Of a stretch of 64,000 bases of DNA, positions 1 to 64,000 are shown piece by piece (positions within the stretch are counted from its first letter, which is position 1; each line of letters opens with the position of its first letter). The translations under genes and the position numbers were made by a program. The notes below the pieces were generated by a model. It had not been told where the DNA came from. It worked only from the letters and a program-made list of their open reading frames with translations, and searched no databases. Origin of the DNA: Squalus acanthias. Its lineage: Eukaryota. The stretch is from assembly GCA_030390025.1 (NCBI GenBank), contig CM059432.1, positions 25,422,001 through 25,486,000 on the forward strand, in the 5' to 3' direction.

Positions 1-2050
1 TTCCTCTACATGTCTCAGTATCCTACCATTTATTGTGTATTCCCTTGCCTTGTTAGCCCTCCCCAAATGCATTACCTTACACATCTCCGCATTGAATTCC
101 ATTTGCCACTTTTCTGCCCACCTGCCCAGTCCATTGATATCTTCCTGCAGTCTACAGCTTTCTTCCTCGCTATCAACCACACGACCAATTTTTGTATCTT
201 CTGCAAACTTCTTAATCATGCCCCTACATTGAAGTCTAAATCATTGATATATACCACAAAAAGCAAGGGAGCTAGTACTGAGCCCTGCAGAACCCCACTG
301 GAAACAGCCTTCCAGTCACAAAATCACCCATCGACCATTACCCTTTGCTTCCTGCCACTGAGCCAATTTTGGATCCAATTTGCCACTTTTCCTTGGATCC
401 CATGGGCTTTTACTTTTTTGACCAACCTCCCATGTGGGACCTTGTCAAAGGCCTTGCTAAAATACATGTAGACTACATCAAATGCACTATCATTATTGAC
501 CCTCCTCGTTACCTCCTCAAAAAATTCAATCAAGTTAGTCAGACAAGACCTTCCCGTAACAAATCCATGCTGACTGTTCTTGATTAATCTGTGACTTTCT
601 AAATGATGATTTATACAGTCCCTCAGAATTTTTTCCAATAACTTGCCCACCATGAGGTTAGGCTGACTGGCCTGTAATTATTCGGTCTATCCCATTCTCT
701 CTTTTTAACAATGGCACAATGTTAGTAGTCCTCCAGTTCTCTGGCACCATGCCTATAGCCAGAGAGGATTGAAAAATGATGGTCACAGCCTCCGCTTGCC
801 TCTCTTAACAACCTGGGATGCATTTCATCCAGGCCTGGCGATTTATCTACTTTCAAAGATGCTAAACCTCTTAATATTTCCTCTCTCACTATGTTTATCC
901 CATCTAATATTTCACACTCCTCCTCCTTAACTACAATGTCTGCATTGTCCCTCTCTTCTGTGAAGACAGATGCAAAGTATTCATTAAGAACCATACGCAC
1001 GTCTTCTGCCTCCACACTTAGATGACCTTTTTGGTATCTACTAGGCCCTACTCTTTCCTTAGTTATTCTCTTGCTCTTTATGTATTTATAAAACATCTTT
1101 GGGTTTTCCTTGATTTTACTTGCCAATATTTTCTCATGCCCTCTCTTTACTTTCCTAATTTCCTTTTTAATTTCACCCCTGCACTTTCTATACTCCTCTT
1201 GGCTTTCTGTAGTATTGAGCTCTCAGTATCTGACAAAAGCTTTCCTTTTTTTCCTTATCCTACTCTGTATGCACCTTGACATCCAGGGGGCACTAGATTT
1301 GGGAGTCCCACCCTTTTTCTTTTATTTGCTCTGGACCCCTCCTATCTCCTCCTTTAATGCCTCCCACTGCTCTGACACTGATTTACTTTCAAGTAGCTGA
1401 TTCCAGTCCCCTTTTGCTAAATCTCATCTCAACTAAGTAAAATTGGCCTTTCCCCAATCGAGAACTTTTCCACCTGGTCTATCTTTGTCCTTTTCCATAA
1501 CTATGCTAAATCTAACTGAATTATAATCACTACCACCAAAATGCTCCCCCACTGATACCCCTTTCATCTGCCCAGCTTCATTCCCTAAAACTAAGTCCAG
1601 AACTGCCTCCTCTCTTGTTGGGCTTGTTACCTGCTGGCTAAAAAAAGTTCTCCTGAATGCATTTTAAGAATTTTGTGCCTTCTATTCCTTTTACACTGAT
1701 TCTATCCCAATTAATATTAGGGTCGTTGAAATGCCCTACTGTTACTGCCCTATTGTTTTTGCACTTCTCAGAAATTTGCCTATATATTTGCTGTTCTTTC
1801 TCCCTGACTGTTTGGGGGTCTATAGTACACTCCCAGCATTGTGATTGCCCCTATTTTGTACTTCAATTCAACCCATATGGCCTAATTTGATGATCCTACT
1901 AACATATCATCCCTCCTCACAGCTGTAATTGTTTCCTTAACCAATATTGCGAACCCCCTCCCTTTTTATCCCCTTCTCTCTCTCTCTCGTCCTGTAACCA
2001 GGAATGTTGAGCTGCCATTCCTGCCCTTCTTTAAGCCATGTTTCAGTAGA
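1..2050 (-). mobile_element. CR1-clade LINE, degenerate ORF2 (EN + RT), runs off window start
   Basis: Minus-strand fragments TETWLKEGQEWQLNIPGY (EN), KSPGLDEMHPR, QHGF, FSKAFDKVPH (RT), with several frameshifts. Confidence 0.93.
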
Positions 2051-2159
2051 GTGAGAGGGAGAAAAGATCAGCTCAACAAAATAAATATGAGAGTAAATTT
2101 TCATCTTCAGCAGTCCCAACAAAGAGTTTTGTGCGCCTGGGAGACATATTACCCCAACG

Positions 2160-3625
2160 GTGCCGTTTCCCGCTCTCACCCTGAACTGGAAAATTTCATC
2201 AACTTTGCTTCCAATTTGCACCCTTCCCTTGCCTTCACATGGTCGATCTCCGACTCTTCCCTTCCCTTCATTGACTTCTCTGTCTCCATTTCTGGGGATA
2301 GGCTATCAACCAATATCCACTATAAGCCCACTGACACCCTCAGCTACCTTGACTACACTTCCTCCCACCCCATTTCCTGTAAGGACTCTATTCCATTCTC
2401 CCAGTTTCTCTGTCTCCGTTGAATTGGTTGAGGGCCCTCGACCGAGTCCATTCCATTTCCCATACTTCTACTCTCACCCCTTCCCCTCCCTCCCAGAACC
2501 ACGATAAGATTCCCCTTGTCCTCACCTTCCACCCCACCAGCCTTCAAATTCAACGGATCATCTTCCGCCATTTCCACCACCTCCAGCGTGATCCCACCAC
2601 CAAACACATCTTCCCCTCCCTTCCCTTTCAGCATTCCGATGGGACTGTTGTCAAAGTCAGATAGCCAGGTGGTGAAGGATAGAATACTAGAGCCTAGTCT
2701 TCAGTTGCTTACAAGCCTTTATTTACAGAGACGCACATTACATACAGTGCACCCCCAGGAGAAGCTTTCTCCCCTTCCCGAACCTGCTCCCATAGATATG
2801 AACATAAGAGAGTCCCAATTAATTCCCACCACCTGAATACAATTAACACTGTTCGCTCTGCAACACTCTGGTCCACTCCTCTATCAGCCGCAATACCCAC
2901 TCCCCTTTCCATGGCACCTGCCTGTGCAAGCGCAGGCGATACAACAGCTGCCCTTTTGCCTCCTCCATTCCAAACATCCAGGGCCCCAAACACTTCTTCC
3001 AGGTGAAACAGTGATTTACTTGTGTACTTCTTTCAATTTAGTATACTGTATTCGCTGCTCACGATGCGGTCTCCTCTACACTGGGGAGACCAAACGCAGA
3101 TTGGGAGACCACCTCCAGTCAGTCCGCAAGCAGGACCCCGAGCTTCCAGTCGCCTTTCATTTTAATTCTCCGAACCACTCCCACCCTGATTTCTCTGTCC
3201 TTGGCCTCCTACACTGTTCTAATGAAGCTCAACTTTACAGCCTTCCAGACTCAACATTGAGTTCAACAATTTCAGTTCATAACCTCTGCCTCCATTTTTT
3301 CGGACGACAGCTGTTGGTGATGATTCTGATATTCCCAATTACACCTCCTCTAGACCCATCTTTTGTTTCTTTACTTGTCCCATTCCCATCTCCTTTTGCC
3401 TTGCACCATCATCCCCTTTGTCATTTAATCTCCCCTGCCTTCCACCCTATCACAGACCTTCCCTTTTGTTCTTTCTTCCCCTCCCCTCTTTCCTTGCTTC
3501 TGTGCTTGCTTAAAACCTGTTACATTTCGAACCTTTTCCAGTCATCGACCTGAAACATGAACTCTGTTTCTCTCTCCACAGATGCTGCCTGACCTGCTGA
3601 GTATTTCCAGTGTTTTCTGTTTGTA
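2160..3625 (+). mobile_element. Penelope-like element fragment (RT C-term, GIY-YIG, pLTR), family A
   Basis: HYKPTDTLSYLDYTSSHP and YCIRCSRCGLLYTGETKRRLGDH peptides. The 3' tail CAGATGCTGCCTGACCTGCTGAGTATTTCCAG is shared with other PLE copies. The hammerhead CUGA core is deleted in this copy. Confidence 0.9.
2649..2848 (-). mobile_element. Solo LTR (200 bp) inserted in the Penelope fragment
   Basis: TGTCAA...TTAACA termini; 4-bp TSD CTGT at 2645-2648 and 2849-2852; AATAAA on the minus strand. PLE sequence is contiguous when it is removed. Confidence 0.75.
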
Positions 3626-4582
3626 CTCCATTCTGTTTGATGGTCAGAAAATCATGAGTCTCATGTACCCAAATTCTCGCTATTTACTCCTTGGCACATG
3701 AAACTACCCCTTGGTTTTTCTTAATGGCAATCAGTTTAAAAATGGTTTAATGCTGAATTTTCAGGCAAAGTCATGGCTGCGTTTTTAGTGATTTTAATTA
3801 TGGCATGCATTAAGATGATTTCTAATATTTGGTCCTTTGAGGCCTTGCTAAGTTCAAGAGCATGATTGCATATTTTGTGGGGAATTTGCATATTGAAGGC
3901 TCTCTCAGGTGCTGTTCTTGCCACTCCACAAGCGTTTAAAACCTAAGTTTAGTATCAAGTAATCATTATTACTTGATTTCTCTCATCTTCTATTCATTTC
4001 AACCTGTCCCATTAGCCTTGGCTCTTCACTTAGACTTCTCAATTTGGGGTTTAAGCTGTGTTTGCACAGCCACTGCCTGCTGGTTTACCACACTGGAGCC
4101 AACTGAGAGCTTTCATCTTTTAGGTGCAGCGGTTTCATCCAGTTTTAACAGGTAGGTCATGCATGGCTGGTAGGTGGGAGACTAGAGTAGAGGAAGTATA
4201 GCTGAGCCTTTGATGTTGTGGTACTTTTCTAGAATACTGGAGGATCTACCGTGGTGTTGCTTATGGTGCATCAGGGATTTTTTAAGAACAAGGGTATTAT
4301 GTGAAGTTGTATAACTAGGGACACTGGCTTATCAACGTTGGTGATGGCCCTGGGAGTCTGGCAATATGAGGATGGGGACTCAGTCAGGGTCTAGCAGTAT
4401 TTTGAGGTTTGCTCCCAAGGTCTTGGAGACACTGGGAGGAGACTCCCAGGGTTACAGTAACACTGGAGGGAAAGGTTCTAGGAATACTGGGGCCACCCTG
4501 GGGATCGCAGTGAGATGGAACCTGGGAGTATTGGGTGGTTATGGTTTTAGTGAGCACTAGCAATGCACTAGAGAAGAAATGA

Positions 4583-4840
4583 AAGAAAGACTTGCATTTA
4601 TATAGCTCTTTTTAACAACCTCAGGATGTCCCAAAGCGCTTTACAGCCAATGAAGTACTTTTTGAAGTGTAGTCACTGTTGTAATGTAAGAAACGTGGCA
4701 GCCAATTTGTGCACAGCAAGCTCCCACAAACAGCAATGAGGCAAATGACAAGATCATCTGTTTTAGAGATGTTGGTTGAGGGTTAAATATTGGCCATGAC
4801 ACCAGGGATAACTCCCCTGCTCGTCTTCGAATAGAAGCAT
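4583..4840 (-). mobile_element. tRNA-derived DeuSINE-like SINE, 3' part
   Basis: Reverse complement of the SINE at 34585-35043, including the GCTATATAAATGCAAGTCTTTC tail. Confidence 0.85.
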
Positions 4841-5189
4841 TGGGGGTTGTTGGGTTTTGGTCGTATTGATCAAATATCCTTGTTGGAGAAGGGGGCCCAT
4901 GGGAATAGGACCCAAATTACCATTAGCCCCTTCCCCATCTCCACCACCACCCCCCTTATATGTCCCAACATGTCAGGTACCCCACTGCTGCCTCCCCCAC
5001 GATAAGCCATTGAATCCCTGCAGCCATACTACGCACTTACTCCTTCCACCAGGGATCCACGTAGAAGAGCTCACAGGTTAGGGATTAGAAGTCGCACAGA
5101 ATTCACCAGCACTAAGCGGAAGCACTGTGGAAAAGGCACTAACACCACTGACACATGAGACAAAGTTAGCGAATAAACTGGTTGTACTG

Positions 5190-6450
5190 CCTTTGAACTT
5201 TGCCCACTAAAAAGGCATACGAGTTTCTTGGCTTTATAAATAGTGGCATAGAGTAAAAAAGCAAGAAAGTTATGCTAAACTTCATAAAACACTGGTTAGG
5301 CCCCAGCTGGAGTATTGTGGCCAATTCTGGACACTACACTTTCGGAAGGATGTCAAGGCCTTAGAATGGTACCAGGGATGAAAGACTTCAGTTACGTGGA
5401 GATGCCAGAGAAACTGAAGTTGCGCGGGCCCAAAGGTAGCCAAACCAGCACAAAAGATTGAGGAATTTCAAGTGCAAATTACATCCAGCGCAAATCAAGG
5501 TTCCATGATCTTTTGCGCTAGTTTAAAAAACATCCTGGTTGAAGCTGGCCCCGCCCATAAAACTGGCCACGTCCTCAGACTGCATTAATCACCATTGCAA
5601 GTTTACGCTAATTGTGCCCGTTTGCGGGCCTTCGAGGAGGCTCTTAAAATTAAGCTTTTTTTTCTAGGTGCAAGGACACCAATAGGCACGTTTTTCATGC
5701 TTTTAAATATTATTTAAAAAAATTACTAAGAAAGCGACTACTGTACACCAATATAAATAGTAAATTATACTGTATAGATTTTTAAAGTCAATTGCAGTTA
5801 TTTAAAATCGGGTTACTCAAAGGTGGTGGACTAGACACTGCTTATTTTTTGTGATAAACCTATTTTCAGCTGTATTAATAAAGCTGCAACAGGTTACCAC
5901 TTTTAAATATATCAAGGAATAACTTTTAATGCACAAAAAAGTTTTAAAAATCACGTTTTCAAACGCTGGCCGATTGCGCTGGTTCATGCCAGATTTACGT
6001 TCGCAGATATGAAACTTGAGGAAAAAAAACACTTCTCAAAACAAGCGCAATTTTGAGCGCAATTTACGCCCGGATCGCTGGTTGCGCCCAAAGCGGAAAC
6101 TCCAAGCCCATGAATGATTTTGATAGAGTAAATAAGAAGAATCAGTTTCCAGTGGCAGAAGGGTCAGTAACCAGAGGACACAGATTTAAGGTAATTGGCA
6201 AAAGAACCACAGGCAACATGAGGAAAAAAATATTATGCAGTGAGTTGTTATGATCTGGAATGCACTGCCTGAAAGCAGATTCAGTAATAACTTTCAAAAA
6301 GGAATTCGATAAATACTTGAAGTGGAAAAACTTGCTGAGCCATGGGGAAAGAGCAGGGGAGTGGGACTAATTGGATAGCTCTTTCAAAGAGCCGGCACAG
6401 GTACGAAGGGCCGAATGCCCCGCTTCTGTGCTGTATCATTCTATGATTCT
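5190..6450 (+). mobile_element. CR1 3' fragment split by a Harbinger-type MITE-like insert (~5410-6108)
   Basis: CR1 ORF2 C-terminal peptides ([16 protein letters not shown]) and ATTCTATG tail. The intervening sequence ends AAACTCCAAGCCC, like other Harbinger TIRs in the window. Confidence 0.7.
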
Positions 6451-6859
6451 GTGGTTCTAATCTGCTTTCTGATAGTGTAGAACAAGGTGGCAGCACAACA
6501 AAGGATGGACATGCATATTAGTTAAGGAAGTGCCAGTGATTGTGTGGCAGAAGATGCTTGCAACCACTTTCTCTGGCCATGTGTACAGCTGCGGGGGTGG
6601 GGTTCTTTGAAGTGGCAGTCCAGGCACTATGCTGAATGTATCTTCCTGGCTGGACTGGTATTTGTAAAACATGATTCTCTTGATCATCGTCTGCATCCTG
6701 CTCCGGACTTGATTCTGGACTGGCATCCTCCTCCATGGTTAGCTTTGTTAGTGTTGTAAAGTTGTGGCGTATGTAGCAATGATGATGATCTTGAAAAACC
6801 CTGGGGAGGCTGTACCATAAGGTGTCCATGATCTGTCAACACATCTGAAGCTTCAGCAT

Positions 6860-7215
6860 CCCTGGGCTAGGAAGGAGACAAATCAGTCATTGTTCCCTGT
6901 ATTGACTGATGGCTGTCCATTGGCATCGTCTAGTCAGGTGAGGCCAGGATCATGCTTGACTGTGATGATGTAGTCCATTAAATAGCCTGTTGCTACTTGT
7001 TACCTGGATTGACACATGGGCCCTGAAGGTACTCATTCACTAAAGTAATGGTGAGAGGAAGTTCAGCAGAACCCATTGAGGGCTCATGCATTTACCGTTT
7101 CATGGTGCAATCTCAGGGCCATGAAAACTGTCACTTGGGCAGGGTACTGGCGGGCAACTGATACCAAAGAAAATGTATGCCAGCGTGAGTCAACGTCTTC
7201 AGGGGAGGAGAGAAA
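6860..7215 (+). mobile_element. Old LF-SINE-like SINE fragment
   Basis: Diverged similarity to the inverted copy at ~11560-11900 and to the 3' segment at ~29440-29560. Family name is from recall only. Confidence 0.45.
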
Positions 7216-7402
7216 AACAAAAAGTGACATGCTGTTCCTTTAACTAAAGAGTCTTGATCCACATACAATATGGTCCTCAATTATTTTCTCACAGCTCAGC
7301 AGAGTAACTACATAGTCAACGAGCTGCCAACTATTTCCCAGAGACAGCAGGTCATTGTGCAAGTCTAATCATTTTGGTGGAAATGCATTTCTTGCTTTCA
7401 CA

Positions 7403-7487
7403 CCCCGCCCCCCACCCCCCCGCCCCCCCACCCCCCCCCCCCCCCCCCCCCCGCCCCCCACCCCCGCCCCCCCCCACCCCACCCCCT
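7403..7487. repeat. C-rich low-complexity tract (poly-G on minus strand)
   Basis: Runs of C punctuated by single G or A. Confidence 0.95.
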
Positions 7488-8104
7488 GGCATTCAGACCT
7501 AATTGTTTAATTGAATTATTAACTGGCTGCAGTACAAAGATTCATCAAACAGCTGTACTTATGGGGAATTCATAGAACTCTGGTTCCAGGCTTAATCCTG
7601 ATCCAAGCTTAACGACTCCTGGCAATCTCACTTTTGCTTTTATTCATCAGGAGCTAACGGCCCTGATTTCCCCTGGTGTGATGTTTCTATTCAGATGCAG
7701 TGTGAATGGATCACCCACAATAAGCAAATTACATCGGTAAGCAGATGCTGATGGTGACAGTGTTTGTAATTGAAAACAATGGGAGAATGACAACAACTGA
7801 TGAAAAATAAGGGCACTGCAGTACAAAATAATGCAGGAAGATTGTTATGGAAATTTTCTCTTCTTTTTTCAATTTTCTCCCTTCTCTTCCTGACTCTCGC
7901 AGAGGCATTCTTCGGGCTTCGATGCCTTGTCTGAGTGCCCATTATGCATGTGTAAGCCTAGGCGGCACCTTCATGTCCCGCGTCCTTTACCAGCGAGAAG
8001 GACAAGAACAGTTACGTCGCCTCCAGACACACACCATCCTGATTAGGTCATCTATCCCTGTTCCTTCATTGTCACTGGGTCAAAAGAAAAAAGAAAGAAA
8101 AGAA

Positions 8105-8390
8105 AGACTTCCAGCTATAAAGTGTGTTTCATGAACTCAGGATGTCCCAAAGCGCTTTACAGCCAATGATGTACTTTTTTGACATGCAGTCACTGTTGTA
8201 ATGTAAGAAACACGGCTGCTAATTTGTACTCAGCAAGCTCCCACGAACAGCAATGAGATGATGACCAGATAATCTCTTTTTTTAGTGATGTTGATTGAGG
8301 GATAAATATTGTCCCAAGACACCGGGGATAACTCCCCTGCTCTTCTTTGACATGGTGCTTTTGGATCCTTTCCATCCACCTGAGAGGGCA
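8105..8390 (-). mobile_element. DeuSINE-like SINE, 3' part
   Basis: Matches the reverse complement of 34760-35043. Confidence 0.85.
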
Positions 8391-8441
8391 GATGTAATTT
8401 GTTTTTGCCTTTTGACAGGAAAGTTCATAGAGAAAGATAAA

Positions 8442-9482
8442 GGGCTGGATTTTCCCGGGTCCCACCCGCACAGTGCAGGGGAACCCGGGAGACAGCAGGA
8501 AACCTGAAAGTTTGGGTTTCCTGGCACGCTCTACAGCATGCATACGATGGAAAGGATGGATTCCCACCCCGGGAGTCAGCCTGATTGACAGGCTGGCTTC
8601 CAGTCGTGCGGGGAACGCGGACCAGGAGGCCACAGGACCAGATAGGTGCTGGGCCCAGGATGGTTGGGGGTGGGAGGAGTTCCAAGCCGTGGGGGAGGGT
8701 CTGATCCCCTGGGAGGGGGGGGTCCGATCCCCGACCCCGGGGCTGAGTCGCGATCCCGGTGGGGGGGGGGGGGTCCAATTCCCAACTCCGGGCTGAGTCG
8801 CGATCCTAGGGGGTGGGGGGTCGGGTGTGGGTGTTTCAGGCCCAGGGGGATCCGATCCCTGGGGATATCCAAACCCCGACCCCGGGGGGTGCGGGCTGCT
8901 GGTGGGGGAGCTTGGGGGGCTGGGAGGAAGCACTCCTGCTCCCCCCCAGCCCACAAGGATTGCTCCCTGAGGCTGAGGCCACCTCATTGCAGCCACCAGG
9001 AATCCCGAGCCCCGGGATCCTCGGCCACCTGCAGTAAAACCTGCAAATCAGGTTAAAGCAGAGGCTTCAGGCCTCATTAGAATATTTAAATTGCCAACCC
9101 GCCTCCTGGCAGCAGGTTGGAGGTGGGTTGGGGTCGGGTTTTACATTTTGCAACTTTCACTTCCCCCCACGCCTCCAACTCCGCGATTATAATCGCTCAA
9201 CCTTTGGTGGCCGTGCCTTCTGTTGCCTTGGCCCTAAGCTCTGGAATTCCCTGCCTAAACCTCTCCGCCTCGCTACCTCTCTTTCCTCCTTTAAGACGCT
9301 CCTTAAAACCTACCTCTTTGACCAAGCTTTTGGTCATCTGCCCAATTTATCCTTATGTGGATTGGTGTCAAATTTTTTGTCTTAAAATACTCCTGTGCAG
9401 CGCCTTGGGACGTTTTACTACGTTAAAGGCGCTAGATAAATACAAGTTGTTGTTGTTGTTCTTATCTGTGAAAATTCCGGCT
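8442..9482. mobile_element. Non-autonomous Harbinger-like element, GC-rich, with nested L2 3' end
   Basis: Imperfect TIRs GGGCTGGATTTTC / GAAAATTCCGGCT. Internal motifs CAGCCTGATTGA and GGAAGCACTCCTG are shared with 37540-38640. Confidence 0.6.
9186..9459 (+). mobile_element. L2 LINE 3' end
   Basis: DYNRSTFGGRAFCCLGPKLWNSLP, nearly identical to 27067-27340; (TTG)n tail. Confidence 0.9.
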
Positions 9483-10029
9483 AAAGACTCACCACAAAAG
9501 AAACCTGCAGTACTTTTCAATGGTGCCTTCAGACGGTTGGCAATGTTTTGATATAGCCGCCAGTAGCGAGCGCTGACACATTACGGCGCCCCGCAGTGGC
9601 AGAGGGCACTCCGATTGGGCCGATAAACAAGACTGTGACAAATAACGTTGACATGCTTGTCAGAACAAAAGACATGACTCAGCCTTATTTCTGTGTGCAT
9701 ATGGAAGCCTGCCAGCAACCATGACAAATGGCCTTAGTCTGACAGTACACATCAGTGGCTGAACTTTCATTCATCATTAGGTGGGAGCACAGCATCTGAA
9801 GTGCAGCTGAAACCTGAAAGAAGCGTTTTATTTTCAGGTCCATAAAATTCTAGTCAGATAGAGCCAGTGAGGAAATGGTTCTCCAAATTTTGATAGGTCT
9901 ATAGCCTCTGGGCAACATTTTGTATATGTGACTAGCAGAGACCTCACCAGGCTTGGAAATGGGAGTTTAAATTTCTGTACAAGTTAACATTTTAAAATTC
10001 TAGCTGTATTTATTCGACTTCATAGTCAA

Positions 10030-10555
10030 ATCATAGAATCATAGAAATTTACAGCACAGAAGGAGGCCATTCGGCCCATCTTGTCTGTGCCGGCCGACAA
10101 AGAGCTATCCAGCCTAATCCCACTTTCCAGCACTTGGTCCGTAGCCTTGTAGGTTAGGGCACTTCAAGTGCATATCCAAGTACTTTTTAAATGTGATGAG
10201 GGTCTCTGCCTCTATGAAATTTCTCCTCAAATCCCTTCTAAACCACTGACCAATTACTTTAAATCTATGCCCCCTGGCTACTGACCCTTCTGCTAAGGAA
10301 ATAGGTCCTTCCTATCCACTCTATCTAGGCCCCATATAACTTTATACACCTCAATTAGGTCTCCCCTCAGCCTCCTCCGTTCCAAAGAAAACAACCCCAG
10401 CCTATCCAATCTTTCCTCATAGCTAAAATTCCGCAGCCCAGGCAACATCCTCGTAAATCTCCTCTGCACCCCCTCTAGTGCAATCACATCCTTCCTGTAA
10501 TGTGGTGACCAGAACTGCATGCAGTATTCTAGCTGCGGCCTAACTAGTGTTTTAA
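10030..10555 (-). mobile_element. CR1 3' fragment
   Basis: [24 protein letters not shown]...[20 protein letters not shown] tail. Confidence 0.92.
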
Positions 10556-11073
10556 TGTAATGTAAAGATATTTTATCACTGTTCCATGACTATTTAATTA
10601 TCTCTTATCCACTTATCCCTGGAAATTTTGGCGTAATGTCGACAGTGGCGTAACTCATTTACGCCATAATTTCCTCTGGTCCCAGGTGCAAGCCTCCAGG
10701 AAATTCCTGCCCAATACATTCCCCATTCCACCAGACTGGTCCATGGTGTAAATTGAAATCGAGATCAGCAGACTATTGAGCTCAATATTGTGACTTAGAT
10801 TTTGTTTATGTGAATTAATTTTAATGTATGCGTTAATTTTTAAAGTTTGTTTTTCACCATTGCCTGTGATTCTTTGCTCACAAACGTTGCTGCTGCACAA
10901 AAATAAAAGCTTTAGAAACTGCACAAAACCCTCTTAGAATCTTTACGGCAGTTTTTAGCTGACCAACATTTTCTGTCTACCTATCAGTAACCTGATATTT
11001 TTGTAATCGTTGCCTTTTGTTGATCTAATTACCGAGAATTTTTGGACACTCGCGTGGAAATGGCATTTGACAG

Positions 11074-11178
11074 AAGCAAATTTACCACGTGCTATATGGC
11101 AAAAACTCACTTAAAAAGATGAGCTTCACTGGACCACGAAAAGGCCTTTCAGCTCATCAAGCACATTCTTTTCATAAG
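11074..11178 (+). CDS. Candidate internal host exon (KQIYHVLYGKNSLKKMSFTGPRKGLSAHQAHSFHK)
   Basis: 105-nt stop-free phase 0-0 block between TTTGACAG| and AAG|GTATGC in non-repetitive DNA. Weak pyrimidine tract; peptide not recognised. Confidence 0.28.
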
Positions 11179-11559
11179 GTATGCAAAATTTACCCTATCA
11201 CTTGATCTCCTGAGGGAGAGTTCTGTTTCCCTGATCACCAAAAGTAAACAAGCAAAATTTGAGAATATTTATTCATCTGCACACTCCCATTACTTTCCCA
11301 AACCAGTTGTTCTATATTTTGGAAATGGAAGAAAGTTTTAAAGAATAAAAGAGGGGTTAATTGGCTGAAAGAACAGCTTTAGAGATGGGTTTTCCAGCCA
11401 ATCATACACCCTGACTAACATTCTTGATTTGGTTATGTCATAAGAGTGATCTATCAATCTTTGACATGTTAAAGCGGATCAAAACTCTTTGTCCATGGCC
11501 TCTTGTAGCCTAACAACCCTAAAAATAATTTCTTCCTTGCCAAATTTTTTGCCCTCCAT

Positions 11560-11900
11560 CCTCTTCCTCAAGCCTTTGACTTCTTGCTGGGGTATAATTC
11601 CACAAATACTGGTTCTCACTCAAATTGTCATTATTCATGTGTGAGCCTTCATAGTGACTGTTGTTGAGGCATCACAATGATTCTCTCCTCACCTATTGGC
11701 CACAAGCACATACTTCCAGCAGGGATACTGGATAGCAATCAGGAGCAGAAACCTTGGGTAATTTTCCTCTTCATAATCTAGGAGCACTGAGATAACTGCA
11801 ATATCCCTACCACTGGGTCAGATCAGCTAACTCAGTACAGATCAGGGATTGATTTTAGGACCTTCATAGTCTGTATGACTGGTCAACTACCCATTGAACC
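11560..11900 (-). mobile_element. Old LF-SINE-like SINE
   Basis: Diverged tRNA-like head at the right end; similar to 6860-7215. Confidence 0.45.
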
Positions 11901-11929
11901 ATTGTAGGTGCTAGATTTTGAAGGAATAA

Positions 11930-12200
11930 ATAGGAACATAGGAACATAGCCGCAATTCAATTAGATCATGGCTGATCTGCACCTCAAATCTATTTTTCCG
12001 CCTTTGCTCCATAACCCTTGATACCCTTACGTAACAAAAATCTATCTAGCTCAGTCTTGAAAGCTCCAAATGTCCCAGCATCTATAGCCTTTTAGGGTCG
12101 AGAGTTCCAAAATTCTGCTACCCAGTGTGTAAAAGTGTTTCCTGATTTTACTCCTGAAAGGCCCAGCTCTAATTTCAAGATGAGGTCCCCTTCACTTCTT
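11930..12200 (-). mobile_element. CR1 3' end fragment
   Basis: Similar to the 3' UTR and tail of 12711-12960. Confidence 0.8.
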
Positions 12201-12327
12201 TGCACTTTCTCCTTTCAGGCTTGGCAAAGGCTGCCAATGGTTTGAGATGTTTTTTCAGCCTTTCCAGAGGCTGGAGGAATTTTGCTTCCCTATTCTGCCT
12301 CTTTCTTTTAATTGTTTGCACCTCTTT

Positions 12328-12431
12328 GGGGCTGAAATTCATTTTGGGTGGCAGTGCAAAATGGGCGAATGCGAATCGGCAGCCTATATTACAGTCTGCC
12401 CAATATCTGTTTCCAAGACGCATTTCACCCC
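12328..12431. mobile_element. Short Harbinger-type MITE
   Basis: GGGGCTGAAAT...ATTTCACCCC termini; AAAATGGGCGA motif shared with 63190-63337. Confidence 0.55.
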
Positions 12432-12670
12432 TATTAGATTTCACCAATTGCATTTATGTCATTAGGTTGGCTGTCATGACCTCTCTGGGGGCTGGAAACT
12501 CCACCTTCATTAATCCTCTGACAAAGCTGTGGCTCTGAGGTGACCAGCAGGTGGGCACAGAAAACCTTTGGTGCAGCCTGACCTCCTGGCATCCCTACCT
12601 TGACCCTCTTGCTTGTCTAAACAGAGAAGTCGCACAACACCAGGTTATAGTCCAACAGATTTATTTAATT

Positions 12671-12708
12671 TTACAAGCTTTCGGAGCTGTCGCTCCTTCG
12701 TCAGGTAA
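12671..12708 (-). ncRNA. Minimal type-I hammerhead ribozyme (PLE family B)
   Basis: UUAC-CUGACGA-A-GGAGC-GACA-GCUCC-GAAA-GC-UU-GUAA: both catalytic boxes, stem I UUAC/GUAA, stem II hairpin, palindromic short stem III. Confidence 0.85.
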
Positions 12709-12710
12709 GT

Positions 12711-15700
12711 TAGATACATACATAGATACATAGAAGATAGGAGCAGGAGTAGGCCATCCGGCCCTTTGAGCCTGCTCCGCCATTTAATGAGATCATGGCT
12801 GATCCTCCAATTCAGTATCCCGTCCCCGCCTTCTCTCCGTAACCCTTAACCCCTTTTGCCTGTAGAAATACATCTAATTCCCTCTTAAATATATTTAATG
12901 AGCTGGCGTACACTGCCCTCTGTGGCAATGAGTTCCACAGGTTCACCACCCTCTGAGTGAAGAAATTCCCCCTCATTTCTGTCCTAAATGGTTTAGCCCT
13001 TATCCTTAAATTATGTCCTCTAGTTCTGTTCTCACCCGCCAAGGGAAACATTCCTTCTGCATCTAGTCTGTCTAGACCTGTCAGAATTTTATACACTTCT
13101 ATGAGGTCCCCTCTCAATCTTCTAAACTCCAGTGTGTACATCCCTAAACTACATAGTCTCTCCTCATAGGTCAATCCCGCCATTCCTGGTATCAGCCTGG
13201 TGAATCGCCGCTGCACCCCCTCCATGGCAAGAACATCTTTCCTCAGATGAGGCGACCAAAACTGTACACAGTACTCGAGGTGTGGTCTCACCAGTGCCCT
13301 GTACAGCTGCAGCAAGGTATCCCTGTTCCTGTATTCCAACCCTTTTGCTATGAAGGCCAGCATACCGTTTGCCTTCTTGATCGCCTGTTGCACCTGCATG
13401 CTCGCCTTCAGTGACTGGTGTACAAGAACACCCAGGTCTCTCTGTACTTCCCCCTCTCCCAATTTATTGCCATTTAAATAATAATTTGCCCTCCCGTTCC
13501 TGCACCCAAGGTGGATAACTTCGCACTTGTCCACATTATAGTGCATCTGCCATTTATCCGCCCAATCACCCAGTCTGTCCAAATCGCTCTGGAGCTTCCT
13601 GGTCTCCTCCTTTGAGCCCACCCCCCCTCCTAGTTTAGTGTCGTCTGCAAATTTGGAAATGCTGCATCCGACTCCCTGATCCAGGTCATTAATGTAAATT
13701 GTGAACAGCTGGGGACCCAGGACAGATCCCTGTGGTACCCCACTTGTTACTGCCTGCCATTCAGAAAATGAGCCGTTTATTCCAACTCTCTGTTTTCTAT
13801 CTGACAGCCAGTTCTCTATCCACGTCAATACTTTCCCCTTTATCCCATGAGCTTCAATTTTCCCTGCTAATCTGTTATGTGGGACCTTATCGAAGGCCTT
13901 TTGGAAGTCCAGGTACACCACATCTACTGGCTCTCCCCCATCTATTTTACCAGTTACTCCCTCAAAAAATTCCAATAGATTAGTCAAGCACGATTTACCC
14001 TTTGTAAATCCATGTTGACTCTGTCCTATCCTGTCCCCATTTGCTAAGTGCTCCGCTATTTCATCCTTAATGATGGACTCCAGCATTTTGCCCACAACTG
14101 ATGTAAGGCTTACAGGTCTGTAATTACCTGCTTTTTCCCTACCCCCCTTTTTGAATAGTGGGGTAACGTTAGCTACCCTCCAATCCATGGGCACTGTTCC
14201 CGAGTCTAATGAATTCTGAAAAATCATACTTAGTGCATCCGCTATCTCTAGGGCCACCTCCTTCAGCACCCTAGGATGCATGTTATCAGGCCCTGGGGAT
14301 TTGTCCGCCTTCAATCCCTTTAGCTTCCTTAACACCATATCCTTAGAGATATTGACTTGCGTCAGTTCCTCCTTTGCAAATGTCCCTATTTTTCCCGATA
14401 TCCCAGGGAGGTTTTTTGTGTCTTCCTTCGTAAAGACTGACCCAAAGTATGCATTTAGTTGGTCTGCCATTTCCTTATTTCCCGTTATATATTCCCCCGT
14501 ATCTGACTGCAATGGGCCAACTTTGGTTTTCACCAGTCTTTTCCTCTTGATATACTTATAAAAGCTTTTGGAGTTAGTTTTTATATTTTCCGCCAGCTTG
14601 CTTTCGTAAGCTATTTTGCCCCTCTTGATTAAGCCCTTTGTCCTCCTTTGCTCTATCTTAAACTGTTCCCAATCTTCCGCTCTGGCGCTTTTTTTGGCTA
14701 TTTTATACGCCCTATCTTTGGATTTTATGCTGTCTCTAATTTCCCCTGTTATCCACGGTTGAGTCACCTTTTTAGATTTCCTTTTATGCCAGATTGGTAT
14801 AAACAATTTTTGCAATTTTGTCATTCTATCTTTAAATGCTTGCCATTGTTTATCTACCTCCAGTCCTCCCAGGAACGTTGTCCAATCAGACCTACTCAGT
14901 TCCCGTCTAATGGCATCATAATTCCCCTTGTTTAAATTCAGGACCTTAGTATCTGAGTCAATTTCTTCGCTCTCCATTTCGAGTGAGAAATCGATCATGT
15001 TATGATCGCTCTGACCCAAGGGTCCCCGTACAACAAGATTACTAATTAGTCCCTTCTCATTGCACAGTACCCAGTCCAATATAGCCTGTTCCCGAGTTGG
15101 TTCCTCGACATATTGATCCAGATAACCATCCCTTAAACACTCAAGGAATTCCTCCTCCTCATTATTTTTACTGATTAGGCTATTCCAATCTATATGTAAG
15201 TTAAAGTCACCTATGATGACAGCTGTGCTCTTATTGCACGCTTCTCTAATTTCCCTCGTGATGCCCTCCCCAACCTCTATTTTACTATTTGGAGGCCTAT
15301 ATACCACTCCTATTAATGTTTTTCGCCCCTCGCTATTTCTTAGCTCCACCCATATAGATTCTGTATTAACTGAGTTAATATCCTTCCTTTCAATTGCATT
15401 TATCCCTTCTTTTACCAGCAATGCTACCCCTCCTCCCTTTCTTTTTTGTCGATCCTTCCTAAATACTGAATACCCCTGTATGTTAAGCTCCCAGCCCTGC
15501 TCACCCTGCAACCATGTTTCCGTAATCCCAATTAGATCATAATTATTAACCTCTATTTCCACAGCTAATTCATCTACCTTGTTCCTGATGCTTCTCGCAT
15601 TAAGGTATAAAACCCTCAGGCTTTTTTTATGCTCACATTTTTTATGAATTAGTTTGGCCCTTTGTTTTTTGTTCCTCACCCTTTTACCATTTATTTCTGT

Positions 15701-16027
15701 CTGCCTTTCACTTTCCTCTATTTCACTACATAGGTTTCTAGCCCCCTGCCATACTAGTTTAAATGCTCCCGAACTGCTTTATCAAGATTAGCAATGAGAG
15801 AATCTCCCAGAATTCACAATTTAAACCCAGACAAAATCTATTCACATTATTCGCTACAACAAAGAGCACAGCCAAGACAATGAGATGTGTCCCAGGGGGT
15901 CCAACGTGTCAAACCACCTGCTGGCTGCATATCCTGTCAATTTGTGTTCTTGTGTTTTAAAAAAAAAAACAAAAAAAAAAACAAAAAAAAAACAAAAAAA
16001 ACACCTGGGAAGACCGGCCATGATGTC
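12711..16027 (-). mobile_element. Compact CR1 LINE with intact ORF2 and vestigial ORF1
   Basis: (TATG/TATC)n 3' tail; candidate TSD AAGT at 12707-12710 and 16028-16031; only ~270 nt upstream of the ORF1-like stop. Confidence 0.88.
12812..15679 (-). CDS. CR1 ORF2: APE endonuclease + reverse transcriptase, 955 aa uninterrupted (frame open to ~15778, no AUG near the start)
   Basis: EN motifs YLNARS, ITETW, VYRPP, IGDFN, LDW, SDH; RT motifs [31 protein letters not shown]. Confidence 0.96.
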   Translation of the reverse strand: MRNKKQRAKLIHKKCEHKKSLRVLYLNARSIRNKVDELAVEIEVNNYDLIGITETWLQGEQGWELNIQGYSVFRKDRQKRKGGGVALLVKEGINAIERKDINSVNTESIWVELRNSEGRKTLIGVVYRPPNSKIEVGEGITREIREACNKSTAVIIGDFNLHIDWNSLISKNNEEEEFLECLRDGYLDQYVEEPTREQAILDWVLCNEKGLISNLVVRGPLGQSDHNMIDFSLEMESEEIDSDTKVLNLNKGNYDAIRRELSRSDWTTFLGGLEVDKQWQAFKDRMTKLQKLFIPIWHKRKSKKVTQPWITGEIRDSIKSKDRAYKIAKKSARAEDWEQFKIEQRRTKGLIKRGKIAYESKLAENIKTNSKSFYKYIKRKRLVKTKVGPLQSDTGEYITGNKEMADQLNAYFGSVFTKEDTKNLPGISGKIGTFAKEELTQVNISKDMVLRKLKGLKADKSPGPDNMHPRVLKEVALEIADALSMIFQNSLDSGTVPMDWRVANVTPLFKKGGREKAGNYRPVSLTSVVGKMLESIIKDEIAEHLANGDRIGQSQHGFTKGKSCLTNLLEFFEGVTGKIDGGEPVDVVYLDFQKAFDKVPHNRLAGKIEAHGIKGKVLTWIENWLSDRKQRVGINGSFSEWQAVTSGVPQGSVLGPQLFTIYINDLDQGVGCSISKFADDTKLGGGVGSKEETRKLQSDLDRLGDWADKWQMHYNVDKCEVIHLGCRNGRANYYLNGNKLGEGEVQRDLGVLVHQSLKASMQVQQAIKKANGMLAFIAKGLEYRNRDTLLQLYRALVRPHLEYCVQFWSPHLRKDVLAMEGVQRRFTRLIPGMAGLTYEERLCSLGMYTLEFRRLRGDLIEVYKILTGLDRLDAEGMFPLAGENRTRGHNLRIRAKPFRTEMRGNFFTQRVVNLWNSLPQRAVYASSLNIFKRELDVFLQAKGVKGYGEKAGTGY

Positions 16028-18021
16028 AAGTCACGTTCTGTATCGTGACATGAACCCGATATCGCGATTGAGGCCATCCTCATGAGTGCGGAACTTGGCT
16101 ATCAGTTTCTGCTCTATGATTTTGCGCTGTCGTGTATCTCGAAGGCCGCCTTGGAGAACGCTTACCCGCAGATCCGAGGCTGAATGCCCCTGGCTGCTGA
16201 AGTGTTCCCCGACTGGGAGGCAACCCTCCTGCCTGGCGATTGTTGCGCGGTGTCCGTTCACATAGGTGCTGGAGGTGCCTGTGGAAACCTATTTCAGGAA
16301 AAGTGCACCTTCAGGAGAAGAGGAGGAAACATTTTGAGAAAGGGCCATTGCAGGGTTCAGATAATAGTTGTGAACTTCTTGCATTCGCGGGTTTATGATT
16401 TGATCTGAGCTCTTCAATGTGACTATTGCCTGGTGATCCTGCATTATCCTTTGTTTTGAAAAGGTGGGAATATGGCAATCAGCATGTTCCTGTGACTTTT
16501 AATATTCTAGTCCTTTGTCCTACAGCTTCAGCAAAGCCACCAGAAAGGAACCTTGTCTCTTTGTATAATTGTTGCAAAGAATCACTTTATTCTGTAGCTG
16601 TCAGCCCTCCATTTGTGATACAAGAACATATTCCCAAAGGATGCTGGCTACTTGTGTCATGTGAACGATGTAATGTTGCGGACTTTATAATGTAAATTAT
16701 ATGATTTAGTGCTCTGAAAAGTGCTTTCACTGCACAAACGACAAGTGGTTAAACAGACACGTTTCTGAACAGGTACAGAAATTGTCAGTTATTAGGCAAA
16801 TGTATCATGCTATGGTTGACTTCCTGAGTAAGGATTGGCCGATAGGTGAGTAATGTTCTCTAATAATATGCAGGGACTTCTGTCATTACAAATATATGAT
16901 TCCAGTAGCCCACAGGAACTTACAAGTTATTCTTTAGAGCAATTTAATTCACTGTGACGGATGGCTCCTACTCCTAAAAGCCACTAACTCAAGTATCTTC
17001 TCATCTGCTAGATTCTACCCCAGGCCAAACTTTCTCAAAACTGTGGCCTGTCATACTGAAGAACCTAATGTCTTTTTTTCTTTCCTTGATCTTCCTCGGC
17101 AATTGTTAATCGCAACCTTCAAAACCTTGGTGATACATGTTGCTAGTCTTCTGAAAATATTCCACCTTGTTTCCGGTGGTGCCTTTCTTAAAAAAACACG
17201 GCTAAATGTCAATAAGATTACGAAAACCCTTGCTGGCTGAGAATCATTTGTGCTTTATGGTGTTACTTGGATGAAGGATGAGTAAGGTCAGGGGAAGTAT
17301 GCAGCAAGCTTGGCTCGGAGCTCACGTGAGTTGGCTTAAAATATAGTCGGTTGCCAGTGACAAGGCATGCTGGGGGCTTACTTTTCTTCTCTTGTCAGCT
17401 GCATTACAAAGAGGAGCTGTAGCCCCAAGATTCTCGCACAGCATTGATGTTAACAGTTCCTGAAATAATTGCGAGATTTCTCTTTCACAAGATAGCTTTC
17501 AGCATTTTAACACATTTTTAGAAAAAGAAAAATGTGCTATTCCAATTTTTAGTCTTGTCGAGTGCTGTGTTTTATTCTGTAGCTAAAAGGGTGGGTCACA
17601 GGCTTTTTCCTTTAACCGCTATGTAACAAACCATGAGATACTGGCCCTCAGTCACACAGTCCCACCAGTTTCACCCATATTGAGAAGCACCAAGCTTCTG
17701 CTTGCTGCCTCCCTTCCCCCCCCCCCCCACCCACACCCCAAAAGCCACATGGGGCTGCGTTCTTGGGGAAGAAGTCGCTCGGAGAAGGTGGAGAGACTTC
17801 TCATGCGGCTGATCATTATCCTAAGGAGAAGTGATGAAATACTGCGCCCTGGTAAACAATGCATTGGTGTCTTGATGTATGCAGCTGTCCACGACAGCCT
17901 GGCTGGTTTGACAGGTGTCAACTGCGCCAGCCTGAAAGGAGACTGTGGCATGGAAATTCGAGACAGTAATGACTTTCACCTCCACAGGCAGAGCCTTCCC
18001 GGTAGTGAGTATATATATATA

Positions 18022-18495
18022 TAATTCCCTTTCGAAAGTTATTATTGAATCTGCTTCCACCACCCTTTCAAGCAGTGCATTGCAGATCATAACAACTTGC
18101 TGCATTAAAAAAAAAATCTCCTCATCTCCTCTCTGTTTTTTTTGCCAATCATCTTAAATCTGTGTCCTCTGGTTACCGACCCACCCACCAGTGGAAATAG
18201 TTTCTCCTTTTTTACTCTATCAAAACCCCTCATAATTTTAAACACTTCTGTTAAAACTCCCCTTAACCTTCTCTGTTCTAAGGAGAACAATCCCAACTTC
18301 TTTAGTCTCTCCATATAACTGAAGTCCCTCATCCCTGGTAGAATTCTGATAAATCTCCTCTGCATCCTCTCCAGAGTTGGACACAGTACTCTAGCTGAGG
18401 CCTAATCAATGATTTATAAAAGTTTTGCATAGTTTCCTTGCTCTTGTGCTTTATGCCTCTATTTATAAACCCAGGGATCCCATAATAGCTTTATC
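18022..18495 (-). mobile_element. CR1 3' fragment
   Basis: QRRFIRILPGMRDFSY...TRGHRFKM. Confidence 0.9.
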
Positions 18496-18499
18496 AACT

Positions 18500-19812
18500 A
18501 GTTTGCAAAAGCACAAAGCTTGAGCACAGAGCTTGGAGACAGAGCTGGGTGCATCGCAATTGGAGTGGATCGCAAGCAGAGTGGAAGAATTTGGTGATGG
18601 TAGGAATCGGTGGAGAGGAGGAAGGCGGTTTCTCATGTCTCATGTCTAACTCAAAAGGAGGACGCTAAGTTAATTATTGAGATATCTAATGTCGTTTCTT
18701 TGTGTTTAGTATCTCTGTGGTTCTTGTTAAACTTGTGTAAATTTTTGTCTTCTTTCTCTCTAAGTTAGGTCAGTGGGTTAAACTAAAGTTTAGTTAGTAG
18801 TCTATAAATAGAGGCATGGAGGGCACCTCAGTCCCATTGAATGCACATCCTGTGCTATGTGGAAAGTCCAGGATACTTCTCGTGTCCTGGACAACCACAT
18901 GTGCAGGAAGTGTCGTCAGCTGAGGATCTCGAGCTCCGGGTTTCGGAGCTTGAGCAGCGGCTGGCGTCGCTGCAGTGCATCCACGAGGCTGAGAGCTACG
19001 TGGATAGCACATTTCAGGAGGTGGTCACCCCTGCAGCTTAAGAATTTGCAGGCAGAGAGGGAATGGGTGAATGCCAGACAGACAAGAAGGACCAGGCATG
19101 TAGTGCTGGAGTCCCCTGAGTGCATCTCGCTCTCCAACTGGTATTCTGTTCTGAATACTGGTGAGGGCGATGGTTCCTCTGGGGGGTACAGTCAGAACCA
19201 AGTCCATGGAACCATGGGTGGCTTAGCTGTACAAGAGAGAGGAGGAAGGTCAAAAAAGCAACAGTGAGGGGATTCAATAGTTAGGGGAACAGACAGGCGT
19301 TTCTGCGACTGCAGATGTGACTACAGGATGGTATGTTGCCTCCCTGGTGCCAAGGTCAAGAATGTCACTGAGAGGGTGCAGGACATTCTAAGGGGGGAGG
19401 GTGAACAGCCAGAGGTCATGGTCCATATCGGTACCAATGACATAGGTAGAAAGAGGAATGAGATCCTGCAGGCAGATATTAGCGAGCTAGGAAAGAGATT
19501 CTAAAGCAGGACCTCAAAGGTAGTAATCTCCAGATTGCTCCCGGTGCCACGCGCCAGTGAGTACAGAAATAGAGGATAGAGCAGATGAATACGTGGCTGG
19601 AGAGATGGTGCAGGAGGGATGGCTTTAGACTCCTGAGGCATTAGGGACCGTTTCTGGGGGAAATGGGACCTGTACAAGCCAGACGGGTTGCACCTCAACA
19701 GGACTAGGACCAATATCCTCGCAGGGGAGGTTTGCTAGTGCTGTTGGGGAGGGTTTAAACTAGCTTGGCTGGGGGATGGGAACCTGAGCATAGATTCAGA
19801 AGGGAGAGAAGC
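18500..19812 (+). mobile_element. CR1 5' half: 5' UTR + frameshifted ORF1 (Zn-finger, coiled coil, SGNH esterase)
   Basis: MCRKC, LELRVSELEQRL, GDSIVRGTDRRF, VHIGTND, DGLHLN; ends AVGEGLN*. Confidence 0.9.
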
Positions 19813-20127
19813 AAAGCTTCAAGATGGCTCCTGGGCTGGCAGCTCCTTAATGAGCTGCTCTTTTCAACTGTATCCATAGTCATCTATTGCCATCCTCTGC
19901 CCTTTCTTCCCCCAAACTCATTCTTCCACTGCTTAAGATACTCTGGCTCTGATAGTGAAGGCATTTCAGTCCAAACTACAAGTTCAAACTACAATTTTAA
20001 AGCTACCCCTGCAGGGTCCACTGCCCATCCCCCGACCCTGCATGTCTTTGTTCTCACTGAGCTCTTTCAGCCGCCGGAACTCTGCTGAAACTTGACTTCC
20101 ATCTACCAACAGGACTACACTGCTCTA

Positions 20128-20235
20128 CTACAGAGACTGTAGGTCCCGCATTGGACTCATCAGTCACCTGCGATCTCATTTTTAATGTGGAAGCAAGTCA
20201 TCCTTGGTTCCGAGGGACTGCCTAAGTAAGTAAGT
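20128..20235 (+). mobile_element. RTE-like LINE 3' tip
   Basis: RDCRSRIGLISHLRSH-like C-terminus, GAGGGACTGCCT and (AAGT)n tail. Confidence 0.6.
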
Positions 20236-23200
20236 CCTACTCTACTGACTACACTGTTTGACTCAGCAGCTGTGACTCTGCTCTGCTTTTCAGTTGCTTC
20301 AAGTCTTAAAACTGCTGAATTCTTTTCTCAATTCAGTTTCCGATCTCCTGGACTTCTCTGGACACCTGGACTACATTTCTGCTTTGAACTACAATGGATT
20401 ACACCACTACGTTTCTGCACTGGATTACACTGTAAGACTTATCTGCTGTGTCTCTATCTCTGCTGCTAAAAGATTTTTTTGTTTAAAAATAGCTTTTAAA
20501 CTGCGGCTGTGTCTCTGCTGAACTGGTTCCACTGGTTTTTCAGCTTTGTTGGCTTCTAGCTAGCAGCTGTTTCACTTGCTGTCCGATGACTTGTTCTACT
20601 GGTTTTCAGCTTTGCTGGTTGCTGGCTTGTGGTTTTACTTTTTCTCTGTCGCTTTGATCTACGGTGACCTCCAGCTTGCGTCAATTTCACCATCATCTTT
20701 CTGCACCGCCACCGACTCTCATTGCTACGGCAACAACCTCCATCCTCGAACTCTCTACCCTTCAAATAGCTTCTGAACTTCACACACCTGCTTGGACAGC
20801 GGTTCGTCGTTGCTCCGTACCGGCTCCATCCTGCGTACGTCGGCCTTGTCCCTCCATGTGACCTCTGACTTTGACCCTGGTCTCCCTACTATTGTCTCCA
20901 ACCTATTCCCTGCTACCAGGAAATATGTATCCCATTAATTACTACGTAACCAGGCCTATGTAACCTGAGCTTTTCCCCTGTGTCCATTTGCGTGCGCACT
21001 TTGGCTGCCACTCCGGACACAAGCCGTTCATTTCTTTTTCCACTTTTTCTCCACCATTTCCTTTTCTCTCTATCCCTCCCTGACCGCTCTCTCCTGTCGT
21101 CATGCCTCCTTTCATCTCTCCTCTCTCGAATTCTCCGACCTCCCAAATCCCTACCGCAATCCCTCATTACTCTTTCGACCATCCTACTCTCCTGCTGCCG
21201 TCCCAGGCTTGACTCCCTCTTGGATAAGCCTACAGCTTCCCTCTGTGCCTCTCTTGGCATGCTACAAAGAGCCCATCGAGGCACTCGTCGCTGCCTCCTT
21301 ACGAGCAGCAACCCCAACTGTCCCATCCTACTCTCTTGTTGACCTTCCCACCCAGCGCACCCACTGGGGGCCAATCTTGCCAATCTCTCCCCGTTGAACT
21401 CACCCCTCCCAGCGCTGACCCTGTGGACGCTGGCAGTGGGTCAGCCATCACCGATCCTCTCTGCCTCTCCCTCCAGAATGTCTGTTCACTTGCGAACAAG
21501 GCCCTTGCCATCCATGGGTTTATCGTGGATGATTGCATCGACATCATGGCCCTGACGGAAACTTGGTTGAGGGATGATGACACCTTACCCTTAACTGAAG
21601 CCTCCCTGCCTGGCTATACCTTTCACCACTTGCCCCGCTCAGACTGCCGTGGTAGCAGTGTGGATCTCATCACCAAATCACACCTTGGTCTGTCCCTCTA
21701 CTCCTCCGACACTTTCTCCTCGTTTGAGCATCTCACCTTATTCCATCCCTCTCACATCTCATTAAAATTCTCATTCTCTACCGCCCACCCAAGTACCATA
21801 AAAACTTTATTACTGAGATATCTTCACTGCTTTCCTCCATTAGCCTCTGCACTGAACGACTTTTCATCCTCGGTGATTTCAACCTCCATCTCAATTCATC
21901 ATGCCCTCTCTCCTCTGAGTTCACTACCTTCCTATCCTCCCTTCATCTCTTCCTCCATGTAAACTCCCCAACCCATGTTCACGGCAACCATCTCGACCTT
22001 GTCATCTCTCGTGGTCTCGCTACTCCAATCATGTCAATCGCAGATAAGGCCATCTCTGACCAATTCCTCATATCGCTCTCCACCCACATCCCCCTCCCAC
22101 CCTCCCCCCCCACCCAAACCTACTTCCTTCTGTGTCCGCCCCTGAATAAACTCTCTCCCAACTCTCTTAAAACTGCACTTATGAAACCCCAACTGTCCAG
22201 CCTTTGGGCCCTCCATTCACCACGGCATTTCTGCGGCTACCAATCTGCTCAACCACACCCTCACCACCACCTTTGATGCCCTAGTCCCTATTAAAACAAT
22301 TACTCTCTCTCACCCTGGCCGCTCCACCTGGTACGGCCCTCATCTTTGCTCCCTTAAGTCCAAGGGATGTGGACTTGAACGGATATGGCGGACAACTGAT
22401 TTAGCCATTCACCGCTAGATCTGGCTGGACCACATAAAGCATGATCGGGTCCTGCTCTCGTCTGCCAAAACTGCTCACTACTCCAGAATCATTCTGAAAT
22501 GCAAAGATAAACTCCGGCTTCTATTCTCCACTGCTAACCATCTTCTTAAACCCCTCTCCCCTGTCTCCTCCACCCTCACCTCCGATAACACGTGTGAGGA
22601 GCTCATGGACTTCTTTGACTCTAAGATTGATACCATTCATTCAGCTGCCTCTGCCACTTCCCTTCCTTCCCCTCATATCTTTCTCCAGTTTCTCTTCGAT
22701 CTCCCCTCATGACCTCTCCGTGCTCATCTTGTCCATGAGACCCACTTCCTGCTCCCTCAACCCTGTTCCCACCAAACTGCTGACCATCCAACTTCCTTTT
22801 CTGGCTCCCATGTTAGCTGATATTGTTAACGGTTCTCTCTCCTCAGGTACTGTCCCCCTCTCCCTCAAATCTGCTGTCATCACCCCTCTCCTCAAAAAAA
22901 CAACCCTTGACCCCTCCGTCCTTGCAAACTACCACGCCTCATCTCCAACCTCCCTTTCCTCTTCAAAGTCCTTGAACATGTTGTCACCTCCCAAATCCGT
23001 GCCCATCTTTTCCGCAACTCCATGTTTGAATCCCTCCAATCAGGTTTCCGCCCTTGCCACAGTACTGAAACAGCTCTCATCAAAGTCACAAATTATATCC
23101 TTTGTGACTGTGACAAAGGTAAACTATCCCTCCTCATCCTTCTTGACTTGTTTGCAGCCTTTGACACGTTTGACCACTCCATCCTTCTCCAAAGGCTCTC

Positions 23201-23589
23201 CACCGTCATCCAGCTGGGTGGGACTGCACTCGCCTGGTTTCATTCTTATCTAAAACAAAAGCAAAATACTGCGGATGCTGGAAATCTGAAATAAAAACAT
23301 AAAATGCTGGAAATACTCAGCAGGTCAGGCAGCATCTGTAGAGAGAGAAACATAGTTAACATTTCAGGTCGATGACCCTTTGTCAGAACTGGAAAAAGTT
23401 GGAGATGTAACACGTTTTTAAGCAAGTGTAGGGGCAGGGAAAGGAGGTAAGAATAAAAGAGAAGGTCTGTGATAGGATGGAAGGTAGGAGAGGTTAAAAG
23501 ACAAAAGGAATGATGGTGCAAGGCAAAAGGAGATTGTAATGGGACAAGTTAAGGAACAAAAGATGACTCTAGAGGAAGTAAAGCTGAAG

Positions 23590-24657
23590 TGATTGGGAAT
23601 TGGGGGGAAAACTCTCCACTGGCTGGAGTCATACCTAGCACAAAGGAAGATGGTTGTGGTGGTTGAAGGTCAATAATCACAGCCCCAGGATATCGCTGCA
23701 GGAGTTCCTCAGGGCATTGTCCTTGGCCCAACCATCTTCAGCTGCTTCATCAATGGCCTTCCCTCCAACATAACGTCAGAAATGGGGATGTTCGCTGATG
23801 ACGGCACAGTGTTCAGTGCCATTCGCAACTCCTCAGATAAATAAGCAGTCCATGCCTGCATGCAACAAGACCTGGACGACATTCAGACTTGGGCTGATAA
23901 GGGGCGGGTAATATTCGCCCCACAGAAGTGCCAGGCAATGACTATCTCCAACAAGCGAGAGTCCAACCACCGCCCCTTGACATTCAACGGCATTACCATC
24001 GCTGAATCCCCCACCATCAACATCCTGGGCAGTCACCATTGACCAGCCACATAAATACTGTGGCAATAAGAGTAGGTCAGAGGCTGGGTATTCTGCGGCG
24101 AGTGTGTCACCTCCTGACTCCCCAAAGCCTTTCCACCATCTACAAGGCACAAGTAGGGAGTGCTTGGATGAGTGCAGCTCCAACAAAACTCCAGAAGCTT
24201 GACACCATCCAGGACAAAGCAGCCCGCTTGATTGGCACCCCATCCACCACCTTAAACATTCACTCCCTCCACCACCGGCGTACCGTGGCTGCAGTGTGTA
24301 CCATCTACAAGATGCACTGCAGCAAATCGCCAAGGTTTCTTCGGCAGCACCTCCCAAACCCGCGACCTCTTTCACCTTGAAGGACAAGGGCAGCAGGCGC
24401 ATGGGATCACCACCACCTCCAAGTTCCCTCTCAAATCACACACCATCCTGACTTAGAAGTATATCGCCGATCCTTCATCATCGCTGGGTCAAAATCCTGG
24501 AACTCCCTACCTAACAGCACTGTGGGAATACCTTCACTGCAGGGACTGCAGCGGTTCAAGAAGGCGGCTCACCACCATCTTCTCGAGGGCAATTAGGGAT
24601 GGGCAATAAATTCTGGCCTTGCCAGCGACGGCCACATCCCATAAACAAATAAAAATA
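23590..24657 (+). mobile_element. Non-LTR retrotransposon 3' fragment (family distinct from the CR1/L2 here) nested in the PLE pLTR
   Basis: GVPQG..LGP, MFADD, QQDLDDIQTWADK, SLHHRRTVAAVCTIYKMH; 3' end GGGCAATTAGGGATGGGCAATAAA + A-tail. Confidence 0.85.
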
Positions 24658-26100
24658 AGTGTAAATGACAATGGCAGAATCATCAACAGCTGCCATGTGA
24701 GAGAGAAAAAAAAATTGGGGCCGAGGTTATGGTCTGAAATTGTTGAACTCGATGTTGAGTCCAGAAGGCTGTAAAGTGCCTAATCGAAAGATGAGGTGCT
24801 GTTCCTCGAGCTTACTTTGAGCTTTGTTGGAACAGTGGAAATTGAAAGCACCCTGCCCTCACCTTCACATGGTCCATCTCCGACTCTTCCCTTCCCTTCC
24901 TCGACTTCTCTTTCTCCATCTCTGGGGATAGGCTATTGACAAACATTCACTATAAGCCCACTGACTCCCACAGCTACCTGGACTACACTTCCTCCCACCC
25001 TGCTTCCTGTAAGGACCCTATTCCAATCTTCCAGTTTCTCCATCTCCGCCGCATTTGCTCTGATGATGTCGCCTTCCATACTAGTGCTTCCGATTTGTCT
25101 TCCTTTTTCCTCAACCGAGGATTCCGCTCTACCGTGGTTGTCACGGCCCTTGACCATGTCCATTCTATTTCCCGCACTTCTGCTCTCACCCCTTCCCCTC
25201 CCTCCCAGAACCATGATAGGGTTCCCCTTGTTCTCACCTTCCACCCCACCAGCCTCCACAATCAACGGATCATCCTCCGCCATTTACGCCACATCCAGCG
25301 TGATCTCACCACCAAACACATCTTCCTCTCCCCTCCCCTTTCAGCATTCCGAAGGGACCGCTCCCTCCACAACACCCTGGTCCACTCGTCTATCACCCCC
25401 AACACCCTCTCCCCTGTCACGGCACCTTCCCTTGCAAGCACAGGAGATGCAACACCTGCGCTTTTACCTCCTCCCTTTCCACTGTCCAGGTCCCCAAACA
25501 TTCCTTCCAGGTGAAACAGCGATTTACTTGTACTTCTTGCAATTTAGAATACTGCAATCGCTGCTCACGATGCGGTCTCCTCTACATTGGGGAGACCAAA
25601 CACAGATTGGGTGACCGCTTTGCAGAACACCTCCATTCAGTCCGTAAGGGTCACCCAGAGTTCCCGGTCGCCTGTCACTTTAATTCTCCGCTCCACTCCC
25701 ACTCTGACCTCTCCGTCCTCGGCCTCTTACACTGTTCCAATGAAGCTCAACGTAAGCTCGATGAACAGCATCTCATCTTTCTATTAGGCACTTTACAGCC
25801 TTCTGGACTCAACATCGAGTTCAACAATTTCAGACCATAACCTTGTCCTTATTTTTTTTTCTCTCACATGGCAGCTGTTGATGATTCTGCCATTGCCATT
25901 TGTACTTCATCTAGAGTCATCTTTTGATTCTTAATTTGTCCCACTACCATCTCCTTTTGTCTTGCACCATCATCCCTTTTGTCTTTTAATCTCTCCTGCC
26001 TTCCATCCTATCACAGACCTTCCCTTTTGTTCTTTCCTCCCCTCCCCCTTTCCCTGCCCCTACACTTGCTTAAAAAGCTGTTCCATCTCCAGCTTTTTTC

Positions 26101-26137
26101 AGTTCTGATGAAGGGTCATCGACCTGAAACATTAACT
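26101..26137 (+). ncRNA. Minimal hammerhead ribozyme (PLE family A)
   Basis: AGUU-CUGAUGA-AGGGUCAUCGACCU-GAAA-CA-UU-AACU. Stem III carries a CG>CA change relative to 49697-49733. Confidence 0.75.
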
Positions 26138-27774
26138 CTGTTTCTCTCTCTGCAGATGCTGCCTGACCTGCTAAGTATTTCAAGCATTTTCTGTTTTTAT
26201 TCCATTCTTATCTATCTAAGCGTAGCCAGAGAATCACCTGCAATTGCTTCTCTTCCCGCTTCCACATCGTTATCTCTGGTGTCCCCCAAGGATCTATCCT
26301 TGGCTCCCTCCTATTTCTCATTTAAGTGCTGCACCTTGGCGACATCATCTGAAAACACAGCATCAGTTTCCACATGTACACTGACGACACCCAGCTCTAC
26401 CTCACCACCACTTCTCTCAACCCCTCCATGTTCTCTAAATTGTCAGATTGCTTGTCCGACATCCAGTTCTGGATGAGCAGAAATTTTCTCCAATTAAATA
26501 TTGGGAAGACCGAAGCCATTGTTTTCGGTCCCTTACACAAACTCCGTTCTCTAGCCACTGACTCCATCCCTGTCCCTAACATTTGTCTGAGGCTGAACCA
26601 CACTGTTCGCAACCTTGGTGTCATATTTGACCCGGAAATGAGCTTCCGACCACATATCTATGGCATAACTAAGACCGGCTATTTCCACCTCCATAACATC
26701 ACCCGTCTCCGCCCTTGCCTCAGCTCATCCGCTGCTGAAACCCTCATCCATGCCTTTGTTACCTCTAGACTTGGCTATTCCAATGCACTCCTGGCTGGCC
26801 TCCCACATTCCACCATACGTAAACTTGAGGTCATCCAAAACTCGGCTGCCCATGTCCTAACTCGCACCAAGTTCCGTTCACCCATCACCCCTGTGCTCGC
26901 TGACCTACATTGGCTTCCAGTTAAGCAGCGCCTCGATTTCAAAATTCTCATCCTTGTTTTCAAATCCCTCCATGGCCTCGCCCCTCCCTATCTCTGTAAT
27001 CTCCTCCAGCTCCACAACCCCCCGAGATATCTGTGCTCCTCAAATTCTGCCCTCTTGAGCATCCCTGATTATAATCGCTCAACCATTGGTGGCCGTGCCT
27101 TCTGTTGCCTAGGCCCAAAGCTCTGGAATTCCCTGCCTAAACCTTTCCGCCTCTCTACCTATCTCTCCTTCTTTAAGACGCTCCTTAAAACCTACCTCTT
27201 TGACCAAGCACCTGCCCTAATTTCCCCTTATGTGGCTCAGTGTCAATTTTTTTGTCTTATAATACTCTTGTGAAGCGCCTTGGGACATTTTATTCTGTTA
27301 AAGGTGCTATATAAATACAAGTTGTTTTTGTTGTTGTTGTTGGAAATGGAAGGCACTAAATTAGTAAGTGAGTTTGGAAGGCAGAGGAAACAAAAGCTAG
27401 AAAATAGACATCAAAGGGGTTTGGCAGTACTTAATGGTATGTACTGTAAGACGTGCGGCAATCACCCCTCGCCCCGTCAAACAATTTCCAAAGTTCAAAG
27501 CCGTCGAACAGACAACACAAAACCCAATGAATCTGTGAAAACTTCTTTTAATTAAACATCAGCAAGAGATTACAAGCAATCCGATAGTCTTGTAGCGTAT
27601 AATAATCCTCAATTATACCTCAGCATACACAGAGCTATTCCTTTACTTTAAGCTCAAGCAGAACAAAACCACTTACGTACTAACACCAGCAAGTGGTCAT
27701 TTCGGCTGTGACTAGACGTATGATTTCTGGCAACTGACCAGGTCGCCTCTCCCGACTGCAGCACCGAAATAGGG

Positions 27775-29240
27775 AGGGAATAGCGGAGGCTGTGACCATC
27801 ATTTTCCAATCCTCTCTGGCTACAGGTGTGGTGCCAGAGGACTGGAGGACTGCTAACCTTGTACCGTTGTTTAAAAAGAGAGAAAGGGATAGACTGAGTA
27901 ATTACAGGCCAGTCAGCCTAACCTTGGTGGTGGGCAAAGTATTGGAAAAAAATTCTGAGGGACAGTATTAATCGCCATTTAGAAAGGCACAGGTTAATCA
28001 AGGACAGCCAGCATGGAGTTGTTAAGGGAAGGTCGTGTCTGACAAATTTGGTTGAATTTTTTGAGGAGTTAACAAGGAGGGTTGATGAGGGTAATGCATT
28101 TGGTGTAGTCTACATGGATTTTAGCAGGGCTTTTGATAAGGTCCCACATGGCAGACGGGTCAGAAAAGTAAAAGCCCATGGGATCCAAGGGAAAGTGGCA
28201 AATTGGATCCAAAATTGGCTCAGTGGCAGGAAGCAAAGGGTCATGGTCGACGGATGTTTTTATGACTGGAAAGCTGTTTCCAGTGGGGTTCTGCAGGGCT
28301 CAGTACTTGGTCCCTTGCTTTTTGTGGTATACATCAATGATTTAGACTTCAATTTAGGGAAAATGATTAAGAAGTTTGCAGATGATACAAAAATTGGCCG
28401 TGTGGTTGATAGTGAGGAAGAAAGTTGTAGACTGCAGGAAGATATCAATAAATGGTCAGGTGGGCAGAAAATTGGCAAATGGAATTCAATCCAGAGAAGT
28501 GTGAGGTAATGCATTTAGGGAGGGCTAACAAGGCAAGGGAATACACAATAAATGGTAGAATACTGAGAAATGCAGAGCAACAGCGGGACCTTGGAGTGCC
28601 TGTCCACAGATCCCTGAAGATAGCAGGACAGGTTGATAAGGTGGTTAAGAAAGCATTCGGGATACTTTTCTTTATTAGCCAAGGCAGGGAGGTTATGCTT
28701 GAATTGTATAAAACACTAGTTTGGCCACAGCTAGAGTACTGTGTACAGTTCTGCTCACCACACTTCAGGAAAGAAGTGATTGCACGAGAGGGTACAGAGG
28801 AGATTTACGAGGATGTTGCCAGGACTGGAGAATTTTAGCTATAATGAAAGATTGGATAGGCTGGGGTTGTTTTCTTTGGAACAGAGGAGGCTGAGGGGAG
28901 ACCTAATTGAGGTGTATAAAATGATGAGGGGCCTAGATAAAGTGGATAGGAAGGACCTATTTCCCCCAGCAAAGAGGTCAATAACCAACAGGCATAGATT
29001 TAAAGTAATTGGTAGAAGGATTAGAGGGGAGTTGAGGAGAAATGTTTTCACCCAGAGTGTGGTGCGGGTCTGGAACTCACTGGCTGAAAGGGTGGTAGGG
29101 GCAGAAACCCTCATCACATTTAATAAGTACTTGGATATGCACTTGAAGTGCCGTAACCTACAAGAGCTGGAAAGTGGGATTAGGCTGGATAGCTCTTTTT
29201 CAGCCAGCACAGACACGATGCTCCGTTCCATAAATTTCTA
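27775..29240 (+). mobile_element. CR1 3' half (RT), degenerate
   Basis: [36 protein letters not shown]. Confidence 0.93.
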
Positions 29241-29339
29241 TTTTAAAAAATGTGTCTACCCACCATCAAAGGTTTGTGTATCTGATCTCCCAAGTCTCTC
29301 TGTTCATGCGCCACCTTTAACCTGTGGAGTTATACACGA

Positions 29340-29525
29340 GGGTGACATACTAAAGGGTGAGAAACACATGTGGAACGTTACCCCTGGGTGACATACTAGA
29401 GGGTGGCCAGCATCTGTAGAACTTTTACCCTAGGGTGACATACTGGACGGTGGTCAGCGCCTATGGAGCTGTACCCCAGGGTAACATATTAGAGAGTGGC
29501 TAGTACTTTTGGAGCTGTATCTCAG
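29340..29525 (+). repeat. Tandem repeat, ~4 diverged copies of ~46-47 bp
   Basis: GGGTGACATACT-like unit starts near 29340, 29386, 29433 and 29479. Confidence 0.85.
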
Positions 29526-30512
29526 CATATGTCAGTGTCATTAGGCAGAAGGGGGCAAAATTGGCGGGGGTGGCGGGGGGGGGTGGGGAGAGGGAGGGAG
29601 GGAAGCAAACAGCATTTTCACTTTTTAGCCATAAGGCAGAATTAATTCTTGTCTAACAATATTATCTGATTAGATTTCCACTGTATTCACTCGACTGTAA
29701 TTCAATACTGTCGGCATTTCAATCGACTAATTTCATTGGACGCAACATGGGGCTCACTGGAGAAAATATTACTGAACAGTTTTTTGGAGGAGGGGTCAAC
29801 AGCACATGATTGCCTAATTACTGGTCATAAGAAGAGCAACTACTGTTATTACTGCTGATCCAATGAATGAAGAATGAATTAGATGAGCCAAATCAATGAA
29901 CTTGTGGTTGCGTGCAGTCGGCCCAGATGTGTGTTCTCAAATTACATTAACCAAATGGTATCTGCTGATTTTTGTTTTGTTATCAAACTGTTGAATTATC
30001 CTTAAAAGATGGTAGAAGATTAGGGCTATCATTAATCAAAGCAGAAGTACAATCAAAAAAGGAGCTCTAGACCTTTGTAATTCCAATTGAAAGGAGAAAG
30101 TTTAGTCAACTGATAGCCTCATTAAAGGGGAGGTATAGGCTATTGATGTGCTTATTTAAAGGGGAAGTGTATATTGTACTGAATTGCTTCAATAATCCTG
30201 CATGCTATAAAGGGAAGATACCTGTGCAGCTACTAAATAAAGACAACTTTGGAGTGGACATTTTTTGAGTTGAAGTTAAAATGTATATTAGTAAAGAACG
30301 TCTTCACCTTCATATGAAATTTCATTGTACTATTTTAACAAACTTGTTATCCTGTTCAAAATAAATTGGTTAACATCTTTGTGAAGACAGCAGACAGGGG
30401 AATTTCACAGGAACACTAACTGATACTGTCAGGGCAATTTCAACCCATTTTGTGTAACATTCCTCCGAAAGTCAAATCATGAATGGAGAATGTGACCTAC
30501 AATCTACCATTC

Positions 30513-31235
30513 ATAGAAACATAGAAACATAGAAGATAGGAGCAGGAGTAGGCCATTCGGCCCCTCGAGCCTGTTCCGCCATTCGATGAGATCATGGCTG
30601 ATCATCCAAACTCAGTACCCTGTCCCTGCCTTCTCCCCATATCCCTTGATACCTTTAGCCTTAAGAAATATATCTAACTCCTTCTTGAATATATTTACTG
30701 ACTTGGCCTCAACTGCCTTCTGTGGTAGAGAATTCCACAGGTTCACCACTCTCTGGGTGAAGAAATTCCTCCTCATCTCTGTCCTAAATGGCTTACCCCT
30801 TATCTTTAGACTGTGACCTCTTGTTCTGGACTCACCCGCCATCGGGAACATCCTTCCTGCATCCAGTCTGTCTAGCCCTGTTAGAATTTTATAAGTTTCA
30901 ATGAGATCTCCTCTCATTCTTCTAAACTCCAGCGAGTATAAGCCCATTCGACCCAATCTCTCCTCGTACGTCATTCCTGCCATCCCAGGTATCAGTCTGG
31001 TGAATCTTCGCTGCACACCCTCCATGGCAAGAACATCCTTCCTCAGATAAGGCGACCAAAACTGCACACAATACTCAAGGTGTGGTCTCACCAAGGCCCT
31101 GTACAACTGCAGCAAGACATACTTGTTCCTGTACTCAAACCCTCTCGCTACGAAGGCCAACATACCATTTGCCTTCTTAACCGCCTGCTGTACCTGCATG
31201 CTTACCTTCAGCGACTGGTGCACAAAGACACCCAT
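30513..31235 (-). mobile_element. CR1 3' fragment, same subfamily as 12711-16027
   Basis: ORF 30612-31325 ends KGYGEKAGTGY* like the 955-aa ORF; CTATGTTT tail. Confidence 0.95.
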
Positions 31236-31317
31236 ATGCCACAGCAAGTTACCCGTTTGAAAGAATAACACATGGAGGGGAGGGGAGGGGTGGGGGTGAC
31301 TGAGAAAAGAAAGGAAA

Positions 31318-31746
31318 ACTTGCATTTATATAGCACCTTTCACTACCACCAGACATTTCAAAGCGCTTTACAGCCAATTAAGTACTTTTGAAGTGTAGTC
31401 ACTGTTGTAATGTAGGAAACGCGGCAGCCAATTTGCACACAGCAAGCTCCCACAAACAGCAATGTGAAAATGACCAGATAATCTGTTTTTGTTATGTTCG
31501 TTGAGGGATAAATATTGGCCAGGATACCGGAGAAAACTCCCCTGCTCTTCTTCAAAATAATGCCATGGGATCTTTTACGTCCACCTGAGAGAGCAGACGG
31601 GGCCTTGGTTTAACATCTCATCTGAAAGACGGCATCTCCGACAGTGCAGCACTCCCTCAGCTTTACGCGCTCAAGTCCCTGGAGTGGGACCTGAACCCAC
31701 AACCTTCTGACCCAGAGGCGAGGGTGCTACCCACTGAGCCACTGCT
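31318..31746 (-). mobile_element. DeuSINE-like SINE, near full length
   Basis: tRNA-like head TGGCTCAGTGG / GGTTCAGGTCC on the minus strand; L2-like tail. Confidence 0.9.
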
Positions 31747-31844
31747 ATTCATTTAGCTCATCCTCAAAGGTGTTAATTGCTTCAGTTGGCCTACTCACAG
31801 ATCAGTGCTACGACGGAGAGAGGGTACAGAGGAGGTACTAGGAA

Positions 31845-32279
31845 AGGGTACAGAAGAGGTTTACCAGGATGATACCAGGGATGATACACTTCAGTTTTGT
31901 GGAGAGATTGGAAAAGCTGGGATTGTTCTCCTTGGAGCAAAGAAGGTTAAGGGGAGTCCTAATAGAGGTATTCAAAATTATGAGGGGTTTTGGTAGAGCA
32001 AGTAGGGAGAAACTGTTTCCTCTGGTAAGTGGGTTGGTACCAAAGGTCACAGATTTAAAATAATTGGCAATAGAACTAGAGGGTAAATGAGGAGAAATGT
32101 TTTCACACAGCAGGTTGTTAAGATCTGGACTGCACTTCCTGAAAGGGTGGTGGAATCAAATTCCATAGGAACTTTCAAAAGACAATTTGACATGTACTTG
32201 AAGAGGTATGGGACTAAATTGAACAGCTCTTTAGAGGCATGACTGGCCGAATAGCCTCTTTCTGTGCTTTAGATTCTAT
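31845..32279 (+). mobile_element. CR1 3' fragment
   Basis: LEKLGLFSLEQRRLRG; ATTCTATG tail, which continues after 33940. Confidence 0.88.
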
Positions 32280-33940
32280 GGCCGGCGCGATTGGTGGCGG
32301 TGGCTGTCATCTCGCTCCAATGCGCCTTTTCCCCAGGCGCATCTGTCATCGTGGAGCTGATCTGACCGGCAGCGGCGGAGGTCCCAATTGAGATGATTAT
32401 CAGGTAGTTTACAGGCGCTTAAGAGCCTTTTTTCACTTACTTTTTAAATTTCCCTGCATGGCCACGGGATTCACGCAGCTCGTCTGTCAACCTGAGGCAG
32501 GAGTTCAGTGGCCATTGCTCCAGCTGATTACTTGACTGCATCAAATGTTCAGTGAAAGCTTCCACCTGATAGATGATCATTTTCCTCAGGCAGAAGTTGT
32601 TGCTCAGTCCATTTCCAGCACAGATTTTGCAGGCAGCAAGTCTTTCCAGCAAAGTCTCCATTCAGTCTCACCTCATTGGAAGAACTCTCTCACCATTGAC
32701 AGAATGCTTCTGTCATCTGTACTTCACCGGACATCTATTCCATCAACATGGGTGTCGTTTATACTGTCTCATTTTGGTCCTCAGAATCGGACCATGATGA
32801 GCCCCAACACCAGCAGCACCAGGCACACCAGCAGCACCAAAAACAACACCAACCTTCTCCGCAATCACCTGATGCTGCACAGGACACAGGGCATCAGCAC
32901 CCGAACACATTGCTGCCTGGGAGGCCAGGGATGGCCTCATCATGGCCAGATTTAGTTAACTTTATGCTGTACACCCATATGGCTGCCACAGGCGCCAGGT
33001 TGGCACCACCCCACAGCAACACCATAAAGCATCCCTGCAATGACCAAGCCATTCCTTTCACACTCATCACCATTGCGGTGGGTATCATTATGTCTCACCA
33101 TTCACTGCAACTCACTAAGACACTTCCATAGGTGCACACAAATCTGTCCAAGAACAGAATGCGTTGAAAATAAAGATTTTTATGTTTGACACCACATTAA
33201 CAGAAACTTTACATAAACATTGGCTAAAACACCCAAGTGGCTACCCTTGTATGTTGTTAATTGGTATGATTGCACTAGATGGGGGTGAGTGTGAGGGGTG
33301 GCTAGTGAGACGGGGTTGTGATAATGTAGATAGAGAGAGGGGGATGGGTGGAGGTGAAAGGTATGTTGGTTCGAGTAAGGATGTGCAGGAGTAGGGTAGG
33401 GAAGGCAGAGTGATGGAGATGTGATGAGAGGCACAGCAGGATGCAGTGAGATCATTGAAACATTTGTGGCACTGCACCCAGATCCTCCTGACCACATGCC
33501 TGCTTGTGACCTTCTCTGCAATGTACAACCAGGCTGTTTTGGTCTCCTGGAGAGGTCTCTTCCGCCCATCGGAAGGGAAGAGGACCCCCCTGCGTGCTCT
33601 GACTCCCTCCATAAGCATATGGAGGGAGTCATCGGAGAACCTGGGTGCAGCCCTCTGCCTCTGTGCAGTCATTGTCAGTGTTTGCAGCACTCCAATGCAT
33701 GTTATATTAAACTCAAATTTAATGTGGCCAGGGTCCCATTAAAGATCCTGGCTGAAAATGCATCATGAATGACGTCACCAGACCCGCTCCATCTCATTGG
33801 GCCGAGTAACGCGCTAGGCGGGCTTAATAGGCCCCTGAAGGTAAGTTCATTTTCAACAGCGGGATGGAGCCAGCAGTGGGGTCACGACCCGCCATGGACA
33901 CCGGCCGCACCGGACCACCCAGGTAGGCAAAATTCCAGCC
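32280..33940. mobile_element. Internally deleted Harbinger element (transposase ends + Myb/SANT exon 1)
   Basis: Minus ORF 33241-33690 APRFSDDSLHML...WLYIAEKV...WVQCHKCFNDLT (Myb/SANT-like). Plus-strand ...EARDGLIMARFS* resembles the transposase C-terminus ...RQRLIASRF*. Right TIR AAAATTCCAGCC; TAT on both flanks. Confidence 0.8.
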
Positions 33941-34079
33941 TATGATTCTACTGAGAAGGCTCTTCTTATATGATTGTAGTGTGGACCCATTTTAATGAGA
34001 AAAGTGGACTGAAATTACTCAAACTGGTTTCACTCAGGAGCCTCAGTACATCTCTGAGAGATGTCCTTTAACCCAAGTG

Positions 34080-34293
34080 TCAGCTGTGGCTCAGTGGGTA
34101 GCACACTTGCCTTCTGAGTCAGAAGGTTGTGGGTTCATAGTCCCACTCCAGGAACCTAAGCACTTAAATCTAGGCTGACACTCCAGTGCAGTGCTGAGGG
34201 AGTGCTGCACTGTCGGAGGTGTCGTCTTTCAGATGAGATGTTAAACCGAGGTCCCATCTGCTTTCTCAGGTGGACGTAAAAGATCCCATGGCA
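34080..34293 (+). mobile_element. DeuSINE-like SINE, 5' half
   Basis: A-box TGGCTCAGTGG and B-box-like GGTTCATAGTCC; breaks off at GATCCCATGGCA. Confidence 0.88.
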
Positions 34294-34294
34294 T

Positions 34295-35043
34295 GACCTT
34301 TGGTACCAACCCACTTACCAGAGGAAGCAGTTTCTCCCTACTTGCTCTACCAAAACCCCTCATAATTTTGAATACCTCTATTAGGATTCCCCTTAACCTT
34401 CTTTGCTCCAAGGAGAACAATCCCAGCTTTTCCAATCTCTCCACAAAACTAAAGTGTATCATCCTGGTAAACCTCTTCTGTACCCTTTCCTAGTACCTCC
34501 TCTGTACCCTCTCTCCGTCGTAGCACTGATCTGTGAGTAGGCCAACTGAAGCAATTAACACCTTTGAGGCTGAGCTAAATGAATAGCAGTGGCTCAGTGG
34601 GTAGCACCCTCGCCTCTGAGTCAGAAGGTTGTGGGTTCAAGTCCCACTCCAGGGACTTGAGCGCGTAAAGCTAGGCTGACACTCCAGTGCAGTGCTGAGG
34701 GAGTGCTGCACTGTCGGAGATGCCGTCTTTCAGATGAGATGTTAAACCGAGGCCCCGGTTGCTCTCAGGTGGACGTAAAAGATCCCACGGCACTATTTTG
34801 AAGAAGAGCAGGGGAGTTATCCCTGGTGTCCTGGCCAATATTTCTCTCTCAACCAACATAACAAAAACAGATTATCTGGTCATTTTCACATTGCTGTTTG
34901 TGGGAGTTTGCCGTGCGCAAATTGGCTGCCGAATTTCCCACATTACAACAGTGCCTACACTTCAAAAGTACTTCATTGGCCGTAAAGTGCTTTGAGATGT
35001 CCGGTGGTCATGAAAGGTGCTATATAAATGCAAGTCTTTCTTT
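34295..35043. repeat. Inverted duplicate of 31318-32047 (SINE + unique linker + CR1 piece)
   Basis: The unique linker GAGCTAAATGAATAGC / CACTGATCTGTGAGTAGGCCAACTGAAGCAATTAACACCTTTGAGG is present in both orientations. Confidence 0.93.
34585..35043 (+). mobile_element. Full-length tRNA-derived DeuSINE-like SINE
   Basis: A/B boxes; central GATGAGATGTTAAACCGAGG...GGACGTAAAAGATCCC block (recalled as the Deu domain); L2-type 3' tail. Confidence 0.88.
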
Positions 35044-35188
35044 CATGTTTCTGGGCTTCATTAGTGCACAGACCCACGAATAAAAATGACAGCACTCTGC
35101 CATGATACACTACCCATTGCTCTTAAGATATTATTAACTAATTTAGAAAATGATGTTTCCTTGGTTTAACTGTTTTCAATTTCTATAG

Positions 35189-35230
35189 CAGAATTTCAAA
35201 GACATCAGAAAAAATATAAAGACTGACTAG
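35189..35230 (+). CDS. Candidate terminal host exon (QNFKDIRKNIKTD* if phase 0)
   Basis: Branch-like TTTAAC, pyrimidine tract and TAG| acceptor; followed by unique AT-rich DNA with AATAAA near 35436 and 35806. Peptide not recognised. Confidence 0.3.
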   Translation, partial: QNFKDIRKNIKTD

Positions 35231-35909
35231 GCGTGGAAAGAGTGGTTAACGGTTGGTTGGTTGATTGACCATTACACCCCTGATGATAATTATCTGAACA
35301 GCATGTGTGGGAACCTGAGATATATCATTGGCATGACACCAGCTACTGATCCTAAGAGGCCCACTTAGAGTGGATTGCCTTCATTGATTGTGTACACTAT
35401 GATGGGTTATAAACCTACAAACTGTATGCAAGGGAATAAACCCCAGGGCCATAGACTTTGTGATTATTTTAAGACCTTTCATAAAAATAGTTATATATCA
35501 ATAATAACTAAATTTCAAAAGAATTGTTTTTTCTCCATTTAACTGACATTTATAAATGGATGGGCGGGGGAATGGTTGTGATTTTGATCTTTAATGCGTG
35601 AGGAGTTTTGGCATTATGGGGAATAGCGCTCTTTGAAAGTGTTTGTCACTGTTAGATAGTCCTGAAATCATTTTGCTGTTGTCTACACAGCATAACAGGA
35701 TTTTAACACCTAAGCCTGGCATCAGCTAATTGCTAATTCCTGATTTATCTCAACCTTCCTTCCTATTCTTGTTAGCCTTGGGACTTCAGCCAGCTTTTTT
35801 CAATAATAAAAAAAATCCCCCTCTCCATCAGGCCGTGCAGTGACATATGATTTACAGAAGCAACATCATCATAGTCTGTACATTTAATCAAGTTCTTTCC
35901 TTCAGTGGA

Positions 35910-36310
35910 ACCATAGAACAATAGAAGCTTGCAATACAGAAAGAGGCCATTCGGCCCATCCTAGCTGTGCCAGCTCTTTGCTAATGCAATCCAAAACTAA
36001 TCAAACTGACCTGTTTCCTTCTTATAGTCCTGTATTGTTTTCTACTTCAAATATTTATCTATTTTTCCCTTAAAAAATGCAATGGTCTCTGCCTCAACCA
36101 CAAAGCATTGCAAGCTCAGACCAATCCGCTGTGTAAGGACATTTATCCTAACCTCTCTCCTCACTGCTTTAGCAATCACTTTAAATGAATAATCCTTTGT
36201 CAGTGACTTCCCAACCAGAGGAGCTAATATTTCTCTATTCACGCTATCAAACCTTTCATCATTTAAAAAAAAAATCTATTAAATCTCCTCTTAACCGTCC
36301 CTGCTACAGT
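35910..36310 (-). mobile_element. Old CR1 3' fragment
   Basis: Diverged FKVIAK..RREVR..VEAETI..FK..IDKYLK peptide and 3' UTR. Confidence 0.75.
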
Positions 36311-36889
36311 GAATGCCATGGAATATCATGTTCAGAGCTAGCTCCAATTTGGTCATTACCTACCCCTTAAAGTATTAGCTAAACCTTTTGTTAACTTCTT
36401 TTCACTGAGGAATTGTATACCTTTTCCAGACTTTTCTGTAAATTTCCTGTCTCTTTCTCTTTACCATGGATTGGCATATGTCATTCACATATTGCTTTAT
36501 TATAACGCACTGCAAGCCCTACCAATCATGATTGAAGGTGCGAGGTCCTAGATAGAGTCTGCTCTGATTAGCAGTGTTCCCAACCCAGAAAACAGTCCAG
36601 CATTTGGCAGAATATTGTAGACAGCTGCTGTGCTGAGCCTACAGGATGCTTCAGCATTCGGTCTCCTGGACTTCAAAGGTCCAATGGAGTAGACATAACT
36701 ATTAAGTGCCAGAATGCGTAGCCCGTATGTTCAGGCTATCTTTGGTTACATAGCCCGAATCTAGCCTGTTTTTACCTCTGCAGCATTTCATGCAGGTGTT
36801 TCTCAGACATCCTAACGACTTCCTCCCTGCATCTCTATACTTAAGTCTAAATTCTACAAGTCTGCACTATTCAACTTCTAGGGAGCTGA

Positions 36890-37530
36890 TGGTAACTCAT
36901 GTTAACAGTAATGGCACATTGAATTAAAGGGAATGCGGCCAATTGGACAGAGGAGTGATTGGGAGGGAAGAAAGCAATCAGTAGGAGTAAAGGAAGCTTT
37001 GTGGAATGGATAGATGTGTTGAGATGGTGTTCCACAGGGTCTGTGTGGGATGCAGTGCACTTATTTACTATATATACACAATCTCTACTTAGCAATAGGG
37101 AACAATACTGAAATTTGCTGATGACACCAATTTCGAGTGGGGTATGCCAAATGTGACGATGACTGTGAAAGAATGCACAAAGTAGCACGTGGATAGGCCA
37201 GAAGGATGGTTTGAATCTCTCCCAGACTAATTTTGCCACTAGCAATAAAAGAGAGTGAGAGGAGACTTTCATCTCTTAGCAACAGCCAGATTACATTTTG
37301 GAGAAAAAAAGACATGAAATTTCTCAATCACTAATACTTGAGCATTGCATTACGAACATGGGAACATAGGAGTTGCTAAACATCATTTCATGTCTCAAAT
37401 TACTCATTAACTGTATCCCAAAATGGTATTTTCTGAAAGATATCGATCTAATTTGCATTTAAATGAATCAATACTAACTGCTTCCGCCATCTCCCTAAAC
37501 AGCCTGTTCCATAGATTGATCGCTCGCTCA
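36890..37530. mobile_element. Highly decayed CR1 pieces (+ strand RT remnant; - strand 3' end)
   Basis: KFADDT remnant near 37110; LWNRL...FKCKLDRYL on the minus strand. Confidence 0.6.
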
Positions 37531-37539
37531 CTGAAATAT

Positions 37540-38640
37540 TGGCCCTGATATTTACGGGGCCGCGCGTTCGGAGCTGGGGTAGGAGTTCGGGAAAGGAAAC
37601 TAGGAAGTACAGGTTTCCCGGACGTCATGCAGATATTAACTGCAGGAATGTCTTTTGAATTATTTTTGACAGGTTTCCCATCTGACAGCCAGCCTGATTG
37701 ATAGGCTTGGCTGCCTCGGGTGGGAAAGCCTGCAGCACAAGGATGCAGCTAATGAGCAGAGAGCAGGTAGGAAGGCAGGGAGAGATCACGGTTGGGAGGG
37801 GTCTCGTGGTGGAGGGGGGATTGTGATCGGGGAGGTGATCATGGTCCAGGGGGTAGATGGTGGTTGGGGTGAGAGATGGTGTTTGGGGGCGCAGACAATC
37901 GTCAGGCGTGAGAGATTGTGGTCAGGGGGGGGGATGCTGGTCAAAGGTGAGAGATTGTGGTCATGGGGTGGGGCGGATGGTGGTCAGGGGTGAGCGATTG
38001 TGGTCGGGGGGGCGGATGGTGGTTGGGGTGAGAGATGGTGTTCGGGGGGGCGCAGATGGTGGTCAACCATGAGAGATTGTGGTCGGGCAGGAGATGGTGG
38101 TTAGGGGTGAGAGAGCATGGCCGGCGGGGGAAGATGGTGGTTGGGGGTGAGAGATTGTGGTCGGGGGGTCACATAATGGTCAGGGGTGAGAGATTGCGGT
38201 GGGGGGTAGATGGTGGTCGAGGGGGGCAGATGGTGGTCGGGGGTGAGAGATCGTGGGGGGGAGGGGAAGAGATCATAGTCGTGGGGGGCAGAGATCACGG
38301 GGAGAGAGAGAGAGAGAGAGCACAGCAGTGGGGGAGATCGCGGGGAGTCAGCGATCGTGGCGCTGGGAGCAGGTCAGCTTGTTGGGGTGGGGGAAGCACT
38401 CCTGTTCCTCCTGGCCCACAAGCAGTGCTGTAAAGGGCACCTACCTTATGGATCTGGCCCGTCTCAGCTCATTTTACCCGCCAGGTTACCCGAGGCCCCA
38501 TAAACCTGTCCAAAATGGATTAAAAATAAAAAGCTTGTTAAATGGAAGCACGCAGCCTCCTTAAAAGCTGTGACCAATAAACCCACCTCCTGAGAGCGGA
38601 TTGGTCGCCCGCCAACCCCCTCCCCCAGATTAGTTTTGCA
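37540..38640. mobile_element. Non-autonomous element related to 8442-9482, with internal G-rich minisatellite
   Basis: Shared motifs CAGCCTGATTGA, GGAAGCACTCCTG and AACCCACCTCCTG. Confidence 0.55.
37850..38300 (+). repeat. G-rich minisatellite, ~38-bp unit GGGGTGAGAGATTGTGGTCGGGGGGGCGGATGGTGGT
   Basis: TGAGAGAT-like motif recurs about every 38-40 nt, roughly ten times. Confidence 0.9.
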
Positions 38641-38739
38641 TTTACCCTCCTTCAAGCGCAGGCCATACTTAGGGAATGCTCCATTATGCGGAATGCCATC
38701 CTTCTGATGAGACATTAGTCCAAGGACCTATCTTGTCTT

Positions 38740-39540
38740 AAATAAAAACAGAACATGCTGGAAATACTCAGCAGGTCAGGCAGCATCTGTGGAGAGAGAA
38801 ACACTTCAGGGGGATAAATACGTTAGCGATTGCCTGGGCGCTAAATTTAGCGCCCGGCGAAAAATCGCGCCGGCGATCGCTAACTTCAGTTTTAGCATTC
38901 CAAGAGGGAGGTGGAGCGCTAATTCAAGCACTCCACTTCCTTCTTAGAGCACGAACCTCGAATATCGGAGCGGTGCGTTCTGCAGCGCTGCCGCATGGAA
39001 GGGCTCTTCCCCTCATTAAAGGGGAGGGCCCAAACCCACAACTCTGCGGGGGTGCCATGCCAGCAACACAGCACTCAAGAGGACTGCCGGACTGTCAAAT
39101 CATGGCATGGACCCCACGTTCAAAGATGCAACTGGCCGCGACAAGTGAGTTGGCCGATTCATTTTTTCCCCACCCGCCACCTCCCTTTTACTTATCGCCC
39201 TGCAAGCCTCCTGCCGCTCTGTTCCCGCCCCCTGAATTGGTCGCTGTCATCGCCCGGCTCAGATTCAGGGGGCGCGGGCCAATTTTGCAGGCGGGGCGAA
39301 AGCGGGGCGATGTGCACGGTGATGACCTTGTCATCGCCTGCGCAGCAGAGCGGGGCGCTGCCGGTTACCGCCGCCGCTGCTAAACTCCCGCTGAATCTAG
39401 CGGGAGCCGTTAGCGGCGTCGCGCAGGTGAAAAGTCATTTGCACCCCGTTAGCGCCCCCCAGGAGCGCTAACGAGAGGCGCAAATGCACTGAATTCTAGC
39501 CCTTAACATTTCAGGTCAATGACCTTTCATCAGAACTCAG
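38740..39540 (-). mobile_element. Mini PLE family A pLTR insertion (~105 bp) inside an old SINE, itself split by a MITE
   Basis: 13-bp TSD CCTATCTTGTCTT (38727-38739, 39541-39553); hammerhead CUGAUGA...GAAA at 39503-39537. Confidence 0.85.
38809..39502. mobile_element. Harbinger MITE
   Basis: GGGGGATAAAT...GAATTCTAGCCC termini; TCA/TTA flanks; TTAGCGC subterminal repeats. Confidence 0.85.
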
Positions 39541-39874
39541 CCTATCTTGTCTTTTCAGGTGACCATTAAAGATCCCACGGCACTATTCAAAGAAGAGCAA
39601 GGCTTTCTCAATGTGTCCAGGCCAACATTACTCGTTCAACCAACACTATCAAAAAGAAACAGATTAACTGGTTATTCATCTGATTCCTGTTTGTGGGACC
39701 TTGATGTGTGCAAATTGGCTTGCTCTCAAAACAACTCTCATTCAAAGTAATTAATTGTATAGGAAGTGCTTTAAGGTATTTCTACATGATGCGATACAGT
39801 GCTGTATAAACGTAAGCCTTTTTTCTTGGTATATCACTGTGAACATTGCTGGTGAGTGAATAGCAATAAGGTTG

Positions 39875-40330
39875 AATCTGACCTCTTTGGTCTCCGACAT
39901 TGTTCCTACCAGGCTCAAAGCAAACTTCAGGAATATCTTATCTTCCTCCTGTGCACTCTGCAGCTCCCTGGTCTGACTTCAACAACTCAGATCTTAGCTG
40001 TCTCACCACTGTTCCTGCTGGTGTCTCGTAGTAGCTGTCATTCTAGTCTGCTGCTTTCTCTTCTATCTAATTGGTTCCACCCACCACATATCTGGTTTAC
40101 TCACCCTTTGTCCAATGTCTGAGATAGCCTTTGTACATGAACAACACTTTACATCTCTACCCCATAATGTTCATATTTATTAATAAACTATTAACATCCA
40201 TTTTCACAAGTAGCTTATTTGAGTGCTATTATCGTTGCTCCACCTCTTTTTGTCCTTGTCTGTCGTATAAAGAGGGTCTCCCAGCCTGACCAACCATGTC
40301 AGATGAAGGATCTCACCCAAAACATGAAAA
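39875..40330 (+). mobile_element. Old Penelope 3' remnant
   Basis: LFGLRHCSYQAQSKLQEYLIFLLCTLQ resembles the PLE C-terminus; decayed hammerhead-like CAGATGAAGG...AAAAC near 40300. Confidence 0.6.
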
Positions 40331-40444
40331 TATTTTCAGACACAAGGCATTTCCACCATTTTCTGTTCATATTTTATTGAACAACATTATTGTGTCTGTT
40401 TGTTTTTGTCTTATAGACACTATCGATTACACCATGGAAATTCT

Positions 40445-40580
40445 CGGGATGTGGGCATCGCTGGCAAGGCCGAAATTTATTGCCTTGAGAAGGTGGTGGT
40501 GGGCCGCCTTCTTCTTGAACCGTTGCAGTCCATGTGGTGAAGATTCTCCCACATTCCTGTTAGGTAGGGAGTTCCAGGAC
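40445..40580 (-). mobile_element. 3' tip of the LINE family seen at 23590-24657
   Basis: Reverse complement of 24495-24640. Confidence 0.8.
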
Positions 40581-43500
40581 TTCTCTGAGCATGCGTCGTG
40601 AGCAGGAGCCCTTACCCGCCAGCCGGGAATTTACATGTCCACCTTGCATAGCCGGAAAATCGTCCCTTATAATGAGGGGAATCTGCTGGAATATTGACCA
40701 TTCTTCTGTGCTCACCTCCTCTCCCTTATCTGTGACCACTAAACACTTCACCTTCACCGCATAATCAGTTCTAATCACTTCGGGGCACTCATACGAATAG
40801 AAATATATCCACTTGACCATACACAATGTATAACACACATTGATTTCCACATTATACTACTCAGCAGTAACAAGGGATTGATAGCAGTGTCAAAGTGTCA
40901 GCAGAAATTACATCACACTTTTCCAGCCCTTGTCCGATAAAAATAAAACTAACGGTAGATATATCAATACCTATCAGGAGTAATGAATTAATAAATGTCA
41001 CTAGAGAATGAGAATTTGGTTATTGTTCGCGCTGGCTTCCTGAAAGCCCTGCTCATTATTCTACTGTGCGGACTGGTCAGATAAAATAATTTAATCAATC
41101 AAACCTCACAAACCTCAAATGGATCTCTTGGCCAGTAGCCAGTGTATAGTCTTCATCTGTCATTCAGTCATTTTGCAGGCTGCTTGGGTCCTCAATTTTT
41201 ATTGTTCTTCAGCTGATCTGAGCTCACCACTGGTCAGTCACTATACTTCTGCGTTCCCAGATCTGTCTCCCTTTCCCACCCCACCCCCCTCACTTCCCAC
41301 CCCTCCCCATACAAAATTTTCTCTACTCCAGGACAGTAATGACCTAGATTGGGATGACATCTCACAACAGCTTGCAGCCCTCACCCATGTGCCAAGTGTT
41401 TGTGTGTGTCAAATAACGGGCAAGCCTAGACTTCCACTGCTGGCCGCAGGTTGCGGTGGGGTAAGTCGAGTGGCCAGTAGTAGAAAATGGGTGGGAATGC
41501 CATCCGCCTCGTCCCACAGCATAGCTTGTGTGTGTGGGAACCATGGCCTCAAACAGGGAGGCACTTCATTTAAATAGTCATTTGAGGGCAAGACTGCCTT
41601 CATGCCATTGTCTGAAGCTTGCAGGACATCATTTCTAAAGGATGGTTGTGTGTATGGGCATCCAGCATTGCTAGGGGCATATAATATGTACATTATAGTT
41701 TACTGTAGCATTTGCATGTAATTGAGTCTGTTGAAAACCTTTTACATATTTTCAACTTTGGCTTTTATGCTGGATATAATTTTAGGTTACAACATCCCAG
41801 ACAGCTCCCACAGCTGATGTCTTGCTACCTATGTCTAAGAGAGTGTTTTTACTTGCCTAAATAGCTAGGTAATTTGTAGAATTCTCAAGGATGGAACAAA
41901 GGAACCTCATAGAATCATAGAATGGTTACAACATGGAAGAAGGCCATTCGGCCCATTGAGCCCATGCCAGCTCTCTGCAAGAGCACCTCAGCTAGTCCCA
42001 CTCTCCCGCCCTTTCCCCGTAGCCCTGCAATTTTTTTTCCTTCAGATACTTATCCAACTCCCTTTTGAAAGATAAGGTTGAGTCCGCCTCTACCACCCTT
42101 TCAGGCAGTGCATTCCAGATCTTAACCACTCGCTGTGTAAAAAAGTTTTTTCTTACGTCGCCTTTGGTTCTTTTGCCAATCACCTTAAATCTGTGTCCTC
42201 TGGTTCTCGACCCTTCTGCCAATGGGAACAGTTTCTCTCTATCTACTCTGTCCAGACCCCTCATGACTTTGAACACCTCTATCAAATCTCCTCTCACTCT
42301 TTTCTGCTCCAAGGAGAACAACCACAACTTCTCCAGTCTAGCAACATAACTGAAGTCCCTCATTCCTGAAATCATTCTCGTAAATCTTTTCTGCACCTTC
42401 TCTAAGGCCTTCACATCCTTCCTGAAGTGTGGTGTCCAGAATTGGACACAGTACTCCAGTTGGGGCCAAACCAGTGTTTTATACAGGTTCATCATAATTT
42501 CCTTGCTTTTGTACTATACCTCTATTTATGAAGCCCAAGATCCCGTAAGCCTTTTTAACTGCTTTCTCAACCTGCCCTGCCACCTTCAATGATTTGTGCA
42601 CACATACCACTAGGTCTCTCTGTTCATGCACCCCCTTTAGGATTGTACCACTTAATTTATATGTCCTCTCCCCATTCTTTCTACCAAAATATATCACTTC
42701 ACACTTTTCTGCGTTAAATTTCATCTGCCACGTGTCCGCCCATTTCACGAGTCTTCCTGAAGTCTATCACTCTCCTCCTCACTGTTCACTATACTTCCAA
42801 GTTTTGTGTCATCTGCAAATTTTGAAATTGTGCCCTGTACACCCACATCCAAGTCATTAATCTATATCAAGAAAAGCAGTGGTCCTAGAACCGACCCTTG
42901 GGGAACACCACTGTATACCTTCCTCCAGTCCGAAAAACAATCGTTCACCACTATTCTGTTTCCTGTCACTTAGCCAATTTCGTATCCATGCTGCCACTGT
43001 CTCTTTTATTCCATGGGCTTCAACTTTGCTGGCGAGCCTATTATGTGGCACTTTGTTGATGCCTTTTGGAAATCCATCTACTTCAACCGCATTACCCTCA
43101 TCAACCCTCTCTGTTACCTCATCAAAAAACTCGATCAAGTTGGTTAAACACGATTTGCCTTTAACAAATCTGTGCTGGCTTTCCTTAATTAATCCACACC
43201 TATCCAAGTGCCTGTTAATTTTGTCCCTGATGACTGCTTCTAAAAGATTCCCCACTACCACGGTTAAACTGACTGGCCTGTAGTTGCTGGGTTTATCTTT
43301 ACACCCTTTTTTGAACAATGGTGTAACATTTGCAATTTTCCAGTCCTCTGGATCCACCCCTGTATCTAAGGAGGGGATTGGAATATTATGGCCAGTACCT
43401 CCACGATTTCCGCCCTCAATTCCCTCAGTATCCTAGGATACATCCCATCTGCTCCTCGTTATTTATCTACTTTAAGTACAGCCAGCCTTTCTACTACCTC

Positions 43501-45894
43501 TTCTTTATCAATTTTTATCCTATCAAGTGTCTCCACTACCTCCTCCTTCACTATGTCTATGGAGCATCCTCTTCCTTGGTGAAGACTGATGCAAAGTACT
43601 CATTTAGTACCTCAACCATACCCTCTGCCTCCATACATAGGTCTTTTTGGTCCCTAATCGGCCCCACCCCTCCTCTTACTACCCTTTTATTATTTATATG
43701 CCTATAGAAGACTTTTGGTTCACCTTTTATGTAGCCTGCCATTCTATTCTCATACCCTCTCTTTGCCCTTCTTATTTTCTTTTTCACTTCTCCTCTGACC
43801 TTTATAGCCTGATTCTCAAATGTATTTGCAACCTGTCATATGCGCTCTTTTTCTGCTTCATCATATTCTCTATCTCTTTTGTCATCCAGGGAGCCCTGAC
43901 TTTAGTTGTCCTGCCTTTCCCTCTAGTGGGAATGTACCTCAACTATACCTGAACTATTTCCTCTTTAAAGGCAGCCCATTGCTCCATTACAGTTTTGCCT
44001 GCCAATCTTTGATTCCAGTTTACCCAGGCCAGATCCATTCTCATCCCACTGAAATTGGCCTTCCCCTAGCTAAACATTTTTACTCTAGACTGCTCCCTGT
44101 CCTTTTCCATAGTTAATCTAAACCTTATGATACTATGATCACTGTTCCCTAAATGTTCACCGACTGACACTTGCTCCACTTGACCTACCTCATTCCCCAG
44201 AACCAGATCCAGCAATGCCTCCTCCCTCGTCGGGCTGGGAACACACTGATCAAGAAAGTTCTCCTGAACACACTTCAGAAATTCTTCCCCTTCTCTGCCC
44301 TTAACAGTCTATATTAGGATTGTTGAAGTCCCCCATTATCACTACTCTATAGTTCTTGCACCTCTCTGTAATTTCTCTGCAAATTTGCTCCTCCATATCT
44401 TTCCCACTATTTGGTGGTCTATAGAATACACCTAGTAGTGTAATGGCACCTCAATTATTTCTTAACTCTAGACATATAGATTTTGTCTTTGACCCCTCCA
44501 GGACATCCTCCCTCTCCAGCACTGTAACATTCTCCTTAACCAATACTGCCACACCATCTCACATCTTTCCTTCCCTATCTTTCCTGAACACCTTATAACC
44601 AGGAATATTTAATACCCAATCCTGCCCTTTTCTGAGCCAGGTCTCAGTTATTGCCACAAGATCATATTCCTATGTGGCTACTTGTGCCTGCAGCTCACTT
44701 ACCTTGTTTACTACACTTCGTGTGTTCACATACATACACTGTAAACCCATCTTAGACCATCCTGTATTCTCTCTTAGTTTGACCCCACCTAATACCTTAC
44801 CATTTCTTACTTTAGTGCTCTCTGCCTCTTCCAATCCTTTGAGCACTTTATTTCCCCTTTCTAATGTTACATCCTGGTGCCCATCCCCCTGCCAAATTAG
44901 TTTAAACCCTCCCCAACAGCACTAGCAAACCTCCCCGCGAGGATATTGGTACCGGCTCTGTTGATGTGCAACCCGTTCGGCCTGTACAGGTCCCACCTCC
45001 CCCAGAACCGGTCCCAATGCCCCAGGAATCTGAAGCCCTCCCTCCTGCACCATCTCTCCAGCCACACATTCATCTGCTCTATCCTCCTATTTCTATACTC
45101 ACCCGCGCGTGGCACCGGAAGTAATCCGGAGATTACTAGCTTTGAGGTCCTGCTTTTTAATCTCTTTCCGAGCTCTCTATAGTCTGCCTGCAGGACCTCA
45201 TCCCTTTTTACTACCTATGTCATTGGTACCGATATGGACCACGACCTCTGGCTGTTCACCTCCCCTCTCAGAATGTTCTGCAGCCACTCAGAGAGATCCT
45301 TAACCCTGGTACCAGGGAGGCAACATACCATCCTGGAGTCACATCTGCAGCCTCAGAAACGCCTGTCTGCTCCCCTAATTGTTGAATCTCCTACCACTAT
45401 TGGTCTCCCACTTTTCTTCCTCCCGCCCTGAATAGCTGAGCCACCAGTGGTGCCATGGACTTGGCTCTGGCTGTACACCCCTGAGGAAACATCACCCTCA
45501 CCAGTACTCAGATCAGAACACTGGTTGGAGAGCGAGATGCACTCAGGGGACTCCTGCACTACCTGCCTGGTCCTCCTCTTCTGTCTGGTGGTCACCCATT
45601 CCCTCTCTGCCTGCGCACTCCTTAGCTGTGGGGTGACCACCTCCTGAAACGTGCTATCCACGTAGCTCTCAGCCTCACGGATGCCAGCGACGCCAGCTGC
45701 CGCTCAAGCTCCGAAACCCGGAGCTCGAGCTCCTCCAGCTGACGACTCCTCCTGCACACGTGGTTGTCCAGGACTCGGGAAACGTCCTGGAGTTCCCACA
45801 TGGCAAAGCATATATATTCCATGGGACTGAGCTGCCCTGCCATCCCTCTATTTGATAGACTATTAACTAACTTACAGAAAAAAACTTAAGACTA

Positions 45895-46740
45895 GGGCTG
45901 GATTTTCCAAGCCCCGAGGAGGCGGGCATGGAGGCAGGACAGCCGGTAAACTCGGAAAAAGTGGGGGCGGATGGCAAACCCACCCCCATCCCGCCTCCGT
46001 GCCCATTTGCCAGGAGGCGGGAAGATGTGCAGCTTCGGGTCCCGTCTCCTGGAGGCGGGAAAGGCATTTAATCCTTTTAACTGCCTGTTCACAGGTTGTT
46101 AATAGGCAGAAAAAAGGATTAGTGCCATTTTACCTTCACAGGTGAAGGCTTCCCGACCTCGGAGAACCCCGCTGGGTTGGAGGAGACGTGGAGGAGGTCT
46201 GCACCGGTCGGAGGCACCTGGAAGTAAGGTGTAGAGGTGAGTGATGGGTGCAAGTGTGGAGTGGTAAGTATGCAAGGTGAGTGATAAGTTTAAAAAAGTG
46301 TTCACTTACCTTGTTTTCTTCCTACAGCCTTTAGCCGTGGTGGATCGGGAGAGCCGACATCCTGCTTGTCAATTTCACAGAATGGCTGTTGGAACCTCCG
46401 TTCCTACAGACATGTGAAATTTACAAATTTGAAAGGTTTGGTGAGTCCTGAACACAAGGTCTCATCAAACTAAAGAGAATGTCAGTGTTTGACAGCTTCA
46501 CAGAGCTGTCAAACGCTGACATTTCTTCTTTCAAGAAGTCTTGACAGATAGATCACGTCAACGTCAGACGTGCTGTCAGTGACTTCCTCCCTAATTGACC
46601 TGCTGAGCCCGCAGGGCGGGCTTAACAAGGTCAATCAGGGGAAAGTCCCTCTGGTTGGTCAGGCTAGGATGGAGGCGGGACATTGACACGAGAAGCAGCT
46701 GTCCCGCCTCCAACTCGCCTCCATTCACAAAATCCAGCCC
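45895..46740. mobile_element. Harbinger-type MITE
   Basis: Perfect 12-bp TIR GGGCTGGATTTT / AAAATCCAGCCC; flanks CTA / TAA. Confidence 0.88.
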
Positions 46741-46743
46741 TAA

Positions 46744-47564
46744 GAAATTCGGCTCCTTTGCACCTGCTATTAGTGCCTCCAGATGGTGCTAACAGGGGCG
46801 CAAAGGCTTTAACGCCCGGGGGGGGGGAGCGGGCGAAAAATGTACCTCCCGAGAAATTCGGTGGGGCATTGTTGAGGCGCTATCCGAAAGCGCCGTGCCC
46901 CCGCCAGTAGTGCACCGGCCGCTGTGTCGCCGGCAAAAACGTCATCGCCGTGCGCTGCGACCCCTTAGCACCGCGCCGTGGCCTCTTAACGCCCCGTGGC
47001 AGAAATTTGGCTGCGCCCCACGAGGCTGCCAAGGGCGATGTCAGCGCCAGCCTTGTGGATCGCGAGCCGGGCCGACCTCCGCTTACAGGGCGGTATTTAA
47101 AGGGGAGGTGTGATTGTGACCCACGCCGCCATTTACTATTTTTGGCCGATCTCCAGGTCGGCCCTCCGTGGTGAGCCGTGCCATGGTCCTGGCCGCCTTC
47201 GCGCAGCCCGGCACTGCGTTTCGGCGCCGGGCTGCGGCCGTGGCACCACGCCATCCTGGTGGCCTAGTGTGGGCCATTAGAGGCCCTGCAGAGTGCACAA
47301 TGGCCCTTCCCTTTAACTGAAAGGGAGGGGCATTGAAACACGGCAGCGCTCCGCGGAGCCTCCGCCGTGGGCTGCCGATCGCGCCCAGACATCGCCTCGA
47401 TTACTGCCCCACCATAAGTGGAGCGCCTGACATTGTGCTGAAATTCCTGTGCAGGGCGGTAAGCCGAATTTAGCGGACAGGGCGGTAGTTCTGCGCCGGG
47501 TGCTAAATGTCCGGCATTAACTCGGTTAACGCCCCCAAAAGGAAAGTAACCGAATTTCGCGCCC
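46744..47564. mobile_element. Harbinger MITE (left TIR disrupted)
   Basis: GAAATTCGG...CCGAATTTCGCGCCC then TTA; subterminal similarity to the left end of 49850. Confidence 0.8.
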
Positions 47565-47633
47565 TTAGAATCTTAAAAGTCGAGCCTACCTTTATCTCCG
47601 GCTGCTTCTTTCGCTCTCTTAGTTAAAGTCTTT

Positions 47634-48271
47634 GGGGGCAAAATTCGGATGCTTTGCGCCTCTCGTTAGTGCCCTAAGAGGGCGCTAACGGGGCGCAAAG
47701 CAACTAGCGCCCAGGCGCGGCGCCGCTAACGCCTCCCGCGAAATTCAGCGGGAGGTTAATGGCAGCGGTAACTGGTAGCGCCCCGCGGCGCTGCACCTCC
47801 AGCAATGACGTCATCACCGTGCGCAGTGCCCCACTCGTGCCCCACTCGCGCCCTGGCCACAAACTTTGGTAGCGCCCCCTGACTTATCGCCAGACGCTAT
47901 GTCCGACAGGGTCAGGGGGGCGTATGTGCAGCCGGGGCGGAGTTAATCAAAGGGGAGATGCCGGGTGGCCATTTTTTTTGCTGGCCGCCTGCCAGCACCT
48001 GCCCCCTTTGCCGTCCCCGGCCTCCTCTGCAGCATCCCCATGGGGTGCCGGTACCCCGATCCCTGGTGGCCCAGTTGGGCCCCGGGTCACGCTGCGCAAG
48101 GCCCCTCCCTTTTAATAAGGGGAGGAAGGTCTACAGCACGTAGCTCCACGATATTCCCTGGTAGCACCCCAAGAGGGAGCGAGAGCACCTCTCCCTCTTG
48201 GGGTGCTATCAGCGAATTTTGGGCACGGGGGCGCTAATTTTTTTGGGGCGCCCCGGCGAAGTTCGCGCCCC
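47634..48271. mobile_element. Harbinger MITE
   Basis: GGGGGCAAAATTC...GAAGTTCGCGCCCC, TTT on both sides; about 60 subterminal nt closely match 49871-49930. Confidence 0.88.
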
Positions 48272-49696
48272 TTTATTCACATGATTATTTATAGTTATAT
48301 TAATTAGTTTCCCTAGTTACGTTAGAGAGAATAAAACACTGGTACTCACCCATCAATCACCTACCTGCAGTCCTGTGACGTCACTCCTTGCTTTTGCTGT
48401 TCTGCTGGAATTCGGCGGCCCCGCACTCTTTATCCTGCGCTGCTGCCGATTCCTCTCAGGTCCGCTGTCCTCGGGCCCCGCGCTCTTTATCCTGCGCTGC
48501 AGCCTCTGCTGCCGATTCCTCTCAGGTCTCATTTTACTTTGACTCAAGGCTTTTATTGTATGCACTCACCTGATCTTCCTTTATTTCGGAGCAAAATGAA
48601 CACTTCACTAGATTGTGACTTAGACTTTAACTGCCAAGCAAACGTATTCAACAGTAGACGTTACTGTAGTTATTAAGGTTACAACTTGCTCCTCAAGTAG
48701 TAATTAACAAATAGGTGAAATTGCTGCACTAATCTATGGGCCTGGAAATCATAATCCACGCATATTGGGCCTGAAAAACCACAGTTTCTTCAGGAACCCC
48801 TGGAGCGCAATAGCAGCAACTGGAGGCAGATTCTGGTGAAGGACCTGGTTCCACTGGTTCTCCATCCTATATGTCGATGCCAAATTCCAGAGGGGTGCGA
48901 GCGGGCGGTTCCTGTGGCAAGGCCCCTTTAAACTGGTGTCATGGAAGGAGGTGATACTGGTGAGTTGATGCCACCTGCTGGAATTCCCAACAATCCCCAC
49001 CCTCGGCCCTCCCTGTGGGAAGAGGCAGACAGTACTTCTAAGAAGAAGGAAATGGGGGCACTAGATCCTGAAAGGCTAGTTTCCTTACAGCAGCTGCTCA
49101 CAAAGCAATCAGCTGCTCGAAGGAAAAAGGCTCTGGAGAGTGGCCTAATTTTTATATTTTCTTCAATTTTCTCTCAGATCCGCTGGCACATGTCCCCAGC
49201 ACCTGGCTAATACCACTAGTTCTATGCCAACCTTCGGAGTTTTTCCATTAAGTTTGTACTCGTGTTCTTTGTTTTCCATCCCAAAATGTATTACCTCACA
49301 CTTCGCCACATTAAGTTGCATCTACCATCTGCCCATTCTACTCACCTATCTAGGTCCTCCTGAAGCATTTTATTGACATACTCGCTGCATGTCAAATCAA
49401 ACCCCCTACTCTTGTGTCATCAGCAAATTTTGATTTGTACTCTCCAAGCTCAGTCCAACTCATCGATATAGACCAAAAAAAAAAGTGGATCCAGCACCCA
49501 GCACCAGCCAGAGGTTCCAAACCTTCTCCAATCCAAGCAACACCTTTTTACCTTATATCTTAATTTTCGGTCTGTCAGCCAATCTTCTATCCACGTTACA
49601 AAAGCAAAATACTGCGGATGCTGGAAATCTGAAATAAAAACAGAAAATGCAGAAAATACTCAGCAGGTCAGGCAGCATCTGTGGAGAGAGAAACAG

Positions 49697-49733
49697 AGTT
49701 AACGTTTCAGGTCGATGACCCTTCGTCAGAACT
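49697..49733 (-). ncRNA. Minimal type-I hammerhead ribozyme (PLE family A), intact
   Basis: AGUU-CUGACGA-AGGGUCAUCGACCU-GAAA-CG-UU-AACU, with palindromic AACGUU. Confidence 0.85.
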
Positions 49734-50358
49734 GGAAAAAGCTGGAGATGGAACAGGGTTTTAAGCAAGTGCAGGGACAGGGAGCGGGGTGAGAGGAGGA
49801 AAGAACAAAAGGGAAGGTCTGTGATAGGATGGAAGGCAGGAGAGATTAAGGGGTAAAAATTCAGTTGGTTGCGCCTCCCGTTAGCGCCTTAAGAGGGCGC
49901 TAATGGGGCGCAAAGCCGCTAGCGCCCGGGCGCAGCGATGTTTGCGCCGCTCGGAAACTTAACTAGACATTGTGCGGCGGCGCTAAACCTTACCGCCGCG
50001 ACCACCTGCGCGCGCAGATTGTGACGTCATTCCATGGTGCAACGCCCTTGTGGCGCCCCGGAGCGGAAATTGAGTGGCGCCCCCTGCCTTACCGCCTGGC
50101 GCATCCAACGACCGGAAGACTGGAACGCTATCAATCGCTGTGGGCTGGGGGGGGCGCTATTTAAAGGGGCCTCTTCCTGTCTTTTTCTGTGGTTGACATT
50201 TTTGCACCACTCGTTCTGAGAGAGAGAGAGAGATTCGGAGAGAGAGAAAGAGAGACTTCTGCATTGAGTCAACGCTTTGTGAGGTAGTTTTGCCTACTGA
50301 TCCTAACTTCGCTGGTACTTTGGTTGCTGTCCTTCATTACTTTGCTTGCAAAGAGACT

Positions 50359-51518
50359 ATGGGGGCTGCACTGATTGGGGGCGTCGTCCTGCTCCAGCTG
50401 AATCGGAGGACACAGAGACGCAGAGAGAGAGTGGCAATGATGGCCAGACGGAGGAGGGCCAACAGGCGTATGTACAGGAGAGCTTACCCTCCCAGGGTAT
50501 ATCGTGAACAGCTCTCCTACATTCATATGTCTGAGGAGCTGTGTTTGCGAAGGCTGCGATTCAGCAAGGAGGTGGTCACTGAGCTCTGCCACCTGCTGCA
50601 GCCAGATCTGCAGCCTCAACTGAGGTCCAGGACGTCTCTGTCGGTGGCAGTAAAGGTCACAGTGGCTCTCAACTTCTATGCTACTGGCTCATTTGAAGCT
50701 GCTGCTGGGGACCTCGCCAATATCTCCCAGTTCGTGGTGCATTGCTGCATCCGGCAGGTCACAAATGCCCTCTTTAAAAGGAGACGAGAGTTCATCTCTT
50801 TCCCCATGACCCCAGACAAGCAGCGTGACCGCGCTCTGGGCTTTGCGAGGATAGCGGGCTTCCCCATGGTGCAGGGCGCCATTGACTGCACGCATGTGGC
50901 TTTGCGTGCTCCACATGAGAATGCCGAGGAATTCCGGAACAGAAAGGGGTTCCATTCCTTGAATGTTCAGTTGGTCTGTGACCACAGACAGCTGATACTC
51001 GCTGTCAATGCCCACTATCCTGGCAGCTGCCACGATGCTTTTATCCTGCGCCAGACTACTGTGGCAGAACTTTTCGAGGCACCGCATCAGCCAGTTGGTT
51101 GGCTTCTCGGGGACAAGGGGTATCCATTGAGCACCTGGCTGATGACACCGCTCCGTACGCCCAACACCCCTGCTGAGCTGCGGTACAATGAGAGCATCAA
51201 GCTACCAGGAACATCATTGAGCGCACAATCGGCGTGCTGAAGCAACGGTTCCGCTGTCTCGACCATTCTGGAGGAGCCCTGCAGTACTCGCCTGAGCGAG
51301 TATCCAACTTCGTAGTTGTGTGCTGCATGTTGCATAACATGGCAATCGTCAGGACCCAGCCAATGCCACCAGGCCTTGGAGCACCACCAGAGGAGGAGGA
51401 GGAAGAGGAGGAAGAGGACGAGGAGGATGATCATCAGCAGCACCAAGGCGGGAGGGCGGCCCACAATGGTGAAACTGCAAGGGCCGTCCGTCAACGGCTG
51501 ATAGCAAGCCGCTTCTAG
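50359..51518 (+). pseudogene. Harbinger (HARBI1-like) DDE transposase with one frameshift at ~51195
   Basis: GAIDCTH, NRKGFHSLNVQ, PGSCHD, LLGDKGY. Adding 1 nt restores HQATRNIIERTIGVLKQRF and an acidic C-terminus. Confidence 0.93.
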
Positions 51519-51830
51519 GGCCCCTGCTGTGGAAATGGCTTCTGCCGTTGCTAACAACATCAATGAACCCAGCACGCAACCCCTAAGCCGGCCAAGGCAC
51601 CAATAATTCCAAACACCAAACATGTATATTTTGAATACAAAAACTTATTTATTTTACAAACTCTGTGTGTGTCATTTCCTCATGACAAACTCATAGAAAT
51701 AAACACAAAAAAACAGTCAATAACATAACTGGTTCTCACAACCTGGAGATAATGTCCAAAACACTAAACAAAAGTTGGACCACGAACCTCGGCCTTTAAT
51801 AAAAAAATGACCAGCATTTTGTCACACCTC

Positions 51831-53650
51831 CTACTTTTTGCCCTTCGAGGGTGATCGCCTTCCCTTGCGCACTTCCCCCCTTCTAACCCTACTGCTCCTC
51901 CGTAATGGGACCTCAGTGGCTGCAGCAAGGCTGGTGGAAGGCTGCTGATCGTCAGACCCTGACACTGCAGATGCCCCTGAAGGACGGCCTCGACCAGTTC
52001 TGGGCCTGGAGGGCCTGGCTGCAGACTGCACCAACTCTGCATGGGCGGCAGCAGTCTGTCCTACAGGCGGTGGCAAGTGCAGTGGAGAAGTGACAGTGTT
52101 GGCAGCAGGAATGCTGTCATCGTGAGAGAGGACAGCAACTCCCTGCTCGCCCGACACACTGGCACTCCCACGGGGCAGCACTTCAGCATCCGGAGCAATC
52201 TGCTGGAGCACAGATTGCTGGCCTGCTGCGGCATGGTGAGAGCCCCGGGGACATGTGAATGAACCATCGAGGTTGGCAGCAGTCAGTGCTCGCGTGGCCT
52301 CAATCTGAGTCTGCATGAGAGCAGTCAGAGATGGGATCACGGCAGTCAGTGACTGAATTGCAGCACTAAGCGTTAGTGTGGCATCCTCCTGTGCTACAGC
52401 GAAGTGCTCCACACTCCTTGCCAGTGACTCAATGCATTCGGGCACCCTTCCCACTGCACCCATGAGCTCAGTGTGCATGCCCACCGCCTGGGTGTTCATT
52501 TCTGCGATCAGCCGCTCCTCTGCGTCCATTGCAGTAGGAGTGTCTGGCATACTCTCCCTCTGGGGAGAAGGCCCCCGTTCTTCCCTACCCCCCCCATGGC
52601 GTTGCTGCAGCCCGCTGGGTCCTGGAGCTTCACCATCATCAGCCCCTTCCCCCCTGCTCCCCTCCGGGGAAGGCGTGTTCCCAGTGTGGCCATGGGCTTC
52701 CTCGGGAGAGGGTGGCACTGATGCTCCGGCTTCCTCTTCCTCCTCGGCTGCAGCTTCACTCCCACTGGCAGCTTCAGGGCCCGTCTCCTCAGCTGGTGAA
52801 TCACCATCTGAAAGCAGGGAGGTACAAGAGTGGCTTTAGCGTGAGGACAGGGTGGCAGTAAGGGAGGAATAAGTGCAGCGAGTTAGCAAGTTGGATTGAA
52901 AGTGTCAAAGGCTGGTGTTGTGAGGGACAAGTGGAAGGACAGAGGACAAAAAGGTGATGACCTTACCATTGCTGTCCAGAACGGGGTCGGCGTCTCCAGT
53001 GGCGACGGGACCGATCACCCGGCTTGCCACAATCCTGTGGACGCGCTCCTCCAGATCGCTGAGGGGTTGCAGCTGAGGCCGCCCTCCACCTGTCCGTTGC
53101 TGCTGTCTCCTATTATGCGCCAGCTTGGCCTGCAAGTAAAAGGACAGTATCTGAGTAAATATACAGCCATGGTCTTGCCAAATGTGCCTCCCATAGGTGA
53201 ATAGCCCTTACTGTATACAGCCATGGTCTTGCCTGATGTGCCTCCCATAGGTGAATAGCCCTTACTGTATGCAAAGTGTGGAATGTGTGTGTGTGTTTCA
53301 TGAAAGGGCCATAGGTGTTGGATGAGTGTTGTGCATTGGGGTTTTAAGACCCTCTGGCCATAGAGTGAGGTTGAGATGGAGGGATGGAGAGGTATTGAGA
53401 AAAAGCCACTCACCCTGACGACCCGAGTGAGGTCGTTGAACTTTTTGCGGCATTGAACATGGGTCCTGGGCACCATGCTCCTGGAGGAGACGCTCTGAGC
53501 CACCTCCCTCCACACTCTTCTGTACTCGCGTGGCAAAGGCCTCCTGCCACTCTCAGGGAAGAGTATACATCTTCTGCGCTCCACCGCGCCAACCAGAGCA
53601 TCCAAGGCCTGCTCGGTGAAGCGCTGAGCTCGTTCTCTCACCCTCTCCAT
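51831..53650 (-). CDS. Harbinger Myb/SANT-like DNA-binding protein, 3 exons (53650-53414, 53129-52967, 52807-51831), 458 aa
   Basis: RAQRFTEQALDAL...WREVAQSV...QCRKKFNDL; AKLAHNRRQQQRTGGG. GT-AG introns in phase 0 and 1 give one open frame. Confidence 0.88.
53161..53270. repeat. Tandem duplication, 2 x ~54 bp, in Myb intron 1
   Basis: ATACAGCCATGGTCTTGCC..ATGTGCCTCCCATAGGTGAATAGCCCTTACTGT occurs twice. Confidence 0.92.
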
Positions 53651-56492
53651 CCTTGGCAGCAAAATGGATTCACAGGTCTCTCCAGGCCGAGATTCAAGGC
53701 TGCAATGAGCAGGGTGTGGCTGGGGAGCAAGTTGGCCCCCCCCGCTTTAAGAACTGGCCGGCGCCAGTGTGTCTGTGTTCCCTCGCTAACTGGCAGCACC
53801 TGCGCTGCGCTCGCGCGCTGAGTTAGCGCCTCACTGCTCGGCCTTTGCGCCTTAAGACAGGTGTGCAGCGCCTGATTTAGCGCTCCACTCACCTCCCGGG
53901 GCGGTAAAAGTGAAGTTTCCAGTCAGTGGCGATAATTAGCGCCAGGCGCTAATTTTTGCGTCCAGTCGATATTTGCGCCCCAAACGGGGCGCGACCTAAT
54001 TTTTCCCCCTAAGAGACAAAAGGGATGATGGTGCAAGGCAAAAGAAGATGGTAATGGGACAAGTTAAGAAACAAAAGATTGCTCTCGATGAAGTGTAAAT
54101 GGCAATGGCTGAATGATTGACAGCTGTTGTGTGAGAGAGAGAAAAAAAAAGGAAAAAAAGATAGGGGCAGAGGTTATGGTCTGAAATTGTTGAACTTGAT
54201 GTTGAGTCCAGAAGGCTGTAAAGTGCCTAATCGAAATATGAGGTGCTGTTCCTCAAGCTTACGTTGAGCTTCATTGGAACAGTGTAAGAGGCCGAGGGCG
54301 GAGACGTCAGAGTGGGAGTGGAGCGGAGAATTAAAGTGACAGGTGACCGGAAGCTCGGGGTCACCCTTACGGACTGAACGGAGGTGTTCCACAAAGCGGT
54401 CACCCAATCTGCGTTTGGTCTCCCCAATGTAGAGGAGACCACATCGTGAACAGCGAATACAGTATACTAAATTGCAAGAAGTACAAGTAAATCACTGTTT
54501 CACCTGGAAAGAGTGTTTGGGGCCCTGGACAGTGGGAAGGGAGGAGGTAAAAGGGCATGTGTTGCATCTCCTGCGCTTGCACGTGAAGGTGCCGGGCGAA
54601 GGGGAAGGGGTGTTGGGGTTGATAGAGGAGTGGACCAGGGTGTCGCGGAGGGAGCGGGCCCTTCGGAATGCTGAAAGGGGAGGTGAGGGGAAGATGTGTT
54701 TGGTGGTGGGATCACGCTGGAGGTGGTGGAAATGGCGGAGGATGATCCATTGAATGTGGAGGCTGGTGGGGTGAAAGGTGAGGACAAGGGGAACCCTATC
54801 GTGGTTCCGGGAGGGAGGGGAAGGGGTGAGGGCAGAAGTGCGGGAAATAGAACGGACACGGTCAAGGGCCGTGTCAACCACAGTAGAGGGTAATCCTCAG
54901 TTGAGGAAAAAGAAAGACATGTTGGAAGCACTAGTCTGGAAGGTGGCATCATCAGAGCAGATGCGGCGGAGATGGAGAAACTGGAAGAATGGAATAGAGT
55001 CCTTACAGGAAGCGGGGTGGCAGGAAGTGTAGTCCAGGTAGCTGTGGGAATCAGTGGGCTTGTAGTGAATGTTTGTCAATAGCCTATCCCCAGAGATGGA
55101 GACAGAGAAGTCGAGGAAGGAAAGGGAAGAGTCGGAGATGGACCATGTGATGGTGAGGGAAGGGTGGAAATTGGAAGCAAAGTGAATTAAATTTTCTAGT
55201 TCAGGGCGAGAGCAGTAAACAGCACCGATACAGTCATCAGTGCACCGGAAAAAGAGGTGAGGGAGGGGACCCGAGTAGGACTGGAACAAAGAATGTTCCA
55301 CATATTCCACGAAAAGGCAGGCATAACTTGGGCCCATGCGGGTTCCCATAGCAACACCTTTAATTTGGAGGAAGTGAGTGGAGTCAAAGGAGAAGTTGTT
55401 CAATGTGAGAACAAGTTCAGCCAGGTGAAGGAGGGTGGTGGTGGATGGAGACTGGTTGGGCCTCTGTTCAAGGAAGAAGCGGAGAGCCCTCAGGCCATCC
55501 TGGTGGGGGATGGAGGTGTAGAGCGATTGGACGTCCATAGTGAAAACGAGACGTTGCTACATTTTCCCCTTATACAATACACTGGGGGAAAAATTCGGTA
55601 TCGATCATTTTGGGGTGCTAACATCGCCAGAGACATCAACCCCCTTGGGGACAACAACGGTATGTTCATCACCTCTCCCTCTTCTCTCATACCACTTCCC
55701 CCTCACATCACAAGCCTTTCCCACTTTCCATCTTAAATATACTGTCTCCATTCCTTGTTCTCTTCCTGCCCCCTCCCCCTGACCTTAAGCCCAATCTTGT
55801 GCCTTTATGCTTTCAGATAATCAGCCGCCATGACCATCCTGTCCCTCAGCCTTCCAGTGGCAGCGACGTGGGAGAGGAGGAGGAAGAACAAGCCAGAGCC
55901 TCACTGCCTGTGTTTCCCGAAGGCGCTAGGTCCAATAATGGGGTGACGCAGTCGCTGGAGGGGAGCCTAGCAGATGGGTCTGATGTGGGTGAAGCTCCGG
56001 GACCCAGTGGGCCGCAGCAAGGCCATGGGGAAAGGGAAGCTCGGGGGCCATCTCCCCGGAGGGTGAGTTCGCGCGTGAGTTCTGCGGCACAGGACTCAGA
56101 TGAGGACCTCGATGTGAAGGCGTTGACCAGACAGGCGATGGGCATGCACACCGAGCTCATGGGTGCAATGGCAAGGGTGTCCAAGAGCATGGATGCACTG
56201 GCAAGGAGCGTGGAGGAGTCCGCCTCCAACATTGCACTCAGCTCTACTCACACCATCGAGCCCATCCTTGACAGTTTGCAAAGGATGGTCGACTCGCAGA
56301 GAGACGGTGGGGACCCTGACCTCATGCCGCGTGTCATGGGTGAGGTGGCAGCAGCTATTGCAGCACAGGCCGAAGCAATGCAATGGCTTAGTGCTGTAAT
56401 GGAGTCACTGGTTGCTGGCATGCAATCTCAGACTTCTCTCATGCAGTCTCAGATTGATGCCACACCAGCGCTGACTGCTGCCATCGTTGTGG

Positions 56493-59400
56493 GGGGTTTA
56501 AACTAATTGGCAGGGGGATGGGATATGGAGTGGAGCTATAGTAGGGGGTGATGCACAGCCAAATATGGGGAAAAAAACAAGTCAGCCTGAAAGGCAGAGC
56601 AAATATGTAATTGCACAAGGGAGTATGGCAAGGCTGGATGGCATTTATTTTAATGAGAAGTTGCACAACACCAGGTTATAGTCCAACAGTTTTATTTGAA
56701 ATTACGAGCTTTCGGAGCGCTGCTCCTTCTTCAGGTACAGGAGCAGAGCTCCGAAAGCTCGTAATTTCAAATAAAACTGTTGGACTATAACCTGGTGTTG
56801 TGCGACTTCTCATTTGTGTCCACCCCAGTCCAACACCGGCATCTTCGCATCGTGACATTTATTTTAATGCAAGGAGTCTTGCGAGTAAGGTAGATGAATT
56901 GAAGGTGTTGATGAACACATGGGAGTATGATATTGTTGCTATCACAGAGACATGGTTGAGGGAGGGGCAGGACTGGCAGCTCAATATTCTGGGGTATAGA
57001 ATCTTCAGGCGAGACAGAGGGAGTTTAAAAGAGGAGGGGGTGTTGCAATATTAATCAAGGAGTCAATTACTGCTGTAAGGAGGGATGATATCTTAGCAGG
57101 TTCCTCTAATGAGGCCATATGGGTAGAACTTAAAAACAAAAAGGGGGCAAGCACTTTGCTGGGAGTGTACTATAGGCCCCCAAACAGTCAGGGGGAGATA
57201 GAGGAACAGATTTGTAGGCAAATCTCAGAGAAGTGTAGAAATAATAGGGTAATAATAGTAGGGGATTTCAACTTCCCCAATATTAACTGGGATAGTCAGA
57301 GTGTGAAAGGCTTAGAGGGTGTGAAATTCTTAAAGTGCATCCAGGAGAGCTTTATGAGCCAGCATGTAGAAAGTCCTACAAGAGAGGGGGCGGTACTGAA
57401 CCTAATTCTAGGGAAGGTAGCTGGGCAAGTGGTAGAAGGGTTAGTAGGAGAGCATTTTGGTGACAGTGACCATAATTCGGTGAGATTTAAGGTAGTCATG
57501 GAAAAGGACAAAGATGGACCGGAAATAAAGGTTCTAAATTGGGGGAAGGCCGATTTTAATATGATAAGGCAGGATCTGGCCAAAGTGGACTGGGATCAGC
57601 TACTTGTAGGAAAATCTACATCAGAGCAGTGGGAGTCTTTCAGAAAGGAAACAGAGAGAGTACAACGGCAGCATGTTCCTGTAAAGGTCAAGGGTGGGAC
57701 CAACAAGCCCAGGGAACCCTGGATGTCAAGGGATATACGAGAATGGATTAGGAAAAAAAGGGAGGCTTTTGGCAGATACAAAGGACTAAAAACAGTGGAA
57801 TCCCTAGAGGAGTATAGAAAGTGCAGGGGGGTACTTAAAAAAGAAATTAGGAGAGCGAAGAGGGGGCATGAAATAACACTGGCGGGTAAAATAAAGGAAA
57901 ATCCCAAGGTGTTTTATTAGTATATTAAGGGCAAGAGGATAACCAGGGAAAGAGTAGGGCCCATTAGGGACCAAAGTGGCAATCTGTGTGTAGAGCCAGA
58001 AGATGTAGGTGGGATTTTAAATGAATATTTTGCATCTGTGTTCACTATGGAGAAGGACGATGTAGGCATAGAAATCAGACAGGGGGATTGTGATATACTT
58101 GAACAAATTAGTATTGAGAGGGAGGAGGTACTAACGGCTTTAGCAGGCTTAAAAGTGGATAAATCCCCAGGCCCAGACGAGATGTATCCCAGGCTGCTGT
58201 GTGAGGCAAGGGAGGAGATTGCAGGGGCTCTGACACAAATTTTCAGAACATCTCTGGCCACAGGGGAGGTGCCAGATGACTGGAGAACAGCTAACGTAGT
58301 ACCATTATTCAAGAAGGGTAGTAGGGATAAACCAGGGAATTACAGGCCAGTGAGCCTAACATCAGTGGTCGGGAAATTATTGGAAAAAATTCTGAGGGAC
58401 AGAATTAGTCTCCACTTGGAGAGGCAAGGATTAATCAAGGATAGTCAGCATGGCTTTGTCAGGGGGAGATCATGTCTAACCAATTTGATTGAATTTTTCG
58501 AGGGGGTAACTAGGTGTGTGGATGAGGGTAGTGCAGTTGATGTGGTCTACATGGACTTCAGTAAGGCTTTTGACAAAGTCCCGCATGGGAGATTGGTCAA
58601 GAAGGTAAGAGCCCATGGGATCCAGGGCAACTTGGCACATTGGATCCAAAATTGGCTGAGTGGCAGGAGGCAGAGGGTGATGTTCGAAGGTCGTTTTTGT
58701 GACTGGAAGCCTGTGTCCAGTGGTGTACCGCAGGGATCGGTGCTGGGTCCTTTGCTGTTTGTAGTGTACATTAATGATTTAGATATGAATGTAGGAGGTA
58801 TGATCAGTAAGTTTGCAGATGACACGAAAATTGGTGGGGTGGTAAATAGCGAGGAGGGAAGCCTCAGGCTACAGGACGATATAGACGGGTTGGTTAGATG
58901 GGCAAAACAGTGGCAAATGGAATTTAACCCTGAAAAGTGTGAGGTGATGCATTTTGGGAGGACTTAACAAGGCAAGGGAATACACAATGAATGGTAGGAC
59001 CCTAGGAAGGACAGAGGATCAGAGGGACCTCGGTGTGCAAGTACATAGATCCCTGAAGGCAGCAGGACAGGTAGATAAGGTGGTTAAAAAGGCATATGGG
59101 ATACTTGCCTTCATTAGCCGAGGCATAGAATATAAGAGCAGGGAGGTTATGATGGAGCTGTACAAAACGCTAGTTAGGCCACAGCTGGAATACTGTGTGC
59201 AGTTCTGGTCACTATAGGAAGGATGTGATTGCATTGGAGAGGGTGCAGAGGAGATTCACCAGGATGTTACCTGGCCTGCAGCGCTTCAGCTATGATGAGA
59301 GACTGGACAGGCTGGGGTTGTTTTCCTTAGAGCAGAGCAGGCTGAGGGGGGACCTGACTGAGGTGTACAAAATTATGAGGGGTATAGATAGGGTAGATAG

Positions 59401-59727
59401 AAAGGAACTTTTCCCCTTAGTAGAGGGGTCAATAACAAGGGGGCATAGTTTCAAGGTAAGGGGCAGGAGGTTTAGAGGGGATTTGAGGAAAAACTTTTTC
59501 ACCCAGAGGGTGGTTGGAATCTGGAACTCACTGCCTGAAAGGATGGTAGAGGCAGGAACTCTCACAACATTCAAGAAGCATTTAGATGAGCACTTGAAAC
59601 GCCATAGCATACAAGGCTACGGACCAAGTGCTGGAAAATGGGATTAGAATAGACAGGGCTTGATGGCTGGCGCGGACACGATGGGCCAAAGGGCCTCTTT
59701 CTATGCTGTATAACTCTATGACTCTAT
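56493..59727 (+). mobile_element. CR1 LINE truncated at the ORF1/ORF2 junction, ORF2 with a few lesions
   Basis: IYFNARSL, ITETW, VGDFN, SDH, QHGF, KFADDTK in ORFs 56800-59647; ACTCTATG tail. Confidence 0.95.
56656..56855. mobile_element. 200-bp palindromic PLE family B pLTR insertion with hammerhead (56703-56737, -)
   Basis: 14-bp TSD CATTTATTTTAATG (56642-56655, 56856-56869); ~75-bp inverted arms; UAC-CUGAAGA-AGGAGCAGCGCUCC-GAAA-GC-UC-GUA. Confidence 0.92.
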
Positions 59728-60489
59728 GTCACTGGGGATCTCACGGTGCCGCAGCAGGCCAGCAATCTGTGCTCGAGCAGATTGCTCCGGATGCTGTGGT
59801 TCTGCCCTGGGGGAGTGGCAGTGTGTCGGTTGAGCAGGAAGGTGCTGTCCTCTCTCAAGATGACAGCATTCCTGCTCCCACCACTGCCACTCTGCCATTG
59901 CACTTGTCGCAGCCTGTAACTCAGCCAGCCCAGACTGCTGCCGCCCATGCTGAGTTGGTGCAGTCTGCAGTCGGGCCCTCCAGGCCCAGAGCTGATCGAG
60001 AGCGTCCCGCAAGGCCATCTGCAGTCTTTGGCTCCCAGACTCAGCAGCCTTCCACCAGCCTTGCTGCAGCCACTGGGGCCACATTACGGAGGAGCAGGAG
60101 GTTTGGGAGGGGGGAGCTCAAAGGGGAGGGAGATCATTGAAGAAGGGAGAGTAAGGAATATTTTAGTAGCAAATGGAGGTAGTGTGTGTTAATAAATTGA
60201 TGTGTTTGTAAGTATATTGTTGTGTTTGTGAACAAATAGGTATGCTTGTAAATAAATATTTGTGTTTGGTAACAAATAGTTCAGTTTGATAAGAAAGAAT
60301 TGTGTTTGTTGATAAATGGTTGTGTTTGTTTATGAATAGTCGTGTTTCATAAGACAGAGTTGTGTTCGATAATAAATTGTTAATTTGACGATCCACATTT
60401 TGTGATGTTTATTTGACCTTTGCCCGGTGATAGGGGCTGCGAGCTGGATGTAATGATGTGGTTGTGCTGCGCAAACGCCATGTGATATA

Positions 60490-61990
60490 TCATTGATTGG
60501 AACCGCTGTGTAATGAGGCTCTCAGGAACATCCCTTGCAGAAGCAAGATTGAGTGGCTCCCTCCTCCGTTGCTGCTGCTCTTCTTCTGCCTCCTCCTCCT
60601 CCTCCTCCTCCTCTCCCTCTTCCTGCTCCTGAGGTGGACCTCCAATACCTGGTGGCAATGGCTGTGCCCTCAGAATGGCGAGGTTGTGCAGCATGCAGCA
60701 CACAACGATGAAAAGGGAGACTCGATCAGGGGAGTACTGCAGGGCTCCTCCAGATCCGTCAAGGCAGCGGAACCATTGCTTTAGCACCCCGATAGACTGT
60801 TTGATCAGGTTCCTGGTGGCAGTATGGCTGTCATTGTATGCGTGCTGAGCAGGAGTGTTGGGGTTGTGGAGGGTTGTCATCAGCCAGGTGGCGAGTGGAT
60901 AACCCTTGTCTCCGAGCAGCCAGCCGCGAGCTTCATGTGGTGGGTGGAACAGTGCTGGGACACCAGTCTGTCGCAGGATGAATGCATCGTGGCTGCTGCC
61001 AGGATAGCGGGCATTGACGGCGAGGATGAGCTGTCTGTTGTCGCACACCAACTGAACATTCAGAGAGTGGTAGCCTTTGCGGTTACGGAACACCCTCTAC
61101 ATTGTGATGAGGTGCCCACAGTCAATGGTGCCCTGAATCATGGGGAATCCCGCTATCCTTGCAAAGCCACATGAGCATCGTCCTGCTTCTCTCTGGTGAT
61201 GGGGAATGAGATGTACTCCCTTCTCCTTCTGTAGAGCGTCTGTTACCTGCTGGATGCAGCAATCAACAGCGAACTGCAAAATCTTTCCAATATCCCCTGT
61301 TGAAGCCTGGAAGGAGCCGCTGGCATAGAAATTGGGAACGGTAGCATGGTGGTAATGTTGCTGGACTAGTAATCCAGAGGCCTGGATTAATAATCCAGGG
61401 ACCATGAAACTACCAGATTGTCATAAAAACTCATCTGGTTCACTAATGTCCTTTAGGGAAAGAAATCTGCCATCCTTCCCTGGTCTGGTCTATATGTGAC
61501 TCCAGATCCACAGCAATGTGGTTGACTCTTAACTGCCCTCTGAAATGGCCAAGCAAGCCACTTAAGGGCAATTAGGGATGGGCAATAAATGCCGGCCTTG
61601 CCAGCGATGCCCACATCCCATGAACGAATAATTTTTTTAAAGATAAATTGAGAGTGACTGTGACCTTAACTGCCACTGAGAGAGACATCCTGGTCCTGAG
61701 CTGAGGCTGGAGGTCTGGCTGCAGGAGGTGGCAGAGCTCAGTGACCACCTCCTTGCTGAAGCAGAGACTTCTAAGGCACTGCTCCTCTGAGAGATGAATG
61801 TAGGCGAAGTGCTCCCAGAAAACCCTGGGAGTGTAAGGCCTCCTGTTGCGAGGTCTGTCGGCCCTCCTACCTCTGGCCACATTTGGCAATCTCTGTCTCT
61901 GTATCCGCTGCCTCCGACGTAGTTGCCGGTACAGCCCCAATAAATGAGAGAAAAGAGGATGTAGAAATGTTCAGAGCAATACAAGTGAAG
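60490..61990 (-). pseudogene. Harbinger transposase, disrupted
   Basis: [59 protein letters not shown] insertion and frameshifts. Confidence 0.92.
61335..61644 (+). mobile_element. tRNA-like SINE sharing its 3' end with the LINE at 23590-24657
   Basis: TSD AAATTG (61329-61334, 61645-61650); tail GGGCAATTAGGGATGGGCAATAAA...CACATCCCATGAA. Confidence 0.85.
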
Positions 61991-62419
61991 AAACTGTTAG
62001 AACAGCAACAAAGCAAAAATGGAGAAAATGTGAACACAGCCAAACCGCTATCTGACAAACCAGCAATGAATCTGAGCTCCCAATGAACCGGTAAGTGATC
62101 CCTTTAAATAGCGCCCGGGAGCGGCAATCCCAGGTATCAACTCCTGCTATTTCTGTCGTTCTCAGCGCCAGGTGGTAAGTCGGGGAAGCGACTGAATTTC
62201 GCATCCGGGGTGCTAACGGAGCGTTGCACACTCATTGACGTCACGGTCTGAGCGGCGCTAGAGGGCCCGGCGCTAAGTGCCGACTGAATTTCGCTGGCAG
62301 CGTTGGAATCGCCACGCCTGGGTGATAAGTCCTTAGCGCCCCATTAGCACCCCACCCGGGCGCTGACAGGAGGCGCTAAGGTACCAGATTTCTAGCCCCG
62401 AATTTCTAGCCCACTGAAC

Positions 62420-63005
62420 TTTCGTAACATACGTCCTGTGAGCATCTACTAAAAATTCATGTACACTGCATCTACTGCATTCCCTTGATCACTTCTTCAA
62501 AAAATTCTGCTAGATTTGTCACAATTTACCGTTAACAAATCTATGCCGACTGTCCTTGATTAATCCACGCATTTTTAAATGCTCACCAATGTTATTTCGC
62601 ATGTTGCATAAGAGTTTGCCCACAGCTGAATTTATTAATTCATTTCCGGGATGTCGCTGTCGCTGGCAAGGCTGGTATTTATTGCCTGTCTCTAGAAATT
62701 GAGTCATTTGCCTTTCAGAGGGCAGCTAAGTCAACCATGTTGGTGTAAGACTGGAATCACACACAGGCAAGACCAGGTAAGGACAGCAAGCTTCCTTCCC
62801 TAAAGAACATTAGTGAACTAGTTGGGTTTTTACAACAATCCAACATCTTCTGAGGCCAGCATATCTTTTTATATTCCCAGATTTTTTTTAAATTGAATTC
62901 AAATTCTCAAACTGCCATAGTGGGATTTGAATTTACGTTCTCTGGCTTATTAGTCCAGACCTCTAGATTACTAGTCCAGTATCGTAACTACTGCACTACT
63001 GTACC
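62420..63005 (-). mobile_element. Old CR1 RT remnant followed by an older copy of the 61335 SINE
   Basis: GLIKDSRHRFVNGK peptide; reverse-complement similarity to 61340-61620. Confidence 0.7.
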
Positions 63006-63189
63006 CAATTGGACTAATTGATCTATATCTGTGATGGCAGCTGTGATTACAGGACATTCAGTACTGGCAATAAGATATTATGGCTGATTTTATGAATGCA
63101 CATTACCACCAAGGAGCCTCATCCGCTTGCTGTACATATTAGGATATTTTCAGTTTATCAGGGACTAAGAAATTCACAGGAAAGTCATT

Positions 63190-63337
63190 TAAACTTTTTT
63201 AGCGATCGTGTAAAATGGGCGATCGCAGATCAGCCGTCCGTTGTACACCTCTCCCCATTTTCCTTTAAATCGGGAGAGCTGTATAACAGACAGCTGATCT
63301 GAGATCGCCCATTTTACACTATCGCCAAGAGTGGTTC
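63190..63337. repeat. Palindromic hairpin / MITE
   Basis: GTGTAAAATGGGCGATCGCAGATCAGC...GCTGATCTGAGATCGCCCATTTTACAC inverted arms. Confidence 0.85.
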
Positions 63338-64000
63338 TATCTGCCTCCGTCTAATGTCTGTGCTAGCTGTGTAAATACAGCAGTCTAATGGTTGCTGTCC
63401 TTTTGAACTCTGACAGTAACAATTGGTATCGTTACAGTGGGTTGGGCTGGCCAAGATAGAGCTGGTCACTCCAGGGACCAGGAAGCAAAATCTAACAATT
63501 CGGCACAGAACCAAAGCTCAAGTCCTTTAACCGAGCTGTGAAAAGTTCCCAATTGTCTTCTCTAGCTGTGAAACATTGCAGTGGTGAGAAACAACACGAG
63601 CCTGTAGATGCCCAGCATCCTTGAACGTGTGGGATTGTAAAATGTTATAAATTCCTAAACAGGCCACAATGCAATCACCGTAAATATGAGACAGGGTAAA
63701 TTTTACACGCCCTCAAAAAAATTTAATTGGAAAATCCTGCTCCTCAAAAACTCCATGGTCATGGTTTCAAATTTCTCAGAGAATGAGACACTCTGGATGG
63801 CAAACGTGATCAAACAACAAGATTGATCCGTCAGTGATGGGAATGTCAAGATAACAACCGACCTTTCATAAAAATCATGATTTTACTGGAAGCCTTGTGA
63901 AAAAAAAAATCTTTTATTTTCAATGCCACTGGGTTGAAGGTTTAAAGTATTCATTTAAACCTGGATTAGGCAGTCTGTAGCTTGTGTTTTATAGGAAACT

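What the first reader, a model, noticed from the sequence alone, without database searches (positions are those of the whole stretch)
15740..15780. Conserved U_UUA_AAC slippery heptamer at the CR1 ORF1/ORF2 junction: candidate programmed -1 frameshift
Seen: four diverged CR1 copies end ORF1 with xxT TTA AAC stop (15757-15763 -, 19754-19760 +, 44900-44906 -, 56497-56503 +). The -1 frame reads FKLVWQG / FKLAWLGDG / FKLIWQGDG; the fourth copy is one nt short just after the site. In the intact copy the -1 frame is continuous with ORF2, whose first in-frame AUG lies after the endonuclease domain. A G-rich TGGCAGGGGG follows closely. Established: X_XXY_YYZ UUUAAAC is a canonical -1 PRF site in viruses. 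Inference: ORF2 is made as an ORF1-ORF2 fusion. I cannot say whether this is already reported for CR1.
Basis: partly seen in the sequence, partly recalled or inferred. Interest (0 to 1): 0.75.

Follow-up and report, generated by a model that had tools for sequence, protein, structure and literature searches.

The report
Ribosome-slip signal in CR1 retrotransposons
CR1 jumping genes from cartilaginous fish, birds and other hosts keep the same seven-letter virus-type slippery sequence exactly where their first gene ends, which suggests that they make their copying enzyme by a programmed backward slip of the ribosome, as retroviruses do.

Summary
Real and wider than the window. TTTAAAC plus a TAA/TAG stop sits at all four sites. 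Only copies B and C keep ORF1; A and D start just before the site. Esterase ORF1 proteins of sharks, chimaera, bony fish, turtles, lizards and a crocodile end in Leu-Asn; a sister clade containing a zebrafish protein never does (0 of 23). In DNA found with a pattern that left the silent positions free, 10 of 14 CR1 loci have the exact heptamer against 0 of 104 other matches, while neighbouring third positions are saturated. The -1 frame runs to the endonuclease, mostly without AUG. No conserved stem-loop; a G-rich box starts 10 nt downstream. Best reading: programmed -1 frameshifting gives an ORF1-ORF2 fusion (0.83); no fusion protein was observed. Ten searches and passages of 15 papers showed no such report for CR1, but three founding CR1 papers were unavailable. 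This scan noted a similar junction before on other DNA (e1-7814081).

The parts
15757..15763 (-). Copy A: U_UUA_AAC heptamer
15754..15756 (-). Copy A: ORF1-frame stop (TAG) directly after the heptamer
15741..15746 (-). Copy A: G-run starting 10 nt after the heptamer (candidate stimulator)
12812..15763 (-). Copy A: intact ORF2 in the -1 frame (51-codon linker, APE endonuclease, reverse transcriptase); first AUG at 14998
15764..15810 (-). Copy A: last few ORF1 codons; the 5' end of the copy lies somewhere in this stretch
   Evidence: boundary inferred, no target-site duplication found
18818..19763 (+). Copy B: broken ORF1 (Cys-rich start, esterase) ending in Leu-Asn-stop
19754..19760 (+). Copy B: heptamer; CR1 likeness ends a few dozen bases later, ORF2 lost
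44897..45843 (-). Copy C: broken ORF1 with SGNH/GDSL esterase ending in Leu-Asn-stop
44900..44906 (-). Copy C: heptamer
44876..44930 (-). Block shared by diverged CR1 subfamilies: last ORF1 codons, heptamer, stop and 24 nt of G-rich downstream sequence
   Evidence: depth peak; loose ends at 44876 and 44930
42004..44906 (-). Copy C: broken ORF2; -1 frame open 78 codons and into the endonuclease start
56497..56503 (+). Copy D: heptamer, with at most about 13 nt of ORF1 left before it
56504..59635 (+). Copy D: stop (TAA), linker with a one-base loss and a 214-bp insertion, broken ORF2

Best explanation
Esterase-type CR1 LINEs express ORF2 by programmed -1 ribosomal frameshifting. Ribosomes translate ORF1 to its last two codons (UUA AAC). 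Most stop at the next codon and release ORF1p. A minority slip back one base on U_UUA_AAC, read on through a 30-95 residue linker and make an ORF1-ORF2 fusion (esterase-endonuclease-reverse transcriptase), like Gag-Pol. Shown: the motif, its conservation at silent positions, its place at the ORF1 stop, the -1 phase, the open linker, the missing AUG. Inferred: the slip, the fusion protein, and that the adjacent stop and the G-rich box 10 nt downstream act as the stimulator.
For: Silent-site test: 10 of 14 CR1 loci exact, 3 with one and 1 with two changes, against 0 of 104 non-CR1 matches to the same pattern (by the script's own tblastn classes, before four loci were reassigned by reading their translations, 8 of 14 against 2 of 104). 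TTA 14 of 15 at the terminal Leu against 1 of 14 at the DGLHL Leu. Third positions of the preceding codons are 22-48% identical between lineages, except two bird pairs at 57 and 61%. The majority state is TTTAAAC in 8 of 9 lineages grouped by eye; codon usage gives about 0.015 per lineage. Protein level: 11 of 11 shark/ray hits end in LN; LN stays at the stop although the tail after DGLHL varies from 26 to 39 residues; the residue before LN is one of 14 kinds but only 1 of 70 (1 of 48 distinct tails) is a residue lacking an NNT codon, against 15% nearby. Stops in the linker: 4, 34 and 58 in the -1, 0 and +1 frames over 522 codons of 9 copies; AUG in 1 of these 9. Reads and contigs pile up on 44873-44935 in 3 of 4 runs (RNA run X22: about 3500 against about 590 and 1270 in flanking bins; the fourth run laid only 10 reads), more than on the esterase catalytic motif. 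U_UUA_AAC is among the shiftiest heptamers on mammalian ribosomes (PMC5009743 passage).
Against: No direct evidence of a shift or a fusion protein. No conserved stem-loop: z from -1.9 to +1.8 in 17 of 18 junctions, one 9-bp hairpin (L056, z -2.7); a two-tier G-quadruplex pattern in only 7 of 18; pseudoknots were not modelled. Two of three copies of one bird subfamily share a TGA at codon 16 of the -1 frame (possibly CpG decay, no further copies found). AUGs lie in the linker in copies C, D and L051. 11 of the 14 outside loci are old bird-type copies from one data set, so they are not independent, and some other silent positions are also skewed (GAT 13 of 14, GGG 13 of 16, G at codon -11 in 15 of 16). 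Buried positions -6, -7 and -10 of ORF1p also avoid E/Q/K/M/W (2-3 of 70). 4 of 13 copies with a visible endonuclease start have indels in the linker and were left out of the stop count. Several lineages outside the vertebrate clade do not end in LN (9 of 21). A 2026 survey reports CR1 families without ORF1 (PMC13343379 passages); these would need another way to start ORF2.
Confidence: 0.83

Rival explanations
1. Termination-reinitiation: ribosomes stop at the ORF1 stop and restart ORF2 at a non-AUG or nearby AUG codon, as in L1 or SART1; the conserved block is a restart signal and ORF2p is a separate protein.
For: SART1 uses a UAAUG stop-start (PMC3708506 and PMC3894237 passages); L1 ORF2 tolerates sense changes of its first AUG (PMC1965478 passage). 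The stop always follows the heptamer directly, and some families have AUGs in the linker.
Against: The -1 codon overlapping the stop is CUA, a poor start; UGA, which would make it CUG, is nearly absent (second stop letter A in 16 of 18). No AUG before the endonuclease in 8 of 9 indel-free copies. Reinitiation does not predict an X_XXY_YYZ pattern at three silent positions.
Confidence: 0.1
2. The block is conserved for a non-translational RNA or DNA role (splice acceptor, internal promoter, packaging or protein-binding site), and ORF2 is made from another transcript.
For: Conservation runs 24 nt past the heptamer; copies A and D begin just upstream of it.
Against: The AG of a would-be acceptor is AA in 7 of 18 junctions; none of the 15 joints shown (169 not shown) has RNA-read support and no indels were listed; a shorter transcript would still lack an AUG before the endonuclease.
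Confidence: 0.05
3. Only the ORF1p C-terminal Leu-Asn (and the Phe-Lys-Leu of the overlap) is selected at protein level; the codons are inherited passively.
For: Leu and Asn are invariant columns in alignment A1, which was built from LN-ending proteins; the SGNH fold often ends this way among the bacterial pattern matches.
Against: Those bacterial matches have the heptamer in 0 of 104 cases; neighbouring third positions are saturated while these are fixed. Selection on Phe-Lys-Leu would itself require that the -1 frame is translated through the site.
Confidence: 0.02

Closest known systems
Viral and retroviral -1 frameshifting at X_XXY_YYZ sites, U_UUA_AAC type (IBV and other coronaviruses; PMC5009743, passages)
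   Same: Same heptamer; structural/RNA-binding gene upstream, polymerase gene downstream in the -1 frame; predicted fusion product.
   Different: Host is a non-LTR retrotransposon; no conserved stem-loop 5-9 nt downstream was found; the ORF1 stop follows the heptamer directly (recalled, from no call: some retroviral and arterivirus sites also do this).
Protein-stimulated frameshifting of arteriviruses and cardioviruses (PMC5009743, passages: trans-acting factor, 11-14 nt spacer)
   Same: A short conserved element about 10 nt downstream instead of a stable structure at 5-9 nt.
   Different: The element here is G-rich; no binding protein is known; pure analogy.
Vertebrate CR1 with esterase ORF1 (CR1 subgroup 7 in PMC4120745; 'Canonical-CR1' in PMC13343379; passages)
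   Same: Esterase ORF1, APE endonuclease and reverse transcriptase ORF2, frequent 5' truncation.
   Different: The passages seen treat ORF1 and ORF2 as separate genes; the word frameshift occurs 0 times in either main text.
SART1 stop-start and L1 unconventional initiation (PMC3708506, PMC3894237, PMC5009743, PMC1965478; passages)
   Same: ORF2 of a LINE translated from the bicistronic RNA.
   Different: Those restart translation and give a separate ORF2p; here there is no AUG at the stop and a slippery heptamer is conserved.
Other non-LTR or Penelope-like elements with proposed frameshifts: Paramecium LINEs (+1 or reinitiation, PMC5405496), Drosophila HeT-A gag (PMC5009743), Penelope-like elements with frameshift and pseudoknot (PMC8557442 figure legend); Dictyostelium TRE5-A (recalled and from a scan note only)
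   Same: Frameshifting has been proposed in other target-primed retroelements.
   Different: Different clades, signals or directions; none is the CR1 U_UUA_AAC junction.

Membership tests
Canonical -1 programmed frameshift signal | X_XXY_YYZ heptamer in phase with the upstream ORF | tested here: met
   T TTA AAC in the ORF1 frame at 4 of 4 window sites and 10 of 14 outside loci
Canonical -1 programmed frameshift signal | Downstream ORF open in the -1 frame from the site, no own start | tested here: met
   983 codons in copy A; 4/34/58 stops in -1/0/+1 frames of 9 linkers; AUG in 1 of 9; AUG also in D and L051
Canonical -1 programmed frameshift signal | Conservation at synonymous positions | tested here: met
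Canonical -1 programmed frameshift signal | Stable stem-loop or pseudoknot 5-9 nt downstream | tested here: not met
   No significant stem-loop in 17 of 18 junctions; pseudoknots and long-range pairing not modelled; a G-run at +11 instead
Canonical -1 programmed frameshift signal | Heptamer-dependent trans-frame product | not testable with these tools
   needs reporter, ribosome profiling or mass spectrometry
CR1 LINE, esterase type | ORF2 with APE endonuclease and reverse transcriptase | tested here: met
   Pfam Exo_endo_phos and RVT_1 in copy A
CR1 LINE, esterase type | ORF1 with SGNH esterase | tested here: met
   Lipase_GDSL_2 E 1.7e-6, below the curated cut-off, for the C-terminal 105 aa of copy C; 62-74% identical to shark and ray proteins carrying PF13472
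CR1 LINE, esterase type | Placement in the CR1 rather than L2 clade by reverse-transcriptase tree | not tested
   Only an esterase tree was built: shark proteins group with turtle, lizard and crocodile ones, apart from the zebrafish-containing clade (quick tree). Calling that clade L2/ZfL2-1-like is recalled.
Stop-start (SART1-type) coupling | AUG overlapping or adjoining the ORF1 stop | tested here: not met
   No AUG overlaps the stop in any of 18 junctions

The most novel reading that the evidence does not exclude
CR1, the dominant retrotransposon of most vertebrates, has since at least the common ancestor of jawed vertebrates made its reverse transcriptase only as a Gag-Pol-like esterase-endonuclease-RT fusion, and the shift is driven not by a pseudoknot but by the adjacent stop plus a G-rich box read by a protein, perhaps ORF1p itself, which would give feedback control of the ORF1:ORF2 ratio. 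None of this has been put in print.
Probability: 0.22. Interest if true: 0.9.

Novelty: new variant of a known kind. Interest (0 to 1): 0.73.

Why it matters
How LINEs translate ORF2 is called an open question in the reviews seen. A conserved -1 frameshift in CR1 gives a directly testable answer for a very widespread clade, and changes what the CR1 enzyme is: a fusion carrying a lipid-binding esterase, not a free ORF2p. It predicts that ORF2 depends in cis on ORF1 translation, that ORF2 models starting at the first Met are wrong (in copy A they lose the whole endonuclease), and that attempts to mobilise CR1 in culture must keep the natural junction. It would also add a cellular-genome frameshift site with an unusual stimulator.

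Tried and rejected
No whole genome is held for this window, so copies could not be counted genome-wide. Protein-pattern scans of genome and viral contigs found no CR1 junction (one search gave two weak 29% matches that were not used). A decayed ORF1 upstream of copy A looked plausible by eye but scored like shuffles and control windows at DNA and protein level: rejected. A conserved hairpin was sought and not found; the G-quadruplex energies printed look unreliable and were not used. A 5'-truncation hotspot at the junction was not shown by read ends (table 6 empty; depth is confounded by subfamily divergence). No RNA holder was listed on record, and RNA run X22 covers both strands about equally, so nothing is claimed on expression. 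ORF2 relatives of L056 (94 proteins) are unnamed or mis-named and start at predicted codons, so they gave neither host nor junction. A pattern scan for more copies of the bird subfamily with the shared TGA gave 38 chance matches. Rfam found nothing at 12500-16200. The careful tree did not finish; the quick tree was used.

Full report
Observation. The heptamer TTTAAAC lies at 15757-15763 (-, copy A), 19754-19760 (+, B), 44900-44906 (-, C) and 56497-56503 (+, D), each read T TTA AAC in the upstream frame and followed by TAG or TAA. The ten-letter form TTTAAACTAR occurs 5 times in the window against 0.27 expected; four are these sites. Copy A has a 983-codon -1 frame with endonuclease and reverse transcriptase domains and its first Met at codon 256, after the endonuclease. 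Copies B and C hold a broken ORF1 ending in an SGNH-type esterase and are 86% identical. Copies A and D are 5'-truncated close to the site: upstream of A nothing scores above shuffles, and upstream of D is a host element also present intact at about 51850-53000, which resumes after the CR1 copy. The best protein hits are from sharks and rays at 62-74% identity, so the host is probably a cartilaginous fish (inference).

Protein evidence. All 11 hits end in Leu-Asn. An HMMER search gave 907 hits, the best 150 listed. Of the 160 proteins then held, 114 had the DGLHL-type motif, 79 had tails of 23-30 residues, and 45 of those ended in LN; LN also ends tails of 31, 32 and 39 residues. Named LN-ending members come from sawshark, zebra shark, smooth-hound, stingray, chimaera, sturgeon (record flagged as possible contamination), eel, mormyrid, turtles, lizards, a snake and a crocodile. 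A quick tree of 92 esterase domains, built without the last residues, has LN in 41 of 48 rows of the vertebrate CR1 side, 0 of 23 in a well-supported clade with a zebrafish protein, and 12 of 21 among unnamed outer lineages. If the first T of the heptamer is fixed, the residue before LN cannot be E, Q, K, M or W: it is one of these in 1 of 70 proteins (of 172 held) although 14 residue types occur there, against 15% at positions -4 to -14 (p 1e-4; 1 of 48 distinct tails, p 0.003). Three buried hydrophobic positions are nearly as low, so this test is supportive only.

DNA evidence. Fourteen are CR1 junctions from host DNA: 11 old bird-type copies from one data set and L051, L056, L059. Twelve were flagged by tblastn, L051 and L111 were added and L004 and L050 removed by reading their translations. 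Ten of 14 have the exact heptamer, against 0 of the other 104 (8 of 14 and 2 of 104 by the raw flags). In 16 aligned copies the terminal Leu is TTA in 14 of 15, Asn is AAC in 15 of 16 and the preceding codon ends in T in 14 of 16; the DGLHL Leu uses six codons (TTA 1 of 14) and a conserved Gly uses four. Some other positions are skewed too, as expected from related bird copies, and copy B is out of register upstream. Between eight lineage representatives third positions are 22-48% identical, 57 and 61% for two bird pairs, so the fixed heptamer is not shared drift. With codon usage from copies A and D the chance of the three silent states is about 0.015 per lineage; 8 of 9 lineages (grouped by eye, independence assumed) have it.

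Frame and start codons. The endonuclease start lies in the -1 frame 32 (L059), 46 (L056), 51 (A), 57 (C), about 62 (L085, L096, L114) and 92-94 codons (L083, L071) after the site. These 9 linkers hold 4, 34 and 58 stops in the -1, 0 and +1 frames over 522 codons, and an AUG in one (C). Left out: D, L094, L105 and L118 (indels in the linker), B (ORF2 lost), L051, L095, L100 and L111 (contig ends); D and L051 do have linker AUGs. Against the reading, L085 and L096 share a TGA at codon 16 where L114 has TGC; CpG decay of an arginine codon would explain all three but was not tested.

Reads. Laid at 80% likeness on 44600-45200, RNA reads of X22 and contigs of X1 and X3 peak at 44873-44935; X21 laid 10 reads only. 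Loose ends at 44876 and 44930 show other subfamilies diverging outside this block. None of the 40 best-supported differences shown (219 hidden) falls in 44896-44938. The junction is thus the stretch most shared between subfamilies, more than the catalytic motif.

Stimulator. No stable hairpin is conserved. Across 18 junctions a G-run occupies heptamer positions 18-22 (13-16 of 18 per position), then A (13 of 18) and GGG (12-13 of 18); several of these are third positions of the -1 frame, which points to an RNA-level element, though the linker is purine-rich anyway. L056 has a 9-bp hairpin in the same place instead. The stop is TAA or TAG in 16 of 18. I take the stop plus the G-rich box as the likely stimulator; this step is inference.

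Mechanism and rivals. Best: -1 frameshifting to an ORF1-ORF2 fusion (0.83). Rivals: non-AUG reinitiation (0.10), a non-translational role (0.05), protein-only constraint (0.02). The motif works like a viral U_UUA_AAC site; it fails one feature of the canonical signal as tested, the downstream structure, so it is filed as a variant.

Literature. Ten searches of the held library returned no paper on frameshifting in CR1. I saw term-matched passages only, no whole texts and no supplements, of PMC3708506, PMC13343379, PMC4120745, PMC2734521, PMC5009743 (first 300,000 of 449,034 characters), PMC5405496, PMC1965478, PMC11835228 (first half), PMC3905857, PMC8557442, PMC4255032, PMC3894237, PMC5006619, PMC2612034 and PMC11303007. 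The frameshifting review has no whole-word mention of CR1 in the part held and describes LINE ORF2 expression as an unknown kind of initiation. Haas 1997, Kajikawa 1997 and Kapitonov and Jurka 2003 were not held, nor were Repbase entries or supplements seen; a passing earlier suggestion there is quite possible (my estimate about one in three). An unchecked note of this scan from another genome reached a similar idea (e1-7814081); it is not independent support.

Verdict. Observation confirmed with corrections; interpretation supported by comparative evidence, untested at the bench; new variant of a known kind; interest 0.73.

Noticed in passing
window 15764-15810 (-) and 56484-56496 (+): Two of the four copies that include the junction begin within about 45 and 13 nt upstream of the heptamer. 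A post-hoc pattern; could reflect RNA cleavage or a template switch at a stalled ribosome. Read ends did not show a hotspot.
   Followed up: partly
window 50197-53746 and 55620-56483 / 59726-61100: DDE_Tnp_4 transposase (50197-51240 +) facing a Myb/SANT-domain gene (53015-53746 -) and a further ORF (51831-52835 -); a second, inverted relative is split by CR1 copy D. The label PIF/Harbinger is recalled.
   Followed up: partly
window 56652-56869: 214-bp insertion in the start of copy D's endonuclease: 76-nt inverted arms (97%) and 17-nt flanking direct repeats; one arm matches 12624-12707, just beyond the 3' end of copy A.
   Followed up: partly
window 15960-16300 (-) and 12620-12710: Copy A seems to sit inside an older element whose reading frame recalls the end of a Penelope-type endonuclease (recalled likeness, no search run).
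   Followed up: no
window 12812-15763 (-): Fully intact ORF2, so a very young insertion, from a family with another piece at 30513-31234 (83% identical).
   Followed up: partly
L056:428-470: A distant esterase-type element of unnamed host (ORF1 P0282, ORF2 P0173) has the same heptamer and stop but a 9-bp hairpin 10 nt downstream in place of the G-run; relative P0283 also ends in LN.
   Followed up: partly
L051:1-257: A 257-bp contig in a bacterial assembly is a CR1 junction resembling turtle protein P0025, probably contamination.
   Followed up: partly
window 5518-5527 (-): A fifth TTTAAACTAG with no CR1 junction context seen.
   Followed up: no
L085 and L096, codon 16 of the -1 frame: Shared TGA in two of three copies of one bird CR1 subfamily; unexplained.
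   Followed up: partly
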